Assembly: GCA_934474225.1 (NCBI GenBank)
Contig: CAKSLU010000001.1
Location: 26,599-90,598 of the forward strand
DNA: 64,000 nucleotides
DNA from: an uncultured Eubacteriales bacterium
Lineage (GTDB): Bacteria > Bacillota > Clostridia > Oscillospirales > CAG-272
Direction: 5' to 3'
Both the position numbers and the translations under genes were made by a program. Positions within the stretch are counted from its first letter, which is position 1; every line of letters starts with the position of its first letter. The notes beneath the pieces were generated by a model. That model saw only the letters and a program-made list of their open reading frames with translations, did no database searches and was not told the DNA's origin. Below, piece by piece: positions 1 to 64,000 of the stretch.

Positions 1-1307
1 TCGTTTGCAAACTTGTAGGGGCTTGCCGTCGAAGCGAGCACGATTTTGCGTGTGCCGCCGTGCGCGGCGATGTATTGGCGTGCTGCCGCGAGACCAACTG
101 CCGTGTGCGTGTCGCAGAGATAATGATGCGCATCAAAGGTTTCGCGGATGGTCGCCTTCGTCAGCTCTTCGTCGCAGAAGTAGCCGAGGAAGCTCTCGTC
201 AATCTTTGCCTTTGTCTCGGCATCGACGGTGTATTTGCCGTCCGCCGCGAGCGCGCGCATATAGGCAGCGGTTTTTTCCGCGCCGCTTGTCGTGTAGAGC
301 AGACGCTCAAGGTTGCTGGATATCAAAATGTCCATCGAGGGGGACATGGTGGTGTAGAACTTGCGGTTGCGGTCATAGGTGCCGGTTGCAAGAAAATCGG
401 TCAAAATGTTGTTGCGGTTGGACGCACAGACAAGGCGGCAAATCGGCAGCCCCATCCGCTTGGCGATGTAGGCAGCGAAGATGTTGCCGAAGTTGCCGGT
501 CGGCACGCAGACATCAATCTCGTCGCCGGGGTTTACCGCGCCCTGCGCCAGCAAATCGCAGTAAGCGGAAACATAGTAGACGATCTGCGGCGCAAGTCTG
601 CCCCAGTTGATGGAGTTTGCACTGGAAAGGAACACGCCTTTTTCGTCCAGTGCCTTTGCGATGGATGCATCTGCGAAAATCTTCTTCACGCCGGTCTGCG
701 CATCGTCAAAGTTGCCGCGAATGGCGCAGACATCGACATTTGCGCCGGTCTGCGTCGCCATTTGCAGTTTTTGCACGCGGCTGACGCCGTCCACGGGGTA
801 GAAAACCTTGATTTTGATGCGCTCCACATCCCGATAGCCTTCGAGTGCCGCCTTGCCGGTGTCGCCAGAGGTGGCGACGAGAATCATCGCGTCACGCTTC
901 TCCCAGGTTTTGTCAAGCGCACGGCAGAGCAGGCGGGGCATCAGTTGGAGCGCCATATCCTTGAACGCGCAGGTCGGACCATGCCAAAGCTCAAGCGAAT
1001 AAATGCGGTCGTCCACCTTGACAAGCGGCGCTGCGCCGCCAGGGAACTTCGTCTCGCCGTAGGCGGCTTCACAGTCGCGGCGAAGCTCGTCTTCGGTGTA
1101 GTCGGTGAGGAATTTTTTAAGGATGTGGACAGCCCGGTCAATGTAGGACTCGTCCTTCAGCGCGAGAATCTCCTCCATCGTGAGCATGGGAATCTCCTGC
1201 GGCATAAAGAGACCGCCGTCGGCGGCAAGTCCCTGCTTGATGGCTTGCGCCGCCGAAACGGCATGTTCGCGGTCGGTGCTGCGTGTGCTTGCATACTTCA
1301 TGGTCAT
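1..1307 (-). CDS. thrC: threonine synthase (C-terminal end cut by window edge)
   Basis: The minus frame is open from the window edge to ATG at 1307, so it is absent from the ORF track. My translation MTMKYASTRSTDREH...ELWHGPTCAFKDMALQ...VATSGDTGKAA...SANSINWGRL carries the PLP-lysine FKD motif typical of ThrC. GGGAGAA SD lies upstream. Confidence 0.85.
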   Translation of the reverse strand, partial: MTMKYASTRSTDREHAVSAAQAIKQGLAADGGLFMPQEIPMLTMEEILALKDESYIDRAVHILKKFLTDYTEDELRRDCEAAYGETKFPGGAAPLVKVDDRIYSLELWHGPTCAFKDMALQLMPRLLCRALDKTWEKRDAMILVATSGDTGKAALEGYRDVERIKIKVFYPVDGVSRVQKLQMATQTGANVDVCAIRGNFDDAQTGVKKIFADASIAKALDEKGVFLSSANSINWGRLAPQIVYYVSAYCDLLAQGAVNPGDEIDVCVPTGNFGNIFAAYIAKRMGLPICRLVCASNRNNILTDFLATGTYDRNRKFYTTMSPSMDILISSNLERLLYTTSGAEKTAAYMRALAADGKYTVDAETKAKIDESFLGYFCDEELTKATIRETFDAHHYLCDTHTAVGLAAARQYIAAHGGTRKIVLASTASPYKFAN

Positions 1308-1319
1308 TTTTTCTCCCGG

Positions 1320-2264
1320 TTAAAACATTTTCTTTAAGAAATTGTAGGCATTCTGATAAAAGATTGCCGAAATCAGTTCGTCGCTGAAATTGCGTGCCGA
1401 CATGGCGTCCGCCAGACGGTAAAGCGTTGCAATGCCGTCGATTTCGACCGGCAGGGAATCCGTGCCGTCGAAGTCACAGCCGAGGCAGACGGTGTGCTGA
1501 CCGTCCAGCCCGAGAAAGTATTCGATATGATTGATGACATCCGCAATCGCGGCGCGGCGGGTGGAAACATCGCAGAGGTGCGGACCGACCAGCGGGATGC
1601 CGACAATGCCGCCCGATGCGCTGATGCGTATGAACTGCTCGTCGGTCAGGTTGCGCGGGTGCCGCGCCACCGCGCTTGAAGCCGAGTGCGTGGCGATGAA
1701 CGGACGCTTGACGGCTGCGGACATGTCGGCGATTTCTTCCGCCACACGCACAGAGGAGTGCGAAACATCCAGCACCATGCCGAGGTCGAGCGCCTCTGCG
1801 GCGACCGTCCGCCCGAGATGCGTCAGCGGGGAATTGGTGTCATAGCCGCCGCCCAGCGCATTTTCGCCCTGCCAGTTCAGCGAGATGATGCGGACGCCGG
1901 CGTCGTACAGCTCATGCATGCGCTCGACATTGCCGGAGACCAGGCGCGCGTCTTCCACAGCGAGGAAGAACGCTGCCGCGCCGTCCGGCACCTGCGTAAG
2001 GTCGTCGAAGGAACGGCAGAGCACCGCACTTTGCCGGTTGGCTTCAATCTCCATTTTGAAATTGTTGAGGATGCGCCAAAAATCCGAGTACGCCTCCTCG
2101 TCGGAGCGCTTGTTGTCGCTCCAGATTGCGGCGACCTGCACATATTTTTTGAAGCCGGAGGCTTTGTCAAGAGCGATGTGCAAATCGTTTGACCGCAGTG
2201 GTTGTTTCTCCTTATACATGCGATATGCGGTGTCGCAGTGCAAATCAATCAGCTTGTAATCCAA
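1320..2264 (-). CDS. membrane dipeptidase family protein (peptidase M19)
   Basis: ORF 1320..2288 has IDLHCDT, LDVSHSS, ATHSASS and GCDFDG motifs typical of M19 dipeptidases. I moved the start to TTG 2264, which sits 6 nt after AAGGAG. Confidence 0.75.
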   Translation of the reverse strand: MDYKLIDLHCDTAYRMYKEKQPLRSNDLHIALDKASGFKKYVQVAAIWSDNKRSDEEAYSDFWRILNNFKMEIEANRQSAVLCRSFDDLTQVPDGAAAFFLAVEDARLVSGNVERMHELYDAGVRIISLNWQGENALGGGYDTNSPLTHLGRTVAAEALDLGMVLDVSHSSVRVAEEIADMSAAVKRPFIATHSASSAVARHPRNLTDEQFIRISASGGIVGIPLVGPHLCDVSTRRAAIADVINHIEYFLGLDGQHTVCLGCDFDGTDSLPVEIDGIATLYRLADAMSARNFSDELISAIFYQNAYNFLKKMF

Positions 2265-2274
2265 GGCTTGCTCC

Positions 2275-2664
2275 TTACCGCGCTTCAAAAGCGCTTTCTA
2301 TGTGGTTCACCCGCGCGCCCTTGCCGTCTTCGTGGCGGTAGACTTCCACGACATCAAAGCGGATGTATTTGTCCGTCGGATGTTTTTCGAGGAAAATGCG
2401 TGCTGTATACAGAATATGCCGCTGTTTCTCGGCGTTGACCGCCTCGCAGGGAAGCCCGTAGTCGTCGAAACGCGCCGCGCAGTCCTTCCGCGTTTTGACT
2501 TCGACAAAGGCAAGTGTGTCGCCATCCTCGGCGACGAGGTCAATCTCGCCGTGCGCCGAGCGGAAATTTTTTGCGATGATGTTATAGCCGTGCGCCTTCA
2601 AATAGCGCGCGGCGACGGCTTCGCCGCGGTCGCCGATGCGTTTGGCGGCCAGCCGCTCAAACAT
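2275..2664 (-). CDS. yraN: YraN family (UPF0102) putative endonuclease
   Basis: 129 aa with GDRGEAVAARYLKAHGY...GEIDLVA...FVEVKTR. It sits in the conserved position after rnhB. Confidence 0.8.
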   Translation of the reverse strand: MFERLAAKRIGDRGEAVAARYLKAHGYNIIAKNFRSAHGEIDLVAEDGDTLAFVEVKTRKDCAARFDDYGLPCEAVNAEKQRHILYTARIFLEKHPTDKYIRFDVVEVYRHEDGKGARVNHIESAFEAR

Positions 2665-3289
2665 CGCCGTGCTCCTTGTCCATAAACTTGAGAAAACTGC
2701 GGCGGTGCAGGGGACAGGGACCGTATTGCATCACCAGTTCGCGATGCTCTTTGGTCGGGTAGCCCTTGTGCTTTTTGAAATTATATTCCGGATACATCGC
2801 GTCCATCTCCATGCAGAAACGGTCGCGCGTGACCTTGGCGAGGATGGACGCCGCCGCGATGGACGGCGACTTCGCGTCGCCCTTGACGATAGTTACCGCC
2901 GGAATCGGAAAATGGCGGATGCAGTTGCCGTCCACCAGCGCGAAATCGGCGGGGATGGGCAGCCTCTCGATGGCGCGTGCCATAGCGAGCATCGTGGCGT
3001 TCAGGATATTCAGCTTGTCGATCTCCTCATGCGTGGCATAGGCAATCGAGTAGGCAACGGCCCTTTCGCAGATGATGTCGTAGATCGCCTCGCGCTTCTT
3101 TTCGGTGAGTTTCTTCGAGTCGTTCAGACCCTCAATTTCACAGCCAACCGGCAGAATGCACGCCGCCGCGACGACGGGGCCTGCCAGCGGTCCGCGTCCG
3201 GCTTCGTCCACGCCGCAGATGGATTTGTAACCGCGCTCGCCGTATTCGACCTCATAGTCGTAGGTCAGCTTATCGTTTGCGTGCGTCAT
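2657..3289 (-). CDS. rnhB: ribonuclease HII
   Basis: GVDEAGRGPLAGPVVAAA catalytic motif. I trimmed the start to the internal ATG at 3289 (MTHANDKL...), because the longer ORF overlaps rbgA extensively. Confidence 0.85.
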   Translation of the reverse strand: MTHANDKLTYDYEVEYGERGYKSICGVDEAGRGPLAGPVVAAACILPVGCEIEGLNDSKKLTEKKREAIYDIICERAVAYSIAYATHEEIDKLNILNATMLAMARAIERLPIPADFALVDGNCIRHFPIPAVTIVKGDAKSPSIAAASILAKVTRDRFCMEMDAMYPEYNFKKHKGYPTKEHRELVMQYGPCPLHRRSFLKFMDKEHGDV

Positions 3290-4163
3290 AACTTTTCGGT
3301 GCCTCCAGTGAAATCTGCCCGATGGTCGCGCTGCGGAATTCGCCGAGCAGCATTTCGGCGGTGCGCGCATGGTTGATAGCGCCGCCTGCCATCAGAAAGC
3401 CGCGCTTTTTGCCAATCAACTCAAACAGGTCGTAGGCGTCCATGTCTGCGTAGCCGTCTTCGTCCGTCAGTTTGTACCGTGCCGCAAACGCCGCAGGCGC
3501 AAGCGCGCGCAGCCGCATGCAGAGGATCATGGCAAGTTCTTCGGTGTCCATGATTTTATCCTTGATAGCACCGGTCAGCGCCAGGTTCTCACCCACGCGC
3601 TTCTCCTCAAACTTCGGCCAGAGCACGCCCGGCATGTCGAGCAGTTCAAGCCCGATGTCGGAGGAGACCCATTGCTTGTTCAGCGTCACGCCGGGGCGGT
3701 TTTCCACCTTGGCTTTTTTGGCGCCCGCGATGCGGTTGATAAACGAGGATTTGCCGACATTCGGGATGCCGACGATCATCGCGCGAATCTTCTTGTTCAT
3801 GCCCTTATCCGCCCAGCGTGCCAGCTTGTCGGCAAGCAGTTCGCACACGGTGGGATAGATGTCGGCGATGCCGCGGCCGCTCACGCAGTCGATGAGCAGG
3901 CAGCGCTCGCCCCGCTCGGCAAAGACGGCGAGCCACGCGCGGCTGACCGCCGGGTCGGCAAGCGACGCCTTGTTCAAGAGAATCAGCCGCGGCTTGTCAC
4001 CGACCAACTTTTCAATCTCGGGGTTCTTGGAACTGTAGGGAATGCGCGCATCGCGCAGCTCGATGACGATGTCCACCAGTTTCAGGTTCTCCTGCATCAG
4101 GCGGCGCGTTTTCGCCATGTGCCCCGGGAACCACTGAATCTGGTATTGTGTATTCGTGCCCAT
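3270..4163 (-). CDS. rbgA: ribosome biogenesis GTPase A (YlqF/RbgA)
   Basis: IQWFPGHMAKTRR start, circularly permuted GTPase motifs (LNKASL then GIPNVGKSS), and conserved lepB-rbgA-rnhB synteny. Confidence 0.9.
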   Translation of the reverse strand: MGTNTQYQIQWFPGHMAKTRRLMQENLKLVDIVIELRDARIPYSSKNPEIEKLVGDKPRLILLNKASLADPAVSRAWLAVFAERGERCLLIDCVSGRGIADIYPTVCELLADKLARWADKGMNKKIRAMIVGIPNVGKSSFINRIAGAKKAKVENRPGVTLNKQWVSSDIGLELLDMPGVLWPKFEEKRVGENLALTGAIKDKIMDTEELAMILCMRLRALAPAAFAARYKLTDEDGYADMDAYDLFELIGKKRGFLMAGGAINHARTAEMLLGEFRSATIGQISLEAPKSYDARKR

Positions 4164-4751
4164 TCAGCGCACCGTCCCGATTTTGTTAAACGGGAAGAAA
4201 CGGAAGAGCACCTTGCCGATGACTTCGTTTTCGTCCACAAGCCCAATGGCAGAGGAGCGGCTGTCCAGCGAGTGATTGCGGTTGTCGCCCATCACAAAAA
4301 GCTGACCTTTGCCGACCTTCACGGGGTATTCGAGGTTGCTGGTCACGCGGGCGTCGGTCGCCAGCTTGCGATAGCTTTCCTCCAGCACATGCGCCTCTCC
4401 GTTTGTATCCGTCACAGTCACCGTCCAGGTGTCAAAGTCGATGTCCACGCTCTCGCCTTCGGTGGCAATCACGCGCTTGACGATAGGGGCGGGATGCGTG
4501 GAATTGATTTTCTGAAAAACGAGGATGTCGCCGCGCTGCGGCTTGTAGGCGATGTCCGAAATCAGCAGCATCTCGCCGTTGTGCAGCGTCTCCTGCATGG
4601 AGTTGCCGTCCACGCGCGCGGGGCGCAGGACGAAGGTGAAAATCAGCAGAATGAGGCACGCCGAGAGGACGACCATCTCGACCCATTCAAAAATGTTTGC
4701 CTCGGCGGACGGCTTTTCCGCCGCCTTTGCGCCCGAAGTCTGTTTAGCCAT
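4164..4751 (-). CDS. lepB: signal peptidase I
   Basis: N-terminal TM segment, SMQETL serine box, and GDNRNHSLDSR box typical of type I signal peptidases. Confidence 0.9.
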   Translation of the reverse strand: MAKQTSGAKAAEKPSAEANIFEWVEMVVLSACLILLIFTFVLRPARVDGNSMQETLHNGEMLLISDIAYKPQRGDILVFQKINSTHPAPIVKRVIATEGESVDIDFDTWTVTVTDTNGEAHVLEESYRKLATDARVTSNLEYPVKVGKGQLFVMGDNRNHSLDSRSSAIGLVDENEVIGKVLFRFFPFNKIGTVR

Positions 4752-4766
4752 GTTTCACGCCTGCCT

Positions 4767-5975
4767 TCATTTTGTGATGATGTGCCGGAGCAGCTGACTG
4801 CCGTCCGGGTAATAGAGTTTGGTTGCCTCCGCCGTCTTTTCGGTGAACGGCGTCACGCCGCGTTGTGCCTTCCCGCTGTCATAGAGGAAGAACGGCACCG
4901 GCTCCATGCTGTGCGTGCGGAGTTCAATCGGCGTCGGATGGTCGGGGAGCACATAGATTTTGAAGTCGTCGCCCGAGGCGCAGAGATATTCGTAGACCGA
5001 CTTCAGAATGATGCTGTCAATCTTCTCGATGGCAAGCACCTTGTTTTCGATTTCGGCGCGATGCCCGCATTCGTCCGGCCCCTCAACATGGACGAAAACA
5101 AAATCGTATCCATCCTTGAAGGCTTCAATCGCCGCATCGGCTTTGCCGCGGTAATTGGTGTGCACATTGCCGGTTGCTCCCTTGACATCAATCGAGGTCA
5201 TGCCTGCGCAGATGCCAATGCCCTTGATGAGGTCAACCGCGGAGATGACTGCGCCGCGCAGCCCCCATTTGTCCGCAAAGGAGGGAAGTGCCGGCTTCTT
5301 GCCGGGGCTCCAGAGCCATGCAGAGTTGGCAGGATGCTTGCCCGCGTTCCGCCGCGCAACATTGACCGGGTGGTCCTTCAGAATGTCATAACTTGCCCGC
5401 ATCAGATCGTAGAAGGGCTTGCCTCTGTCGCCGGACGGCAGATAGGGACCGATGCGCTTGCCGATGATATCATGCGGCCGCGCAAAATCATAGGTGTCGT
5501 CGCCGTTTTTCCAGAGCAGGCAGTGCCTGTAGGATACGCCGGTGTAGAAATGGCGCATGTCACTTCCGAGCTTTGCCTCAAGCGTGCGAATCAGCTCGTC
5601 CGCCTCTGCGGTCGAAATCTCGTCGGCACTGTGGTCGAGCATGATTTTGTCGTCATAGTCGCCGTCGTCGCTGAGGGTGACCACATTGCAGCGGTAGGCG
5701 GTTTCGTCCGGCTGCATGGCAAGCCCCATGCTCATGGCTTCCAGCGGCGAGCGCCCTTTGGAGTAGATTTTCGGGTCGTAGGAGAGGATGGCGAGATTTG
5801 CTGTGTCACTCTCGGGCACCATGCCGGTCGGCACATTGGAGACTGTGCCGCAGAGCGACTTCGCCGCGAGGGCGTCCATCATCGGTTTTTCGGCAGCTTC
5901 CATCGGCGTCTTGCCGCCGAGTGCCGCCAGCGGGCGGTCCGCCATGCCGTCGCAGACCAGAACAAAGTATTTCAT
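4767..5975 (-). CDS. apgM: cofactor-independent phosphoglycerate mutase, archaeal/ApgM type
   Basis: MKYFVLVCDGMADRP...HVEGPDECGH motifs of the metalloenzyme superfamily. I placed the start at the ATG 6 nt after AAGGAAG. Confidence 0.75.
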   Translation of the reverse strand: MKYFVLVCDGMADRPLAALGGKTPMEAAEKPMMDALAAKSLCGTVSNVPTGMVPESDTANLAILSYDPKIYSKGRSPLEAMSMGLAMQPDETAYRCNVVTLSDDGDYDDKIMLDHSADEISTAEADELIRTLEAKLGSDMRHFYTGVSYRHCLLWKNGDDTYDFARPHDIIGKRIGPYLPSGDRGKPFYDLMRASYDILKDHPVNVARRNAGKHPANSAWLWSPGKKPALPSFADKWGLRGAVISAVDLIKGIGICAGMTSIDVKGATGNVHTNYRGKADAAIEAFKDGYDFVFVHVEGPDECGHRAEIENKVLAIEKIDSIILKSVYEYLCASGDDFKIYVLPDHPTPIELRTHSMEPVPFFLYDSGKAQRGVTPFTEKTAEATKLYYPDGSQLLRHIITK

Positions 5976-6099
5976 GTACATCTTCCTTTATAGAAACAGC
6001 AAAAATTATTCATAATATTATACCATAGAACAAACCTATATACAAGCACTCGCCGCGGAATTTTCCGCGAAAAAAGTCATAAAAATTTTGCAAAAGGGC

Positions 6100-6128
6100 T
6101 TGCAAAAGTGATTTTTGCATGGTATAAT
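6100..6128 (+). promoter_or_regulatory. sigma-70-type promoter for rplS
   Basis: TTGCAA (6100-6105), 17-nt spacer, TGnTATAAT extended -10 (6120-6128). Confidence 0.6.
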
Positions 6129-6213
6129 CTACTCGTTGTGCGTATGCACATGATTCAGAACAGTCCTCTGCAATGCTCTGCACGAATGTTCGCTGTATAA
6201 GGAGGAGCCGAAG

Positions 6214-6561
6214 ATGGATAAGATTCAGGCTTTTGTAAGTGAGCAGATTAAGGAGAATCCCCCGGTCATTCAGGTCGGCAGCACCGTGAAGGTCCACAAC
6301 CGGATCAAAGAGGGTGCGCGGGAAAGAATCCAGATTTTCGAGGGTACCGTGATTGCGAAGAACGGCGGTGGTATCTCGGAGACCTTTACGGTAAGACGCG
6401 TGGCGTATGGTTGCGGCGTAGAGAAGACTTTCCCGCTCCATTCCCCCAATGTTGTCAAGGTTGAGCTTGTCAGAACCGGTAAGGTTCGCCGTGCAAAGCT
6501 CTACTACATCCGTGACCGCGTGGGTAAGAGCGCAAAGGTCAAGGAAAAGATCGACAACTGA
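6214..6561 (+). CDS. rplS: 50S ribosomal protein L19
   Basis: 115 aa with ...[37 protein letters not shown]..., an unambiguous L19 sequence. AAGGAGGAG SD. Confidence 0.97.
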
Positions 6562-6578
6562 GCTTGCAAAAAGACGAA

Positions 6579-6612
6579 AAAGCCGGAGCTATGCTGCGGC
6601 TTTTCTCTTTTC
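6579..6612 (+). terminator. weak intrinsic terminator after rplS
   Basis: AAAGCCG / CGGCTTT stem with an 11-nt loop, followed by the T-rich TTCTCTTTT. Confidence 0.45.
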
Positions 6613-6622
6613 GAGGATAAGA

Positions 6623-7261
6623 ATGATGGAAAAAACATGTGCAATTCTGTCGGGCGGCACCTATTCGTCCCCTGCGGGTATCGAGGATGCGGAGTTGGTC
6701 ATCGCCTGCGACAAGGGGTATGCGTATGCCGTGCAGGCGGGGATTAAACCGGATTTGTTTGTCGGCGATTTTGACTCGCTCACCGGCGGCGTAGCTGCGG
6801 ATGTGCCCGTCCTGGAGCTGCCATGCGAGAAAGATGATACCGATACGATGGCGGCGGTGCGCTATGCTGTGGAACACGGCTATACGCGTCTGCGGCTGTA
6901 CTGCGCGCTCGGCGGCAGGCTGGATCACCTGCTCGGCAATTTGCAGGCGGCGGTGTTCGCCGTCACGCGCGGCGCGCGCGTGGAAGTTGTGGACGACGCC
7001 GATTCGATGCTCATTTTCGGCAACGGCAGTCTGACAGTCCCGGCACGCGCAGGCTATTCGCTCTCGCTGCTGTCGCTTACGGATGCCTGCCGCGGTGTAA
7101 CCGTGCGCGGCGTCAAATATCCGCTGGATAACGCCACGCTGACCAATTCTTTTCCCATCGGCGTCAGCAACGAGTGGCGCGGCGATGCCGAAATCACCTT
7201 GGAGAGCGGCGTGCTTGCCGTGATTTGTTCGCGCATGGTGCGCGGGGCAGAGGAGGTTTAA
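6623..7261 (+). CDS. thiN: thiamine pyrophosphokinase
   Basis: MMEKTCAILSGG...IACDKGY...VGDFDS...KDDTD...ALGGRLDH motifs of the TPK family. I trimmed the start from ORF 6449 to ATG 6623, outside rplS. Confidence 0.8.
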   Translation: MMEKTCAILSGGTYSSPAGIEDAELVIACDKGYAYAVQAGIKPDLFVGDFDSLTGGVAADVPVLELPCEKDDTDTMAAVRYAVEHGYTRLRLYCALGGRLDHLLGNLQAAVFAVTRGARVEVVDDADSMLIFGNGSLTVPARAGYSLSLLSLTDACRGVTVRGVKYPLDNATLTNSFPIGVSNEWRGDAEITLESGVLAVICSRMVRGAEEV

Positions 7262-7262
7262 C

Positions 7263-7907
7263 ATGCGCGGCGCGATTTTTGATTTGGACGGCACGCTGGT
7301 GGATTCCATGGGGCTGTGGGATACGGCGGTGGACCGCTGGCTGACCGCGCGCGGCGAAGTGCCGCTGCCCGGTCTGCGGCAGACGATTCTGCGCATGAGC
7401 CTTGCCGAGGCGGCGGCATATCTGCGGGATGCGTATGCATTCCGCGAGACTGCGGACGCGCTTGTCGACGATATGATTCGCTTTATGCAGCGGGACTATG
7501 CCACGCGTGTCGCGCTCAAGCCCGGCGTTCGCGCGTTTCTTGCGCGCCTCGGCGCGGCGGGCGTTGCATGCTGCGTCGCAACGGCGGGGTCGCGCACGCT
7601 TGCCGAGGCGGCGCTGCGCGCAAACGGCGTGATGGATTGCTTCGTCGGCATGGTGACTTGCCTGGAGCTCGGCAGCAACAAGCATGAGCCGACTGTGTAC
7701 GAGGCAGCGCTGCGCCTGCTCGACCTGCCGAAGGCGGAGGTCGTCGTGTTTGAGGATGCCTATCACGCGGCGAAGACGGCAAAGAACGCGGGCTTCCGCG
7801 TGGTCGGCGTGTACGACGCCAGCGAGCCGGAGGCGGATAAACTGCGCGGCATCGCCGAGCTGTATACAACGGATTACCAAAACCTCGATGCCCTGTTTGA
7901 TGCTTGA
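7263..7907 (+). CDS. HAD-IA family hydrolase
   Basis: DLDGTLVDS motif I, a downstream FEDA motif, AGGAGG SD. Confidence 0.8.
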   Translation: MRGAIFDLDGTLVDSMGLWDTAVDRWLTARGEVPLPGLRQTILRMSLAEAAAYLRDAYAFRETADALVDDMIRFMQRDYATRVALKPGVRAFLARLGAAGVACCVATAGSRTLAEAALRANGVMDCFVGMVTCLELGSNKHEPTVYEAALRLLDLPKAEVVVFEDAYHAAKTAKNAGFRVVGVYDASEPEADKLRGIAELYTTDYQNLDALFDA

Positions 7908-7934
7908 GTTTATTATATGCTTGAGTTTATTATA
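7901..7934 (+). repeat. perfect 17-bp tandem duplication (2 copies of TGCTTGAGTTTATTATA)
   Basis: Read directly: 7901-7917 and 7918-7934 are identical. Copy 1 contains the HAD stop codon. Confidence 0.95.
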
Positions 7935-7946
7935 AGGATAGAAAGT

Positions 7947-7992
7947 AGGCAAAAAGCGTTCTCGTACCAAAGTGCGGGAACGCTTTTTGCCT
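7947..7992. terminator. 15-bp perfect hairpin between convergent genes (putative bidirectional terminator)
   Basis: AGGCAAAAAGCGTTC ... GAACGCTTTTTGCCT. No external T-run, but the stem is A/T-flanked. Confidence 0.5.
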
Positions 7993-8007
7993 TATGGAAT
8001 TCTGGGT

Positions 8008-8919
8008 TTACAACTTATCTGCGTAGCGTTCGGCAGTGATGATGCCGTCCTTGAAGCAGAGGCGGCAGGCACGCGCGGTGCGGCGCTCGCCGTCGCCCTT
8101 GGTGAGGTCTCTGCCATGGTAGATGGCGTAGTATTCGCCGTTATACTTGATCACGCTGTGGTGACCGACGCCTTCCTCAAAGTCGTTCTTGATCATCAGC
8201 GGGTCAAACTTGCCGTTTGCGGTATGCTTCTCGAATTTGACCTTGGTCAAATCCGCCTCGTCGGTGTGTGCGACGGCGTAGCCGATGTGGTAGGTATCGT
8301 TTTCGTAGCAGGCGCCGCTGTACATGAGGTACTGCCAGCCGTCCACCTCCAGCCAGAACGGGCCCTCGATGGTGTGCCAGTCCTTGCCGTCGCCGAAACG
8401 GTTGCGCTTGAAGATTTCTTCATCAAAGGTCGGGACAACGACTTCAACCGGCTGATAAGCGGGGGTGTAGGGGTCAATCAGTTTGTCCACAAAGATGCGG
8501 GTGCCGATGCGCTCCGGCTTTCTGTTATCCTCGGCGTAGAAGAGGAACAGCCCAGCGGCGGTTCTGACGACATGCGCGTCAATCGAGAAGCGGTCGAACA
8601 GACATTTCGTCTCGCCGAACGGACCGAGCGGCGAGCGTGAACGCGAAACATGCAGATATTCAAACATGCCCGGCTTCGAGCAGGAATAATAGAGATAGAA
8701 CCAGCCGTCCACCTCGATGATGCAGGGCGCCCAGTAGTCCTTGCAGCCGTCCACGGTGCAGACGACGCCGGCATAATGCCACTCGGAAAAAGGCGTGTCG
8801 GCGGTGTATGCCTCAACGCCGCGTCCGGCGGTCACATACATGTAATACTTGCCGCCCGCTTCAAACATATAGGGGTCGGGTTGGGTCTTCTTGCAGTCTT
8901 TCTCAAAAAGAAGTTTCAT
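8008..8919 (-). CDS. glycoside hydrolase family 43-like protein (cytoplasmic, no signal peptide)
   Basis: DPYMFEAGGKYYMY, DYWAPCIIEVDGWFYLYYS and HTIEGPFWLEVDGWQYLMYS blade motifs of a 5-bladed propeller GH43. I placed the start at ATG 8919 after AGGAGA. Confidence 0.7.
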   Translation of the reverse strand: MKLLFEKDCKKTQPDPYMFEAGGKYYMYVTAGRGVEAYTADTPFSEWHYAGVVCTVDGCKDYWAPCIIEVDGWFYLYYSCSKPGMFEYLHVSRSRSPLGPFGETKCLFDRFSIDAHVVRTAAGLFLFYAEDNRKPERIGTRIFVDKLIDPYTPAYQPVEVVVPTFDEEIFKRNRFGDGKDWHTIEGPFWLEVDGWQYLMYSGACYENDTYHIGYAVAHTDEADLTKVKFEKHTANGKFDPLMIKNDFEEGVGHHSVIKYNGEYYAIYHGRDLTKGDGERRTARACRLCFKDGIITAERYADKL

Positions 8920-8940
8920 AATGTCTCCTGTATCTATCAA

Positions 8941-10308
8941 TCAGATTTTTTCAAAGGAAGTGCAGCATTCCACATGCCCGGTGCGGCAGAACAAGTCAAA
9001 CGGATAGACCGTGCCCATCCGCCAGCCGTCGGACAGCAGAAATTTTGCGTCGCGCGCCAGTGTTTCGGGGTTGCAGGAAATATACACAATTTTTTTTGTG
9101 CCCATCTTGCCGAGGTCGGCAAGCAACTGCTCGGTACAGCCCTTGCGCGGCGGGTCGAGTATGACGACATCGGGAATAAAGTCGCCCTCGGCGTCCTTCG
9201 CGCTTTTCAGCAGCGCCTGCGTGTCGGCGGCGTCCCCGCAGTAGAATGCCGCGTGCCCGATACCGTTCTGCGCGGCGTTTTCTTTGGCGCAGGCAACGGC
9301 GGATGCCACGGTCTCAATGCCGATCAGCCGCCCGGCGTGCTTTGCCATGGACAGCCCAATCGAGCCGATGCCGCAGTAGAGGTCGAGCAGGGTTTCGCTG
9401 CCCGTCAGCGCGGCGAGCTCCGCCGCCTTGCCGTAGAGCAGCTCCGCCGCGCCGCGGTTGACCTGGTAGAAGGACTGCGGCGTGATGCGCAGCCGCACGC
9501 CGCAGAGGATGTCCTCGATATACGGCTTGCCGTACAGTCTTGTAAAATCCCTGCCGAGCACCACATTGGTGTTTTCCTCGTTGTGATTGAGGAAGACGGA
9601 AACGACGGCGGGGAACTTTTCCGTTATCCGCGCGACGAATTCGTCCGCGTGGGGAAGCGTTTTGCCACACAGAACCAGGCAGAGCATCACTTCGCCGGTC
9701 GCCTCGCCGACGCGCAGATAGATGTGGCGGAGCAGACCGCGCCCGGTTTCCTCGTCGTAGGCGGGAATATCGTGTGCTCCGCAGAATGCGCGGACCTCTG
9801 CAACGATGGGGGCAAATGCCGGATTTTGCAGCGGGCAGTCCACACACGCGAGCACGCGATGGCTTTTTGCCGCAAAGAAACCGATGGTGAGTTTGCCGTC
9901 CGCCGCCCGGCGCACCGGGTATTGCGCCTTGTTGCGGTAGCGGTCGACTCTCCCGTCGCCCGCAAGCGGGGCGACATCGACCTCGCGCAGTCCCTGCCGG
10001 ACAAAACTCTGCCGGACGGACGCCTCCTTCAGCGTGCGTTCATAGGCGTAGTCCACGCTGCGGAAGGCGCAGCCGCCGCACGCCGCCGAAACGGCACAGT
10101 CGTCTTCGACGCGGTGCGGGGAAGGTACAAGAATGCGTTCCGTGCGGGCGACGGCATAGGTGCGGCAGACCTTGATGACGCGCACGCGCGCCGTGTCGCC
10201 CGTGACCGCACCGGAGACGAACAGAACGCAGCCGTCCACCCGTGTGATACCGAAGCCGAGAAAATTCATATCCGTGATTTCAACATCAAAACATTCGTTT
10301 TTCTTCAA
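8941..10308 (-). CDS. 23S rRNA (uracil-5)-methyltransferase, RumA/RlmD family
   Basis: TRAM-like N-terminus (FDVEITDMNFLGFGITRVDG), Fe-S cysteines (CAVSAACGGCAF), SAM motif (LDLYCGIGSIG), C-terminal YISCNP. The start is uncertain. I propose TTG 10308 after GGGAG, because the long ORF to 10734 runs through the neighbouring promoter. Confidence 0.8.
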   Translation of the reverse strand: MKKNECFDVEITDMNFLGFGITRVDGCVLFVSGAVTGDTARVRVIKVCRTYAVARTERILVPSPHRVEDDCAVSAACGGCAFRSVDYAYERTLKEASVRQSFVRQGLREVDVAPLAGDGRVDRYRNKAQYPVRRAADGKLTIGFFAAKSHRVLACVDCPLQNPAFAPIVAEVRAFCGAHDIPAYDEETGRGLLRHIYLRVGEATGEVMLCLVLCGKTLPHADEFVARITEKFPAVVSVFLNHNEENTNVVLGRDFTRLYGKPYIEDILCGVRLRITPQSFYQVNRGAAELLYGKAAELAALTGSETLLDLYCGIGSIGLSMAKHAGRLIGIETVASAVACAKENAAQNGIGHAAFYCGDAADTQALLKSAKDAEGDFIPDVVILDPPRKGCTEQLLADLGKMGTKKIVYISCNPETLARDAKFLLSDGWRMGTVYPFDLFCRTGHVECCTSFEKI

Positions 10309-10401
10309 GGCTTCACGCTCCCGCAAAAGTTTACATGCATAAGTATACCATTGTTTCGGCGGCAAGGCAAGCAAAAAGAGGTGAAATTTATTGAATAGAT
10401 A

Positions 10402-10430
10402 TTGAAAAATACCGAAAGATACGGTATAAT
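10402..10430 (+). promoter_or_regulatory. sigma-70-type promoter for the LCP-glyQS unit
   Basis: TTGAAA (10402-10407), 17-nt spacer, TATAAT (10425-10430). Confidence 0.55.
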
Positions 10431-10483
10431 GTTGTGAGATTGGCAGGGCATTTTCGCTTTGCTTTTCGCAAATCTTCGAGAAA

Positions 10484-11536
10484 GTGAGTGGCGGAATGAA
10501 CTCTCTGCGCAACTTTTGTGCGACATTCATTATCGCGCTGGTCGTTTTCGGCCTGTGCGCGTTTTTCATAACCGGGTTCGTCACCGAGAGCATCAACGGC
10601 ATGATCAGCGGGGAAAAGGTGACCGAGAGCAGCGATGCGACAAGCTCGGAATCGGATTCTTCCGTCCTGCACCCGCTCGGGCCGGATGAAGATGACCTCG
10701 GCGGCGAGTCGTTCAGCATTCTGCTTGTCGGCACGGACTATCGCCCGAGCATCCTGACCAATTACCATCCCGATATTGAAAAGCAGTATCCTTATTTCAA
10801 GAATTCCGCCGAGCTTATCGGCTCCGGCGGCTCGCTGCCGGTCTACCCCTATCGCACGGTGCATGCCGATGCGGTGGTGCTGGTCACCGTCAACAAGGAG
10901 AACCGGCGCATCGCCTATATGCAGATTCCGTCCGAGATGCAGCTGACCGTCGGCGGCGTGACGACGACCGTGCGCGACTTGTACTATGACAAGGGGCTGG
11001 ACTATTTCGTCAACAAGATGTCCGGCATCACGGGCGTGCAGATTGACTATTATGCGCTGACGAGCATCGAGCAGCTTGCAGGTGTGGTGGACGCGATGGG
11101 CAGCATCACCTATACGGTGCCGTGCGACATGGAATATACCGACGAGGTTTCCGGGCTGACCATTTCGCTGAAGGCGGGCGCACAGACGCTGACCGGCAAG
11201 GATGTCTGCGGACTGCTTGCCTACAATTCCTACACCAATGCGACGCTGTCGCGCGAGAAGACCACGATGTCTTTCCTGCGCGCGCTGGCGCAGAAAATGA
11301 CAAACCCGACCTATCTCGGCAAGGCGGCAACCATTTTTGCCAATGCGTCGAAATATGTCACCACAAATTTCACCGCTGAGGATTTGACGAAGAACCTCGA
11401 CTTGATTTTTGCCTACAGCCGATTCTCGGTCGGCACGCTGGACTATCCCGGCAGCTACTATTTCCGGGACGGCGAGCGGGTGTTCAACCCGAATATTTCC
11501 GCGGCAATAACCGCGATGCTGAAGTATAATCAATAA
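10484..11536 (+). CDS. LytR-CpsA-Psr (LCP) family cell-wall polymer transferase
   Basis: N-terminal TM helix, then [10 protein letters not shown]...[23 protein letters not shown]..., typical of the LCP domain. The start (GTG 10484 or ATG 10496) is uncertain. Confidence 0.8.
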
Positions 11537-11565
11537 TTTTTCCATACAGACAAGAGGAGAAGAAC

Positions 11566-12957
11566 ATGAACAATTCCGAAAAAACAATGGACAAAATCGT
11601 TGCGCTCTGCAAAAACCGCGGCTTTGTATATCCCGGCTCCGAGATTTACGGCGGCCTTGCAAACTCGTGGGACTACGGTCCGCTCGGCGTTGAGTTCAAA
11701 AACAACATCAAGCGCGCGTGGTGGAAGCGTTTTGTGCAGGAATGCAAGTACAATGTCGGTCTCGACAGCGCCATCATCATGAACCCCGAGACCTGGGTCG
11801 CATCCGGGCATGTCGGCGGCTTCTCCGACCCGCTGATGGACTGCAAGGCGTGCAAGACGCGCCATCGCGCCGACAAGCTGATTGAGGACTATGCTGCGGC
11901 AAATCACCTCGATGTCAACCCCGCCGGCTGGACGAACGAGCAGATGTCGAAGTACATCGCCGACAACGGCATCACTTGCCCCGCCTGCGGCGCCAAGGAT
12001 TTCACCGACATCCGTAAGTTCAACCTGATGTTCAAGACCTATCAGGGCGTCACCGAGGATTCCTCCTCCGAGCTGTATCTCCGCCCCGAGACGGCGCAGG
12101 GCATTTTCGTCAACTTCAAGAACATTGCGCGTACCACGCGCAGAAAACTGCCGTTCGGCGTCGGTCAGATCGGCAAGTCCTTCCGCAATGAGATCACGCC
12201 CGGCAACTTCATTTTCCGCATCCGCGAATTTGAGCAGATGGAGCTGGAGTTCTTCTGCAAGCCCGGCACCGACCTCGAATGGTTCAAGTTCTGGAAGAAC
12301 TACTGCGAGCAGTTCCTCTACGACCTCGGCATGACGCGCGAAAACCTCAGACTGCGCGACCATGACGCGGACGAGCTTTGCTTCTATTCCAAGGCGACGA
12401 CCGACTTTGAGTATCTGTTCCCGTTCGGCTGGGGCGAACTCTGGGGCGTGGCGGATCGTACCGACTACGACCTCACGCAGCATGCCAACCACAGCGGCGA
12501 GTCGATGGAGTATTTTGACCCCGAGACGAACGAAAAGTATGTGCCTTATGTCATCGAGCCGTCGCTCGGCGCTGACCGCGTGACGCTGGCGTTCCTGATT
12601 GACGCTTATGATGAAGAGACCGTCGGCGAGGGCGACACGCGCGTCGTGCTGCACCTGCATCCGGCGCTTGCACCGGTCAAGGCAGCAGTGCTTCCGCTGT
12701 CGAAGAAGCTCTCCGAGAAGGCGGGCGAGGTGCAGGAGATGCTCAGCAAGTACTTCAATGTGGACTTTGACGAGACCGGCTCAATCGGCAAGCGCTATCG
12801 CCGCCAGGACGAGATCGGCACGCCCTTCTGCATTACCTACGACTTCGAGAGCGAAGGCGACGGCTGCGTCACCGTGCGCGACCGCGACACGATGGAGCAG
12901 GAGCGCATCAAGATTGAGGATCTGAAGGCGTATATTGAGGCAAAACTTGCATTCTGA
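11566..12957 (+). CDS. glyQS: glycine--tRNA ligase (homodimeric class II)
   Basis: [30 protein letters not shown]..., [21 protein letters not shown]. Confidence 0.95.
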
Positions 12958-12982
12958 GCATTCTGAAAAGAGGAAACATAGC

Positions 12983-13462
12983 ATGAAACATGTATTTCTG
13001 ACACGGGCGGCGGCTTTGCTGCTTGCCTGCATGCTGGCGTTTTCCTTTGCTGCCTGCGGCAAGGGGACAGCGGACAGCACCGCATCGTCCGATGCGGAGA
13101 CCACGGCATCCACCGAGGAGACCACAGCGCGGACGACCGAAACGACCGCCCCCTGGACCTCGGTTGGCGAGGGCGACTGCTCCTTCCCGTTTATTGTGAC
13201 CTTCGCGGACGGCACCAAGCAGAACTATGTTGTGACCACAAGCAAGAAGACCGTCGGCGAGGCGCTGGTCGATGCCGGGCTGATTGCGGGTGAGAAGAGC
13301 GAATACGGGCTCTATGTCAAGACCGTGTGCGGCGTGACCGCCGATTATGATGCGGACGGCACCTACTGGGCGCTGTATGTGGACGGCGAGTCGTCGCCGG
13401 TCGGCGTGGACAGTCTGAAATGCACCGACATCATGGATGTTGAGTTCCGCATTGCAAAGTGA
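12983..13462 (+). CDS. DUF4430-like lipoprotein
   Basis: Signal peptide with lipobox-like FAAC, a Thr/Ser-rich linker, and a C-terminal YWALYVDGESSPVGVD motif reminiscent of DUF4430. AGAGGAAA SD. Confidence 0.6.
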   Translation: MKHVFLTRAAALLLACMLAFSFAACGKGTADSTASSDAETTASTEETTARTTETTAPWTSVGEGDCSFPFIVTFADGTKQNYVVTTSKKTVGEALVDAGLIAGEKSEYGLYVKTVCGVTADYDADGTYWALYVDGESSPVGVDSLKCTDIMDVEFRIAK

Positions 13463-13497
13463 GGATACGCTGACCGTACTGCCGAAAGGAGATTTGG

Positions 13498-14058
13498 ATG
13501 CCTAAGTTCACCAAGACCGCAATCATGCAGTCCTTTGTGAAGCTGCTCGAATCCACCCCGTTTGACAAAATTACGGTGAAGGACATCGTGGATGATTGCG
13601 GCGTCAACCGGAATACGTTCTACTACAATTTTGAGGATATCTATGCGCTGGTGGATGAGCTGCTCAGCGAGGAAGTTGCACGCGTGCTGGAAAAGCAGCG
13701 CAGCTGCAACTCCTGGAAAGAGGGGCTGTACTATGGCGCAGAGTTTGTCCTGCAAAACAAGAAGGCGGTCTATCACCTCTATCATTCGGCAAAAAAAGAC
13801 CAGCTTGAGCGCTATTTCAAGCGGGTGGTGTACGATGCCGCCATGGATGTGGTGCGCCACGAGGCCGAGACGCTGAACTGTACGGACGCCGACATCGAGT
13901 TTGTTGCCGGCTTCTACGGCGATGCGCTGATCGGGCTGATTCGCCGTTGGCTGGACAATGACATGCGTGGCGATCTTGAAGCGATGATCCGCAAGCTGAG
14001 CGCACTGCTGGACAATAGTGTCCGACAGGCGATCCTGACGGTTTCTGCCGTGCAATAA
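13498..14058 (+). CDS. TetR/AcrR family transcriptional regulator
   Basis: N-terminal HTH FDKITVKDIVDDCGVNRNTFYYNFEDIY. Confidence 0.85.
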   Translation: MPKFTKTAIMQSFVKLLESTPFDKITVKDIVDDCGVNRNTFYYNFEDIYALVDELLSEEVARVLEKQRSCNSWKEGLYYGAEFVLQNKKAVYHLYHSAKKDQLERYFKRVVYDAAMDVVRHEAETLNCTDADIEFVAGFYGDALIGLIRRWLDNDMRGDLEAMIRKLSALLDNSVRQAILTVSAVQ

Positions 14059-14101
14059 ACAGACAAATTTCCTAAAATGTCTGAATTTCGGGCAATTTTC
14101 T

Positions 14102-14136
14102 CCCGGTGTGCAAAATTTGCACACCGGGCTTTTTTT
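14102..14136 (+). terminator. intrinsic terminator after the TetR gene
   Basis: CCCGGTGTGCAAA / TTTGCACACCGGG stem followed by a run of seven T. Confidence 0.8.
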
Positions 14137-14141
14137 GCCCG

Positions 14142-14170
14142 TTGTAACCTGCCGCTGCGCGGGCTATAAT
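14142..14170 (+). promoter_or_regulatory. sigma-70-type promoter for the DUF308-MMPL-GLUG genes
   Basis: TTGTAA (14142-14147), 17-nt spacer, TATAAT (14165-14170). Confidence 0.5.
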
Positions 14171-14213
14171 CAAAGCATAAACCGAGATTTCTCACAACGA
14201 AAGGAATAGGGTT

Positions 14214-14753
14214 ATGCAAATTTACGAGAATTTCAAGAAAGTCTACATTGTTTTGTCGGCGTTGTTTATCGCCGCCGGTATCTGCATGCTGATCTGGCCG
14301 TCCGCCTTTGCCTATGCGCTGTGCTATCTGGTCGGCGGCATCTGCATTGCACACGGTATCATGCGTCTGGTCGGCTATTTCTCCGGCGACCTCTATCGCA
14401 TCGCGTTCCAGTTTGATTTGGCGCTCGGCATTGCTTCCATTCTGCTCGGGCTTGTGATTGTTTTCAATGCGTCGGCGTTTATCTCGCTTGTGCACATCAT
14501 CATCGGCATTCTCACGCTGGTGACCGGCGCGCTGCAGGTGCAGTCCGCACTGGATGCCAAGCGCTTCGGCATGCCGCGGTGGTGGCTCTTGCTGATTGGC
14601 GCAATTCTCACGATGGCGCTCGGCATTCTGCTTGTCGTTGCACCTTTTGAAGGCGCATTCGCCATCATCTGCGTGCTGGGGGCAACGCTGATTGTTGAGG
14701 GCATTGAGAATCTGTTCATCCTCCTCTACATGGTCAAGTACAGAAACAACTGA
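14214..14753 (+). CDS. HdeD/DUF308 family membrane protein
   Basis: 179 aa with about six hydrophobic helices and a repeated GILLVVAPFEG-type pattern typical of DUF308. Confidence 0.7.
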   Translation: MQIYENFKKVYIVLSALFIAAGICMLIWPSAFAYALCYLVGGICIAHGIMRLVGYFSGDLYRIAFQFDLALGIASILLGLVIVFNASAFISLVHIIIGILTLVTGALQVQSALDAKRFGMPRWWLLLIGAILTMALGILLVVAPFEGAFAIICVLGATLIVEGIENLFILLYMVKYRNN

Positions 14754-14772
14754 GTGCGGAAGGACGGTTACC

Positions 14773-17232
14773 GTGTCTAAGAACAAAACCGGCGAATCGG
14801 CAATGCATAAGGTTGCCGCCTTCATTGTCGATAAACGCAACATTATTCTGCTCCTGTATATCGCGGCATTTGCTTTTTCGCTTGTCGCGCAAAACTGGGT
14901 CAGCGTCTGCAACGACCTGACCGCTTACTTGCCCGCCAACACCGAGACGCGGCAGGGACTCACGGTCATGGACGACGAGTTTGTGACCTATGCCACCTCG
15001 CGCGTGATGGTTGCCAATGTCACCTACGATGAGGCAAAGCAGCTCAGCGACAAGATTGCCGAACTGCCGCAGGTGGAGATGATCACCTTCGACGATACGG
15101 AGGAGCACTACAAGGCGGCAAGTGCGCTCTTTGACATCACCATGAAGGGCGAGGCAGGCGATGCTGTCGTGTCGGAAGGCTATGCGGCAGTGCGCGCCCT
15201 GCTTGCGGATTACGACACCTATATTTCGGAGAGCGATGTGGATTCCTCCGCGTCGCTTGCCAATGAGATGTCGCTGATTCTGGCGATTGCCGCGGTGATT
15301 ATCGTGGCGGTCCTGCTGCTGACCTCGCAGACCTATATGGAGGTGCCGGTTCTGCTCATCACCTTCGTGGCGGGCATTATCTTAAACAAGGGCACCAACT
15401 TCATTTTTGACGAAATTTCCTTCGTCTCCAATTCGGTCACGGCGGTGCTGCAGCTGGCGCTTTCGATTGACTACGCCATCATCATGATTCACCACTACAG
15501 CGAAGAGCGGCAGACCTGCGACCAGCGTGAAGCGGTCATCAATGCGCTGGCATGCTCCATCACCGAGATTTCCGGCAGCTCGCTGACCACCATATCGGGT
15601 CTTGCGGCGCTGATGTTCATGCAGTTTAAGATTGGCTTTGATATGGGCATCTGCCTCATCAAGTCGATTTTCTTCAGCCTGCTGTGCGTCTTCACGCTGA
15701 TGCCTTGCCTGCTCATGATATTCGGCAAATTCATCGACCGCACGCATCACAAGAGCCTGCTGCCGGACATTTCGTTCCTCGGCAGTTTTGTCTACAAGCT
15801 GCGCTATGTGGTGCCGCCGCTTTTTGTCGTGGTGCTCGTCGGCTCGTTCTTCCTGTCTTCAAACTGCCTGTATACCTACAATGCAAATTCCTCCAAGACA
15901 AGCAGGCAGAACGAGACGCAGATTGCAAAAGAGATGATTGAGGAGCATTTCGGCGCGAAGAACTATGCCGCGCTGGTCATTCCGGCGGGGGACTATGACC
16001 GCGAGCGCGCGCTGATTGATGAACTGCTCACCTGTGACGAGGTGGATTTCATCACCTCGCTGTCCAGCATTGAGGCAACGGACGGCTATGTGCTGACCGA
16101 CAAGCTGACGCCGCGGCAATTCTCGGAAATGATTGACCTCGACATCGACACCACCAAACTGCTGTATTCGGTCTATGCGGCGGAAAACGAGGATTACAGC
16201 AAGCTGATTACCAACATGAACGACTACAGTGTGCCGATTATCGATATGTTCATGTTTGTGTACGATTTGAAGGACGATGGGTATGTCAAGCTGGACGGCG
16301 AACTCGGCGACACGATAGACGATTTGTACACCCAGCTGAATACGGCAAAGAAGCAGCTTTCAGGCGAGAACTATTCCCGCATGCTGGTCTATATGAGCCT
16401 GCCTGTGGAGGGCGACGAAACCTTTGCCTTCATCGACAAGGTGCATGCCATTACGGATAAGTATTACGACACCTCCTATTTCGTCGGCGACTCCACCAGC
16501 TGCTATGACCTTGCGGCGTCGTTTGCCACCGATAATATCATCGTGTCGGTGCTGTCGGTGCTGTTTGTCATTTTAATTCTGTTCTTCACTTTCAAGAACG
16601 CCGGGCTTCCCGTGCTGCTGATTCTGGTCATCCAGGGCAGCGTGTGGATGAACTTTTCGATGTCGACCATTACGGGCGCGTCCATCTTCTTCCTCAGTTA
16701 TCTGATCATCAGCTCGATTCAGATGGGCGCGAACATCGACTATGCCATCGTCATTTCCAGCCGGTATATGGACTTGAAGAAAGAGATGGACATCAAGAGC
16801 GCCATGCGCGGCGCGCTGAACTTTGCGTTCCCGACGGTGCTGACCTCGGGCAGCATCCTGGCATCGGCGGGCTTCCTCATCAGTAAACTGTCCACCGAGC
16901 CTGCCATTGTTTCCATTGGTACCACGCTTTGCCGCGGCACATTGATTTCAATGTTCCTTGTTATGCTGGTTCTGCCGGAGATTCTGCTGCTCGGCGACTG
17001 CATTGTTGAGAAAACCGGCGTTACCATCAAAAAACCGGATGTGGTCCGCCGCGAGACCGGCAACTTTGTCTTAAACGGACATGTCCGCGGCAAGGTGGAG
17101 GGCTTCATCGATGCGGATGTGAACGGTGTGTTCAGCGGGAATATGGACGCTATGGTGAAAATCGATACATACAAGAAAACGGAAGGAGATGCGGGTGATG
17201 AACAGAATGCGGATGCAGGCAGCCGTGCGTAA
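14773..17232 (+). CDS. MMPL/RND-superfamily membrane transporter
   Basis: Two six-helix bundles separated by large loops, plus SIDYAIIMIHHY and GANIDYAIVISSRY repeats of the MMPL fold. The start is GTG 14773 after GGAAGGA, or alternatively ATG 14803. Confidence 0.8.
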   Translation: MSKNKTGESAMHKVAAFIVDKRNIILLLYIAAFAFSLVAQNWVSVCNDLTAYLPANTETRQGLTVMDDEFVTYATSRVMVANVTYDEAKQLSDKIAELPQVEMITFDDTEEHYKAASALFDITMKGEAGDAVVSEGYAAVRALLADYDTYISESDVDSSASLANEMSLILAIAAVIIVAVLLLTSQTYMEVPVLLITFVAGIILNKGTNFIFDEISFVSNSVTAVLQLALSIDYAIIMIHHYSEERQTCDQREAVINALACSITEISGSSLTTISGLAALMFMQFKIGFDMGICLIKSIFFSLLCVFTLMPCLLMIFGKFIDRTHHKSLLPDISFLGSFVYKLRYVVPPLFVVVLVGSFFLSSNCLYTYNANSSKTSRQNETQIAKEMIEEHFGAKNYAALVIPAGDYDRERALIDELLTCDEVDFITSLSSIEATDGYVLTDKLTPRQFSEMIDLDIDTTKLLYSVYAAENEDYSKLITNMNDYSVPIIDMFMFVYDLKDDGYVKLDGELGDTIDDLYTQLNTAKKQLSGENYSRMLVYMSLPVEGDETFAFIDKVHAITDKYYDTSYFVGDSTSCYDLAASFATDNIIVSVLSVLFVILILFFTFKNAGLPVLLILVIQGSVWMNFSMSTITGASIFFLSYLIISSIQMGANIDYAIVISSRYMDLKKEMDIKSAMRGALNFAFPTVLTSGSILASAGFLISKLSTEPAIVSIGTTLCRGTLISMFLVMLVLPEILLLGDCIVEKTGVTIKKPDVVRRETGNFVLNGHVRGKVEGFIDADVNGVFSGNMDAMVKIDTYKKTEGDAGDEQNADAGSRA

Positions 17233-20200
17233 ACTGGTCGCCGTGTGCCTTGCCGCGCTTGTCGCATGCGCACCGCTTTCGGTTTGCGCGGTGACTGCGG
17301 CGGATGAAGCGGCAGAGACTCAGGAAACGGTTTCTATCGGGACGGCGGCAGAGTTTCTCGACTTTGCAGAGCAGTGCAAGACGGACACCTGGTCGCAGGG
17401 AAAGCACTTTGTCCTCACGGCAGACATCCATCTGAAAGACACGGCGTTTGAGAGCATTCCGACCTTCGGCGGCGTGTTTGACGGCGGCGGGCATACGATA
17501 GACGGGCTTGCGCTGAAAAGCAATCGCGCGCATGTCGGGCTGTTCCGCTATGTGCAGGAGAGCGGCATCGTCCGCAACCTGCATGTAGTCGGCGTAGTCA
17601 CCCCCGAGGGCGACGCGCGCGATGTCGGCGGTATCGTCGGGGAAAACAGCGGCTTGATAGAGGCATGCAGTTTTTCGGGCACCGTCACAGGTGACACCAA
17701 TGTCGGCGGCATTGCCGGTACGGTCACCGAGACCGGCACCGTGCGTGCCTGCGGTTTTTCGGGTACCGTCAGCGGCAACAGTTTCACCGGCGGCATCGTC
17801 GGGTACAATTTCGGCACCGTAGAGGGGGCGGTCAACCGCGGCCGCGTGAACACCACCGCGGGGGACACGGAAGAGACCATACAGGACTTAAACATCAATC
17901 TCGACGCGATCCGCTCCACGGAAAATGTGGATACCGCGACGGATACGGGCGGCATCTGCGGGCTTTCCAAGGGGCGCGTGGTGGATTGCATCAACTACGG
18001 CAGCGTCGGGTATCGCTCGGTCGGGTACAACACGGGCGGCATCTGCGGCAGGCAGTCCGGCTGGATGAGCGGCTGCGAGAACTACGGTGCGGTTCGCGGC
18101 AGAAAAGATGTCGGCGGTATTGCCGGTCAGGCAGAGCCGTATATTCTGCTGGAATATGCGGAGGATGTGCTGGAACAGATCAACCGCGTATTCGACCGCG
18201 TCGGTGACATTCTGGACAGCAGCAATCTGCGGGAGGACGCCGCGTTGAATGCCGCGCTTGACGCCGTGCGGGACAGCACGACGGACATCAGCGACGCGGC
18301 AGAGAAACTGAGTGAGGATGCGCGCCGCTATGCGGATGCGCTGACGGCAAGCGTCAACGAGGCGGCGGACCGCCTGCACACAGCTATTGATGAGATGACG
18401 GATGTGCTTGACCACTTCTCGGCGGGCATGGACAAATTCTCGGATGCTGCCGATTCGTTTTCGGACTGCGGCGATTCGATGACGGCAATCATAGACGCTG
18501 CAAAGGCGGCGAAAGAGCCGCTGGAAGAAGCGGGAACCGATATTGACGATGCAATGCAGGCGCTTGAAAAGACCGCAAAGGACTTTTCGGATGCGTTTGA
18601 CAAGTTGCATACGGGCGTGTCCTCGATGGACGAGGGCATGGCAGCTCTGAAAGCGGCGCTGCACAAGCTGTCGGATGCGCTCGGCGACCATTCGGATGTG
18701 GCGGAACCGCTGGATGCGCTCGATGCCGCAGTGGGCTCTGTTGCGGATTCGTTCGGTACACTCGGCGACGCTGCGGATGGGCTTGCCGATGCGTTGGAAG
18801 CGCTGGCGGAGCAGGGCGATGTTGCAGACGGTCTTAACGATTTGGTTGCATCCGTGCGTGCACTTGCGGAAAAACTGCAAAATATACAGGCGGCGTTCGG
18901 CGATGTCAGCGATGCGCTTGCCACGCTTGCCGAGGACTTTGACGCCGAGGCGTTTGAGGATTCGCTTGCAAAGTTCTCGTCCGGCTTTGACGCACTTTCA
19001 AAGTCAATAGCAGACCTGCGGCTTGCCGCCGAGGACTTGCAGGATGCGGCGGATGAACTTGCGGATGTGCCGGATTATGCCGAGGATGCCATCCGCTCCA
19101 TGCAGGACGGACTTGATTTGCTCGGCGACGGTGCGGACGCTTTTAAGGACGGGCTTGACGGACTTTCCGATATTACGACGGAGCTGTCCGAAAAGGAAAA
19201 AATCGTGCTGCCGTCGGCAAGCGAGATGTTCGGCGACGACCCCGATGCCTTCTTTGACAAGACCGACGCGCTCAGCGACGCAATCGAGACCCTGCGCGAT
19301 TCGGTCGGCGACAAGAAGGACGATTTCTATGGTGAACTTGACGCACTGCAAGCCGAAATGCGCTCCCTGCGCGATATTCTGAAGAGCGCCTATGACGACA
19401 GTGTGCGTGCGGATGAGGACGGCTTTGTGGAGGATATTTCGGACGACGGCAGCGAGAGCGAAGCGCGCGGCAGAATTGCAAACTGCAAAAATGCGGGCAC
19501 GGTGGACGGCGACATCAATGTCGGCGGCATCGTCGGCTCCCTCGCCATCGAATACGATTTTGACCCTGAGGACGATATCAAAAACAACGGCGACCGCACG
19601 CTGAAATACACCTATAAGACTAAATGCACCGTGGTGCGCTGCAAGAACGAGGGCGAAGTCACGGCAAAGAAGCATAATGCGGGCGGCATTGCCGGGTTGA
19701 TGGACTTCGGCAGCGTGTATCTGTGTGAGAACCGCGGGGACATCGCCACCACGGACGGGGACTACACCGGCGGCATTGCCGGAAAGTCGGCAGGCATCGT
19801 GCGCAAGTCGCTGGCGCTCTGCAATCTCACCGGCGGCGACTACGTCGGCGGCATTGTCGGCGGCGGCAAGACCGTGTCCGACTGCCTTGCACTGGTACAC
19901 ACAGACGGCTCCGGGCGGTATGCGGGCAGCATCGCGGGCGACGCGGACACGGCAGACCTTGCACGCAACCGCTTCGTCAGTGAGACGCTCGGCGGTATCG
20001 ACGATGTCAGCTACACCGGCGTTGCCGAGGCGGTGGATATTGATACCTTTACCGCCGCGGCAAAGCAGCTATTGGACGCAGAGGTCACCTTTGCGCTGAC
20101 TTTTGTCTGCGACGGCAAGACCGTGGCGGTCGTACCGTTTACATACGGAGAAGCGATTTCGACGGCGCAGATTCCCGCCGTGCCGACGAAAGACGGCTAT

Positions 20201-20722
20201 TACGGCAAATGGGACGCCTACGACATCAGTATGCCGCTGTACAGTGCAAAGCTGGAGGCAAATTACTTCCGGGATGTGAAAATGGTCGTCTCCGAGCTGA
20301 CGCGCGCGGATGACAAGCCGATTCTGTTTGTCAGCGGTTCGTTTGACGATGCGGCGACGGTCGCGCTATATGAGACGGACGAGGTGCCCTCCGCTCTGCA
20401 CGGCAGGAAGATTTTTGCCGGATACAAGGCGGAGATCAGCGCTGCGGCAGCAGAATCCTACACGGTGCGGTATCTGCCGCAGACCGAAAAGCACAGGGAG
20501 CTGTATGTTGTATACGGGGACAAGTGCGAAAAGGTGAAATATCGCGACTTCGGCAGTTATCTCGAATTCTCGGTGCCTGCCGCCGACTTTGCGCTGTATG
20601 AGGTGCAGACGGACATTTTCCCGTTTGTGCTCGGCGGCGTTTGCGGCGCAGCTCTGCTGCTCGGCATTTGCCTTCTTGCGGCGCACAGTCGCAGAAAAAA
20701 GAAAAAGACTGCAAAGCAATAA
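17198..20722 (+). CDS. large surface protein with GLUG-type repeats, an acidic helical spacer and a C-terminal TM anchor
   Basis: Signal peptide (AAVRKLVAVCLAALVACAPLSVCA). Repeated VGGI(V/A)G..G.....C...G motifs at both ends, a D/A/L-rich centre, and the terminal FPFVLGGVCGAALLLGICLLAAHSRRKKKK. ATG 17198 lies 9 nt after AGGAG, inside the MMPL 3' end. Confidence 0.75.
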   Translation: MNRMRMQAAVRKLVAVCLAALVACAPLSVCAVTAADEAAETQETVSIGTAAEFLDFAEQCKTDTWSQGKHFVLTADIHLKDTAFESIPTFGGVFDGGGHTIDGLALKSNRAHVGLFRYVQESGIVRNLHVVGVVTPEGDARDVGGIVGENSGLIEACSFSGTVTGDTNVGGIAGTVTETGTVRACGFSGTVSGNSFTGGIVGYNFGTVEGAVNRGRVNTTAGDTEETIQDLNINLDAIRSTENVDTATDTGGICGLSKGRVVDCINYGSVGYRSVGYNTGGICGRQSGWMSGCENYGAVRGRKDVGGIAGQAEPYILLEYAEDVLEQINRVFDRVGDILDSSNLREDAALNAALDAVRDSTTDISDAAEKLSEDARRYADALTASVNEAADRLHTAIDEMTDVLDHFSAGMDKFSDAADSFSDCGDSMTAIIDAAKAAKEPLEEAGTDIDDAMQALEKTAKDFSDAFDKLHTGVSSMDEGMAALKAALHKLSDALGDHSDVAEPLDALDAAVGSVADSFGTLGDAADGLADALEALAEQGDVADGLNDLVASVRALAEKLQNIQAAFGDVSDALATLAEDFDAEAFEDSLAKFSSGFDALSKSIADLRLAAEDLQDAADELADVPDYAEDAIRSMQDGLDLLGDGADAFKDGLDGLSDITTELSEKEKIVLPSASEMFGDDPDAFFDKTDALSDAIETLRDSVGDKKDDFYGELDALQAEMRSLRDILKSAYDDSVRADEDGFVEDISDDGSESEARGRIANCKNAGTVDGDINVGGIVGSLAIEYDFDPEDDIKNNGDRTLKYTYKTKCTVVRCKNEGEVTAKKHNAGGIAGLMDFGSVYLCENRGDIATTDGDYTGGIAGKSAGIVRKSLALCNLTGGDYVGGIVGGGKTVSDCLALVHTDGSGRYAGSIAGDADTADLARNRFVSETLGGIDDVSYTGVAEAVDIDTFTAAAKQLLDAEVTFALTFVCDGKTVAVVPFTYGEAISTAQIPAVPTKDGYYGKWDAYDISMPLYSAKLEANYFRDVKMVVSELTRADDKPILFVSGSFDDAATVALYETDEVPSALHGRKIFAGYKAEISAAAAESYTVRYLPQTEKHRELYVVYGDKCEKVKYRDFGSYLEFSVPAADFALYEVQTDIFPFVLGGVCGAALLLGICLLAAHSRRKKKKTAKQ

Positions 20723-20726
20723 AATA

Positions 20727-20759
20727 ATGCCGGAAAGCATTGCTTTCCGGCATTTTTTC
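20727..20759. terminator. bidirectional intrinsic terminator
   Basis: ATGCCGGAAAGC / GCTTTCCGGCAT 12-bp stem, A-tract upstream, T6 downstream. It sits between convergent genes. Confidence 0.85.
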
Positions 20760-21378
20760 AGCGGATGAAGTTTGTGCGGGCTTTCGGTTCGTAGGCGGGC
20801 GGCTCGATGCCCGCCTGCCTGCCGTTTTCCAGCAGGCGGCAGAGCCAGGCGATGTTCTCGCCCAGCGTGCGCATGGTTTGCAGGCCCTCTTCGTCACGCA
20901 GGACATCTTCGGGGCGCGCACCGTGCACCTGATTCCAGTATTGCGAGGTTGCCACAATCATGTTGGAGATGCCGAAATATTGGTTGAGCTGCTCAAAGGT
21001 CGCCGTTGAGCCGCCGCGGCGACAGGAGACCACCGCCGCTGCAATTTTGTGCGCCATTTTCCCGCCGCCCGCGTAGAACAGACGGTTGAGAAAGGCGACA
21101 AGCTGCCCGGCTGGCGCAGAATAGTAGACCGGCGAGCCGATGACCAGCGCATCAAATTCGTCCAGGCGGTCAATCAGGCGGTTCACGCCGTCGTCAAAGA
21201 CGCAGTGCCCGGTGTTTTTGCAGCCACCGCAGGCGACGCAGCCCTGCACAGGCTGTTTGCCGAGCCACATAAGCTCGGTTTCAATGCCGCGGGCACGCAA
21301 GGTTTTTTCCACTTCGCAAAGTGCCGTATAGGTGCAGCCGTGCTCATGCGGGCTGCCGTTCAGAAGAAGCGCTTTCAT
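20758..21378 (-). CDS. flavodoxin-like fold / iron-sulfur flavoprotein family NAD(P)H-dependent FMN reductase
   Basis: MKALLLNGSPHEHGCT start, CVACGGCKNTGHC cysteine cluster, SPVYY motif. Confidence 0.75.
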   Translation of the reverse strand: MKALLLNGSPHEHGCTYTALCEVEKTLRARGIETELMWLGKQPVQGCVACGGCKNTGHCVFDDGVNRLIDRLDEFDALVIGSPVYYSAPAGQLVAFLNRLFYAGGGKMAHKIAAAVVSCRRGGSTATFEQLNQYFGISNMIVATSQYWNQVHGARPEDVLRDEEGLQTMRTLGENIAWLCRLLENGRQAGIEPPAYEPKARTNFIR

Positions 21379-21455
21379 TTCCGTAACCTCCCGGATGTGT
21401 TTGCCTTGATTTTATCACAGAATATGCCCATGCGCAAGAAAAAATGTTTTTGCTG

Positions 21456-21484
21456 TTGACAATTTTGCGCAGCTGTGCTATGAT
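21456..21484 (+). promoter_or_regulatory. sigma-70-type promoter for the tRNA pair
   Basis: TTGACA (21456-21461), 17-nt spacer, TGnTATGAT (21476-21484). Confidence 0.65.
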
Positions 21485-21516
21485 AACAACGGTGTGACGA
21501 GCATAGCCTGCAATCT

Positions 21517-21600
21517 GCGGGTGTGGCGGAATTGGCAGACGCGCCGGATTTAGGATCCGGTGTCTCCGACATGCAGGTTCAAGTCCTGTCACCCGCACCA
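21517..21600 (+). tRNA. tRNA-Leu (anticodon TAG), CCA encoded
   Basis: Hand-folded: acceptor GCGGGTG/CACCCGC, anticodon stem CCGGA/TCCGG with loop TTTAGGA, long variable arm, T-arm GGTTCAAGTCC, 3' ACCA. Confidence 0.85.
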
Positions 21601-21608
21601 AATTTTAT

Positions 21609-21684
21609 GGGGCATTAGCTCAGCTGGGAGAGCGCAAGGTTCGCAATCTTGAGGTCAGGGGTTCGATCCCCCTATGCTCCACCA
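21609..21684 (+). tRNA. tRNA-Ala (anticodon CGC), CCA encoded
   Basis: Acceptor GGGGCAT/ATGCTCC with the G3:U70 Ala identity pair, D-arm AGCTCAGCTGGGAGAGC, anticodon loop TTCGCAA, T-arm GGTTCGATCC. Confidence 0.9.
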
Positions 21685-21727
21685 TAACGCAAAATGGCAT
21701 CGCCGTGAGGCGATGCCATTTGCGTTA
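21685..21727 (+). other. 19-bp perfect hairpin immediately 3' of tRNA-Ala
   Basis: TAACGCAAAATGGCATCGCC gtga GGCGATGCCATTTGCGTTA. No T-run follows. Confidence 0.6.
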
Positions 21728-21867
21728 TGTCGCGTGTGTTGGTGTTCGAAGCCCCTCAAACGCCGAACGGCGTTTGATATGCTTTGCGCCTATACATAGC
21801 AACAACTTCGCGGTCACTTCGGCGCAAAGCGGGGGTTCACGATCCCCCGGGTAGCCTTTTACGGTAT

Positions 21868-21892
21868 GCAACCGCCATTCGGCGGTTTTTAT
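21868..21892 (+). terminator. plus-strand intrinsic terminator downstream of the tRNA trailer
   Basis: AACCGCC attc GGCGGTT followed by TTTTTATT. It overlaps the 3' end of the convergent small gene. Confidence 0.6.
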
Positions 21893-22086
21893 TCCTGCGC
21901 CAAAAATGCTTTGATTGCTTCTGTCAGTACCGATGCTTGCGAAACACCTTTTTCGGCGCATTTTGCCTTGAATGCTGCTACCGTATCTTTGGGAATCTTG
22001 ATGGTGATTTGTCCGTAGACCTTCGCATTGTAGCGGTTTTTGACCGCGGATGAAGTTTTTGTTTTTCTCGTTTCTGTTTCTGCCAT
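21889..22086 (-). CDS. small ribbon-helix-helix-like (Arc/CopG-type) protein
   Basis: 65 aa, MAETETRKTKTSSAVKNRYNAKVYGQITIKIPKDTVAAFKAKCAEKGVSQASVLTEAIKAFLAQE. The pattern is a basic N-terminus, a beta strand and two helices. ATG 22086 follows GAGGTG. Confidence 0.55.
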   Translation of the reverse strand: MAETETRKTKTSSAVKNRYNAKVYGQITIKIPKDTVAAFKAKCAEKGVSQASVLTEAIKAFLAQE

Positions 22087-22094
22087 GATGCACC

Positions 22095-22256
22095 TCAAAA
22101 CAGTTTTTCTTTTTCTACATATGCGCGCAAATCATCCAGTGTCGCACATATCTCTTTGTCAATCTTGTATTCCAGCGTGACCGTGCTCTTCTTGCATGTG
22201 ACGACCCATGACTTGACTTGCTCTGTAATCGTATAGCGCTTTTCTGCATTGTCCAT
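22095..22256 (-). CDS. hypothetical small protein (53 aa)
   Basis: MDNAEKRYTITEQVKSWVVTCKKSTVTLEYKIDKEICATLDDLRAYVEKEKLF. Its stop lies 8 nt upstream of the next start, and a strong promoter sits upstream. I recognise no family. Confidence 0.45.
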   Translation of the reverse strand: MDNAEKRYTITEQVKSWVVTCKKSTVTLEYKIDKEICATLDDLRAYVEKEKLF

Positions 22257-22281
22257 TTTTACATAAAACTCCTTTTTTCTC

Positions 22282-22310
22282 AGTATAAAATACAGTTGTA
22301 AGCATGTCAA
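22282..22310 (-). promoter_or_regulatory. sigma-70-type promoter for the two small genes
   Basis: Minus strand: TTGACA (22310-22305), 17-nt spacer, TATACT (22287-22282). Confidence 0.6.
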
Positions 22311-22356
22311 TATCTATTTGCAAAAATGTGTAATTTTGCGGCTATTTGTCGAGCAG

Positions 22357-24501
22357 TCATCCCCCGAAAAGCCTTGCCGCGGTTGCCACAAGGAAGCACA
22401 CAACCGCGCCGACGAGCGTGGGCAGCAGCACGGCGGCAAGCGTGTGGCGGAGGCTGCCGGTTTCCTTCCGGATGGTCATAACTGTGGTGGAGCAGGGCCA
22501 GTGCATCAGCGAAAACAGAATGGTACAGACGGCGGTCAGCGGCGTCCAGCCATTTGCCGTCAGAATTTCGCGTATGGCGGCAAGGTCGCCGACATCGGTG
22601 AGCGTCCCGCCCATGGTGTACGCCATGACGGCGATCGGAATGACGATTTCATTGGCGGGGAAACCGAGGATAAACGCCGTGAGAATGACACCATCCATGC
22701 CGAGCAAGCGTCCGAGCGGGTCAAGAAATGCGGCAATGTGCGCAAGCAGACTGGCATCGCCGACGGTCACATTGGCAAGCAGCCAAAGCAGCGCGCCGGC
22801 GGGCGCGGCAACAGCGGCGGCGCGTCCGAGCACAAACAACGTGCGGTCGAAGACCGAGCGCACGATAACCTTTCCGATTTGCGGGCGGCGATACGGCGGC
22901 AACTCCAACGTAAAGGAAGAAGGCACGCCGCGCAGCAGCGTTTTGGAGAGCAGCCGGGAGGCAAAGAGCGTCATGCCGACGCCGAGCAGAATGACCGCAG
23001 TCAGCAGCAGTGCGGAGGCAAACGATGCGAAAATGCCGCCGGAAATGCCGACAAAAAAGATGCAGATCAGCGAAATCATGGCGGGAAACCGCCCGTTGCA
23101 GGGGACAAAGCTGTTGGTGAGCACGGCGATCAGCCGCTCGCGCGGCGAATCGATGATGCGGCAGCCGACCACGCCCGCCGCATTGCAGCCGAAGCCCATG
23201 CACATGGTCAGCGCCTGCTTGCCGCAGGCACCGCAGCGCTTGAATGGGCGGTCGAGGTTGTAGGCAATGCGCGGCAGGTAGCCCGAGTCTTCCAAAATCG
23301 TAAACAGCGGGAAGAAAATGGCCATCGGCGGGAGCATCACGGCGACGACGGAGGACAGGACGCGGAAGATGCCGAGGACGAGCAGGTCATGCAGCCAGTT
23401 TGGCGTTTGCAGGTACAAGAGCAGTGCGGACAGCTTGCATTCCAGGAAGGAAAAAGCGGCGGAAAGCCATGCGGACGGCAGGTTCGCGCCGGAAATGGTG
23501 AGCCAGAAGACAAACAGCAGAAGCAAGAGCATGGCAGGGTAACCAAATCTACGCCCGGTCAGAATGGCGTCCAGCTTGCGGTCGCGCGCCGGATAACCGC
23601 CGCGCTTGTTTTGCGTGACGGCGGCGGCGATTTCCGCTGCGCGGCGAACCACGGTGGAGACGATTGCGTCTTTCAGCCGCTCGCCATCCAGATTGCCTGC
23701 CTGCAGAATGCGTTTTGCATCGTCAAGCGCCTCCGTCACTTCTGCATCGGTCAGCAGATTTTTTCCGCAGGCGAGGTTGATTTCATGCAGCATGGACGTG
23801 TCCGGGTCAAGCAGACGCAGCGCAAGCCAACGCGGCGAGAGCTTGTCGGAAAAGGGCGCAAGTGCTGGCAAAAGTGTATCCGCCGCGCGTTCGATGGCAT
23901 CATCGTAGCGAAGCTGCACTGCGGGCGGCGCAGTCGCATGTCCGACCATACTGTCCAGCGCGTCCGTCAGCGCCGTTAGGCTCTTTTTCCTGCGCGCCGC
24001 TGTGCCGACCGCCGGGACGCCGAGCAGAGCGGAGAGTTTTGCAAGGTCGATGTCGATGCCTTTTGACTTTGCCTCGTCCATCATATTGACGCAGACAAGC
24101 ACATGCGGCGTGACCTCGAGCGTTTGCAGAACCAGTCCAAGCCCCCGCTCAAGGCAGGTCGCGTCGCACACCACAATGACCGCGTCCGGGTGACCGAAAC
24201 AGATAAAATTGCGCGCGACCTCCTCCTCGGCGGACTTTGCATAGAGCGAATAGGTGCCCGGAATATCGACGAGCGTATAACTGCGCGCCCGCGTCCTGCA
24301 GATGCCTGCGGCGTTTGACACGGTCTTGCCGGACCAGTTGCCGGTGTGCTGATTCATCCCGGTGAGCGCGTTGAAAATGGTGCTTTTGCCGACATTGGGA
24401 TTGCCGGCAAGCGCGACGGTGGCGGTATCGCGGCGCTGCGCCGCATCCGGGATGCCGCGGTCGAGCGCGCCGCGCCCGACCGCGCCGCGCGTCAGCCCCA
24501 T
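22357..24501 (-). CDS. feoB: ferrous iron transporter FeoB
   Basis: GNPNVGKSTIFNALTG G-domain followed by a polytopic membrane domain. The start overlaps the feoA stop by 10 nt, with a GGAGG SD. Confidence 0.93.
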   Translation of the reverse strand: MGLTRGAVGRGALDRGIPDAAQRRDTATVALAGNPNVGKSTIFNALTGMNQHTGNWSGKTVSNAAGICRTRARSYTLVDIPGTYSLYAKSAEEEVARNFICFGHPDAVIVVCDATCLERGLGLVLQTLEVTPHVLVCVNMMDEAKSKGIDIDLAKLSALLGVPAVGTAARRKKSLTALTDALDSMVGHATAPPAVQLRYDDAIERAADTLLPALAPFSDKLSPRWLALRLLDPDTSMLHEINLACGKNLLTDAEVTEALDDAKRILQAGNLDGERLKDAIVSTVVRRAAEIAAAVTQNKRGGYPARDRKLDAILTGRRFGYPAMLLLLLFVFWLTISGANLPSAWLSAAFSFLECKLSALLLYLQTPNWLHDLLVLGIFRVLSSVVAVMLPPMAIFFPLFTILEDSGYLPRIAYNLDRPFKRCGACGKQALTMCMGFGCNAAGVVGCRIIDSPRERLIAVLTNSFVPCNGRFPAMISLICIFFVGISGGIFASFASALLLTAVILLGVGMTLFASRLLSKTLLRGVPSSFTLELPPYRRPQIGKVIVRSVFDRTLFVLGRAAAVAAPAGALLWLLANVTVGDASLLAHIAAFLDPLGRLLGMDGVILTAFILGFPANEIVIPIAVMAYTMGGTLTDVGDLAAIREILTANGWTPLTAVCTILFSLMHWPCSTTVMTIRKETGSLRHTLAAVLLPTLVGAVVCFLVATAARLFGG

Positions 24502-24734
24502 ACGGCGCCTCCGCGCTCAACGGCAATCCGACTGCAGTCCTCGGCACGCAGGGCAATGACCGCGCCGCGAATCAGATAGGCGCGCGGGTCTCCTGCGGGG
24601 CTTCTGCCGACGCATTCAACCTCGGTGCCCTCAATCAGGCCCATGTCCAGCAGGCGGCGGCGAAGTGCGCCGCAGGTGCTTTGCGAAACGACGCGCGCGC
24701 GTTCGCCGGGTGCAATATCATTCAGGCAATACAT
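24492..24734 (-). CDS. feoA: FeoA family protein
   Basis: 80 aa, LNDIAPGERARVV...LLDMGLIEGTEVECV...I.GAVIALR, an SH3-like FeoA pattern. I trimmed the start to ATG 24734. Confidence 0.85.
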   Translation of the reverse strand: MYCLNDIAPGERARVVSQSTCGALRRRLLDMGLIEGTEVECVGRSPAGDPRAYLIRGAVIALRAEDCSRIAVERGGAVWG

Positions 24735-24824
24735 AATTCTCGTGACCTCGTAATACAAGTTTAGTGTTGGGAAACTTTCTTTCCTACTTCCATTGTATTG
24801 TGGAGCCCCGAATTTTGTGAGGAG

Positions 24825-25259
24825 ATGATGCATTTGAGCGCCGCGAATGGGTTTTACACGCTGAAGGGATACCAGCTGATTGAGAGCGACGAGCTGACGC
24901 CTGCCATGCAGGATTACCTTGAGATGATTTATCGCCTGTCGGCAAACAGCAGCATTGTGCGCATCAGCACACTGGCGGCGGAGCTGCATGTGCGCCCCTC
25001 GTCCGCCTCAAAGATGGCGTCGAACCTCGCGGAGGCCGGGTATATCCTCTATGCCCGCTACGGCTATATCCGCCTTGCCGAAAAAGGGCAGGAGACCGGG
25101 CGCTATCTGCTGCATCGGCATGAGGTCATCCATCGGTTTCTCTGCCTTGCCAATCATACAACGGATGAACTGAGGCAGACAGAGAAAATCGAGCATTTCC
25201 TCGATTTTCGCACCGTGCGGAACCTGGAAGCGCTGTGTGAGCGGCTGAAAGAAAAATAA
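24825..25259 (+). CDS. DtxR/MntR family metal-dependent transcriptional regulator
   Basis: LTPAMQDYLEMIYRL...VRISTLAAELHVRPSSASKMASNLAEAGYI...RHEVIHRFL. It lies divergent from feoAB. The start is ambiguous among ATG 24825, ATG 24828 and TTG 24834. Confidence 0.8.
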   Translation: MMHLSAANGFYTLKGYQLIESDELTPAMQDYLEMIYRLSANSSIVRISTLAAELHVRPSSASKMASNLAEAGYILYARYGYIRLAEKGQETGRYLLHRHEVIHRFLCLANHTTDELRQTEKIEHFLDFRTVRNLEALCERLKEK

Positions 25260-25287
25260 AAAGCGCCATCGGCGCTTTTTATTTTTT
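25260..25287. terminator. bidirectional intrinsic terminator
   Basis: AAAGCGCC atc GGCGCTTT flanked by A-run and T-run. It sits between convergent genes. Confidence 0.8.
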
Positions 25288-26101
25288 ACGTTAATGGGTC
25301 GGCACTGTAACGCTTGCGGTATTCACTGGGCGAGGTGCCGACCTCTTTTTTGAAGACAACGCTGAAATAATACAGGCTGGAAAAGCCGAGCGCTTCTGCG
25401 ATGTCGGTAAGCCGCTCGTTGCTGTAGCGCAGGCGCTCCTGTGCCTGCGTGATGCGCGCCATCGTGATGTATTTGACCGGCGAGATGCCGAAGGCGTCCC
25501 GAAAGGAGCGGCGGAAGTGCGATTCGCTCAGGTGCACGGCGCTTGCCACCTCGGCGATGTTCAGCGCCTCGTCGGCGATGTGCGCATCAATGTATTCGAG
25601 GGCGGCGTCCATGCGCTTGCGCTTGGCGGAGGGGAGGTAGGTCGCGCCGTGCGCCGAGCACAGAAAGTCGGAATAGGCGGCATACAGCATAGAGAGGCAG
25701 TCCACTTTGACCGTGGGGCGCTGCAGGCACCAGACTTCCCGCATGCGGCGGAACAGCTTTTCCGTATTCTTGCCGCCGACCGAGGGGTAGAGCGCGCAGC
25801 GCAGGGCGGTGCCCGACGGCAGTCGGAAGTCGAAATTCGCAAAAAAGACCACATAGGGCGCATCGTAAACATCCATAGAATAGACGCTGTCGCGGGCGAG
25901 GAAAAAGATGTCGCCCGGCTTTGCGTCAAAGGCGTAGCTGCCGAAATCATAGTGCGTCCTGCCGCTGATAACATAGATAAGGCCGTCCGAGCGCCGTCCG
26001 GGTGCGCGCGCCGGGATAAAACTTTTGTGAATCGTGGTGCTGACTGCGCGGTGAAATTTGTCGATAACAGGCGTAAGCGCCGACAGTTCTGCGTACTCCA
26101 A
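25286..26101 (-). CDS. AraC family transcriptional regulator (cupin sensor + HTH)
   Basis: C-terminal AEVASAVHLSESHFRRSFRDAFGISPVKYI...IAEALGFSSLYYFSVVFKKEVGTSPSEYR. I propose TTG 26101 as the start, 6 nt after GGAGGTG. Confidence 0.85.
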   Translation of the reverse strand: MEYAELSALTPVIDKFHRAVSTTIHKSFIPARAPGRRSDGLIYVISGRTHYDFGSYAFDAKPGDIFFLARDSVYSMDVYDAPYVVFFANFDFRLPSGTALRCALYPSVGGKNTEKLFRRMREVWCLQRPTVKVDCLSMLYAAYSDFLCSAHGATYLPSAKRKRMDAALEYIDAHIADEALNIAEVASAVHLSESHFRRSFRDAFGISPVKYITMARITQAQERLRYSNERLTDIAEALGFSSLYYFSVVFKKEVGTSPSEYRKRYSADPLT

Positions 26102-26210
26102 ACCAATCACCTCCGGTTCTATTAAAGCAGAAAACAACAAACAAATCAAGCAATTTCGGAAAAACACACAACTTCAGGGTCGAAAATTATAAATCTGCGC
26201 GAAAGTCGGA

Positions 26211-26239
26211 TTTACAATTCACGCACAGGGGGCTATGCT
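26211..26239 (+). promoter_or_regulatory. candidate promoter for the glycyl-radical enzyme gene
   Basis: TTTACA (26211-26216), 17-nt spacer, TATGCT (26234-26239). Confidence 0.4.
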
Positions 26240-26288
26240 GTAGGCAGAAAAAGATTTCACCTTGGTGATTTACATGGAGGAAAAAATC

Positions 26289-28496
26289 ATGTATACTGAA
26301 TTCTACAAGGATCGCCCCTATATTCAAAATGAATATGAAGAAGCGGATTGGAACACTGCAAGCGGCCTTGAACCGCGCGTAATTGATCGGATGATTCGCG
26401 ATTTTGCCGCGGCAAATCCGAAAATGCCCGCGCCGCTGGTGATGGCGCACGGCTACAGACTGCTGCTGGAAAATGCACAGCTTTCGCTGAATGTGCACAC
26501 CATGTTCCCGGATAAACTGCGCCACGGCGGCGAATACAAGACGGTCGCGACGCAGAGCGTGCTGGAAACCTACAGCCGCGAGCGGTATGAGAACGCGCTG
26601 ATGCGCGGCTGCCCCGCCATCCGCTCGGAGCGGAATGTGCTGCGATTCTCCGGTGTTGCCGTGCCGGATACCGATGTATGGCACACCGTTGTGGACTGGA
26701 GTGAGGTGCTTCGCCTCGGCGCCCCCGGGCTGCTGCACCGCGCCGAAGAAGCAAAGCGCGCAAAGCAGGCGGACGGCACGCTCACGGACAGACAGTCTGT
26801 TTTTTATGATTCTGTCATTATCGCCTTTACCGCCATGCTGACCTACATGCGCCGTCTGCTTGCCGAGGCGGAGCGCGTCGGCTGCACACGCTATGCAGAA
26901 GCGCTGCAGAATTTGCTTGTCGCACCGCCAAAGACACTCTACGAAGTGCTCTGCCTGTCGCACATCATGCTGAATGCGGAGGAGCTGGGCAGAGAGCGCT
27001 GCCGCAGCTATGGCGCGGTTGACGAGCTGTATACGCCTTATTTCGTCGCCGACCTGGAGAGCGGCAGAGAGACCGAAGATTCCGTCCGTGAAATGTTCCG
27101 CTACTTCTGGCAGAAAGTCACCGCAGAGAAGCGCTATGCCGACCAGCCGATTTGCATCGGCAAGGCATGGACATCCGACGACTGCCCGGCAGCACGCCTG
27201 ACGGTGCTGATGCTGGAGGCGTACAAGGAACTGGACATTCACAACCCGAAGATTCACATCCGCTGCAAAAAGGACATGTCCGACAAGCTGCTCGGCATAC
27301 TCTGCGAAATGATTCGCGACGGCAATTCGTCGGTGGTGCTGCTGAATGACGAGACCATACTCACCGGCTATGAGCGCCTCGGCATTCCGCGCGAGATTGC
27401 AAAGGACTATATTCCGACCGGTTGCTACGAGCCGGTGATTCCGGGGCTTGAGGACGCGCGCATCTGCGCCTCCTGGATCAGCCTTGCCAAGGCGTGCGAA
27501 TATGCCATCACCGGCGGTCGCGACCTTCTGACGCATCTGTATGTCGGCATGCATACCGAGGAGCCGAAGACCTGGGATGAATTCTTAAGTACCTATTATG
27601 CATACCTCGCCGAGCACTGCGCCATGGTCATCAACAATGTCAATGAGCAAGCACGGTTTGCCTATGCGGCAAATCCGTCGCCGTACTATTCCGGCACGAT
27701 CGCGACCTGCATGGAGAGCGGCAAGGATGTGTTTGACGGCGGCATGACCTATCGCAACCAGTCCATCAAGTGCTTTGCCATTGCAACGGCGGTGGATTCG
27801 CTGCTGACGGTCAAGAAGTTTGTATTTGAGCGCCGCCGCGTGACCCTTGCGGAGCTGCGCACGATTCTGGAAAACAACTGGGCGGGCGCAGAAAACCTGC
27901 GCGCGGAGATTCTGCACGACCCCGTCAAATACGGCAACCACATTGCGGAGGCGGATGCCCTCGCGCACGACATTTACGATTTCTGCGCCGCGCAGATCGT
28001 CGGCAAACCGACCTCGACCGGCGGTGTGTTCCGCCTCGGCTGCGACTCGGTCAACATGGTTTCCGGCTACGGGATGCGGACCGGCGCAAGCGCGGACGGC
28101 CGCATGGCACGCGCGGAGTTGTCCAAGAACATGCGCCCCACCAACGGCATGGAAAAGCATGGTGTGACGGCGTTTATCCAGTCGGTCTGCGCCATTGACA
28201 ACTGCAATTTCACCGACGGCGCGCCGCTGGACTTCATCGTGCATCCTTCCGCCGTCGAGGGCGAAGCGGGGCTTGCCGCGATGAAAGCGCTGGTCCGCAC
28301 CTTCTTTGCGGGCGGCGGCTTTGCCATCCAGGGTAATGTCCTCAGTCTGGATACGCTGCGTGACGCGCAGGAGCACCCGGAGAAGTATCCGAACCTGCAG
28401 GTGCGCGTCTGCGGCTGGAACGAATACTTTGTCAATATGAGAAGAGAGGTGCAGGACGATTTCATCCGCCGCAGCGAAGGCATTGAAACCGCCTGA
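26289..28496 (+). CDS. glycyl radical enzyme (PFL2 / dehydratase-lyase-like)
   Basis: C-terminal glycyl-radical motif FAIQGNVLSLDTLRDAQEHPEKYPNLQVRVCGWNEYF (Gly codon 28413-28415). Cys-loop TGCYEP (Cys 27423-27425, Glu two residues later). ATG 26289 lies 7 nt after GGAGGA. Confidence 0.8.
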   Translation: MYTEFYKDRPYIQNEYEEADWNTASGLEPRVIDRMIRDFAAANPKMPAPLVMAHGYRLLLENAQLSLNVHTMFPDKLRHGGEYKTVATQSVLETYSRERYENALMRGCPAIRSERNVLRFSGVAVPDTDVWHTVVDWSEVLRLGAPGLLHRAEEAKRAKQADGTLTDRQSVFYDSVIIAFTAMLTYMRRLLAEAERVGCTRYAEALQNLLVAPPKTLYEVLCLSHIMLNAEELGRERCRSYGAVDELYTPYFVADLESGRETEDSVREMFRYFWQKVTAEKRYADQPICIGKAWTSDDCPAARLTVLMLEAYKELDIHNPKIHIRCKKDMSDKLLGILCEMIRDGNSSVVLLNDETILTGYERLGIPREIAKDYIPTGCYEPVIPGLEDARICASWISLAKACEYAITGGRDLLTHLYVGMHTEEPKTWDEFLSTYYAYLAEHCAMVINNVNEQARFAYAANPSPYYSGTIATCMESGKDVFDGGMTYRNQSIKCFAIATAVDSLLTVKKFVFERRRVTLAELRTILENNWAGAENLRAEILHDPVKYGNHIAEADALAHDIYDFCAAQIVGKPTSTGGVFRLGCDSVNMVSGYGMRTGASADGRMARAELSKNMRPTNGMEKHGVTAFIQSVCAIDNCNFTDGAPLDFIVHPSAVEGEAGLAAMKALVRTFFAGGGFAIQGNVLSLDTLRDAQEHPEKYPNLQVRVCGWNEYFVNMRREVQDDFIRRSEGIETA

Positions 28497-28513
28497 GAAA
28501 AAAGGAGAACCAT

Positions 28514-31500
28514 ATGAACCGAAGCAGGATGCAGAAATACCGCCGCCTCTTTCCCGTGATGCTGCTTGCCTTTGCGCTCATCTTTGCGCTTGCCGTGTGC
28601 GCCGCGGAAAAGACGGTTTACCTCGGCGCGTCGGATGCGGCGGAAGGCAACGGCAGCGAGGCTGCACCGTTTGCCTCCCTTGCCAAAGCGATTGAAGCTG
28701 TGCAGAGCGGCGGCAGAATCGTTGTCACCGAGACGTATACGGTGACCGAGCGGGATGCCGTCACCGCGGATATACCTCGATTTCTTTCGCCGACGCACGA
28801 AGGGAAGATTACCATCACTTCGCTCGACGGCAAGTTGGACTATCGGCGGGGCGGGGCGTGCATCTACTTCCCGGAGACCTATATCTATGAGTGCGGCGGT
28901 GATGTCCGCTTTGAAAATGTCACGCTGAAAAACGACGCCGCGCCCATTTACCTTGCAGGCAATTTTCACGCGCTGGAATTCGGCGAGGGCTTTGATGTCA
29001 AGAACACAAAGGGCGCTGCCAAGTACCTCTATGTCATCGGCGGCTACTATGCGCCGCGCAGCAAGGACTTTCCTGCAGACCGGGATGCACATATCACCAT
29101 CGACAACGGCAATTTCGCCCGCGTGATTGCCTTCGGCATGGGGAAGGGTGCGGGCACCTACACCTTCACCGGGACGGCGCACATCTACATCCGCGGCGGG
29201 CATATCGACCGCATCTACGGCGGCGCAACGCTGAACCATTATGCGGGCAGCCTTGATTTGCAGGTGCGCGACGGCAGCATCGGCGACATCTATACCTCCG
29301 GCGACGCCACGCGCCGCGCGCTCGGCAATGCGACGGTCGGGCTGTACGGTGGCACGATGCGCACGCTGTATATCAACAACATGCTCGGCAGTACCGAGGT
29401 GACGCTGGACGGCATCAAGCTGAACGGCATACAGGTGACCTTCGGCAGCGAGCAGATTCAGAATCTTGCACACGGCAAGCCGATTCGGCTGCGGTATAAC
29501 TCGCTGCTTTACACGGCGGACTTCGTCGGTGCGGTGGAGGGTATCACTTCTGCCGAACGCTTCGGCGTGCTGTATGTCTCTGCCGACGGGCGCGGCGACG
29601 GCAGCCGGGAGAATCCACTCGGCAGCCTTGCCGATGCCGTCCGACAGTTGGCGGACGGCGGCGGTGACATTGTGCTTGTCGGGGATTATACGGCGGCGGA
29701 TTTTACCGAGCCGACGCATGCACAGCCGATTACCTATCGCGGCGATAGCCTGCTCCTTTCGGGCACATTCACGGCGGGCGGGGATGTCACTTTCGATGCC
29801 ATCACGCTCGGCGGCAGCGGCACGCTTGCGTGCGGCGCGCATAAAGCCATGTTCACCGATGCGTGTGTGACGGACGGCACATTCGCTCTCACGGGCGATG
29901 ACCTTGCCGTGTCCGGCAGCAGTTTTACGTCGGTGCGCGGCAGTAAACTCACATGGGCGGGCGGCGCAACGAAAACCGTCACACTGTCGGACGACGCATC
30001 GCTTGTGCAAAGCGGCGGCAGAATCGCCTCGCTGACGCTGACCGGCAACAGCGCGGCTGCAGAGCTGCTCGGCGGCAGCGTGGAAACGATGATTGTCAAA
30101 GATGTTGCGGACAGTTTTCGTCTGACTCTCGGCGGCGGCAGCATAACGGCGCTGACCGTTATGGGCTGTGGGCAAGCCGAGCTTGTGGCATTGCCTGTGG
30201 CGGACGCGGCGCTCGTCGCGCGGCTGTCGCCCGCGTTCTCGGAGGCGGCGACGCAGACGGCGGCATTTGTCCGCGACGGCGGCACCGGCAACGGTTCGTC
30301 ACCGGAGAACGCCGCGCCGACGCTGGCAGACGCTTATGCCATGCTCCCGGATGGTGGCACCATTGTATTGTGCGGCAAGGTGAGCGTGACCGAGAATACC
30401 GCCATGCCGACATCAAACAAGGCGTATACGCTGACCGGCGTGTACGGCGGCGTGGATTACCGCACCTCCGGCGCGGTGCTCTCGCTTGCCGGCAATGTCG
30501 GCTTTTACGCGCCGACTACGCTGGAAAAGCTGAACATCCGCGCGGAGAAAAGCCCGACCTGGATTTCCTTCAACGGAAGCACGGCGCGTATCGGCAAAGA
30601 GGTCGCCTGTGACCTTGCGCCGAATGCGACCACTTATCCGTCCCTTGTCGGCGGCACGCGCAGAAGCAATTTTGCAATTTCCGGCGCGAACCTGACCGTG
30701 GAGAGCGGCAGCTGGTACCAGGTGTACGGCGCAAACACTGCGGCGGCGGACTTCCCGAATCTGCAGACGACGCTGACGATTACGGGCGGCGACTTCTACA
30801 GCCGCGTCTGCGCGATGGGCGCAGGCAATCAGACCGGCGAGGGCGGCCTCACCGTGCGCGGCGGCAATTTCTACGGCGGCGTGTATGGGCTGGCGTCGCT
30901 TGCCACCGAGACCTTTGACGGCAAAATCCGCATCAACCTGGCGGGCGGCAATTTCTACGGCAAGATTCGCGTTGCCACACGGTATGAGACCACCGTGGAC
31001 GGCAACTTTGATTTGACGGTTTCGGGCGGCGACTACTCGCATGTGACCGATGTGGTCGGCGGCAGCCGGTTCCGCGGCAATGTTGCCTCCACGCTGACCG
31101 CCGCAGACGATACGCTGCTCACGCAGGCGGTAAGCGGCAGTTTCACCTATCAGAACCCCATCCGCAAGACGGCTGACCCGCGTATTGCGCTGGTGGACGG
31201 CATGTATTTCTATATGTTCACCTCCGGCTCTACGCTCAGCATGTACAAGGCGGCAAATGTCGCCGACCTTGCCTATGCGGTAGGGGAGCAGATTTTCGAT
31301 GCGCGCACGGCATCTGACGCGATGGAGACGCGCACGGCATGCATCTGGCCTTCCGAACTGCAATATTTTTCCGCAGAGGAATTCGGCGCGGAAAATGCGG
31401 GCTGGTATCTGTTCTTCTCCACCTTCAGCCGGGAACTGGACGGTCTGCCGTCCACGGCAACCGACGGGCAAAGCCGCCGCAGCTATGTGCTGAAATGCAC

Positions 31501-32638
31501 CTCAAACGACCTGCAGGGCACCTGGGTCAACCCGATTACCGGCGAGGTCGGCGTCCCCGCACGCTTTACGAGCGACACCGAGGACTTTGTCAACACGGTT
31601 GACTGGTGCGCCGGAGAGTCCACGCTGCGTTACGGCGGCAAAACTTATGCGCTCTGGATTGAGCAGCGCGGGCGCGGCACGGCGGACTTTCGCCAGGTGA
31701 TGTATCTCTCCGAGATGAAGAACCCCTGGACCGTGACCGGCAAGGTGCTTGAACTTGTCGCGCCGGAATACGACTGGGAGCGCGAGGGCTACGGCTATGC
31801 CGAGGCGGAGGGGAAGTGGTACCCCGCCGTTATCGAGGGGGCAACGCCGATTGTCGGCGACAACGGTGAACTGCATGTCCTTTACGCATGCAGCGGCTAT
31901 TGGACGACCGGGTATAAACTTGGGCAGATGACCTATCTCGGCGGCGACCTGCTGGCGAAGGAAAACTGGAAGAAGTCGCCGCAATCTGTCTTCTCCAAAA
32001 ACGATGAAGTGTGCGGCGTCGGCGGCCCTTCGATCTTCACATCGCCAAGCGGCAAGATGCGCTGCATCCTGTATCACGGCTACCTCGGCAAAGATACGTC
32101 AAGCGGGCGCTACTGCTTCATGGAGCCGTATACCGTGGATGCGGACGGCGTGCACATCGGCAAGGACGGGCATCCGTCCCCGCTGACGACCACATTTACC
32201 GTGCCGCTGAACACCATGCCGCTCGGCGCAAAGGTTTGCGGATTTGACAACCTCGGCATGACGCGCGTCAAGCTGAAAATCGGCAGTCATACCGGCAGCG
32301 TCAACGAAGCGGAGGCGCAGCTGGACGCAGCGCCGGTCATCCGCAACAACCGCACCATGCTGCCTGCGCGCTTTGTGGCGGAATCCTTCGGTGCTGAGGT
32401 CACCTGGGACGGCGCGACAAGCACGGCGAAGTTTGTCGCAAAAGACGGGACGGTCATATCCATCCGCATCGGTGCGGCACAGGCTGTCGTCAGCGGCAAA
32501 ACCGTCGCGCTCGACACCCCTGCCTACATTGATGCCGCAAGCGGCAGAACCTATCTGCCCGTGCGGTTCCTCGCCGAGTCGCTCGGCGCGTTTGTCGTGT
32601 GGAACGGCGAGACCTCTACGGCATATCTGATTCGATAA
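28514..32638 (+). CDS. secreted multidomain wall protein: repeated beta-helix-like modules + GH43-like propeller + Cu-amine-oxidase-N-like wall-binding domain
   Basis: Signal peptide (LLAFALIFALAVCAAE). About 850 aa of G-rich strand repeats (GGNFYGGVYG...). ADPRIALVDGMYFYMF...WYLFFS...YALWIE... propeller motifs. C-terminal LPARFVAESFGAEVTWD ... YLPVRFLAESLGAFVVWN tandem stalk repeats. It starts 17 nt after the GRE stop, with a GGAGAA SD. Confidence 0.8.
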   Translation: MNRSRMQKYRRLFPVMLLAFALIFALAVCAAEKTVYLGASDAAEGNGSEAAPFASLAKAIEAVQSGGRIVVTETYTVTERDAVTADIPRFLSPTHEGKITITSLDGKLDYRRGGACIYFPETYIYECGGDVRFENVTLKNDAAPIYLAGNFHALEFGEGFDVKNTKGAAKYLYVIGGYYAPRSKDFPADRDAHITIDNGNFARVIAFGMGKGAGTYTFTGTAHIYIRGGHIDRIYGGATLNHYAGSLDLQVRDGSIGDIYTSGDATRRALGNATVGLYGGTMRTLYINNMLGSTEVTLDGIKLNGIQVTFGSEQIQNLAHGKPIRLRYNSLLYTADFVGAVEGITSAERFGVLYVSADGRGDGSRENPLGSLADAVRQLADGGGDIVLVGDYTAADFTEPTHAQPITYRGDSLLLSGTFTAGGDVTFDAITLGGSGTLACGAHKAMFTDACVTDGTFALTGDDLAVSGSSFTSVRGSKLTWAGGATKTVTLSDDASLVQSGGRIASLTLTGNSAAAELLGGSVETMIVKDVADSFRLTLGGGSITALTVMGCGQAELVALPVADAALVARLSPAFSEAATQTAAFVRDGGTGNGSSPENAAPTLADAYAMLPDGGTIVLCGKVSVTENTAMPTSNKAYTLTGVYGGVDYRTSGAVLSLAGNVGFYAPTTLEKLNIRAEKSPTWISFNGSTARIGKEVACDLAPNATTYPSLVGGTRRSNFAISGANLTVESGSWYQVYGANTAAADFPNLQTTLTITGGDFYSRVCAMGAGNQTGEGGLTVRGGNFYGGVYGLASLATETFDGKIRINLAGGNFYGKIRVATRYETTVDGNFDLTVSGGDYSHVTDVVGGSRFRGNVASTLTAADDTLLTQAVSGSFTYQNPIRKTADPRIALVDGMYFYMFTSGSTLSMYKAANVADLAYAVGEQIFDARTASDAMETRTACIWPSELQYFSAEEFGAENAGWYLFFSTFSRELDGLPSTATDGQSRRSYVLKCTSNDLQGTWVNPITGEVGVPARFTSDTEDFVNTVDWCAGESTLRYGGKTYALWIEQRGRGTADFRQVMYLSEMKNPWTVTGKVLELVAPEYDWEREGYGYAEAEGKWYPAVIEGATPIVGDNGELHVLYACSGYWTTGYKLGQMTYLGGDLLAKENWKKSPQSVFSKNDEVCGVGGPSIFTSPSGKMRCILYHGYLGKDTSSGRYCFMEPYTVDADGVHIGKDGHPSPLTTTFTVPLNTMPLGAKVCGFDNLGMTRVKLKIGSHTGSVNEAEAQLDAAPVIRNNRTMLPARFVAESFGAEVTWDGATSTAKFVAKDGTVISIRIGAAQAVVSGKTVALDTPAYIDAASGRTYLPVRFLAESLGAFVVWNGETSTAYLIR

Positions 32639-32640
32639 GC

Positions 32641-32681
32641 AAAAAAAAGAATTCCCTTGCATGCAAGGGAATTCTTTTTTT
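32641..32681. terminator. bidirectional intrinsic terminator (26-bp perfect palindrome)
   Basis: A8 GAATTCCCTTGC at GCAAGGGAATTC T7, between convergent genes. Confidence 0.85.
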
Positions 32682-32683
32682 CG

Positions 32684-34312
<1,629 letters not shown>

Positions 34313-34339
34313 CTATATACATTTTTATTCTTAACTCAT

Positions 34340-34924
34340 TTACTGGTCGTAGGTGCGGATGATATGCTCGGCGACCTCACGGCGGGACAGCCGTGTGTCC
34401 ATCGCCTGCTTTTCGATGTAATAATGCGCATCCTGCTCGGTCATGGAAAGGTGCTCGATCAGCAGCCACTTTGCGCGGTTGACCACGCGGATGTCCTCCA
34501 TCTTTTCCTTCAGCGTGCGGTTCTGCTTTTCCATCTTGGCAAGGCGCGCATGCGTGGCGACCAGCAGTTTTATCGCGATGCAGAAGGTCTGGCGGTTTAC
34601 TGGGCGCGGCAGGGTGAGCACGCCGCTGTCCTCCAGCCGATAGGCGACCTGCTCATACAACTCGCCCTTGCACAAGGCGAGCACGCCGCAGGTGCCCGCG
34701 GCACAGTCGAGTGCAAACTCCGTGCCGAATTCGTCCGGCAGAGGCGTATTGATGATGACGATATCGTAGTCGGTGCTGAGCAGCAGCCGTTTGGCTTCGC
34801 CCGCGCTTGCCACATGCGTGACCGGATCGTATTCGCCGGACGGCAGCAGCTCCCGGATGTAGTCATACGCCTGCGTTCCGGCGGAGACGACCAGCACCCG
34901 ACAGAGCGGTTTGGGTGTCGTCAT
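34340..34924 (-). CDS. ANTAR-domain RNA-binding regulator with atypical (pseudo-)receiver domain
   Basis: C-terminal ANTAR pattern (DIRVVNRAKWLLIEHLSMTEQDAHYYIEKQAMDTRLSRREVAEHII). The N-terminal CheY-like fold has VLVVSAGT in place of the acidic pair and IVIINTPLP in place of the phospho-acceptor Asp. Confidence 0.8.
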   Translation of the reverse strand: MTTPKPLCRVLVVSAGTQAYDYIRELLPSGEYDPVTHVASAGEAKRLLLSTDYDIVIINTPLPDEFGTEFALDCAAGTCGVLALCKGELYEQVAYRLEDSGVLTLPRPVNRQTFCIAIKLLVATHARLAKMEKQNRTLKEKMEDIRVVNRAKWLLIEHLSMTEQDAHYYIEKQAMDTRLSRREVAEHIIRTYDQ

Positions 34925-34930
34925 GGCGGC

Positions 34931-36148
34931 TTACCTCCGCGCGTCGGTCAGAAACGCGGCGGCGTCCTCGCCAAGCACGCGGCGCACGAGCGCGCTGCCG
35001 CTTGCCAGCGAAACAGCCTCGGCGAGGCTGCCCGGCAGCGTGTCAAATTCGCGCGTCTCACTCTCGGGCGCGGTCAGCAGATTGAGATTGACCGCAGGCG
35101 CGGGGCACATGTCCTTTTCAATGCCGTCAAGCCCCGCCCGGATGAGCAGCGCATAGGCAAGATAAGGGTTGGCGGACGGGTCTGGCGAGCGCAGCTCAAT
35201 GCGGCGGTATTCGCCCTTTGCCGCCGGAATGCGAATCAGCTGTGAGCGGTTTTCATGCGACCAGGTGACAAACTTCGGTGCTTTGCATTTGCCGAAGCGG
35301 CTGTAGGACGCCTCACTCGGATTGAGAAAGGCTGTGATGTCGCGGATGTGCGCGAGGATACCTGCCATGAAGGCGGGGGTGCGGTCGGTACCGTCGTCGC
35401 ATTTCACCGACATGTTGATGTGCAGTCCGTTGCCGCTCTCGTTTTCCAGCGGCTTCGGCGAGAAGTCGGCATACAGACCGTTTTGCGTTGCAGTTGCCTT
35501 GACCACCGTGATGAAGTTCATCGCATCGTCGGCGGCGCGCATCGCGTCGCTGTAGCGGAAGTCAATCTCGTTTTGCCCTGGCCCCTCCTCGTGATGTGAG
35601 CTTTCGGGCTGAATGCCCATGTCCAGCAGGGTGAGGCAAATTTCGCGGCGCACATTCTCGCCCTTGTCCTCGGGCGCGACATCCATGTAGGTTGCATGGT
35701 CAAACGGAATCTTGGTCGGGTCGCCGTTTTCATCCGTTTTGAAGAGGTAAAACTCGATTTCCGCGCCGAACTGCACCGTTACGCCCGCAGCTTTCGCATC
35801 GGCAACGGCGCGGCGCAGAATGGCGCGCGTGTCGCGCGCAAACGGCGTGCCGTCCGGGTGACGGATGTCGCAGAACATGCGCACGACCTTGCCGTGCGAA
35901 GGACGCCAGGGCAGCACATTCAGCGTGGATGGGTCGGGAAACAGCAGAAGGTCGGACTTTTCTGCACTGCCGAAGCCGCAGATGGCAGAGGCATCAAACG
36001 AAATGCCGTCCTCAAACGCGCGGCGCAGTTCACTCGGCAGAATGGAGATGTTCTTCTGTCTGCCGTGCGTGTCGCAAAAGGCAAGGCGGATGAACTTGAC
36101 ATCCTCTTCTTTCACAAAGTCGAATACCTCTTGTGCCGTGTACATCAT
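34931..36148 (-). CDS. glnA: glutamine synthetase (short type I-like, 405 aa)
   Basis: FIRLAFCDTHGRQK, FGAEIEFYLF, SSHHEEGPGQNEIDF, SGNGLHINMS, NRSQLIRIP, RIELRSPD motifs of GS. GGAGGG SD. Confidence 0.9.
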   Translation of the reverse strand: MMYTAQEVFDFVKEEDVKFIRLAFCDTHGRQKNISILPSELRRAFEDGISFDASAICGFGSAEKSDLLLFPDPSTLNVLPWRPSHGKVVRMFCDIRHPDGTPFARDTRAILRRAVADAKAAGVTVQFGAEIEFYLFKTDENGDPTKIPFDHATYMDVAPEDKGENVRREICLTLLDMGIQPESSHHEEGPGQNEIDFRYSDAMRAADDAMNFITVVKATATQNGLYADFSPKPLENESGNGLHINMSVKCDDGTDRTPAFMAGILAHIRDITAFLNPSEASYSRFGKCKAPKFVTWSHENRSQLIRIPAAKGEYRRIELRSPDPSANPYLAYALLIRAGLDGIEKDMCPAPAVNLNLLTAPESETREFDTLPGSLAEAVSLASGSALVRRVLGEDAAAFLTDARR

Positions 36149-36173
36149 ACCGTTTCCCTCCGCGCATTTTTAT

Positions 36174-36230
36174 AAAAAGAGAGAAGGATGCCGGCTACAA
36201 GGGCAGCGCCCCAAGGTAGCAAACATCCTT
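36174..36230 (-). terminator. leader (attenuator) terminator upstream of glnA
   Basis: Minus strand: AAGGATG...GCTAC...GGG gcgctg CCC...GTAGC...CATCCTT followed by CTCTCTTTTT. It lies between the glnA promoter and the glnA SD. Confidence 0.55.
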
Positions 36231-36236
36231 GTTTAC
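36219..36236 (-). promoter_or_regulatory. hexaloop hairpin (loop AAGGAT) overlapping the glnA leader terminator; candidate ANTAR target
   Basis: Minus strand: GTAAAC AAGGAT GTTTGC. Loop position 1 is A and position 4 is G. The loop and 3' arm form the 5' arm of the terminator. Confidence 0.45.
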
Positions 36237-36242
36237 CTTAAA

Positions 36243-36271
36243 AGTATACAACGTACCGCCGCGCTTGTCAA
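36243..36271 (-). promoter_or_regulatory. sigma-70-type promoter for glnA
   Basis: Minus strand: TTGACA (36271-36266), 17-nt spacer, TATACT (36248-36243). Confidence 0.6.
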
Positions 36272-36422
36272 TAAAAAAGTTTCAAAAAAAGACATGTTTT
36301 TTCATACGCTGCGCTGCTTGAAAAATGGCGGTTTTTCATCGTCGCTTTGCAGCGAAACGCGCGCTTTTTACCTCGCTGTATCGTGCAGATTTCACAGAGC
36401 GAAAATTTTTTTCAAAAAATGC

Positions 36423-36451
36423 TTGACAAGCCTTTTTTTCGGTGCTATAAT
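36423..36451 (+). promoter_or_regulatory. sigma-70-type promoter for the glnN-amt-asnB unit
   Basis: TTGACA (36423-36428), 17-nt spacer, TGnTATAAT (36443-36451). Confidence 0.65.
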
Positions 36452-36463
36452 CTCACCCATAAA

Positions 36464-36479
36464 GCGACAAGGGAGCCGC
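36464..36479 (+). promoter_or_regulatory. hexaloop hairpin (loop AAGGGA) overlapping the leader terminator; candidate ANTAR target
   Basis: GCGAC AAGGGA GCCGC, with one A-C mismatch. The 3' arm is shared with the terminator 5' arm. Confidence 0.45.
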
Positions 36480-36515
36480 GGACGAAGTTTTTTCGTCTGC
36501 GGTTTTCTCATTTTT
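36476..36515 (+). terminator. leader (attenuator) terminator upstream of type III GS
   Basis: CCGCGGACGAA gtttt TTCGTCTGCGG (11 bp, one G-U pair) followed by TTTTCTCATTTTT. It lies 100 nt upstream of the glnN start. Confidence 0.65.
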
Positions 36516-36526
36516 ATGTCACATAC

Positions 36527-36546
36527 GGGCGACAAGGAGGTCGCCC
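36527..36546 (+). promoter_or_regulatory. second hexaloop hairpin (loop AAGGAG) overlapping a downstream CCCGGG-closed stem
   Basis: GGGCGAC AAGGAG GTCGCCC, a perfect 7-bp stem. The 3' arm overlaps stem 36544-36576 (CCCGGG..CGGCG..CGCCG CCCGGG). Confidence 0.45.
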
Positions 36547-36615
36547 GGGCATCGGCGTTTTATGCCGCCGCCCGGGTCTCCCTGCCGCTCAATTTTTATT
36601 TTAAGGAGAAAGAAC

Positions 36616-38709
<2,094 letters not shown>

Positions 38710-38754
38710 ACGGACAGCGCGAGAATTTATAACTTTAAGAAAGAAGATGACGAT

Positions 38755-40515
38755 ATGAGTATGGAAGCGATTGCAGCATTGATGGATGAAAAGCTGTTTG
38801 CCGTGTGGTTTCTGATCGGCGCGGCACTGGTGTTCTGGATGCAGGCGGGCTTTGCCATGGTGGAGACCGGCTTCACCCGTGCGAAGAATGCAGGCAACAT
38901 CCTGATGAAGAATCTGATGGACTTCTGCATCGGCACAGTCGTGTTTATCCTGATTGGCTTCGGGCTTTTCCTCGGCGAGGATTTGGTCGGGCTTATCGGC
39001 AAACCCGGATTTGATATTTTCACCGCCTATGCGGACTTCAACTGGTCGGCATTCGTCTTCAACCTGGTGTTCTGCGCAACGGCGGCGACCATTGTTTCCG
39101 GCGCGATGGCAGAGCGCACAAAATTCCTTTCGTATTGCATTTATTCCGCCGTGATTTCGGCTTTTATCTACCCGATCGAGGCACACTGGATCTGGGGCGG
39201 CGGCTGGCTCTCGCAGATCGGCTTCCACGACTTCGCCGGTTCTTGTGCGATTCATATGGTCGGCGGTATTTCGGCGCTCATCGGCGCAAAAATGCTCGGA
39301 CCGCGCATCGGCAAGTTTACAAAGGATAAGACGGGTAAGATTGTCAAGGTCAACGCCTTCCCGGGGCACAACATCACCATCGGTTGCCTCGGCGTGTTCA
39401 TCTTGTGGCTCGGCTGGTACGGGTTCAACGGCGCGGCGGCAACCTCCGTCGCACAGCTCGGCTCCATCTTTGTGACCACGACGGTTGCACCTGCCGTTGC
39501 AACCGTGGTCTGCATGACTTTCACCTGGCTCAAATACGGCAAACCCGATGTGTCCATGTGCCTCAATGCGTCGCTTGCCGGACTTGTCGCCATCACGGCG
39601 GGCTGTGATGTCACCGATGTGGCGGGCGCAATCGTTATCAGTGCGGTTTCCGGCGTGCTGGTCGTCTTCGGCGTGTGGCTGTTGGACTACAAACTGCATA
39701 TTGATGACCCGGTCGGCGCCATTGCCGTCCATTGCCTCAACGGCATCTGGGGCACGATTGCCGTCGGTCTGTTTGCGACCGATACGGCGCCCGGTTACAG
39801 CATTGCAGACAAGAGTGGTGTGAAGCTGGTCGGCCTGTTCTACGGCGGCGGCTTTGAACTGCTCGGCTTGCAGCTGCTCGGCGCGGCTACGGTGGCACTT
39901 TGGACGGCAGTGACGATTACGATTACCTTCATCCTGATTCGCAAGACGGTCGGTCTGCGTGCCTCCGAGGAGGAGGAAATGCTGGGGCTGGATGTGACCG
40001 AGCACGGGCTTTCCAGTGCCTATGCGGGCTTTGCCTTCCTGCCCGAGACGCTTGCGCCCGAGACGATGGAAGAGCCTGTCGTGGTTGCCGGTGACACGCC
40101 GGTTGCCGAGGCAGTTGAGGTCAAGGCAATGCCGACCTTCGCGGGACCGCGGGACGGCAAGAAGCTGACCAAGGTGGAGATTGTCTGCAAGGAGGCAAAG
40201 CTCGAGGCGCTGAAGGATGCCATGATGGCAATCGGCATCACGGGCATGACCGTGTCGCATGTCATGGGCTGCGGCGCGCAGAAGGGCAAACCAGAGTATT
40301 ACCGCGGCGCACTCGTCGAGGCAACGCTGCTGCCGAAGATTCAGGTGGACATCGTGGTCAGCAAAGTGCCTGTTTCGGCGGTCATTGAGACGGCGAAAAA
40401 GGTGCTGTACACCGGGCATATCGGTGACGGCAAAATCTTCGTCTATGATGTGGAGAATGTCGTCAAGGTCCGCACCGGCGAGGAGGGCTATGACGCCCTC
40501 CAGGATGTAGAATAA
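38755..40515 (+). CDS. amt: ammonium transporter (Amt) fused to a C-terminal P-II (GlnB/GlnK) domain
   Basis: WMQAGFAMVETGFTRAKNA and AGSCAIHMVGG Amt motifs. After a linker of about 50 aa comes a full P-II domain (KVEIVCKEAKLEALKDAMMAIGITGMTVSHVMGCGAQKGKPEYYRGA...GDGKIFVYDVENVVKVRTGEEG). Confidence 0.9.
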   Translation: MSMEAIAALMDEKLFAVWFLIGAALVFWMQAGFAMVETGFTRAKNAGNILMKNLMDFCIGTVVFILIGFGLFLGEDLVGLIGKPGFDIFTAYADFNWSAFVFNLVFCATAATIVSGAMAERTKFLSYCIYSAVISAFIYPIEAHWIWGGGWLSQIGFHDFAGSCAIHMVGGISALIGAKMLGPRIGKFTKDKTGKIVKVNAFPGHNITIGCLGVFILWLGWYGFNGAAATSVAQLGSIFVTTTVAPAVATVVCMTFTWLKYGKPDVSMCLNASLAGLVAITAGCDVTDVAGAIVISAVSGVLVVFGVWLLDYKLHIDDPVGAIAVHCLNGIWGTIAVGLFATDTAPGYSIADKSGVKLVGLFYGGGFELLGLQLLGAATVALWTAVTITITFILIRKTVGLRASEEEEMLGLDVTEHGLSSAYAGFAFLPETLAPETMEEPVVVAGDTPVAEAVEVKAMPTFAGPRDGKKLTKVEIVCKEAKLEALKDAMMAIGITGMTVSHVMGCGAQKGKPEYYRGALVEATLLPKIQVDIVVSKVPVSAVIETAKKVLYTGHIGDGKIFVYDVENVVKVRTGEEGYDALQDVE

Positions 40516-40519
40516 AGCG

Positions 40520-40745
40520 AAACCGAAAGAGTAGCACGGATAAGGTCGGTACAGCGAGCGCGGGATGGTGAGAGCCGCGCGCGGCTCCCGGTGTGAAGAA
40601 CACTTTCGCGGCATGCCGCCACGCGGTTTGCCGTGCTTTCGCAGACAGTTGAATACGAGGGATACCGACGGAATTTTCCGCACGGATAATACAGGTGGCA
40701 CCGCGGGCAGCACAGCTCGTCCTGTGAAACAAACGATGTGCCGTG
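40520..40745 (+). promoter_or_regulatory. T-box leader, probable Asn (AAC) specifier
   Basis: Stem I base AGCACGG(40533-39)/CCGTGCT(40631-37) preceded by AAAGAGTA. Candidate specifier GAAG-AAC-A (AAC 40599-40601). Stem III CGGAAttTTCCG. T-box sequence ACAGGTGGCACCGCGGG (40691-40707). Confidence 0.75.
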
Positions 40746-40771
40746 ACTGTATGAATTTCGGAGGGATTTCT

Positions 40772-42352
40772 ATGTGTTCGATTATGGGCTATTGCGGGAA
40801 GGACATCACCGCAGAAAAATTCAAGGAATGCTTTGACAGAACCTTGTCGCGCGGACCGGATATGTCGCGCGTGGTTGATACCGGCAGCGGGCTGCTCGGC
40901 TTTCACCGCCTTGCGATTATGGGGCTGTCGGAGAGCGGCATGCAGCCGTTTTCGGCAGACGGCAGCTATGTGGTCTGCAACGGGGAACTCTATGGCTTCC
41001 GCAAGACCAAAAAGGAGCTTGAAGCCAAAGGATACCACTTCGTCAGTGACTCCGACTGCGAGCTTTTGCTGCCGTTGTATCGGGAATACGGCACTGCTAT
41101 GTTTGAAAAGCTGGATGCCGAATTTGCGATGGTTCTCTACGACGGCAAAACGGGGCAATACATTGCCGCGCGCGACCCGATTGGCATTCGCCCGCTGTTT
41201 TACGGCTACACGGACGGCGGCACTGTCGTTTTTGCCAGCGAGGCGAAAAACCTCGTCGGTCTTTGCAAAAAGGTCATCCCGTTTCCGCCCGGGCACTATT
41301 ATAAGGACGGCAAATTCGTTTGCTATCGCGACATCAGCCGCCCGCAGGCCGTCTGTCATGACGACCTTGAGACTGCCTGCACAAAGATTCGCGAAAAGCT
41401 GATTTGCGGCATCGAAAAGCGGTTGGACGCGGATGCGCCGCTCGGCTTTCTGCTGTCGGGCGGGCTGGACTCCTCGTTGGTTTGCGCTGTGGCGGCAAAA
41501 CTCTTGAAAAAACCGATTCGCACCTTTGCCATCGGCATGAGCACCGACGCAATAGACCTCAAATATGCAAAGCAGGTCGCCGACTATATCGGCGCCGAAC
41601 ACACCGAGGTCATCATTACAAAGGAAGACGTGCTCGCTGCGCTGCCCGAGGTGGTTGCTCTGCTTGGCACCTATGACATCACCACTATCCGCGCATCTAT
41701 CGGGATGTATCTCGTCTGCAAGTACATTCACGCGCACACCGATTTGCGCGTGCTGCTCACGGGCGAGATTTCGGATGAACTGTTCGGCTACAAATATACC
41801 GACTTTGCGCCGTCTGCCGCCGCCTTTCAGGCGGAAGCGGAGAAGCGCATCCGTGAGCTGTACATGTACGATGTGCTGCGCGCCGACCGCTGCATCTCGG
41901 TCAACTCGCTTGAGGCGCGCGTGCCGTTCGGCGACCTCGACTTTGTCAGCTATGTGATGTCGCTCGACCCCGAGATGAAGCTGAACCGCTACGGCAAGGG
42001 CAAGTATCTCCTGCGCCATGCGTTTGAGGGCGACTGGCTGCCGCACGACATTCTGATGCGGGAGAAGGCGGCGTTCAGTGACGCGGTCGGCCACTCGATG
42101 GTGGATGACCTCAAGGCATTCGCCGAAAGCCGCTACACCGATGCGGAATTTGAAGAGAAGTGCAAGGCATATATCTTCGCCAAGCCCTTTACCAAGGAAT
42201 CGCTCCTTTACCGCGAGCTGTTTGAGACCTATTATCCGGGGCAGGCAGAGATGGTGGCGGACTTCTGGATGCCCAACAAGAGCTGGGCGGGCTGCGATGT
42301 GAACGACCCCTCTGCCCGCGTGCTTGCAAACTACGGCGACAGCGGCAAATAA
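40772..42352 (+). CDS. asnB: asparagine synthase (glutamine-hydrolysing)
   Basis: MCSIMGY start (Cys2 Ntn nucleophile), LLSGGLDSS PP-loop, GGAGGG SD. I trimmed the start from ORF 40565. Confidence 0.92.
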   Translation: MCSIMGYCGKDITAEKFKECFDRTLSRGPDMSRVVDTGSGLLGFHRLAIMGLSESGMQPFSADGSYVVCNGELYGFRKTKKELEAKGYHFVSDSDCELLLPLYREYGTAMFEKLDAEFAMVLYDGKTGQYIAARDPIGIRPLFYGYTDGGTVVFASEAKNLVGLCKKVIPFPPGHYYKDGKFVCYRDISRPQAVCHDDLETACTKIREKLICGIEKRLDADAPLGFLLSGGLDSSLVCAVAAKLLKKPIRTFAIGMSTDAIDLKYAKQVADYIGAEHTEVIITKEDVLAALPEVVALLGTYDITTIRASIGMYLVCKYIHAHTDLRVLLTGEISDELFGYKYTDFAPSAAAFQAEAEKRIRELYMYDVLRADRCISVNSLEARVPFGDLDFVSYVMSLDPEMKLNRYGKGKYLLRHAFEGDWLPHDILMREKAAFSDAVGHSMVDDLKAFAESRYTDAEFEEKCKAYIFAKPFTKESLLYRELFETYYPGQAEMVADFWMPNKSWAGCDVNDPSARVLANYGDSGK

Positions 42353-42362
42353 AATATATAGC

Positions 42363-42393
42363 AAAAAGGCAGTCCGTTCGGACTGCCTTTTTT
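42363..42393. terminator. bidirectional intrinsic terminator
   Basis: A5 GGCAGTCC gttc GGACTGCC T6, between convergent genes. Confidence 0.85.
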
Positions 42394-42394
42394 G

Positions 42395-43753
42395 TCATTT
42401 CAGATTCAGGGTAACGCGGTTTTCGCCCTCTGTGTAGAGCACCGCGTCGCGCTCATCAAAAATCGAATCCAGGTGTGCAAAATAGTCGGCGCGGTTCGGG
42501 AACTGCACCTTTGCGTTAGCAAGAATGAACTTCGCTTTTGCCGCGTCGTCCTGCAGCAGTCGGGTGAGCAGCAGATATTGCGCGACCAGCGAATCGTCAA
42601 GGGCGCTGTCAAAGTCCATGACGGCATATTCGGGGCTGTGCCCAACGCCCACCGAGCCGCTGCCGTAGCAGTGCAGGGCGGGCATGACGGCGGCAATGTC
42701 CGCCATATCCGTGCAGCCGGTCTCCCATTTTGCCTTGGAGCAGTTGTAGACGGCTTTGTCTGCGCCGACAACCTCGGAAAAGACTTCTATCGCGAGCTTG
42801 CAGAGGTTGTCGTCATAGGTGGCGGGCAGATACCCCGGGCGGTCGGACAGATGTACCTTTGCACCCACGGCGGCGGCTGCCGCGGCGACGGCGCGATTGA
42901 CGCGCGCATTGACTGCGCTGCACGCCTTGATATTTGCGGCGCGCACCAGGTTCTCCATGACGACCTTGCCGGGAATGCTGTTCACCGCCGTTCCCGCTTC
43001 GGTCAGAATCGGGTGCACGCGCGTGTAGTTCATTTCGGGGAAGGTCGAGCGCAGTGCATGGATAGCTTGCAGGGCGAGAGAGGCGGCATCCAGCGCGTTG
43101 ACGCCGCAGGAGGGCGTGGCGGCATGGGCTGCCTTGCCCGTGAATACGGCTTTTTTGAGAATACAGCCGTTTGCGCCGCTGTTGATCCAGAAGTTGTGCT
43201 TGCCGCCACCCGTGTGAATCAGAAAGGCAAGGTCGCAGTCGTCAAAATAGCCGCGATAGAGAAATTCCTGCTTTCCGCCGAAGTAACGAATGGTGCCGCT
43301 CTGCCGCAGCGACTCCCGAAAGCTGTGCTCAACCAGTTCCTCCGCCGGCACGGCGCAGAGACGGATGCTGCCGCACAGACCGTCAAGCGCACCTGGCTCG
43401 GCAAGCAGGGCGGCAAGACCGAGCAGGACGGCGCTCTGCGCGTTATGCCCGCAGGCGTGCGCAGCATGCGTCTCGGGGTCTTCGTGCGGATGCCCCGGCA
43501 CCGGCAGACCATCCAGCTCGCCGAGAATCAGCAGCTTCGGTCCGACACGCCCCGTGTCGATGTCGATCACAAAGCCGGGAATGTCCCCGGCGAGCCTTGG
43601 CTTGTAGCCGAGCTTTTCATATTCCGCCGCCAGATAGGCGGTTGCCTTCCACTCCCGAAACCCTGTTTCGGGATGCGTGAGCATGTAGTCAAATGCAGCC
43701 TCCATCAGCGGGCGCTTTTCTTTTGCTTTTGCAAACAGTTGTGCTTTGTCCAT
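42395..43753 (-). CDS. M20 family amidohydrolase/peptidase (AbgB-like)
   Basis: HPETGFREWKT..., ELDGLP..., HACGHN metal-binding motif, AEE catalytic pair. Confidence 0.7.
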   Translation of the reverse strand: MDKAQLFAKAKEKRPLMEAAFDYMLTHPETGFREWKATAYLAAEYEKLGYKPRLAGDIPGFVIDIDTGRVGPKLLILGELDGLPVPGHPHEDPETHAAHACGHNAQSAVLLGLAALLAEPGALDGLCGSIRLCAVPAEELVEHSFRESLRQSGTIRYFGGKQEFLYRGYFDDCDLAFLIHTGGGKHNFWINSGANGCILKKAVFTGKAAHAATPSCGVNALDAASLALQAIHALRSTFPEMNYTRVHPILTEAGTAVNSIPGKVVMENLVRAANIKACSAVNARVNRAVAAAAAAVGAKVHLSDRPGYLPATYDDNLCKLAIEVFSEVVGADKAVYNCSKAKWETGCTDMADIAAVMPALHCYGSGSVGVGHSPEYAVMDFDSALDDSLVAQYLLLTRLLQDDAAKAKFILANAKVQFPNRADYFAHLDSIFDERDAVLYTEGENRVTLNLK

Positions 43754-43768
43754 CGTGTACCTCTGTTG

Positions 43769-46237
43769 TTATCTTGTAATCTGTCGGAGCATGTAAATCA
43801 CATCGGCAAGGTTTACTTTGCCGTCGCCGTTCATATCCGCACCGGTCGGCGCTTTACCGTTCAGCACGGCGGAAAGCGTATAAAGCGCGTCTGCGATGTT
43901 GAAAATACCGTCTCCGTTGACATCGCCCTGCAAAGTGCCGAGCGTGCAGCGCACGCTGGTGCCGTCCGTGAAGTACAGCACCACGGTGTAGGTCTCTTTT
44001 TCTGCCGCGCGGACAAAGGCAAGCCCCGCCTCCGTATGCACGCCGTCATAGCGGACGCCGTCCACCTCGGCAGCGGCAACCGTCTTGCCTACGGGAATCT
44101 CCAGCGCCGCATAGGTACCGGCAACGCCGTATTTGGCGGCGATAAAACGCTCGGTCGAGCGGTAAATGTCGCCGACGGCGAGATAACCGAGCTGCGCCAT
44201 CGAGGTGTAATTGCCCTCGCTGTCCGCACAATCCGGTTCCATGAGCAGCGCCGCGATATAGGCGCGCGTGCCGTCGACCGGGATGAGGTATGCGCCTGCA
44301 GAGAAGGTGACGGTCTCCGCCGCGCCGAGCGATGCCGCAGAAGTACTGCCGCTGTAGTGCTGCAGGGACAGGGAAGTACCCGCATCTAATCTGCCGTAAG
44401 CGATACCTTGCTTGTCGAGCAGGCGAAGTACATTGTCGATTTTCGCCGCATCGGCAGGAATAACATAGGCAGTCGGCAAGGTGCGGTATTTGCTCGCCGT
44501 GTCGTAGGTGTAGCGATAGGTCAGGTTGTCCGCATGGCGCACGGTGCCGTCCGCTGCAACAAGCGGATTGTTCCAGGTGAGGGCATTTTCTGCATTGCGG
44601 GACAGTGCGTGCCAAAGGACAATCGGCGTTTTGCCGTTGTAGATTTGCGCGCTTTTCGCAACCGATTCGCGTGCCGCCGCCACGGTGGCGGCAATCTGCC
44701 CGTCTGCCGCCAGTGTCTCTGCAAACAGTGCTTTCAACGCGGCGGTGTGCGCATAGGTGCGCCGCTCGATAAAGCAGCTGCCGATGTTGTAGCCGGGTAC
44801 TTCGATAATCATGGAGATGCAGCCTGCGGCATGCAGGTAGGCGGAGCCGAAGCCTGCAAAGCGGTCAGGTTCATAATAGTAGCCTCGAAGTCCGGTCATT
44901 TCGGCATCGGTACGCGCCTTTTCGGCGAGGTCGCGCCCGATGTCATAGGAGGCTGCGCGATTTCCGGCGAGAATCGATTGAATGTCCGTGAGTCCGCTGT
45001 TGAACTGGATGCCGTACATGATGCCAAAGTCGTACAAATCGGTCAAAAGCTCGCCTTCCGACCAGACCGGGTCGCCCGCGGTCTCGTGGAGGTCAACGGC
45101 GACGGTCGGCATAAACAGCTGACTTGCATAGGCAACTCCGGCGATTTCGGGGCTGGTCAGCGCCATATAGTCGCGGTTCAGATTGGGTACCTTCGCATTG
45201 TTCGGCGTCTCCCGCGCGTAGCTGTAGAAGCCGTCCGGGTTCAACCGTGGGATAACGACGACGGCGCCGACGCTGTCATTCTCCAACAGCGCCCTGCCGT
45301 AATCGCCGCACAGCTCCGCAATCATGGCAAGCGCACCCTCCGTGCCGGACGGCTCGTTGCCGTGGATGCCCGCTGTGATGAAGAAAACTTCGCGGCTTTT
45401 GTCCTTGGTGACGAGTTTTGCTGCTTCTTCCACGGTCGCCCCCTGCGGAACGGCATCCCCCGTGAAGAGGACAAGCGGCAGCGTGTAGCCGCCCGGCGTC
45501 GTCGCGCAGGTGTAGGTATACATGTAGTCGCATGCCGCCGCCTTTTCGCGGACAAATGCGACAAGCTCTTCGTTTGTGGTAAACTTCTCGCGCAGGACGG
45601 TACCGGCGCGGGACGCGAAATACGGCGTGTCCGGCGTTTTGTAGCCGGTCAGCTTTTTCGCATCGTAGTAAGCGGCGAGAATCTCATCGGTATGCGTGGC
45701 ACTGCGCTTGGAATCGTAACCGCTGCCGTCCGTTTCGGCAAATTCCAGCGGCAGGCTCTGTGTTTCGCTTCTGCCGGTTACATACACGGCGCGGCGGATA
45801 AAGTTTTTGCCGTCATAGACGACGGTCGCCGTATACAAACCGGGGGCAAGACGGTAGGTTGATGAGGTTTCTGTGGTGGATGCCGCCGCGATCCAGTCAC
45901 CGCTCCGCGCCGCACCGGGACGCAGGCGGCAGGTACAGCCCGCAAGATAGTTCACGGTGACTTCAACGGTGTCATGCGCGCCGGCAAAGTCGATTTTGTA
46001 GGTGTTTCCGCTTTGCATCAGCGTTTCCGCATCTTGCGGCAGGTAGGTGACGGATGTATCGGGCGCCATGTTTTCTGCCGTCAGATAGGCAATCGGCAGC
46101 GGCAGACCGCTGATGGCAAGCTGCGTGCTGCCGGAGAGCGTGCCGACGGTGAGCGGCGCGCCCGCGGCGAGTGTCAGTTTACCGCCGCCGCGGAGGGAAG
46201 TGAGCGCGGATGCAACGCCAATCTGCGCAGTATACAT
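43769..46237 (-). CDS. M14 zinc carboxypeptidase domain + C-terminal dockerin; probably the 3' part of a frameshifted larger gene
   Basis: ITAGIHGNEPSG (HxxE zinc site), RLNPDG, NLNRD and VDLHE motifs. C-terminal duplicated GDVNGDGIFNIADA / DMNGDGKVNLADV dockerin repeats. There is no signal peptide and no SD at ATG 46237. Confidence 0.7.
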   Translation of the reverse strand: MYTAQIGVASALTSLRGGGKLTLAAGAPLTVGTLSGSTQLAISGLPLPIAYLTAENMAPDTSVTYLPQDAETLMQSGNTYKIDFAGAHDTVEVTVNYLAGCTCRLRPGAARSGDWIAAASTTETSSTYRLAPGLYTATVVYDGKNFIRRAVYVTGRSETQSLPLEFAETDGSGYDSKRSATHTDEILAAYYDAKKLTGYKTPDTPYFASRAGTVLREKFTTNEELVAFVREKAAACDYMYTYTCATTPGGYTLPLVLFTGDAVPQGATVEEAAKLVTKDKSREVFFITAGIHGNEPSGTEGALAMIAELCGDYGRALLENDSVGAVVVIPRLNPDGFYSYARETPNNAKVPNLNRDYMALTSPEIAGVAYASQLFMPTVAVDLHETAGDPVWSEGELLTDLYDFGIMYGIQFNSGLTDIQSILAGNRAASYDIGRDLAEKARTDAEMTGLRGYYYEPDRFAGFGSAYLHAAGCISMIIEVPGYNIGSCFIERRTYAHTAALKALFAETLAADGQIAATVAAARESVAKSAQIYNGKTPIVLWHALSRNAENALTWNNPLVAADGTVRHADNLTYRYTYDTASKYRTLPTAYVIPADAAKIDNVLRLLDKQGIAYGRLDAGTSLSLQHYSGSTSAASLGAAETVTFSAGAYLIPVDGTRAYIAALLMEPDCADSEGNYTSMAQLGYLAVGDIYRSTERFIAAKYGVAGTYAALEIPVGKTVAAAEVDGVRYDGVHTEAGLAFVRAAEKETYTVVLYFTDGTSVRCTLGTLQGDVNGDGIFNIADALYTLSAVLNGKAPTGADMNGDGKVNLADVIYMLRQITR

Positions 46238-48758
46238 TCTTGGTACCGGCAGGGTCGGACATGGAATTCATACCGTTGACCCGATAGAAGCAGAGTTTGC
46301 CGTCGTTGATTTCGATTTGCGTGTTGCCGGTTACGGTGCCGCTGTAGCAACCGCCGAAGATGTTGCCGTTGATATCGCCGCCGTCAAAGCGGATGTATGT
46401 ACTGCCGTCCAGCCCGTTTGCAAAGCTGCCGCCGTAGAGCGAAAAATAGACATAGGCATTGCCGGATATGCGGACATCGGTGTCACCCTTCGTCGTCACA
46501 TTTTTGTTGCGTGAACCACCGAACACATTGGCGGTGATGCTGCAATTCTCTTTTAATGTAAGATGGGTATTGCCGTTGAAGCTGACCGCATTGTTCAGGT
46601 CGCCGAGCGTGCCGCCGACAACGCCTTGCACGCTGCTGCTGTAGACAACGGCGGCGTCTCCGCCGACGCTGAGATGCGTGTCGCCGGTGAAATCTCCGTT
46701 GAAACTGCCGCCGACGATGGCATTGTCAAAGGTGCCGCCGCTGATGTCTACATAGGTGTTGCCGGTGAAACTGCCGTAGTAGTTTCCGCCGAAGACATTG
46801 CGGAAATAGCCGCTTCGGATGGTGATGTGTGTGTCGCCGACAAAGGCAGAGGAATAATTGCCGCCGACGATTGATAAAAACTGCGATGCCGTATAGTTCA
46901 GACAGACCACGCCGCTGTCCATGGCAAGCGCATGTCCGGCTGCAATCAGATAGAGGTTGCCGGAGGCTGTCTTGTTCAGCGTGATGTCGCGGAAAGTTGT
47001 GTCACCGCCCAGTGTCAGATTGCCGCCGATGTTCAGCGTTGCGTCGTTTTCGGCGCGGATGACGACTGCGGCGGTCTTCGGCAGGACGGTCGCTGCCTGA
47101 ATATCAGTGTCGCCGCAGAGAATCACTTCGCCGCCGCCCGGCATCTCCGCGAGTGCTGCGGAAAGGGAGGCGTATGCCCCCGCGGTTTTACCTGTGCCGT
47201 CCACATAGACGGTGCGCGGCTCCGCTGCCTCCGTTTTCTGCTGCGTATAGGTGCCGCCGTTCAGCACGGCTTCATAGCCTTCGTCGACAAGCAGCGTCGG
47301 CACCTCCTTGAATGTTCCGGCGCTGACCGATGCGCCGCCGCGCAAATCGACCGTGAGACTACCTGTTCCGCTGAATGTACCTGTATAGTTGCCGGCGGAA
47401 AGCGTGCCGGTCACGACAGCATTTCGGATGGTGACGGCGGAATTACCGCTGAGCGTGCCCATATAGTTGCCGCCATATACGGCGCGCCAGGTGCCGCCGT
47501 TTACAGAGAGGCAGGTGTCGTAGTCAACCGCAGCATTGCCTGCACCGCCGAACAGCGCAAGGTTTGCAAGGCTACCGACCTTCGAGGTCGTAACGCCTTC
47601 GCCGATGGTCAGCGCATTACCTTGCGCGTAAATGTTGCCGCCGAACACGGTTGCTGCATTGCGCAGATCAATGTCGCGGAATTCCACCGCGCTTGTCAGT
47701 GTCAGCACGCGCGCAATCGACAGTACGGCATCGTTTTTGCCGACGACCGTTATCTTGTCCGATGCCTTTGCCAGCGTGACGCCTGCCGCAGTCGTGCCGA
47801 CGGTTGTGTCGCCAGTGACGGTCAGCGTGCCGCCGAAAGGCAGCGCCGCAAAAGCGGCTGCAAAGTCGGTGTATGCCCCTGCGGTTTTGCCGGTGCCGTC
47901 CACCGATACAAAAGGAACCGCATATACACCATCGGCGACGGTAACCGTATAGCCGTCCGCTGTGCGGGTCTCAGTTTTACCGGCGGCTGTACCGATGCGC
48001 ACGCAGCCGCCCGCGGTCAAATCCACGGTTGCGTCCGTTGAGAGCTTGGTTACGCTGCCGCCGGACAGCGTAACGCTGTAAGCCCCGCCGAAGTTTGCGG
48101 AAATTTTGACTTCCGGAATGCTGCCGCCCGCGACGGTTATCCGTGTGTCTGCCGTTGGCTTGCCGCTGCTCAGACTGCCGATGTTGACAGCGCCACCGAC
48201 AAGCGAGCCGCCCTCGATGCGGACATGCACCGTGCCGGTCTGTGTGCCGCTGTAGTTGGCCGTGAAAATGCCGCGCCAGGTGCCGCTTTTCACGACAATA
48301 CTGCCGTCCATGCAGGCGGCGTTTGCCGCACCGCCTGCAAACAGGGTCAGAAACCGCTTGGTTGCGGCATTCTGTGTGGTGGTAACGCCTTCGCCGATGG
48401 TCAGCGCATGTCCCCGGGCATAGATAAAGTCCAGATTTGCGGCCGCGCCGTTGGCGATTTTGATGTTTGCAAAGGTCGTGTTGCCGCCCAGCATCAGGGC
48501 GCGCCCGATGGTCAGGACAGCGCCGTTTTGCGCTGTGATGGTGACCCTTTTTGCAGGCAGCGTCAGCGCCGCGCCGGTCGGCGTGGCATAGTCAGTCGTC
48601 AGAATGACGGTACCGCCGTCGTCCACGGCGGCGACGGCGTCCGCCAGCGTTGAATAGGTCGTGCCGTCGAGGTAAACGGTGTCCGCCGCGAGTGCGGACG
48701 CCGTCAGCAGACAGGCGAACAGTACCAAAACGGAAAGCAGAAAAATCGGTTTCTTCAT
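46179..48758 (-). CDS. secreted protein with three ~270-aa beta-helix-like repeat modules; probably the 5' part of a frameshifted larger gene
   Basis: Signal peptide MKKPIFLLSVLVLFACLLTASALA after a GGGGGA SD. Three modules start at TVYLDGTTY, FVSVDGTGKTAG and TVYVDGTGKTAG. The last ~15 codons (YCADWRCIRAHFPPRRR) look like out-of-frame read-through. Confidence 0.7.
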   Translation of the reverse strand: MKKPIFLLSVLVLFACLLTASALAADTVYLDGTTYSTLADAVAAVDDGGTVILTTDYATPTGAALTLPAKRVTITAQNGAVLTIGRALMLGGNTTFANIKIANGAAANLDFIYARGHALTIGEGVTTTQNAATKRFLTLFAGGAANAACMDGSIVVKSGTWRGIFTANYSGTQTGTVHVRIEGGSLVGGAVNIGSLSSGKPTADTRITVAGGSIPEVKISANFGGAYSVTLSGGSVTKLSTDATVDLTAGGCVRIGTAAGKTETRTADGYTVTVADGVYAVPFVSVDGTGKTAGAYTDFAAAFAALPFGGTLTVTGDTTVGTTAAGVTLAKASDKITVVGKNDAVLSIARVLTLTSAVEFRDIDLRNAATVFGGNIYAQGNALTIGEGVTTSKVGSLANLALFGGAGNAAVDYDTCLSVNGGTWRAVYGGNYMGTLSGNSAVTIRNAVVTGTLSAGNYTGTFSGTGSLTVDLRGGASVSAGTFKEVPTLLVDEGYEAVLNGGTYTQQKTEAAEPRTVYVDGTGKTAGAYASLSAALAEMPGGGEVILCGDTDIQAATVLPKTAAVVIRAENDATLNIGGNLTLGGDTTFRDITLNKTASGNLYLIAAGHALAMDSGVVCLNYTASQFLSIVGGNYSSAFVGDTHITIRSGYFRNVFGGNYYGSFTGNTYVDISGGTFDNAIVGGSFNGDFTGDTHLSVGGDAAVVYSSSVQGVVGGTLGDLNNAVSFNGNTHLTLKENCSITANVFGGSRNKNVTTKGDTDVRISGNAYVYFSLYGGSFANGLDGSTYIRFDGGDINGNIFGGCYSGTVTGNTQIEINDGKLCFYRVNGMNSMSDPAGTKNVYCADWRCIRAHFPPRRR

Positions 48759-48857
48759 GCGGTTTTCCCCCTGATTCAGGATACTTCTATTGTATAATAG
48801 CCTGCATACTGCGACAAGGGAAAAAACGAATGTCAAAAAACGCAGGATTTCCACCCC

Positions 48858-48886
48858 TTGCAAATGCACATGCGGCATGGTAGAAT
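48858..48886 (+). promoter_or_regulatory. sigma-70-type promoter for the LuxR-type regulator gene
   Basis: TTGCAA (48858-48863), 17-nt spacer, TGnTAGAAT (48878-48886). Confidence 0.55.
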
Positions 48887-48907
48887 AACAGAAAGGAGGG
48901 GAGCCGC

Positions 48908-50041
48908 ATGCCGATTTTTATCTCCTGCTCGAAAGCGCTTGCGCGCGCCTGCTGGGGGCGCGAAAAGTTGGAGAGCATTGCCGCCGAAGCGGCGAAAAAA
49001 CGCATCAAATGCTATTTTGTAGCCTCTCGTGCGGAGCTTGTCGCACATGAGGCGGCGTACCTTGCCGAACCGTCGTCGCTCGTCATCATCCCGGGCAGCG
49101 AGCGGGAGCTGCTGGACAGCCGCGCGGAATTTGCCGGTCTGCCGCTGCATGTTATTGTGTTTGCGCATCATTACCACGACATGTTTGAAAGTGAGTTTTC
49201 CTATGTCATGAGCGATTTGTCCGATGCCATGCAGTGCGCCATACGGCATTTGCAGAGTAGAAAGTGCACATCCCCCGCGCTGTTTGCCGTGGCGAAACAA
49301 AGCTATCACGATGCCTGCCGCGAGGAAACCTTTCGCCGCTTTTCCGATACGGAGACGCCGCGCGTCTTTCATTTTTCGGGTAAGCTGCCGGACACGACAA
49401 AAGCGCTTTTGCAAACGCGCGAGCCGATTGATGCATTGCTCTGCGTCAACGATTTATTCGCCCTTGCCCTCATGCCGCTTCTCTCTGCGCTGGATCCCGC
49501 ATGGAATCGGAAAATGCTGCTGCTCGGCTTCTCGGACACCATTGTCGGCGCATTGCACCGCCCGTCGTTGACCTCATTGACGCTTGGCTATGCGGCAGGG
49601 GGCAGAGAAGTGGTGCACATCCATCGTTCCATTCCGAAAAACGAGCAACTTGCCTGCATGCATGCGGTAATGAAAAGTGTGCTGGTGGCGCGGGATACCA
49701 CGGCGGCGGACGCGCCGTGCGGTATCCGCTTTGCGGACTATCCGAGGCTGTCCGACAGTCAGCTTGCAGAACTTCTCGGCTCCTATAACGACCTGATGCA
49801 TCTGGAGAATCTGCTGCATACCTGCGACAGCATCGATTATCGTTTAATCGCGGCGCTGCTCGAAGGCAGCTCACAGAGCGAGACGGCGGAACAGTTGTTC
49901 CTGACCACGGACAGCATCAAGTATCGCGTGCGCAAGATGCGCCGCCTGCTCGGGTGCGAAAGCACGCAGGCGCTGACCGCATTCCTGCGTACATGGATTG
50001 ACAAAGCAAATTTGCAAAAGCGCATGGAAGCGATATTGTAA
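48908..50041 (+). CDS. transcriptional regulator: LacI-like periplasmic-binding-fold sensor + C-terminal LuxR/GerE HTH
   Basis: The C-terminus LIAALLEGSSQSETAEQLFLTTDSIKYRVRKMRRLLG is a LuxR_C HTH. The N-terminal ~300 aa resemble the sugar-binding core of LacI/GalR (DALLCVNDLFALAL...LLGFSD) but have no N-terminal HTH. Confidence 0.65.
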   Translation: MPIFISCSKALARACWGREKLESIAAEAAKKRIKCYFVASRAELVAHEAAYLAEPSSLVIIPGSERELLDSRAEFAGLPLHVIVFAHHYHDMFESEFSYVMSDLSDAMQCAIRHLQSRKCTSPALFAVAKQSYHDACREETFRRFSDTETPRVFHFSGKLPDTTKALLQTREPIDALLCVNDLFALALMPLLSALDPAWNRKMLLLGFSDTIVGALHRPSLTSLTLGYAAGGREVVHIHRSIPKNEQLACMHAVMKSVLVARDTTAADAPCGIRFADYPRLSDSQLAELLGSYNDLMHLENLLHTCDSIDYRLIAALLEGSSQSETAEQLFLTTDSIKYRVRKMRRLLGCESTQALTAFLRTWIDKANLQKRMEAIL

Positions 50042-50047
50042 CCCGAA

Positions 50048-50087
50048 CAAAAAAGCACCGAATCCCATGTGGGATTCGGTGCTTTTG
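50048..50087. terminator. bidirectional intrinsic terminator
   Basis: A6 GCACCGAATCCC atgt GGGATTCGGTGC TTTT, between convergent genes. Confidence 0.85.
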
Positions 50088-50096
50088 ATTATGCTT

Positions 50097-51494
50097 TTAC
50101 GCCATGTGGATGCCGAGGGCAGGGTCGCCGTTCTTGCCGTCGAGACCGTAAAGTTTTGCTTTGCGCTCCTCAAAGAACTTGGTTGCAACCTGTTCAAACA
50201 GCGCGTAGGTGAGGATATCTTCCTCCTGCTCCATATAGGGCTTGACCTTTTCGCGCAGCGTTGCCAGCTCCGGCTTGATTTTGTCTGCCGGACGGCAGGT
50301 GATCGGCTTCTCGTCGCCGAGAATCTGCTTCTTGAACTTATCGCTGATCGGCGCGGGCGTCTTGCCGTAGTCGCCGTGAACGATGCCCTTGAATTCCTTG
50401 GTGACGATTTTGTAGCGCTCACCCGAAATAACATTGAAGACCGCCTGCGTACCGACGATCTGCGAGGTCGGGGTGACCAGCGGCGGGTAACCTGCGTCTG
50501 CGCGGACGCGCGGCACTTCTGCCAGCACTTCGTCGAGTTTGTCCAGCTTGCCTGCCTGCTTCAGCTGCGAAACAAGGTTGGAGAGCATGCCGCCGGGAAC
50601 TTGATAACGCAGGGCATTGACATCGACCTTCAGCACCTTCGGGTTGATGAGGCCGCTTTCCAGCCACTTCTCGCGGATGCCGCTGAAGTAGCTCGAAACG
50701 ACATTCAGCTTCTCAAGGTCAAGACCCGTGTCGTATTCCGTGCCTGCAAGGGCAGCGACGATAGGCTCCGTGGGGGGCTGCGATGTGCCCATCGCAAGCG
50801 GCGAGGTTGCCGTGTCAATAATGTCCACGCCTGCCTCGATTGCCTTGAGCGTGGTCATGGAAGCGAGACCGGCAGTGTAGTGCGTGTGCAGTTCAATCGG
50901 CACCTTGACGCTGGACTTCAATTCTTTCACAAGGTCGTATGCGTCATAGGGTTTGAGCAGACCGGACATATCCTTGATGCAGATGGAGTCCGCACCCATC
51001 TCCTCAAACTGCTTTGCCAGGGCAGCAAAGTACTCGTTGTTGTGTACCGGGCTTGTGGTATAGCTGAATGCAACCTGCACATGCCCCTTTTCCTTCTTGG
51101 TCGCGTCAATCGCGGTCTTCAGGTTGCGGGGGTCGTTCAGTGCATCAAAGATGCGGATGATGTCGATGCCGTTGGCAACCGACTTCTGCACGAAGTACTC
51201 GACAACATCGTCCGCATAGTGGCGGTAGCCGAGGATGTTCTGACCGCGGAACAGCATCTGCAGCTTCGTGTTCTTGACATGGTCACGGATGGTGCGCAGA
51301 CGATCCCACGGGTCTTCATTCAGGAATCGGAGGCAGGCGTCAAAGGTTGCGCCGCCCCATGCTTCAAGCGCATTGTAACCGACTGCGTCCAACGCCTCCA
51401 GAATGGGGAGCATTTCCTCAGTGGTCATTCTCGTTGCCGCGAGCGACTGGTGCGCATCGCGGAGAACGGTTTCTGTAATCTTTACTTTTGCCAT
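50097..51494 (-). CDS. oxaloacetate decarboxylase alpha / transcarboxylase 5S-type carboxyltransferase (no biotin domain)
   Basis: ITETVLRDAHQSL, MLFRGQNILGY, KDMSGLL (carbamyl-lysine region), ELHTHYT metal site. At 465 aa it ends before any BCCP domain. Confidence 0.85.
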   Translation of the reverse strand: MAKVKITETVLRDAHQSLAATRMTTEEMLPILEALDAVGYNALEAWGGATFDACLRFLNEDPWDRLRTIRDHVKNTKLQMLFRGQNILGYRHYADDVVEYFVQKSVANGIDIIRIFDALNDPRNLKTAIDATKKEKGHVQVAFSYTTSPVHNNEYFAALAKQFEEMGADSICIKDMSGLLKPYDAYDLVKELKSSVKVPIELHTHYTAGLASMTTLKAIEAGVDIIDTATSPLAMGTSQPPTEPIVAALAGTEYDTGLDLEKLNVVSSYFSGIREKWLESGLINPKVLKVDVNALRYQVPGGMLSNLVSQLKQAGKLDKLDEVLAEVPRVRADAGYPPLVTPTSQIVGTQAVFNVISGERYKIVTKEFKGIVHGDYGKTPAPISDKFKKQILGDEKPITCRPADKIKPELATLREKVKPYMEQEEDILTYALFEQVATKFFEERKAKLYGLDGKNGDPALGIHMA

Positions 51495-51513
51495 TGCAAA
51501 TTATCCCCTTTTA

Positions 51514-52689
51514 TTATTTGAAGAATTGCAGGAAAATGCCTGCCGCGACAGCCGAACCGATAACGCCGGCGACATTCGGACCCATAGCGTGCATGAGCAG
51601 GAAGTTTGCGGGATTCTCCTGCTGACCGACGGTGTTGCTGACGCGCGCTGCCATCGGGACTGCGCTGACGCCTGCCGAACCAATCAGCGGGTTGATCTTG
51701 CCGCCCGTCAGCCAGTACATCAGCTTGCCGAACAGCAGACCGCCGCAGGTTGCAAAGCAGAAGGCGCAGAGGCCGAGGACGATGATGAAGACGGTGTCCT
51801 TGGACAGGAATGTTGCCGCATCCGCGGTTGCGCCGACCGAAACGCCGAGGAAGATGGTCAGGATGTTGCAGAGTTCATTCTGCGCCGTCTTGGAGAGACG
51901 CTCGGTCACGCCGCAGACATTGAACAGGTTGCCCAGCATCAGGAAGCCGACCAGCGGCGCTGCATCGGGAACGAGCAGGACGACCAGAAGCGTGACCACG
52001 ATCGGGAAGACGACCTTCTCAACCTTGGAGACGGGGCGCAGGTTGGCCATGACGACCGAGCGCTCCTTCTTGGTGGTCAGCAGCTTCATGAAGGGCGGCT
52101 GAATGATCGGAATCAGCGCCATGTAAGAGTATGCCGCAATTGCAATCGGGCCGAGCAGCTGCGGCGCCAGCGTCTTGGTGACGAGGATTGCCGTAGGGCC
52201 GTCCGCACCGCCGATGATGCCGATGGCAGCAGCAGCCTCAGGTGCAAACCCGAGCAGAAGCGCACCGAAGAATGCGGCGAACACGCCGAACTGTGCGGCA
52301 GCGCCGAGCAGCAGGCTCTTCGGATTGGCAATCAGGGGAGAGAAGTCGGTCATTGCGCCGACGCCGAGGAAAATCAGCGACGGATAAATACCGAGCTTGA
52401 CGCCGAGATACAGAATATCAACGAGACCGCCATGCAGAATTTCGGAATAATTCAGCTCCTCACGCAGGAAGTATTCCATGTGGAACAGCTCTGCGCCGGG
52501 GAGGTTGGCAAGCAGCATACCGAACGCAATCGGGAGTAAGAGCAGCGGCTCATACTTTTTGCCGATGGCAAGGTAAATCAGCACGCCGATGATGACATAC
52601 ATCAAAAGCGTTTTGCCCGCCAGTACAGGATCTTCGATAAAGTCGTATATTCCGGTCGACTTTGCGAAGCTGATTAAGACTTCAAGCAT
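51514..52689 (-). CDS. Na+-translocating decarboxylase beta subunit (OadB/MmdB/GcdB family)
   Basis: Polytopic membrane protein with EPLLLLPIAFGMLLANLP and GAADGPTAI... motifs of the beta subunit family. Confidence 0.88.
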   Translation of the reverse strand: MLEVLISFAKSTGIYDFIEDPVLAGKTLLMYVIIGVLIYLAIGKKYEPLLLLPIAFGMLLANLPGAELFHMEYFLREELNYSEILHGGLVDILYLGVKLGIYPSLIFLGVGAMTDFSPLIANPKSLLLGAAAQFGVFAAFFGALLLGFAPEAAAAIGIIGGADGPTAILVTKTLAPQLLGPIAIAAYSYMALIPIIQPPFMKLLTTKKERSVVMANLRPVSKVEKVVFPIVVTLLVVLLVPDAAPLVGFLMLGNLFNVCGVTERLSKTAQNELCNILTIFLGVSVGATADAATFLSKDTVFIIVLGLCAFCFATCGGLLFGKLMYWLTGGKINPLIGSAGVSAVPMAARVSNTVGQQENPANFLLMHAMGPNVAGVIGSAVAAGIFLQFFK

Positions 52690-52710
52690 TGTTTAACCAA
52701 CTTTCCCGCC

Positions 52711-53112
52711 TTATTTCAGCGTTACAAGAATGTCGCCGCTCTGGACGGTTGCGCCGGTCGTGACGTTGACCGATGCGACAACGCCGTCAGCGGGTGCGGG
52801 AATGTCGTTCTCCATCTTCATGGCTTCCAGGACGCAGACGGCGTCGCCGGACTTCACAGTCTGACCGACTGCAACATTGATTTTGAGAATCGTGCCGGGC
52901 ATCGGCGCTGCAACCTTGGTTGCGCCCTGGGCGCCTGCGGGTGCTGCCGCGGGAGCCGGAGCTGCCTTGGGGGCTGCTGCCGGAGCCGCTGCGGGAGCGG
53001 GTGCTGCTGCGGGTGCAGCAGGAGCAACAGGGGCGACGGTCGAAACTGCGCCGACCTCTTCAACCGTGACTTCGTATGCCGTGCCGTTGACGGTGATATT
53101 ATACTGTTTCAT
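52711..53112 (-). CDS. biotin carboxyl carrier protein (decarboxylase gamma / 1.3S-type)
   Basis: Ala/Pro-rich linker and the C-terminal [15 protein letters not shown] biotinyl-lysine motif. ATG 53112 follows AAGGAG. Confidence 0.88.
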
Positions 53113-53139
53113 TTTTTTATTCTCCTTAAATCTCAAAAC

Positions 53140-53508
53140 TTATTTGCCGGATGAAAAACGATTGTTTGCGCGCTTGAACGAAACCACGCGGAAAGACGAC
53201 GGCGATGTGCCGCTTGCCGCTGCGACCGCTGCGGTAATCACGGCGACAATCTCAAGGTCGTCCGCAGGAGCGGACACCGCAGGGGCAGGCGTCGCTGCGG
53301 GCATCTCGACGGGCGCTTCCGCTTTCTTTTTCTTCTTGTTGCCGGAGAACCCGGTGAGGAGCAGATGCATCAGCTCGACCAGCCCCCACAGAATCGCGAG
53401 GACGGCAAACACCGTGCCCATGCCGAGCAGTGAAACCTGGCCGCCGAGCAAGAGCTTGTCGCCGAGCGCCATTTCGGTCTCCGCCGCTGCCAAATAAAAA
53501 CTAAACAT
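53140..53508 (-). CDS. OadG/MmdD-like small membrane subunit
   Basis: Single TM helix (GQVSLLGMGTVFAVLAILWGLVELM), a Lys-rich segment, and a C-terminal AVITAAVAAA motif as in OadG. ATG 53508 follows TAAGGAGG. Confidence 0.7.
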   Translation of the reverse strand: MFSFYLAAAETEMALGDKLLLGGQVSLLGMGTVFAVLAILWGLVELMHLLLTGFSGNKKKKKAEAPVEMPAATPAPAVSAPADDLEIVAVITAAVAAASGTSPSSFRVVSFKRANNRFSSGK

Positions 53509-53519
53509 CGTCTGCCTCC

Positions 53520-54980
53520 TTACAGGGGAAGATTTGCGTGCTTGCGCGCAGGCGCGCCGCCGCACTTGGAGGCGAGCATGGAGAGCGCCGCACAGATGCG
53601 CATGCGCACTTCGGATGCCGCAATGACATCGTCAATTTCGCCGTGGACGGCAGCCTTGACCGGTGCTGCATTTTCGGCAGCCCACTCGGCTTCCAGCTCG
53701 TCGCGGCTCTTCTTGGCGACCTTTTCGTTTTCGAGGAAGGCAACTGCCGCCTTCGGGCTGAGAATGCTGATTTTTGCGGTGTCCAGTGCAAACGCGATGT
53801 CCGCGCCGACCGACTTCGAGCCCATCAGCACAAATGCGTTGCCGTAAGCTCTGCCGAGAACGACGGTGACCTTTGCGGTCTCGGCGGTCGAATATGCATA
53901 GGCGAGCTTTGCAAGCTCTGCCGCATAGGGTGCGTTTTCGTAGCTGTCGCTTGCCGTGACGCCCTCGCTGTCGACCAGCGTGACGACCGGGATGCCGAAT
54001 GCGTCACACATCGACACGAATTTCGCCAGCTTTCTTGCGGCGTTCGGCGTCAGTCTGCCGCCGTTCTCCTTCGGCTGATTTGCGACGATGCCGCAGACCG
54101 TGCCGCCGACGGATGCCAGAGCGGAAACAGCCTCGGGCGCATAGTTTTCGGAAAGCTCCAGGTAGCGGCCGCCGTCGCAGACAGTAGCAAGCACAGCTTT
54201 CATATCATAGTCGCCGTCGGCAAACGCGAGGTCTACCGTGCGGTTTAAGTCATCCGTGCAAAGCTCGGTGACGGTGCCTTCCATGTTGTTCTGGGGCAGG
54301 TAATTGATGATGGCGCGGATACCGCCGAGCGCCTCCGCATCGGTGGCGTACAGCTTGGTGACCAGTCCGTTTGCAAAGCTGCGGTCTGCCGTGCCTGCGT
54401 CCTTCGCCTTCAGCGTAGAAATCGGGGAGACATAGAGACTTGCCTTGTCCTTGACGGCAACGGTGATGTCAAACATCGAGGCGATGACCGCCGCGCTGCC
54501 TGCACAGACGCCGTTGATATAGGCAATCTGCGGGATGATGCCGGATGCATCCGAAACCGCGCGCATGACCTTGCCGTATGCGCCGAGCGCATCTACGCCC
54601 TCGCTGAGTACAGCGCCTGCGCTGTTGAATACGCCGATGACCGGCGCGCCGTTCTTGACGGCGAGCGCATAGAGGTCGCAGATCTTCTTTGCCTGTACCT
54701 CGTCAAACGCACCTTTCATTCTGTAGAAATCCTGTGCGAACACGAAAACGAGGCGGGCGTCAATCGCGCCGTAGCCGCAAATCACGCCTTCGTAGTCCCG
54801 CTCGTCAAAATCGCGTTTGACATAAGCACCGATTTCGACGAAGGTGCCTTCGTCCAGGACGGAGGCAATCGTCTGCCGTGCGCTGAGCGCCTTGTCCTTT
54901 GCAGCGGCAGATGCGCTTTGCGCGTCCTTCTTGGCAAGCTCCGCTTTGAGCTCGGCTGCCGTCTTTGCTGTATTGTCCAT
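53520..54980 (-). CDS. acyl-CoA carboxyltransferase-like subunit (MmdA/GcdA/12S family, divergent)
   Basis: Two crotonase-like halves: VFVFAQDF..., PVIGVFNSAGAVLSEG, GIVANQP...GRLTPNAARKLAKFVSMCDAFGIPVVTLVDSEG. The usual GGS.GE and DSGGAR glycines are replaced. Confidence 0.75.
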   Translation of the reverse strand: MDNTAKTAAELKAELAKKDAQSASAAAKDKALSARQTIASVLDEGTFVEIGAYVKRDFDERDYEGVICGYGAIDARLVFVFAQDFYRMKGAFDEVQAKKICDLYALAVKNGAPVIGVFNSAGAVLSEGVDALGAYGKVMRAVSDASGIIPQIAYINGVCAGSAAVIASMFDITVAVKDKASLYVSPISTLKAKDAGTADRSFANGLVTKLYATDAEALGGIRAIINYLPQNNMEGTVTELCTDDLNRTVDLAFADGDYDMKAVLATVCDGGRYLELSENYAPEAVSALASVGGTVCGIVANQPKENGGRLTPNAARKLAKFVSMCDAFGIPVVTLVDSEGVTASDSYENAPYAAELAKLAYAYSTAETAKVTVVLGRAYGNAFVLMGSKSVGADIAFALDTAKISILSPKAAVAFLENEKVAKKSRDELEAEWAAENAAPVKAAVHGEIDDVIAASEVRMRICAALSMLASKCGGAPARKHANLPL

Positions 54981-55086
54981 TGTAAACCTCCGTTTACTTA
55001 AAATTTTGCTCTCTAATTATTATGGAGAAGAAAAGTATGTATAATACGCAAAAATCGTGCCGAAATACCTTTCTAACCCATTATAT

Positions 55087-55115
55087 ACTATACCACATTC
55101 AAAATCGATTTTCAA
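55087..55115 (-). promoter_or_regulatory. sigma-70-type promoter for the decarboxylase cluster
   Basis: Minus strand: TTGAAA (55115-55110), 17-nt spacer, TGnTATAGT (55095-55087). Confidence 0.55.
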
Positions 55116-55182
55116 TCAAAAAAAGTGTTAAATTATTATCAACTTTATAGAAATTTTTCACACAGTTTTATGAAGTTTCACG

Positions 55183-55215
55183 AAAAAAAGAAAAAACGCG
55201 ATAAAATCGCGTTTT
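55183..55215 (-). terminator. intrinsic terminator after the XRE-family gene
   Basis: Minus strand: AAAACGCGAT ttt ATCGCGTTTT followed by TTCTTTTTTTC. Confidence 0.7.
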
Positions 55216-55234
55216 CAGATTGGGCTATTTGTAT

Positions 55235-56104
55235 TTACCGTACGATGGATGCGAGAATCGCTTCCCGCCGCTCGCGGCTTTCGTAGGCACCCTTGTAGTC
55301 CTCGCAGGTCTTGCAGCAGTCTTCCACCGCAGCGGCGGCAAGCAGCGCAAGAAAGCAGGGAACCTCTTTGGATGCGGCAATCGGACGGAGCGCCAGAATG
55401 GCATCGATGAACTTGTAGTCCGCCAATTTCAACTTTGCATCGACATAGGCGGCATACGGTGCTTTCAGCAAATCGAGCGTCAGAATGGCATGCACGGCTG
55501 CAGGGGCGCCGTCGGCAAGGCGGCGCAGGGCAAAGATAAAGAGCGAGGGCTGAAAGCCGAAATCCGGCTTGTCCGGCGCGATGGAGAGAATGTCCTGCGG
55601 GCTGTCTATCCGCTCGGTAAGCCGACGCACAAAGTCGATGCGCGCAGGCGTGACTTCTGCCGGCGGAACCGGGGCAAGCGGGAGCGCCGCCTCAGCGGCG
55701 TCCAGCCATTTGCGCGCCGCCGGCAAATCGCCGCGGTCAAATGCCTGCATGCCGACGCGAAACGCGCAAAGCGTATAGACGGCGGCATTCTTTTCGTCGG
55801 GGGCGATGCCCGCCGCAGCAAACGCGGCGAGGCAGCCTGCATAATCCGCAGCGGCAAAGGCGTCGGCAATCTGCCGCTCTGCCTGCGTGCGCACGGCGGG
55901 CAGCAGGTCGTCCGCGGGGTCGAGCAGAAAACCGGGGGAGACTCCCAGCCGCTCGGCAAGCGCCAAAAGCGTCTCGAGCGAGGGCATGGCGTCGTCATGC
56001 TCGATGCGGCTGAGCATGCCGTGGGTCACAATGCCGTCGGCAAGCGTGGCTTGCGTGAAGCCGCGTAGGCGCCGCAGGCTTTTCATCTTGGAACCGAGGG
56101 ACAC
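55235..56104 (-). CDS. XRE-family HTH regulator with a helical-repeat C-terminal domain (Rgg/RNPP-like layout)
   Basis: N-terminal LRRLRGFTQATLADGIVTHGMLSRIEHDDAMPSLETLLALAERLGV. GTG 56104 lies 5 nt after AAAGGAGAA. Confidence 0.75.
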   Translation of the reverse strand: MSLGSKMKSLRRLRGFTQATLADGIVTHGMLSRIEHDDAMPSLETLLALAERLGVSPGFLLDPADDLLPAVRTQAERQIADAFAAADYAGCLAAFAAAGIAPDEKNAAVYTLCAFRVGMQAFDRGDLPAARKWLDAAEAALPLAPVPPAEVTPARIDFVRRLTERIDSPQDILSIAPDKPDFGFQPSLFIFALRRLADGAPAAVHAILTLDLLKAPYAAYVDAKLKLADYKFIDAILALRPIAASKEVPCFLALLAAAAVEDCCKTCEDYKGAYESRERREAILASIVR

Positions 56105-56131
56105 GCAGATTCTCCTTTCCCGGGAAATACT

Positions 56132-56653
56132 TTACTTTTTGAAGATGCTGTTTCCGGCAGTGTCGATGGCGACAAACAGCGGAAAATCGCGAACCGTAAA
56201 GCGTTTGACCGATTCGCACCCGAGGTCGTCATAGGCGATGACCTCGCTTTTGACAATGGCGCGGGAGGCAAGCGCACCTGCACCGCCGATGGCGCAGAGG
56301 TACAGCCCGCCGCTTTTGCGGATGGCGTCGTAGACCGCCTCGCTGCGGTCGCCTTTGCCGATGGTGGCGGCAAGCCCCATATCATAGAGCTTTGACGCAT
56401 AGACATCCATGCGTGACGAGGTCGTCGGACCGCAGGAACCGACCGCGCCGCCTTTCGCGGGCGTCGGCCCGGCGTAATAGATGAACGCGCCTTCTATCGG
56501 GTAGGGCAGCGGTTCGCCCGCCGCAATCGCCGCAAAAATGCGTTTATGCGCCGCATCGCGCGAGGTATAGACCGTGCCCGAGAGCAGAATCTCCTCACCG
56601 GCGTGCAGGGTATGCGCCCATTCCTTGAAATTCTCCGTATGACAGTTTTTCAT
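56132..56653 (-). CDS. Fe-S hydro-lyase beta subunit (class I fumarate hydratase / tartrate dehydratase beta type)
   Basis: LLSGTVYTSRDAAHKR, IYYAGPTP, GPTTSSRMD, ATIGKG, LYLCAIGGAGAL motifs. I trimmed the start to ATG 56653 (TGATATG junction with the upstream gene). Confidence 0.8.
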   Translation of the reverse strand: MKNCHTENFKEWAHTLHAGEEILLSGTVYTSRDAAHKRIFAAIAAGEPLPYPIEGAFIYYAGPTPAKGGAVGSCGPTTSSRMDVYASKLYDMGLAATIGKGDRSEAVYDAIRKSGGLYLCAIGGAGALASRAIVKSEVIAYDDLGCESVKRFTVRDFPLFVAIDTAGNSIFKK

Positions 56654-56654
56654 A

Positions 56655-57452
56655 TCAGAAGTTGAATTTGATGCGATTCTCATCGCTGAAAATCTTTGCC
56701 GCCTCGGCATGAATAGCCGCCTCGGCATCGCTCTTGCCATTTGTCAGCTTGTCGTCCAGCTCCGCCGAGGACTTGCCGATGTTCTCTGCAAGCGCGTGCA
56801 GGAGCGCGGCGGTCTGCTCGGTCTGTGCAGTCAGCGTGGAGTAGGAGTCGTTTGCAATCTTTTTGATTTGGTTTTTCACCGCATAGGCAGCAGTTGCGGC
56901 GCGCGCATTGAAACTCGCGGCAGCGCTCTCCAGCTGCTCGTCGGCGCTTTTGCGCATGGCATCCGCCTCGCGCTTGGCGTTTTCGATGATTTCCTCGGCG
57001 GTGCTCTGCGCGGAGAGGATGATCTCGCCGAGCTGGGCGCTCACGCCATCGTATTTTTCGGACTTGGCAATGGCGTCCGAGAGCGAGGCGAGCCGTTCAT
57101 CCAGGCTTTCGGCGCGTTCTTCGGCGGCACCGCGTTCCAGACGCAGACTTTCGATGGTGCGGTTCTGCTCCTCGATGCGGGCAAGCTGCTCGGCAACCAG
57201 CTTTTCGCGGGCGGCAGCGGCTTCTTCCAGCGCCGATACGCGTTCCAGCGCCTGCTTCAACTCGGACTTTGCCGTCTCAAGCTCGGCAAGTTTGGCTTCC
57301 ATCGCTTCACGCTTGCGTCCCGCCGCGCGCTCTCGCTCGGCAAATTCGCTGTTCAGCTTTTCGATATAGCTGTTGACATCCTCGCGGTTGAAACCGCCGA
57401 GCGATGTGCGGAAATAGACCATTTTTTCCTTCGGCATACTGTCTTTGGACAT
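56655..57452 (-). CDS. DivIVA-domain coiled-coil protein
   Basis: FRTSLGGFNREDVNSYIEKL, a DivIVA N-terminal motif, followed by long Ala/Glu-rich heptad sequence. GAGGTG SD. Confidence 0.7.
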   Translation of the reverse strand: MSKDSMPKEKMVYFRTSLGGFNREDVNSYIEKLNSEFAERERAAGRKREAMEAKLAELETAKSELKQALERVSALEEAAAAREKLVAEQLARIEEQNRTIESLRLERGAAEERAESLDERLASLSDAIAKSEKYDGVSAQLGEIILSAQSTAEEIIENAKREADAMRKSADEQLESAAASFNARAATAAYAVKNQIKKIANDSYSTLTAQTEQTAALLHALAENIGKSSAELDDKLTNGKSDAEAAIHAEAAKIFSDENRIKFNF

Positions 57453-57539
57453 CTTGCACCTCAAAAAAGTATAATTTGACTCACATACATAATATAGCAC
57501 AATTCGACCGCCGTGGCAATAGCTTTTTGCGGAAAGCCG

Positions 57540-58256
57540 TCACCGTTGCCGCGCACCGTAGTCCGCGATGTCGTCGATCTCGGTCTCGCTCACATCGGAG
57601 GAGAAGCGGTCAATGCGGGTGTACGCCTCCGGCACCTTGCCTACAATGACGGTTTCGGCAACGCAGACTTCCGTCGGCACGGCAAAGGTCCGCACCGCGC
57701 CCGGCAGCAGCGCCGTGACCTCGACGGTCACGCACAAAAGCACGCGATGCAGCGTCTGGTTGATGCCGCTCTCGACAAAGTCGCCGCGCACCGTGCAGGT
57801 GATTTTCTGCGAGACCGCCAACTTTACGCGCACGTCCGGCCCTTTGCCGGACAAAAGCGCGCTGCCGGAGAGACTGCCGAGCGGGATGCGCACGGTCATG
57901 CGCTCTTTCGTCAGTGCCTCGGCGGCGTCGCTTGCCACATCGCCGGACAGTTTGGCGAGGCGGGGCGAATTGGTCTCGACCGAGACGACGCTGCCGTCCT
58001 CGCCGAAATGCAGGCGCACGAAGTCGGCGTAGCCGTCGCCGCTTGTCTGCATCCGCTCCCGCACGATTCGGTTTATCGCCTCGGTGAGCTCGGTCGTGCA
58101 TCTCGCCTTTGCCAGCGGCAGCAGGACGGGCAGAATCTGCAAATTGTAGATAAGTACGCAGATAATCAGCAAAAACAGGGCGAAAACGGCGAATTTCGTC
58201 CCGCGTCGCCGCGCTTTGCGCTGTTGTTTCGGTCCGGGCAGCCCGCATAATGGCAT
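57540..58256 (-). CDS. yunB: sporulation protein YunB
   Basis: N-terminal basic segment and TM helix, then ...GSVVSVETNS...RIPLGSLSGSALLSGKGP...GINQTLHRV..., the YunB family pattern. GGGGGTGA SD. Confidence 0.75.
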   Translation of the reverse strand: MPLCGLPGPKQQRKARRRGTKFAVFALFLLIICVLIYNLQILPVLLPLAKARCTTELTEAINRIVRERMQTSGDGYADFVRLHFGEDGSVVSVETNSPRLAKLSGDVASDAAEALTKERMTVRIPLGSLSGSALLSGKGPDVRVKLAVSQKITCTVRGDFVESGINQTLHRVLLCVTVEVTALLPGAVRTFAVPTEVCVAETVIVGKVPEAYTRIDRFSSDVSETEIDDIADYGARQR

Positions 58257-58306
58257 GCAATCACCCCCATGTTCACAGGGTATGCAGTGCACGGCGCGGG
58301 CGTCCG

Positions 58307-59359
58307 TCAGCCCTCGGGGGCGTCTTTTTTCGGCTGTGGGCGCGGCGGCTTGACACCGGAGAGCGGATTCTGCTCCATGGCGCTCTCCATACCGGCGCTG
58401 CTGACATGCGTGTAGATTTGCGTGGTGTTCAGCTGCTCATGTCCGAGAATGTCCTTCAGCACGCGCACATCCACATGCCCGGTCTGATACATCAGCGTGG
58501 CGGCGGTGTGCCGCAGCTTGTGCACCGAGTAGCCCTTGTTTTCCAGCCCGGCGGCTTTCAGGTATTTGCCGATCATCCATTGCACGGTCTTGTTGCTGAT
58601 GCGCTGCCCGCGGCTGCTCAGAAAGAGGGCGGGGCAGGCGGCGGTTTTTTCATCGAGGTTTGCACCGCGCACCGCAAGATAGTCGGTGAGCGCCGCGCGG
58701 CAGGCATTGTTCAGATAAATGATGCGCTCCTTTGCGCCCTTGCCGGTGACACGCACCGAGCGCAGGTCGCCGTCCATGTCCCGCATGTCGATGCCGCACA
58801 GCTCGGAGAGACGCATCCCGCAGTTGAGAAACAGCGTGGCAATGGCGTAGTCCCGCCGCACGGATTTGGATACCGTGTCGCTTGCAATCGCGTTCAGCAA
58901 CGCAAGGCTTTCCTCGGCGGAGAGAAACTTCGGCAGGGTCTTTTCTTTTTTCGGTGTGTCGATGTCCACCGCCGGGTTTTTCTCCAACAGGTGTCGCTTG
59001 TTGACAAGATATTTATAGAAGGATTTGATGGCGGACAGCTTTCTCGCCTTCGCCGCACGACGATTTTGCAGTACAGTGTCGGTGTAGAACAAAAATTGAT
59101 AGATATCTTCCGGACGGATGGCATCCGCAAAGGCGAGATCGACGCCTGTGATGTCCGTTTCTTCCAGCTCTGCGGCGCTCGGCTCGTGCCCGAGCTGCTT
59201 TACCGCGCACATATAGCGAAAAAAAGTGCGCAAATCGAGGAGGTATTCCTCCACCGTCAACTTGGAGCGATTTTCAATGCCGCCCTTGTAATGTGCAAAG
59301 TCAAGGAGAATCGGCGGTAGTGTGGCACGGTCAATTTCGTTATGCGGTTGGACAGGCAT
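58307..59359 (-). CDS. tyrosine recombinase, XerC/XerD family
   Basis: SAM-like N-domain. Catalytic residues lie in ...GMRLSEL...VTGKGAKER..., HKLRHTAAT, LGHEQLNTTQIYTH. I trimmed the start to ATG 59359 after GGAGGTG. Confidence 0.85.
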   Translation of the reverse strand: MPVQPHNEIDRATLPPILLDFAHYKGGIENRSKLTVEEYLLDLRTFFRYMCAVKQLGHEPSAAELEETDITGVDLAFADAIRPEDIYQFLFYTDTVLQNRRAAKARKLSAIKSFYKYLVNKRHLLEKNPAVDIDTPKKEKTLPKFLSAEESLALLNAIASDTVSKSVRRDYAIATLFLNCGMRLSELCGIDMRDMDGDLRSVRVTGKGAKERIIYLNNACRAALTDYLAVRGANLDEKTAACPALFLSSRGQRISNKTVQWMIGKYLKAAGLENKGYSVHKLRHTAATLMYQTGHVDVRVLKDILGHEQLNTTQIYTHVSSAGMESAMEQNPLSGVKPPRPQPKKDAPEG

Positions 59360-59441
59360 GGCGGCACCTCCGTTTCTGCTCTCTATTATACAAAATTCTT
59401 TTGCAAAAGAAAAGAGAAATGTGAAAAAAACGCGATTTGTC

Positions 59442-59470
59442 TTGCAGGGAATCGCAAAATCAGCTATAAT
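59442..59470 (+). promoter_or_regulatory. sigma-70-type promoter for the 59510 unit
   Basis: TTGCAG (59442-59447), 17-nt spacer, TATAAT (59465-59470). Confidence 0.5.
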
Positions 59471-59509
59471 AGTTAAACATGCATGGAAGTACCACGGAGG
59501 GAAACATAG

Positions 59510-60061
59510 ATGGAAAGAATCAAAGCGCGTTCGGGCGCAATCGGGCGTCTGATGGTCACACATATCGGTATGGCGGTGTTCGGCACGGTGCTGTATCTGT
59601 GGACATGGCAGCTCGGGAGTGGGCCCGCCCTTGTCGGCGGCATTTTTGCTGCGCTGTTTTATGCCGCGATGGTCTATGTGCCGATGTGGGAACTTGGCGC
59701 CAAGGACAAACCGGCGATTGATGCGGGGAGACTGGTCGATTACCGCGGCGACGGCTTTTGGATTGCGGCGGTTGCACAGATTCCCGTGTTCTTGCTCACG
59801 CTGATTTATTTTATCTGCGGACTTGCTTCGCAGGCGGCGCTTGCGGATTCGATTCGCGCAGTCTGCTATGCGATTCTCGTCCTCGTGGACGGCTGTTTCA
59901 CCGGTATCATGATCACGCTTGCCCCCGGTGGGAAGAACTACCTTGTTGTGGCGGCTGTATTTTTTGCCGCAGTGCTCTATGTTATCGCCGTCAGCGGCGT
60001 TTCCTACTTGCTCGGGACGAAGGAATTCCGCCTGTTTCCGAAGAAAAACGACAAGGCATGA
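59510..60061 (+). CDS. hypothetical integral membrane protein
   Basis: 183 aa with about five hydrophobic helices and a GGAGGG SD. I recognise no family. Confidence 0.55.
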   Translation: MERIKARSGAIGRLMVTHIGMAVFGTVLYLWTWQLGSGPALVGGIFAALFYAAMVYVPMWELGAKDKPAIDAGRLVDYRGDGFWIAAVAQIPVFLLTLIYFICGLASQAALADSIRAVCYAILVLVDGCFTGIMITLAPGGKNYLVVAAVFFAAVLYVIAVSGVSYLLGTKEFRLFPKKNDKA

Positions 60062-60699
60062 AGTACAGGCAGATCATCTGGGATTTCAACGGCACGCTGC
60101 TCAATGATGTTGCAGAAACGCTGGAGGCAACCAATGCTTTACTGGCACGCCATCATAAGCCCGTGCTTGCCGATGCGGACGCCTATCGCCGCGTTTTCGG
60201 CTTTCCGGTCATTGATTATTACGAGAAAATCGGGCTGGAACGCGACAATTTCGAGGTCTACGCCGATGAATGGGTCGCGGAATACAACCGCCGTGCGCCG
60301 CACGTCGGGCTGTATCCCGGCTGCCGCGAGGCGCTGGCTTTCTTCAAGGCTGCCGGATGCAGACAGTATCTGCTGTCCGCCACCGAGCGGGAGATGCTTG
60401 CAGGGCAGCTTGCGCCGCTCGGTATTGCGTCATTCTTTGATGACATTATCGGACAGGACGATACGCGGGCGCACGGCAAACTTGCGACAGCCGTCGAATG
60501 GTCAAAGAAAGTCAATCTTTCCGAAGCACTTTTGATTGGAGATTCACTGCATGACGCGGAGGTTGCAGCGGCAATCGGCGCGGACTGCGTGCTGCTTGCC
60601 TGCGGTCACCAGGATCGCGAACGGCTTACGGCAACCGGCTGCCGCGTGTTTGATACGGTCTGCGACCTGCTGCGCGCCGCCGAGGAGGGGAAACTGTGA
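60058..60699 (+). CDS. HAD family hydrolase (phosphoglycolate phosphatase-like)
   Basis: IIWDFNGTLLND motif I, LLSAT motif II, IGDSLHD motif IV. ATGA overlap with the upstream stop. Confidence 0.8.
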   Translation: MKYRQIIWDFNGTLLNDVAETLEATNALLARHHKPVLADADAYRRVFGFPVIDYYEKIGLERDNFEVYADEWVAEYNRRAPHVGLYPGCREALAFFKAAGCRQYLLSATEREMLAGQLAPLGIASFFDDIIGQDDTRAHGKLATAVEWSKKVNLSEALLIGDSLHDAEVAAAIGADCVLLACGHQDRERLTATGCRVFDTVCDLLRAAEEGKL

Positions 60700-61385
60700 T
60701 GGACATCATACTCGACGCGGACGGGGAAGACCTGATTCGCGACACGCACTTTGACATCGCCGTGCCGGTGCATGTGGAGACCTTTGACGGCGAGACGAAA
60801 ATCTTTGCATATCCGTCGGTTCGGACGCTGTGCGAAAACTATGCCGCAAGGTTTGCGGACGATTTGTACAGCGAAGCCGCTACTGCCTTTTTGCAGGATG
60901 GTTGTGCTGCGTTTTGCAAGTCACTCGGCTATGCGATGGACAGGCATTCCGCCGTGGTCGGCTACAACTTTTTGTCGCAGGAGGACGCAGCTGCGGACGG
61001 CACGATCTGCAAGCGGATTCGTCGCGACGGAAAATATAAAAATTTGACCACATTTGACCTTTCGGCTTGCCTTGCCGCCGAGCGCGTGATTTTCGCCGTT
61101 GTCTCGGAGGACGCAATCGTGTCGCTTGCGGTCTCCTGCGAGGCACCGTATGGGGGAGAAGAAGGCACGCCGATCGAAATCAGCGTGGAGACGGCGCCCG
61201 ACTATCGCGGGCGCGGGTATGCCACGGCATGCGTGCGCACGCTTGCCGCTTATCTTGCGGCGCGCGGATATCGGACGCTCTATAAATGCAGAAAAGAGAA
61301 TGTTGCCTCCGCCTGCGTGGCACGCGGCGCAGGCCTCGTGAAGACGGGCGATTTTGCCTACTTTGTATACAGGAAGAACGGGTGA
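60699..61385 (+). CDS. GNAT family N-acetyltransferase
   Basis: C-terminal VETAPDYRGRGYATACVRTLAAYLAARG acetyl-CoA-binding motif. TGATG overlap with the upstream gene, GGAGGGG SD. Confidence 0.65.
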   Translation: MDIILDADGEDLIRDTHFDIAVPVHVETFDGETKIFAYPSVRTLCENYAARFADDLYSEAATAFLQDGCAAFCKSLGYAMDRHSAVVGYNFLSQEDAAADGTICKRIRRDGKYKNLTTFDLSACLAAERVIFAVVSEDAIVSLAVSCEAPYGGEEGTPIEISVETAPDYRGRGYATACVRTLAAYLAARGYRTLYKCRKENVASACVARGAGLVKTGDFAYFVYRKNG

Positions 61386-61388
61386 AGC

Positions 61389-63149
61389 ATGGCTTTTGAT
61401 GCCGGAATGATGCGCGCCGTCGTTTGGGAAATCAACCGAATGACGAAGGACGCGCGCGTGGAAAAAATACAGCAGCCGCAGAAGGACGAGATCGTCATCA
61501 CCCTCCATTCGGCGGCGCAGCGCAGTGATTTGCGCCTTGCCATCAATGCGGGCGCAAACAATCCGAAGCTCGGTTTTACCACCGCAGCCAAGGAGAATCC
61601 GGCGGCAGCGCCGATGCTGTGCATGCTGCTGCGCAAGCAGCTCGGCGGCGGCAAGCTGGTCGCCGCACGGCAGGTCGGCTTTGACCGCGTCTGCGAGTTG
61701 GAGTTTGCCAGCCGTGATGAGATGGGCTTTGCCGTCACGCGCTATCTGATTGCGGAGATCATGGGTAAGTACAGCAACCTGCTGCTTGCCGACGAAAACA
61801 AAAAGATTATCACGGCGCTGCACCTGGTTGACTTCTCCACCAGCCGCCTGCGGCAGATTTTGCCCGGCATGACCTATGAGCTGCCGCCTGCGCAGGACAA
61901 GGCAGACTTGTTTACAACCGACAGGGCGGCGCTTGCCGCCGCCCTTGCAGCGGCGGACGGCTCCATGCCGCTCCACAAGTTCATTCTGAATCGCTTCCTC
62001 GGCATCTCGCCGCTGGTCGCGCGCGAGCTTGCCTTTCGGGCAACCGGGCGCACCGATACGCCGGTGGCAACCGTGCAAACCGAAGATTTATTTTTGACCT
62101 TCACTGACTTTATTCGCATTTTTGACGAGCATGATTATGTGCCGACGCTGGTCTACGGCGAGGACGACACCCCGGTGGAGTTTTGCTTCACCGAGCTGCG
62201 CCAGTACGGTGCAGGCGTGAAGACAGAACGCTTCCCGACCTTCGGCGCACTGCTCGACGCCTACTTCGGCAAGCGCGACCTCGCCGAGAAAATCAAGCAG
62301 CGCGGGCAGGACATCATTCACCTTTTGTCGCATGCCAATGCGCGCCTCGAAAGAAAGCTGGATGTCCAGCGTGAGGAGCTTGCCGCCTGCGACGAGGGGG
62401 AGACTTACCGTCTGTACGGCGATCTCATTACGGCAAATCTCTATCAGTTGAAGCGCGGCGCTGAATCTGCGGCATTGCCGAACTATTACAGTGACGCCTG
62501 CGAGACGGTGACGGTGCCGCTGGATTCACGGCTCACACCGTCGCAGAATGCACAGCGCTATTATAAGAAGTACAACAAGAGCAAGAACGCGCGCGTCGTC
62601 CTGACCGAGCAGATTGCGCTCTCCGAGGCGGAACTGCGCTATCTTGCGACGGTTGCCGCCGCGTTGGAGCGCGCCGAGACCGAAAGCGACCTCTCGGAGA
62701 TTCGGCACGAACTGTCGGTCAGCGGCTACGCTGCGCGGATGCGCGGCTACAAGCCGGGAAAGACCGCGCCGGTGAAGCCGATGGAATTTCGCACGAGCGG
62801 CGGCTATCGTGTGCTGTGCGGCAAAAACAATATGCAGAACGAGTTTGTGACCTTCCGCGCGGCGGGGAAGCTTGACCTTTGGTTTCATGTCAAGGGCTGC
62901 CCCGGCTCGCATGTTGTGCTCATCTGCGACGGCGACGAGCCGCCGGAGCGCGACTATACCGAGGCGGCGACTATCGCGGCGACATACTCGAGGGCAGCGG
63001 ACGGCGGACTTGTTCCGGTGGATTATACACGGGTGAAAAATGTGAAAAAGCCGCCTGCATCCAAGCCCGGCTATGTGACCTATTCCACAAACTATACAGC
63101 CTATGTTGCGCGGGATGAAAAACTCTGTGCGCGTCTGCGCGTGAAATAA
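61389..63149 (+). CDS. rqcH: ribosome quality control factor RqcH (NFACT / FbpA family)
   Basis: MAFDAGMMRAVVWEI...RVEKIQQPQKDEI..., and the C-terminal GKNNMQNEFVT...DLWFHVKGCPGSHVV NFACT-R motif. Confidence 0.88.
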   Translation: MAFDAGMMRAVVWEINRMTKDARVEKIQQPQKDEIVITLHSAAQRSDLRLAINAGANNPKLGFTTAAKENPAAAPMLCMLLRKQLGGGKLVAARQVGFDRVCELEFASRDEMGFAVTRYLIAEIMGKYSNLLLADENKKIITALHLVDFSTSRLRQILPGMTYELPPAQDKADLFTTDRAALAAALAAADGSMPLHKFILNRFLGISPLVARELAFRATGRTDTPVATVQTEDLFLTFTDFIRIFDEHDYVPTLVYGEDDTPVEFCFTELRQYGAGVKTERFPTFGALLDAYFGKRDLAEKIKQRGQDIIHLLSHANARLERKLDVQREELAACDEGETYRLYGDLITANLYQLKRGAESAALPNYYSDACETVTVPLDSRLTPSQNAQRYYKKYNKSKNARVVLTEQIALSEAELRYLATVAAALERAETESDLSEIRHELSVSGYAARMRGYKPGKTAPVKPMEFRTSGGYRVLCGKNNMQNEFVTFRAAGKLDLWFHVKGCPGSHVVLICDGDEPPERDYTEAATIAATYSRAADGGLVPVDYTRVKNVKKPPASKPGYVTYSTNYTAYVARDEKLCARLRVK

Positions 63150-63204
63150 AACGGGGACACCCGAGCGGGTGCATCCGTGCCTTTTTGACAACGGGGGAGA
63201 TATT

Positions 63205-64000
63205 TTGCTTTTCGGAAAACATATCAATCGATATTACATCCGCTATGCGCCGGTGCTGCTGCTCGGCATTGCAATGCTGATTTTAGTGGATGTTGTGCAG
63301 CTTCGTGTTCCGGAGCTGTACCGCATGGTCATCAACGGGATGAACACGGGCGTTGTCACAGTCGGCGGCGCGACGCTGCCGTTTGACCTTGATTTTCTGC
63401 TCGATAAAATCTGCCTGCCGACCATTTTCATCATTTGCATCATGGTCGTCGGCCGCTTTATGTGGCGGTTCTGCTTTTTCGGCACGGCGATTCGCGTGGA
63501 GACCGATCTGCGCGACCGCATGTTTGACCGCTGCCGCGGGCTGTCGCAGGAATACTATCAGGAGAACAAGGTCGGCACGCTGATGTCGCTGTTCACCAAC
63601 GACCTTGAAACCGTGCAGGACTGCTTCGGCGACGGTGTGCTGATGCTGTTTGACGCAGCGTTTCTCGGCGGACTTGCGCTGTGGAAAATGTACTGTATGA
63701 ACGGCTTTCTGACGTTGCTTGCGCTTATTCCGATGTCGCTCCTCTTGGTGAGCGGTGCGATTCTTGAAAAATACATGATGAAGAAGTGGGAGACGCGGCA
63801 GGCTGCGTTCTCCGCGCTCTCGGACTTCTCGCAGGAGAGCTTTTCCGGCATCGCCGTCATCAAGGCGTTTGTCAATGAGGCGCGGGAGCTTTTGGCATTC
63901 CGCAAAATCAACCGGGAGAGCGAAAAAGCGAATGTCGAGTATACCAAACTGTCCACGGCGCTGAATGTGACGGTCACCTTCCTTGTGGAGTCGGTGGTCT
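63205..64000 (+). CDS. ABC transporter permease/ATPase, type 1 exporter (N-terminal TMD only; continues past window)
   Basis: The frame is open from TTG 63205 (after GGGGAGA) to the window end and is absent from the ORF track. My translation ...LRDRMFDRCRGLSQEYYQENKVGTLMSLFTNDLETVQDCFG... is typical of the ABC_membrane domain. Confidence 0.75.
   Translation, partial: MLFGKHINRYYIRYAPVLLLGIAMLILVDVVQLRVPELYRMVINGMNTGVVTVGGATLPFDLDFLLDKICLPTIFIICIMVVGRFMWRFCFFGTAIRVETDLRDRMFDRCRGLSQEYYQENKVGTLMSLFTNDLETVQDCFGDGVLMLFDAAFLGGLALWKMYCMNGFLTLLALIPMSLLLVSGAILEKYMMKKWETRQAAFSALSDFSQESFSGIAVIKAFVNEARELLAFRKINRESEKANVEYTKLSTALNVTVTFLVESVV

Follow-up and report, generated by a model that had tools for sequence, protein, structure and literature searches.

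The locus described here raises two questions: how a glycyl radical enzyme (GRE) that lacks an activase gene at its side would acquire its radical, and why this enzyme is encoded next to a giant, apparently secreted protein resembling glycosidases. GREs are responsible for central anaerobic conversions in the gut microbiota, such as the formation of trimethylamine, H2S, p-cresol and propionaldehyde. The stretch of DNA analysed as a whole, referred to as the window, is 64 kb long and belongs to an uncultured human-gut Clostridia bacterium, Oscillospiraceae-like. According to a 2026 review, entire GRE clades are devoid of experimental annotation and the specificity of activases is poorly studied (PMC13450708).

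A glycyl radical enzyme of the CXE type

The ORF at 26289-28496 (forward strand, 735 aa) encodes a PFL-like GRE (superfamily IPR004184). It matches the Pfam families PFL-like (PF02901, the ten-stranded barrel domain; E 8.3e-79) and Gly_radical (PF01228, E 1.6e-24), and its AF2 model (pLDDT 93.5, pTM 0.92) exhibits a confident GRE fold, with TM scores of 0.83-0.87 to 50 GRE chains in a Foldseek search. The start codon, ATG 26289, follows a GGAGG sequence (26276-26280) located 8 nt before it, and gene callers likewise report 735 aa on identical contigs. The enzyme is shorter than the eliminases and isomerases of known structure retrieved in the fold search (772-837 residues, for chain sequences of 776-843 aa), as the original prediction had it, but the difference is modest because pyruvate formate-lyase (PFL) is 759 aa long. 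The glycyl loop, RVCGWNE, harbors the predicted radical residue, Gly709 (codon 28413-28415), while the active-site loop GCYEP (27420-27434) carries Cys379 (27423-27425) and Glu381 (27429-27431). A further residue, His132 (26682-26684), belongs to a VWHTV motif. All four are retained on alignment and invariant in the 30-51 clade members compared, Cys379 and Glu381 in 30 out of 30.

With its Cys-x-Glu (CXE) loop and no adjacent Cys-Cys, the enzyme is of the CXE type and not of the PFL type, in agreement with the original prediction; the PFL model TIGR01255 yields 65 bits, far from its cut-off of 994. The same prediction had read this loop as the signature of dehydratases and lyases. This label is too narrow, since the CXE motif defines GRE 1,2-eliminases and isomerases and is also the hallmark of the isomerases YbiW, PflD and HplG (PMC13450708). 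None of the NCBIfam equivalog thresholds is neared, the scores being 4-20 fold below: the CutC, HypD, HpsG-HpfG and IslA equivalogs give 194-264 bits for cut-offs of 1000-1100. The best NCBIfam match, TIGR01774, gives 303 bits for a cut-off of 678. Identity to GREs of known structure is at most 24-30%, or at most 24% by structural alignment, and the enzyme clusters with no characterised GRE. Sequence comparison places it in a small, previously uncharacterised clade of ~50 proteins of ~734 aa sharing 35-93% identity, the next relatives being at 27% or less. Its members all stem from MAGs of uncultured Clostridia from gut or rumen, and the 90% cluster of the GRE counts 438 member sequences; the clade is widespread in human-gut metagenomes and confined to uncultured Clostridia.

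The best sequence matches are the B12-independent glycerol dehydratase (GD) of Clostridium butyricum (DhaB1, PDB IDs 1R8W/1R9D) and the 1,2-propanediol dehydratase (PD) of Roseburia inulinivorans (5I2A/5I2G), with a phmmer E of 3e-66 and clade-profile E values of 1e-123 and 1e-119. These enzymes share with the window GRE the barrel (TM 0.84-0.87), the CXE loop and a C-terminal loop of the type RVxG followed by an aromatic residue. Cys379 aligns with GD Cys433, PD Cys438 and HypD Cys434, Glu381 with GD Glu435, and His132 with GD His164, the latter in a “vgH” stretch matched in both pairwise and profile alignments. In contrast, structural-alignment identity is 23-24%, the window GRE is 50-100 aa shorter, its glycyl loop differs from RVAGY, and it is associated with neither a microcompartment locus nor an adjacent activase. 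Only His132, Cys379 and Glu381 map onto known catalytic residues. In the profile alignment, GD His281, Ser282 and Asp447, which bind the substrate of that enzyme, give way to Arg237, Cys238 and Cys393, so the GRE substrate is not readable by homology. Asp129, Arg239 and Glu388 are invariant residues specific to the window clade as compared to GD and PD.

The top structural neighbour is PFL2 of Archaeoglobus fulgidus (2F3O; E 1e-40, TM 0.86), also the second-best profile match and likewise without known function (PMC13450708). PFL2 is compact as well (776 aa) and has a Trp after the radical Gly (RVAGWSAYF), but it is archaeal, 24% identical and found in an unrelated genomic context. By analogy, the nearest precedents within sugar catabolism are YbiW and PflD (8ID7/8ID0; fold TM 0.83-0.86, identity 21-22%). 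These are CXE enzymes acting as 1,5-anhydroglucitol- and 1,5-anhydromannitol-6-phosphate C-O lyases, which abstract a carbinol hydrogen and then cleave the C-O bond (PMC13450708). Their genes neighbour those of PTS and aldolase proteins, and their substrates are phosphorylated cytoplasmic sugars, whereas the window GRE has a secreted GH43-type giant as neighbour and no kinase or PTS, and the comparison brought up no sign of a phosphate-binding site. Sugar catabolism is also the setting of the R. inulinivorans PD, which is tied to the use of fucose and rhamnose (PMC13450708).

The giant protein, the predicted operon and the regulator

The gene downstream of the GRE (28514-32638, forward strand) encodes a protein of 1374 aa with a signal-peptide-like N-terminus. 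The predicted signal peptide comprises aa 1-30 (MNRSRMQKYRRLFPVMLLAFALIFALAVCA/AEK; 28514-28603), for which AF2 proposes a low-confidence helix. The GRE stop codon (TGA 28494-28496) and the ATG of the giant (28514) are separated by a 17-nt spacer (28497-28513) containing a dedicated Shine-Dalgarno sequence (GGAGA 28504-28508), exactly as originally described. A terminator scan between the two genes returned no terminator-like site, and they are therefore predicted to form a single operon; this junction, 15-21 nt long, recurs within the lineage, on more than 20 independent contigs. The first terminator is predicted at 32641-32681, between the giant gene and a convergent CTP synthase gene, where an A-run, the perfect palindrome AAGAATTCCCTTGCATGCAAGGGAATTCTT and a T-run compose a bidirectional intrinsic terminator.

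From the signal peptide onwards, the giant is formed by three related all-β modules (aa 31-349, 350-582 and 583-870; 28604-31123), which AF2 models as nearly all strand (pLDDT 91.3). Their internal similarity is highest between modules 1 and 3 (E 1e-10), followed by 1 and 2 (6e-7) and 2 and 3 (2e-4). These N-terminal 870 residues match no Pfam family, and a Foldseek search against the PDB returns nothing at E<0.05; the weak neighbours (best E 0.059) are a PL6 lyase, tailspikes and a pectate lyase of the β-helix type, which suggests that the modules are β-solenoid-like. The module family comprises ~40 proteins, with GH43 domains in nearly all full-length members.

The following domain (aa 876-1197; 31139-32104) matches six GH43 structures by phmmer, with E values from 2.6e-17 to 4e-11. 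The Pfam GH43 model finds no match in the window protein even at E≤1, but orthologues do carry PF04616. All family members compared (34/34) have the putative base D888 and acid E1108, and 18/34 keep D1030, the putative pKa modulator aligned with D283 of AtAbf43C; these assignments follow the Asp-Glu-Asp triad defined for GH43 (PMC12493170). By sequence, the domain is closest to GH43_26 exo-α-1,5-L-arabinofuranosidases, namely AtAbf43C (9NXJ/9NXG, 2.6e-17) and SaAraf43A (3AKF, 2.2e-14), with which it shares the Asp base and Glu acid. However, the similarity is weak (E 1e-17), large insertions are present and a CBM42 is lacking, while the position of the domain, behind three β-modules and before a Cu_amine_oxidN1 domain, differs from that of the GH43_26 enzymes. 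Their substrate specificity is hence not transferable. The C-terminal Cu_amine_oxidN1 domain (aa 1263-1371; 32300-32626; PF07833, E 9.2e-47) presumably holds the giant at the cell surface, by analogy with paralogous family members in which SLH domains replace this end, a swap that supports an anchoring role. Of the “GH43-like wall protein” originally proposed, the wall location is an extrapolation from weak or indirect matches.

An AraC/XylS-family regulator is encoded divergently from the GRE (25286-26167, reverse strand). It is 293 aa long when read from GTG 26167, whereas gene callers favour 271 aa from 26101. Its HTH domains are clear (HTH_AraC 3e-23 in two stretches, HTH_18 1e-22). The cupin N-domain of the original prediction is weak, both AraC_binding (E 0.022, 15 bits where the cut-off is 21) and Cupin_2 (E 0.059) being sub-threshold. 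The intergenic region (26168-26288) precedes the GRE with its ribosome-binding site and a promoter-like TTTACA-17-TATGCT at 26211-26239, proposed from consensus match; an Rfam search upstream of the GRE identified no riboswitch or other RNA element.

Conserved layout of related loci and loss of the activase

Maps of 43 loci derived with tblastn reveal a usual layout, found in ~40 related loci: a divergent AraC gene, present in most of them, then GRE, activase (AE), in some cases a lipoprotein, and the secreted giant. The full version, with a p474/p488 lipoprotein and a giant built of β-modules, GH43 and Cu_amine_oxidN1, occurs in many arrangements (e.g. L020, L022, L024, L003, L033, L019, L023, L029, L031 and L041). 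The lipoprotein has no NCBIfam or PDB match and reaches SBP_bac_1 at E 9e-4 only. The association of a GRE with a secreted GH43-type giant involves ~40 loci, at least 24 species-level MAGs and three separate GRE clades, A, B and C, which are 27-37% identical to each other; in clades B and C as well, the GRE precedes an activase and secreted giants. In paralogous loci, the catalytic domain of the neighbouring giant is a GH43, a BNR/sialidase-like or an α-amylase domain, or none is recognisable, and with this variation one common substrate class is not obvious. Of the components of a Gram-positive polysaccharide utilisation locus (PUL), regulator and glycoside hydrolase are present in the window and a transporter or binding protein is absent; its relatives add the lipoprotein or ABC transporter genes. 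The window cluster also contains no kinase, aldolase, aldehyde dehydrogenase or microcompartment gene with the GRE.

GRE genes normally adjoin their activase, and this holds for the clade: a TIGR02494 activase (318 bits against a cut-off of 174) lies directly 3' of the GRE in nearly all relatives. The absence noticed originally is confirmed across the 64-kb window, which has flanks of 26 kb on the upstream and 31 kb on the downstream side, within the operon as well as around it. The CxxxCxxC motif is absent from every credible gene, five clade activases used as tblastn queries reach E 0.27 at best, a search of all six-frame ORFs with an activase HMM returns nothing at E≤10, and none of the ~40 genes matches Pfam Radical_SAM. 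A CxxxCxxC-like string does occur in ORF 59722-60696, but this ORF has low GC3 and no activase HMM or tblastn signal, and it partly overlaps an integrase gene on the opposite strand; it was rejected as a hidden activase.

The operon activase is missing from every member of the window lineage. In an NJ tree, L019, which is AE-positive, branches as the sister of this lineage, and the activase-less L001, L002 and L021 are nested among the AE-positive L020, L022 and L024. As the layout of related loci includes the activase, the tree indicates that the activase-less state is a secondary loss, having occurred at least twice, and not a family trait. The remaining GRE is nevertheless under stronger constraint than any other gene of the cluster, as judged from codon comparisons: among four activase-less species its dN/dS is 0.05-0.06 at dS 0.5-0.6, and in every pair it is below that of the giant (0.12-0.26) and of AraC (0.08-0.15 across species, 0.23 for the nearly identical pair formed by the window and L016). 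More than 20 independent contigs carry its ORF intact, and the Gly and Cys loops are identical across the activase-less species. Such purifying selection without an adjacent activase suggests that the GRE probably receives its radical in trans, from an activase whose gene lies elsewhere in the genome.

Gene layout offers a precedent, since in L030, L034 and L035 one activase serves two clade GREs. A candidate trans-activase is the cluster P0131/P0182, which adjoins a clade-B GRE and has 325 members, to be compared with the 438 of the GRE cluster. Its contigs have a GC content of 0.585-0.605 and a tetranucleotide correlation with the window of 0.95-0.97, which equals that of the window's own lineage and exceeds that of all other loci. 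The candidate is thus linked to the GRE by composition and abundance. Its partner GRE has the Gly loop RLCGWNV, differing from RVCGWNE at 2/7 positions, and the GRE activases described so far are usually specific (PMC13450708). No contig, sample or assembly accession common to P0131/P0182 and the GRE was found: the two clusters never occur together on one contig in the assemblies listed, and the NCBI record of P0131/P0182, GCA_964314445.1, is not among the GRE-bearing assemblies seen. The nearest activase is that of L022, which was used as query in the homologue search.

A proposed radical step in glycan use and its alternatives

The reading that we favour, at somewhat better than even confidence, is that of a three-gene, AraC-controlled glycan-utilisation module, in which a GRE and a surface glycosidase form an operon, the activase has been deleted and the GRE is activated in trans. 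The regulator would drive a substrate-inducible operon for the cytoplasmic GRE and the 1374-aa cell-surface glycosidase, and the product released by the latter, or a derivative, would be the GRE substrate. As a best guess, the GRE would act on this carbohydrate-derived product as a C-O eliminase or isomerase of the CXE type. Once installed, the Gly709 radical would yield a thiyl radical on Cys379, which would take a hydrogen from a carbinol carbon of the substrate; Glu381 would deprotonate the hydroxyl of that carbon and His132 would protonate the neighbouring oxygen leaving group. The outcome would be C-O cleavage, as a dehydration or a ring-opening isomerisation. The ancestral operon would have been GRE, activase, optional lipoprotein and giant; after deletion of the activase, the GRE would have stayed functional, its radical being installed most likely by the activase paired with a paralogous clade GRE. 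The link between glycan cleavage and radical chemistry, already put forward in the original prediction, is supported by the GRE-activase pairs of three clades lying beside secreted glycan-active giants; a metabolic connection of the hydrolase outside the cell with the GRE in the cytoplasm is suggested by conserved synteny.

The adjacency might instead be syntenic baggage, the GRE being a dehydratase of a small fermentation metabolite with no relation to glycans (diol, amino alcohol or sulfonate) and sharing a promoter with the giant by accident. Its nearest relatives of known structure are indeed glycerol and propanediol dehydratases, the window cluster is without sugar transporter or kinase, and some relatives (L004, L032, L037 and L039) consist of AraC, GRE and AE without a recognisable GH43 giant. 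However, the association repeats in clades A, B and C, where gene order varies, and extends to many genera-level MAGs, L009 and L010 carry ABC sugar-type transporter genes in place of the giant, the GD diol-binding residues are not kept and the equivalog scores remain far under their cut-offs, which makes this explanation unlikely.

Regarding the activase, its absence from the 64 kb and from the operon in every lineage member could mean that the GRE is a decaying relic, no longer activatable and carried along upstream of the giant. The intact ORF, the low dN/dS and the conservation of Gly709, Cys379, Glu381 and His132 render this highly improbable. The same selection on a GRE without adjacent activase, in a window of limited reach on both sides, would also be expected if a dedicated cognate activase, not shared with a paralogous GRE, had moved elsewhere in the genome. 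Against this, the best 120 matches to the L022 activase include no abundant stand-alone activase cluster, a weak negative; among them, the only similarly abundant clusters are P0131 and P0140 (117 members), 59-60% identical, and P0131 adjoins its own GRE. A relocated dedicated activase is accordingly considered quite improbable, and activation by a shared activase is retained as the preferred reading.

To our knowledge, this is the first GRE clade to be systematically wired to giant surface glycosidases, and a literature search found no paper describing such a link of a GRE to GH43 or arabinofuranosidase loci. If a glycan-derived product is the substrate, the enzyme would bring a further radical step into the breakdown of dietary or host glycans, in addition to the recently discovered “anhydroglycolysis” of YbiW and PflD. 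More tentatively, the clade together with the clade B and C GREs may constitute, in abundant uncultured gut bacteria that are Oscillospiraceae-like, a new “PUL-embedded” class of cytoplasmic C-O lyases or dehydratases acting on sugars or sugar derivatives that the accompanying giant glycosidases release at the surface, with one activase serving several paralogous GREs in trans, a generalisation that we regard as possible but doubtful. An activase shared by paralogous GREs, if true, would relax the one-GRE-one-activase rule. The two independent activase losses with a constrained GRE amount to a natural experiment on activase specificity, and so do the loci with two GREs per activase.

The glycyl radical enzyme and its active site

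The three-gene region, comprising an AraC-family regulator, a glycyl radical enzyme (GRE) and a giant secreted protein, extends up to a terminator (25286-32681). The GRE gene (26289-28496, forward strand) encodes 735 amino acids that match the Pfam families PFL-like (8.3e-79) and Gly_radical (1.6e-24). A suitably spaced GGAGG stands before its ATG at 26289, and gene callers choose the same start on identical public contigs. The original prediction placed a glycyl-radical motif and a Cys-x-Glu (CXE) loop in this ORF, and both were found at the positions proposed: the radical glycine, Gly709 (codon 28413-28415), lies in RVCGW, and the Cys loop G378-C379-Y-E381-P is encoded at 27420-27434. The AlphaFold2 model, obtained with 30 clade members as input (pLDDT 93.5, pTM 0.92), matches all solved PFL-like GREs at TM-scores of 0.83-0.87, with identities not exceeding 24%.

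A search of 5.8 billion proteins returned about 50 proteins of ~734 residues at 35-93% identity to the GRE; beyond this group, identity falls abruptly to 27% or less, to other GREs. The nearest NCBIfam model, TIGR01774 (PFL2/glycerol-dehydratase subfamily), gives 303 bits where the cut-off is 678, and scores with the NCBIfam equivalogs (HpfG, HypD, CutC, PFL and others) are all 4-20 fold under threshold. The enzyme does not, therefore, cluster tightly with any characterised GRE.

Its best solved relatives are the B12-independent glycerol dehydratase (GD), A. fulgidus PFL2, whose function is unknown, propanediol dehydratase and HypD. In a profile alignment, Cys379 and Glu381 align with GD Cys433 and Glu435, and His132 with GD His164, to which a 2026 review (PMC13450708) attributes protonation of the leaving hydroxyl. 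In contrast, the substrate-binding residues His281, Ser282 and Asp447 of GD are replaced by Arg237, Cys238 and Cys393. Asp129, Arg239 and Glu388 are invariant polar residues of the clade's own. The CXE motif is common to 1,2-eliminases and to the GRE isomerases HplG, YbiW and PflD, the latter two breaking the ring C-O bond in anhydro-sugar phosphates (PMC13450708). The motif thus predicts no specific reaction, but a class of chemistry in which a carbinol carbon would be the starting point and a neighbouring heteroatom group would depart.

The secreted giant and its conserved neighbourhood

The giant (1374 residues, 28514-32638) starts 17 nt after the end of the GRE gene and has its own Shine-Dalgarno sequence, GGAGA, as had been anticipated. 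Its N-terminus is signal-peptide-like. Residues 31-870 form three mutually related all-beta modules (internal BLAST E 1e-10 to 2e-4), modelled as nearly all strand with a pLDDT of 91; they belong to no Pfam family, and Foldseek retrieved only non-significant beta-helix neighbours. Residues 876-1197 are GH43-like, the nearest solved structures being AtAbf43C (E 2.6e-17) and SaAraf43A (E 2.2e-14), both GH43_26 exo-alpha-1,5-L-arabinofuranosidases (PMC12493170). All 34 family members conserve the predicted GH43 catalytic base (D888) and acid (E1108), whereas 18 of them retain the candidate pKa-modulating D1030. The C-terminus is a Cu_amine_oxidN1 domain (E 9e-47). Beyond the gene, at ~32641-32681, stands a bidirectional terminator that forms a perfect palindrome, and a scan detected no terminator-like site at the GRE-giant junction. 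Upstream of the GRE, the regulator (25286-26167) is divergent and of the AraC family, as described originally; its N-domain is only weakly indicated as a cupin (E 0.02-0.06).

A scan of GTDB representatives yielded 28 GRE loci, all from uncultured Clostridia/Eubacteriales/Oscillospiraceae MAGs of human (including Hadza), roe deer, goat rumen, rabbit and chicken origin. The window GRE is 99% identical to that of MAG HGM12662 (CAAFBM01), and its 90% cluster holds 438 member sequences, drawn from numerous human-gut assemblies. Neighbourhoods were mapped by tblastn of the GRE, activase, AraC regulator, a lipoprotein of 474/488 aa and the giant, divided into its three parts, on all fetched loci, and called genes were also inspected. 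The recurrent layout is a divergent AraC gene, then the GRE, its radical-SAM activase (293-299 aa, TIGR02494), optionally the lipoprotein, and a secreted giant in which beta-modules and GH43 are combined with Cu_amine_oxidN1 or SLH at the end. The giant and lipoprotein lie upstream instead in loci L003, L033 and L038; their place is taken by a BNR/sialidase-like giant in L007/L008, by alpha-amylase and SLH proteins in L005, and by ABC sugar-type transporter genes in L009/L010. Giants of 2200-2970 residues, devoid of Pfam matches, occur in L044-L057. The lipoprotein (474-488 aa; L001 12240-13664, L003 5705-7171, and homologues) bears an N-terminal lipobox, is frequent in the clusters of relatives and absent from the window; it has no match in Pfam, NCBIfam or the PDB, SBP_bac_1 reaching only E 9e-4.

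Three GRE clades were distinguished on a tree built by neighbour-joining only: A, the window type, with Gly loop RVCGWNE; B, with RLCGWNV and 35-37% identity to A; and C, with RV[G/S]GFSA and ~27% identity to the window type. The GRE lies directly upstream of an activase, and then of beta-module giants, in clades A (many loci), B (L023) and C (L029, L031, L041), and these giants carry GH43 in A and C. The coupling of a GRE to a secreted glycan-active protein, as first proposed, is therefore, at the level of synteny, a conserved and repeatedly re-assorted association.

The clade C GREs (L029 925-3634, L031 1948-4624, L041 912-3621) are shorter, with RV[G/S]GFSAYF and a GC[A/T]E Cys loop; each has its own activase, and their position directly upstream of beta-module-GH43 giants mirrors the window arrangement. 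Two or three GRE-activase pairs stand in tandem in L023, L027 and L028. Counting units of different clades with or without an activase, arrays of two to three are found in L027/L028 (MGYG-HGUT-00388/-04159), L023, L030, L034 and L035, which suggests family expansion and activase sharing.

Activase loss and probable activation in trans

The absence of an activase from the 64 kb, noticed in the original prediction, is upheld by four independent tests: the CxxxCxxC motif is absent from every credible window gene; the best tblastn match in the window to any of five relatives' activases has an E of 0.27; an activase profile HMM finds nothing at E<=10 among 874 six-frame window ORFs; and no Radical_SAM domain occurs in the Pfam annotation of ~40 window genes. 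In almost every relative, the activase lies 0-36 nt 3' of the GRE. The exceptions are L001/L002/L021 (a roe-deer MAG and related contigs) and the window lineage, where all members at 93% identity or more lack it, on over 20 independent contigs from different studies, ruling out an assembly artefact. The neighbour-joining tree places the window lineage as sister of the activase-positive L019 and nests L001/L002 among the activase-positive L020, L022 and L024. These positions imply a secondary loss, through at least two independent deletions. L022 (GRE-activase-giant) has exactly the window layout, plus the activase.

Had the GRE become unactivatable, constraint on it would not be expected. Across four species-level members of the activase-less lineage (dS 0.5-0.6), dN/dS is 0.05-0.06 for the GRE, 0.13-0.16 for the giant and 0.08-0.15 for the AraC regulator, and the Gly and Cys loops are identical across the lineage. 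The enzyme is thus probably still in use, activated in trans. The analysis establishes a candidate operon, presumably AraC-regulated, that combines a constrained, catalytically complete CXE-type GRE with a GH43-type enzyme predicted to be surface-anchored.

Judging from gene order, the family itself offers precedents for one activase serving two GREs: L030 and L034 each have a clade-B GRE that lacks an activase and adjoins a clade-A GRE that has one, while L035 has just one activase behind two GREs. With the activase of L022, the nearest one, as query, one activase cluster of matching abundance (P0131/P0182, 325 members) was present among the matches listed; its neighbours are a clade-B GRE and a secreted giant. 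Its contigs have a GC content of 0.585-0.605 versus 0.580 for the window. Tetranucleotide correlation with the window, computed without the GRE cluster, is 0.95-0.97 for these contigs, 0.945-0.976 within the window's lineage (L012-L015, L017, L018; the near-identical L011 and L016 left out) and at most 0.92 for all other loci. On this compositional basis, P0131/P0182 is a plausible candidate for the partner activase, in the same or a sister genome; no assembly common to it and the GRE cluster was found. Cross-activation has so far been published only for GREs whose Gly loops are nearly identical (PMC13450708); here RVCGWNE (window) and RLCGWNV (clade-B partner of P0131/P0182) differ at 2 of 7 positions.

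Proposed role and other features of the window

The surface enzyme would act on a glycan of plant or host origin to free a sugar or an oligosaccharide, and this product or a derivative would be imported by functions encoded elsewhere. The trans-activated GRE would then abstract a hydrogen at a carbinol carbon via Cys379, Glu381 and His132 promoting departure of the adjacent oxygen substituent, leading to dehydration or ring-opening isomerisation. Our confidence in this overall picture, a glycan-linked, trans-activated CXE GRE with a surface GH43-type enzyme, is moderate, since the window cluster contains no transporter, kinase or downstream enzyme and the GH domains vary among paralogous loci; any specific substrate would be a far more doubtful proposal.

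The clade belongs to a well-known superfamily and does not amount to a new kind of system. As specialists would expect some GRE clades to be unannotated, the surprise is moderate. Neither the clade and its coupling to giant GH43-type surface proteins, nor operon-level loss of an activase with retention of the GRE, is described in full-text literature searches or the 2026 review (PMC13450708). Its value lies in a prevalent GRE clade specific to uncultured gut bacteria, a concrete, testable connection of a GRE with the breakdown of glycans, and a test, set up by nature, of how specific activases are.

The window neighbours are housekeeping genes (among them CTP synthase and a Na+-decarboxylase cluster), tRNA genes and an integrase. 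FeoB, FeoA and a divergent DtxR-type iron-dependent repressor (22357-25259) form the immediate left flank of the AraC gene, and the 93%-identical relatives share this flank. The right flank varies, with CTP synthase in the window and Mbeg1-like/TraX/TfoX in L012 and L013. A nitrogen-assimilation block (34340-42349, both strands) encodes an ANTAR regulator, GlnA, a type III glutamine synthetase and asparagine synthase, and one 601-aa frame in it joins an ammonium transporter and a P-II domain. A second, small GH43 protein (~310 aa, 8011-8940, reverse strand, Pfam 4.5e-25) could be a cytoplasmic partner processing imported oligosaccharides. An 899-aa ORF (46179-48878, reverse) is weakly related to the giant's beta-modules (26-30% identity, E 1e-7 to 1e-8) and adjoins an M14 carboxypeptidase-like protein of 822 aa (43769-46237, reverse) that carries a dockerin at its C-terminus; dockerin-bearing proteins also adjoin the clade-B loci L044 and L049. 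At 14692-20719 (forward), an MMPL-family membrane protein precedes one of 1187 aa whose sole Pfam matches are weak and of coiled-coil type. The phage-type integrase is a 588-aa open frame (58310-60073, reverse), separate from a tRNA-Leu(tag)/tRNA-Ala(cgc) pair (21517-21684, forward).

Follow-up and report, generated by a model that had tools for sequence, protein, structure and literature searches.

Two divergent glutamine synthetase operons in an uncultured gut bacterium carry leaders in which small conserved RNA hairpins compete with transcription terminators, which raises the question of what these hairpins do and what reads them. The analysis makes it likely that they serve an ANTAR (NitR-like) nitrogen regulon as three protein-dependent antitermination switches, with a single hexaloop hairpin for each terminator. 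Going by the literature found, the kind of regulation is known (NitR-like ANTAR antitermination) and its single-hexaloop architecture appears new.

Gene organization of the locus

Within the 64 kb stretch of DNA analyzed (the window), the minus-strand operon has the order glnA, ANTAR-domain protein gene, pyrG, and the plus-strand operon the order glnN, amtB-glnK fusion. The glnA gene (34931..36148, minus strand) encodes a short type I glutamine synthetase of 405 aa with the Pfam domains Gln-synt_C and Gln-synt_N. Its top structure matches are solved GSI-alpha enzymes (E of about 1e-105), and its score of 353 bits falls under the NCBIfam GlnA cut-off of 429 bits. The ANTAR-domain regulator gene (34340..34924, minus strand; 194 aa; Pfam ANTAR PF03861, E = 2.7e-17) lies 6 nt downstream of glnA, a spacing that suggests co-transcription of the two genes. 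On the plus strand, glnN (36616..38709) encodes a type III glutamine synthetase of 697 aa (Pfam GSIII_N, Gln-synt_C and Gln-synt_C-ter). The amtB-glnK fusion (38755..40515, plus strand), an ammonium transporter joined to a P-II domain (Pfam Ammonium_transp and P-II; NCBIfam amt and P-II), starts 45 nt past glnN and is probably co-transcribed with it. Two permissive Rfam scans assigned no family to the leaders and gave chance-level matches only. A T-box is also found farther downstream and is unrelated to the leader hairpins.

A hairpin at the predicted 5' end of the glnA transcript

The predicted sigma-70 promoter of the glnA operon (36243..36271, minus strand; TTGACA-17-TATACT) matches the consensus at 11 of 12 positions. 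Its -10 box ends 6 nt ahead of the proposed antiterminator hairpin GUAAAC-AAGGAU-GUUUGC (36219..36236, minus strand, loop 36230-36225), and orthologous leaders keep this promoter-to-hairpin spacing at 6-8 nt. Judged from the promoter consensus, the transcript would start at the hairpin's 5' edge, making the hairpin its predicted 5' end. The hairpin scores 27.2 bits with the covariance model, is worth only -4.3 kcal/mol alone and recurs in 39 orthologous glnA leaders.

Folding places an intrinsic terminator at 36174..36229 (minus strand; stem 36229-36185, followed by CUCUCU and a U run at 36178-36174). Its 5' arm consists of hairpin loop bases 2-6 together with the hairpin 3' arm, and the minimum free energy of the leader is -32.4 kcal/mol, compared with -26.1 kcal/mol when the hairpin is forced. 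Orthologous glnA-type leaders are built alike: their terminators range from -14.6 to -37.6 kcal/mol, most of them between -20 and -35, and their hairpins alone reach 0 to -6.2 kcal/mol. One feature of the window counts against the model: the U run of its glnA terminator is displaced 6 nt from the stem (CUCUCU, then UUUUU). A simple terminator scan missed this terminator; in homologous leaders the U tract lies directly 3' of the stem.

Two modules in series precede glnN

The predicted glnN operon promoter (36423..36451, plus strand; TTGACA-17-TATAAT with an extended TG) matches the consensus at all 12 positions and is conserved in position among orthologues. The module 1 hairpin, GCGAC-AAGGGA-GCCGC (36464..36479, plus strand; 12 bits with the covariance model), has four pairs and one A.C mismatch beside the closing pair and is marginal alone (-2.8 kcal/mol). 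The form AAGCGAC-AAGGNN-GCCGC is kept in 18 orthologous glnN leaders, and more distant ones are fully paired (GAC...GUC). The conserved mismatch counts against the model, as it falls on the second closing pair and is of a type that inactivated a EutV site. Terminator 1 (36470..36517, plus strand) has its stem at 36470-36508, with the core CCGCGGACGAA/UUCGUCUGCGG at 36476-36502, followed by UUUUCUCAUUUUUAU and with a U-rich tract at 36503-36517. Hairpin 1 loses loop bases and its 3' arm to this stem, and the fold reaches -26.4 kcal/mol versus -10.3 kcal/mol with the hairpin forced.

The module 2 hairpin, GGGCGAC-AAGGAG-GUCGCCC (36527..36546, plus strand), scores 26.5 bits and is stable alone at -13 kcal/mol; GCGAC-AAGGNN-GUCGY is present in about 30 orthologous glnN leaders. 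Terminator 2 (36527..36602, plus strand) is formed by an outer stem pairing 36527-36539 with 36578-36590 around a CCCGGG stem (36543-36577), followed by AAUUUUUAUUUU at 36591-36602. The outer stem is built from the 5' arm and loop of the module 2 hairpin (-41.4 kcal/mol versus -33.1 kcal/mol with the hairpin forced). An earlier note on this DNA had described the hairpin as overlapping the CCCGGG stem; the overlap exists, and it is part of a wider competition with the larger terminator 36527-36590 and its U tract, which that note had missed. In orthologous terminator 2 structures, the 3' arm CCCUUGYCGC complements AGCGACAAGGG and tracks changes in the loop. The plus-strand leader as a whole folds with z = -5.7, and none of 200 shuffles was equally stable.

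The three hexaloop hairpins, each with A at loop position 1 (A1) and G at position 4 (G4), lie where the earlier note had placed them, and alternative-state folding agrees with its claim that the first two share bases with the 5' arm of a downstream terminator and are mutually exclusive with it. All computational tests agreed with its broader proposal that ANTAR-type hexaloops exclude terminators in both divergent leaders. A Shine-Dalgarno role for the loops, which it had likened to such sequences, is not supported: they lie 70-150 nt from the start codons, and orthologous loops include AAGGGC, AAUGGC and AAAGAU. The loop is purine-rich because A1, A2 and G4 are fixed.

Conservation and covariation of the modules

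Among 80 related Clostridia loci, most of which retain the glnA-ANTAR pair, often with a divergent glnN, the core motif AC-AANGNN-GU occurs in about 40 glnA and about 30 glnN leaders. Hairpin and terminator are mutually exclusive by folding in the window leaders, where the alternative folds lie 6 to 19 kcal/mol apart, and in about 90 orthologous modules. The orthologous terminators always consume loop bases, and where the loop varies to AAUG, AAAG or ..AC, the terminator 3' arm correspondingly reads CAUU, CUUU or GU... One related locus, L047 from the cultured Pseudoflavonifractor sp. MSJ-30, carries both leaders.

Aligning 71 distinct hairpins gave pairing in 90.4% of stem cells. The stem covariation score is 0.573, compared with 0.221 in shuffles (0 of 500 reach 0.573); sliding the partner gives no more than 0.122. 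Conservation in orthologous leaders had been named beforehand as a check that could overturn the reading; the hairpins are kept, with compensatory changes across about 40 species. The A1 and G4 hexaloop is found in 3/3 window hairpins and 71/71 collected orthologous hairpins, partly by construction, as AANG was required; in the alignment, A1, A2, G4 and the closing C-G are likewise invariant partly because the collecting pattern imposed them. When every hexaloop hairpin with a stem of 5 bp or more was counted without bias, AC-AAGGAU-GU, AC-AAGGAC-GU and AC-AAGGGC-GU were by far the most recurrent, and one orthologue (L021) is an exception with G at loop position 1.

The covariance model found only three sites in the 64 kb window (27.2, 26.5 and 12 bits, the last mismatched); its training set took in the two strong window sites, so the independent evidence is the conservation in dozens of other species. 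The same model places the module upstream of glnA (41 hits), glnN (34), asnB, amtB-glnK, pyrG, a purF-like gene and a glutamate-synthase-like gene. Its additional occurrence in relatives ahead of asnB, amtB-glnK, pyrG and the glutamate-synthase-like gene suggests a nitrogen regulon. The ANTAR gene served to retrieve every related locus, and the co-occurrence of motif and protein thus covers ANTAR-bearing loci.

The patterns ACAAGGNNG and GCGACAAGG were discarded for searching the window, being too common in coding DNA to be informative. A metagenome scan with GCGACAAGGNNGTCG...CTTGYCGC gave 120 matches, of which 112 had no downstream U run and were high-GC soil coding sequence plus one unrelated recurrent gut palindrome. 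The other 8 looked like real leaders, and the three inspected precede glnN in gut relatives; the scan added nothing on the regulon.

The adjacent regulator resembles an AmiR-type pseudo-receiver

The product of the gene downstream of glnA is predicted to have a receiver-like N-terminal domain, a coiled coil and a C-terminal ANTAR domain. It matches 1s8n (E = 4.8e-14), 6wsh and 1qo0 over residues 22-190, and alignment shows homology to Rv1626, EutV and AmiR. The phospho-acceptor position, expected at the end of beta-3, is Asn in the window protein, and the acidic pair after beta-1 is replaced by Ser/Gly/Ala, so the features expected for EutV-type phosphorylation are missing. Because the acceptor Asp is replaced by Asn in 65/80 homologues, the protein looks like an AmiR-type pseudo-receiver.

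The putative RNA-contact residues resemble those of EutV, in which Tyr164 stacks on loop G4 and Met172 is the plug residue (PMC8934654). His167 occupies the Tyr164 position and is invariant in 80/80 homologues, a Met aligned with Met172 is invariant in a 13-sequence alignment, and basic residues stand at the positions of EutV K143 and K147. The operon holds no AmiC- or NasS-like sensor gene, and the only co-transcribed partner candidates are GlnA and, across the divergent promoter, the P-II domain.

Proposed mechanism

By default, each leader would fold into its strong intrinsic terminator and transcription would halt short of glnA or glnN. Alternatively, RNA emerging early in each module could form the AC-AANGNN-GU hairpin, which is much weaker than the terminator and whose loop and one arm are part of the terminator's 5' arm. 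The ANTAR protein encoded after glnA is the proposed clamp on the hexaloop and closing pairs. A clamped hairpin would block invasion by the terminator 3' arm, allowing read-through into glnA-ANTAR(-pyrG) and glnN-amtB/glnK, and the glnN leader would act as two single-hairpin modules stacked in series. The hairpins are probably bound and held shut by the adjacent ANTAR protein; we infer that one hairpin would suffice for each terminator. With no Asp to phosphorylate, the regulator is probably controlled not by a kinase but by binding a partner or ligand that signals nitrogen status, much as AmiC acts on AmiR. If it behaves like NitR, nitrogen limitation would be the condition in which it is active.

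Alternative readings of the hairpins

Although ANTAR regulators occur widely, the rule for their target RNAs derives mostly from EutV, where two hairpins are obligatory (PMC3369931) and a longer linker abolishes antitermination (Ramesh 2012, PMC3369931; Walshe 2022, PMC8934654). A one-hairpin site runs counter to this only well-tested case. The modules could be canonical dual-hexaloop sites, either with a weaker second hairpin that was overlooked or with the glnN hairpins 36464-36479 and 36527-36546 as P1 and P2 and terminator 1 as a structured linker. Published ANTAR targets are defined by two hairpins, the glnN leader does hold two hexaloop hairpins, and terminator 1 of L014, L018 and L019, three of the relatives, happens to end in an A..G.. 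hexaloop as its apical loop. Yet the tandem arrangement used to define ANTAR target RNAs (Ramesh 2012; linkers of 5-12 nt in eut, 2-25 nt in later curation) is absent from these modules. Within 45 nt, 22-25% of modules have another A..G.. hexaloop hairpin with a stem of 3 bp or more, versus 18-21% of shuffled flanks, but its position is never conserved and several candidates overlap promoter boxes; a 4-bp stem criterion likewise yielded no acceptable second hairpin. A dual-motif scan of 769 kb returned only promoter-overlapping or unrelated pairs. The GCGAGGAGC apical loop of many glnA terminators was considered as a disguised P2 and rejected, being a penta- or heptaloop that forms part of the terminator and is missing from the window clade. 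The chance-level frequency bears out the earlier note's view that each terminator has one hairpin and not the published pair. In addition, the glnA, asnB and pyrG modules hold one hairpin only, and the glnA hairpin begins so close to the -10 box (6-8 nt past it) that an upstream P1 would have no transcript to lie in. The two glnN hairpins each have their own terminator and lie 47 nt apart, where a 14-nt linker or an additional 20 nt already inactivated EutV sites. The dual-site reading is very unlikely.

The hairpins might instead be read by another RNA-binding protein, such as a CsrA-type regulator, whose high-affinity consensus is RUACARGGAUGU. The glnA hairpin ACAAGGAUGU comes near this consensus, the glnA-type hairpin fitting 11/12 positions, and GGA is found in the loop of 49/71 hairpins and of all three window hairpins if AAGGGA is counted. 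The remaining 22/71 hairpins have no GGA (AAGGGC, AAUGGC, AAAGAU, AAUGAU) and are nevertheless conserved at the same positions. Fixed A1, A2 and G4 with AC/GU closing pairs form the ANTAR pattern, although this fixity is partly imposed by collection, and a csrA-like gene was not noted in the neighborhood, while nearly every relative has an ANTAR gene in the operon. We consider a CsrA-type reader very unlikely. Least probable of all is a protein-free role, in which the 5' hairpins would be mRNA-stabilizing stem-loops or parts of a constitutive or leader-peptide attenuator and their ANTAR resemblance incidental. A hairpin at the extreme 5' end can protect a transcript, and the window glnA leader does contain an 18-codon ORF starting at the AUG of AAGGAUG. 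This ORF is lost wherever the orthologous loop is AAGGAC, and a leader-peptide reading of the loops was rejected on that ground. The same loop and closing pairs also occur inside transcripts, in glnN module 2, in the ANTAR-pyrG spacer and in asnB leaders downstream of another 5' hairpin, where protecting the 5' end is beside the point. Finally, the hairpins are too weak to rival the terminators unaided, and without a factor the leaders would therefore simply terminate.

Relation to known ANTAR systems

The ANTAR-antitermination reading has its closest RNA parallel in the EutV/EutW-regulated eut leaders of Enterococcus faecalis, which share the A1/G4 hexaloops, the AC/GU closing pairs and the exclusion of an intrinsic terminator. 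The identity of the closing-pair bases A27, C28, G35 and U36 mattered for EutV (Ramesh 2012, PMC3369931). The proteins share a receiver-like domain, coiled coil and ANTAR domain, with the G4-stacking position (His here, Tyr164 in EutV) and the Met plug kept. In contrast to the eut leaders, which have P1 and P2 joined by a 5-12 nt linker, each terminator here has one hairpin, and the loop itself is base-paired in the terminator. Unlike EutV, the regulator has Asn for the phosphorylated Asp, and its targets would be nitrogen assimilation rather than ethanolamine genes.

By gene context, and not by RNA target, the locus is likened to that of NitR (formerly GlnR), a known antiterminator whose gene lies downstream of glnA in Clostridium saccharobutylicum NCP262 (Stutz 2007, as cited in PMC6316151 and PMC4676874). 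According to those citing accounts, the NitR system shares the glnA-ANTAR operon and a proposed GS/GOGAT antitermination under nitrogen limitation, and also involves an antisense RNA. The present host differs: it is an uncultured gut bacterium of Oscillospiraceae type, its GlnA is short and its glnN is divergently oriented. No description of single-hexaloop ANTAR antiterminators or of the present motif was found in the literature; a similar hairpin in Stutz 2007 is conceivable. AmiR/AmiC of Pseudomonas aeruginosa and NasT/NasS exemplify ANTAR regulators with a pseudo-receiver that are controlled by a protein partner and not by phosphorylation. The present regulator aligns with AmiR and is without the acceptor Asp, but its operon has no counterpart of the AmiC or NasS sensor genes.

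ANTAR sites upstream of glutamine synthetase, amt and P-II genes had already been predicted (Ramesh 2012, PMC3369931, Table S2), including the glnA-ANTAR operon Amet_3386/3385 of Alkaliphilus metalliredigens. These predictions share the glnA-then-ANTAR context and a motif overlapping a terminator; however, they were defined by a two-hairpin model of 45-64 nt, whereas the present modules have no second hairpin and no Rfam match. Actinobacterial ANTAR RNAs overlap ribosome-binding sites, are mostly translational and are still catalogued as dual stem-loops, the linker being 2-25 nt (Mehta and Ramesh 2021, PMC8164766), and some do not obey the classical dual motif (Walshe 2022, PMC8934654). Like them, the present modules depart from the firmicute consensus, but they are placed on intrinsic terminators far from the start codon.

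Implications for ANTAR regulation in gut Clostridia

A wider reading, which we regard as possible but doubtful, is that these leaders represent a widespread ANTAR class of gut Clostridia in which a single hexaloop, often at the transcript 5' end, defeats a terminator during transcription and the non-phosphorylatable pseudo-receiver is set by direct contact with the co-translated short GlnA or with a P-II protein. If true, this would contradict the two-hairpin requirement of EutV, and contact with GlnA or P-II would provide an RNA-level counterpart of the Bacillus GS-TnrA/GlnR circuit. In the 2022 EutV-RNA structure, the dimer touches one hexaloop at a time, and its authors asked whether natural single-hexaloop sites exist, perhaps working only without an RNA polymerase time limit (Walshe 2022, PMC8934654). 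The family described here would offer dozens of natural single-hexaloop sites set directly against intrinsic terminators, so that one protein and an 18-nt RNA would be enough to test the question. A whole nitrogen regulon (glnA, glnN, amtB-glnK, asnB, pyrG and a glutamate-synthase-like gene) would escape two-hairpin search models and Rfam in abundant gut Clostridia, where nitrogen sensing by a pseudo-receiver may now be an approachable question.

Overlap of hexaloop hairpins and terminators between glnA and glnN

The divergent glnA / glnN intergenic spacer is 467 nt long. On its minus-strand side lies glnA (36148-34931; type I glutamine synthetase, 405 aa), whose stop codon is separated by 6 nt from the start codon of a gene for a 194-aa ANTAR-domain protein (34924-34340, minus), followed by pyrG (minus). 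On the plus strand, glnN (36616-38709; type III glutamine synthetase) is followed by an amtB-glnK fusion. Two outward-facing, near-consensus sigma-70 promoters were found, TTGACA-17-TATAAT (36423-36451, plus) and TTGACA-17-TATACT (36271-36243, minus). The GlnA product is short, scoring 353 bits against the NCBIfam GlnA cut-off of 429 bits, and its C-terminus falls some 30-40 residues short of that in solved GSI-alpha enzymes. Downstream of pyrG, an AT-rich perfect palindrome lying between runs of A and T (32640-32683) looks like a bidirectional terminator; several Rfam matches there (microRNA families, PyrG_leader) were rejected as spurious products of the palindrome. A 1374-aa ORF (28514-32638, plus) probably encodes a cell-surface protein with no bearing on the nitrogen leaders; Pfam recognises in it nothing beyond two copper amine oxidase N-terminal-like domains at the C-terminal end.

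The three hairpins placed in the earlier note match the sequence exactly: GUAAAC-AAGGAU-GUUUGC in the glnA leader (36236-36219, minus), and, in the glnN leader, module 1 GCGAC-AAGGGA-GCCGC (36464-36479, plus; four pairs and one A.C mismatch) and module 2 GGGCGAC-AAGGAG-GUCGCCC (36527-36546, plus). All three carry the loop signature it had described, six bases with A1 and G4. The glnA hairpin begins 6 nt past the -10 box, close to the predicted first transcribed base, and judging from the promoter consensus would stand at the 5' end of the transcript.

The minimum-energy fold of the glnA leader is a long hairpin (36229-36185, minus) whose 5' arm combines loop bases 2-6 of the small hairpin with its 3' arm; in the window the U run of this terminator is displaced, the stem being followed by CUCUCU and then UUUUU. 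The plus-strand leader (z = -5.7 against shuffles) folds as two consecutive terminators. The first of them, terminator 1 (36470-36508, plus), followed by UUUUCUCAUUUUUAU, uses the loop and 3' arm of the module 1 hairpin, so that the overlap reported earlier for this module and for glnA is borne out by shared loop and 3' arm bases. Terminator 2 pairs 36527-36539, the 5' arm and loop of the module 2 hairpin, with 36578-36590 (plus) around a CCCGGG stem, and is followed by AAUUUUUAUUUU; the earlier note had seen the overlap of the third hairpin with the CCCGGG stem, and had recognised only half of this terminator. Folding in alternative states, the check it had proposed, favoured the terminators throughout: forcing the small glnA hairpin cost about 6 kcal/mol, and the glnN antiterminated states were less stable than terminators 1 and 2 by 16 and 8 kcal/mol. 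By these energy differences the hairpins compete only weakly with strong terminators, as would be expected were a factor needed to hold the hairpins shut.

In the window clade, a CUCUCUU pyrimidine tract past the glnA terminator can also pair in the fold with the GGAGGG ribosome-binding site (36155-36184, minus), a possible extra translational layer; this pairing is not kept in more distant relatives.

Conservation and covariation of the modules

Eighty related loci (L-numbers) were retrieved, all through relatives of the ANTAR protein (47-94% identity), mostly from uncultured Oscillospiraceae and other Clostridia, with some spirochaetes. Adjacency of glnA and the ANTAR gene is nearly universal among them, and a divergent glnN is common. 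The conservation on which the earlier note had staked its proposal is present: GUAAAC-AAGGAY-GUUUGC occurs in the glnA leader of 39 loci, 6-8 nt past a conserved -10 box, and GCGAC-AAGGNN-GUCGY in the glnN leader of about 30. Module 1, AAGCGAC-AAGGNN-GCCGC, lies upstream of module 2 in 18 loci with the A.C mismatch retained, and is fully paired in more distant ones. The apical loop of the glnA terminator is conserved as GCGAGGAGC in many relatives (L004, L005, L006, L009, L011, L013, L017, L020, L021, L023, L025-L028, L032) and is GCGCUG in the window clade.

Pairing holds in 90.4% of the stem cells of 71 distinct hairpins, and five of the six stem pairs show double changes. The covariation score of 0.573 (shuffles, 0.221, with 0 of 500 reaching 0.573; partner slid, at most 0.122) largely reflects the contrast between glnA-type and glnN-type stems and hence few independent events. 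Stem changes within a type occur too (GUAAAC/GUUUGC versus GUGAAC/GUUCGC), and terminator arms covary with the hairpin loop (AAGGAU opposite AUCCUU, AAGGAC opposite GUCC, AAUGAU opposite CAUUG, AAAGAU opposite AUCUUUG). Invariance of AANG and the closing pairs is partly imposed, since the collection pattern demanded both. In an unbiased census of all hexaloop hairpins in these leaders with stems of at least 5 bp, AC-AAGGAU-GU, AC-AAGGAC-GU and AC-AAGGGC-GU recurred far more often than any others; in one orthologue, loop position 1 is G.

A single hexaloop per terminator and its likely reader

Published ANTAR targets comprise two hexaloop hairpins, 5-12 nt apart in eut genes and both required by EutV (PMC3369931); a later curation gives separations of 2-25 nt (PMC8164766). 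The present modules differ in having one hexaloop rather than two. Examined for the paired arrangement, they did not show it: a search within 45 nt for another A..G.. hexaloop on a stem of 3 bp or more gave one for 9 of 40 glnA-type and 14 of 57 glnN-type modules, against 18-21% in shuffled flanks, and a stricter scan of 769 kb for dual motifs with a U run yielded nothing convincing. The single hairpin per terminator proposed in the earlier note is thus sustained. Placed at the predicted 5' end, the glnA hairpin could have no partner upstream of it; in the glnN leader, 47 nt separate the two hairpins, and each is matched with a terminator of its own. With second hexaloops near shuffled frequency and at unconserved positions, several inside the promoter, a hidden dual-hexaloop site is unlikely.

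The glnA hairpin resembles the CsrA consensus, but GGA is absent from 22 of the 71 conserved hairpins, and a CsrA-type protein is quite unlikely to be the reader. A protein-free role, as a 5' stabiliser or leader peptide, is highly improbable, given that the motif also occurs at internal positions, that the short ORF is not conserved and that the hairpins lack the stability to act unaided. Protein-dependent, NitR-like ANTAR antitermination at the three modules is the probable explanation. The hairpin would be transcribed first, and active ANTAR protein would bind its loop and closing pairs; when the 3' arm of the terminator emerged 35-50 nt later, the clamped bases could not be displaced, and the leftover upper terminator would lie too far from the U tract, allowing polymerase to read through. 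Were the protein absent, the terminator would form, being by far the more stable structure. Three wirings were found: loop and 3' arm common to hairpin and terminator (glnA type), 5' arm and loop (glnN module 2, asnB), or 3' arm, joined in some leaders by loop bases (glnN module 1).

Residues 22-190 of the ANTAR protein match Rv1626 (E = 4.8e-14), EutV and AmiR. The position of EutV Tyr164, which stacks on G4 in the EutV-RNA structure (PMC8934654), is an invariant His in this family; that of Met172 (the Met plug) is Met in the window's protein too and does not vary across 13 relatives, and basic residues are retained at K143 and K147. Asn stands in place of the phospho-acceptor Asp in this protein and in 65 of 80 homologues, and the acidic pair is replaced by Ser/Gly/Ala in the family. 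By these replacements the regulator resembles AmiR, a pseudo-receiver under protein-partner control, more than kinase-driven response regulators. No partner is evident; the tightly coupled short GlnA and, on the far side of the promoter, the P-II domain are speculative candidates.

A probable glutamine and ammonium regulon

Applied to the 64 kb window, a hairpin covariance model scored the three known sites (27.2, 26.5 and 12 bits) and no others. In 705 kb of related loci it gave 107 matches, at least one of them false (gltB in L012, inside the coding region): 41 upstream of glnA, 34 upstream of glnN, and others upstream of a 526-aa asparagine synthetase gene, amtB-glnK, a purF-like gene, a glutamate-synthase-like amidotransferase gene and pyrG, the last in the spacer past the ANTAR gene.

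In many relatives, a further module, CGAAC-AANGGC-GUUCG with terminator, follows the ANTAR gene (L009, L010, L012, L013, L018, L024, L029, L037, L042, L044; about 5560-5660), ahead of what is mostly pyrG, a purF-like gene in L024 and a 320-aa ORF in L012; it is absent from the 42-nt ANTAR-pyrG gap of the window (34298-34339). A T-box leader (40511-40727, plus; 59.3 bits, E = 4e-11, below the Rfam gathering score of 93) precedes the window's asparagine synthetase ORF (40565-42352; Asn_synthase and GATase_7), whose true start is probably near 40772. Orthologous asnB genes in L009, L010, L013, L026 and L028 carry an AC-AAGGNN-GU hairpin/terminator module instead, as if one regulatory element had been exchanged for the other on this gene. 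In the asnB and amtB leaders of L009, L010, L026, L028 and L052, a further short stem-loop lies some 20 nt before this hairpin, near the predicted 5' end; its loop varies and does not form an A..G.. hexaloop. Human gut metagenome contigs (L088, L109, L131, L132, L147, L149, L151 and others) repeatedly show a perfect hairpin, GCGACAAGGCCGTCGCCC-GAAA-GGGCGGCGGCCTTGTCGC, at a gene end and with no U tract; it shares the GCGACAAGG string but appears unrelated to the nitrogen leaders.

Rfam families gave no match to the leaders. Systems of this kind are already known: ANTAR sites ahead of genes for glutamine synthetase, ammonium transporters and P-II proteins were predicted in 2012, among them one at a glnA-ANTAR operon of Alkaliphilus (PMC3369931), and NitR has been described as an antiterminator (PMC6316151, PMC4676874). 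In Walshe et al. (2022) a single hexaloop became the minimal unit for binding, and the existence and targets of natural single-hexaloop sites were left open (PMC8934654); no description of natural single-hexaloop antiterminators was found in the literature. Every true target of the present modules either produces or uses glutamine or imports ammonium. The regulator would also control its own glnA-ANTAR operon and, by analogy with NitR of Clostridium saccharobutylicum, would be expected to be active under nitrogen limitation.
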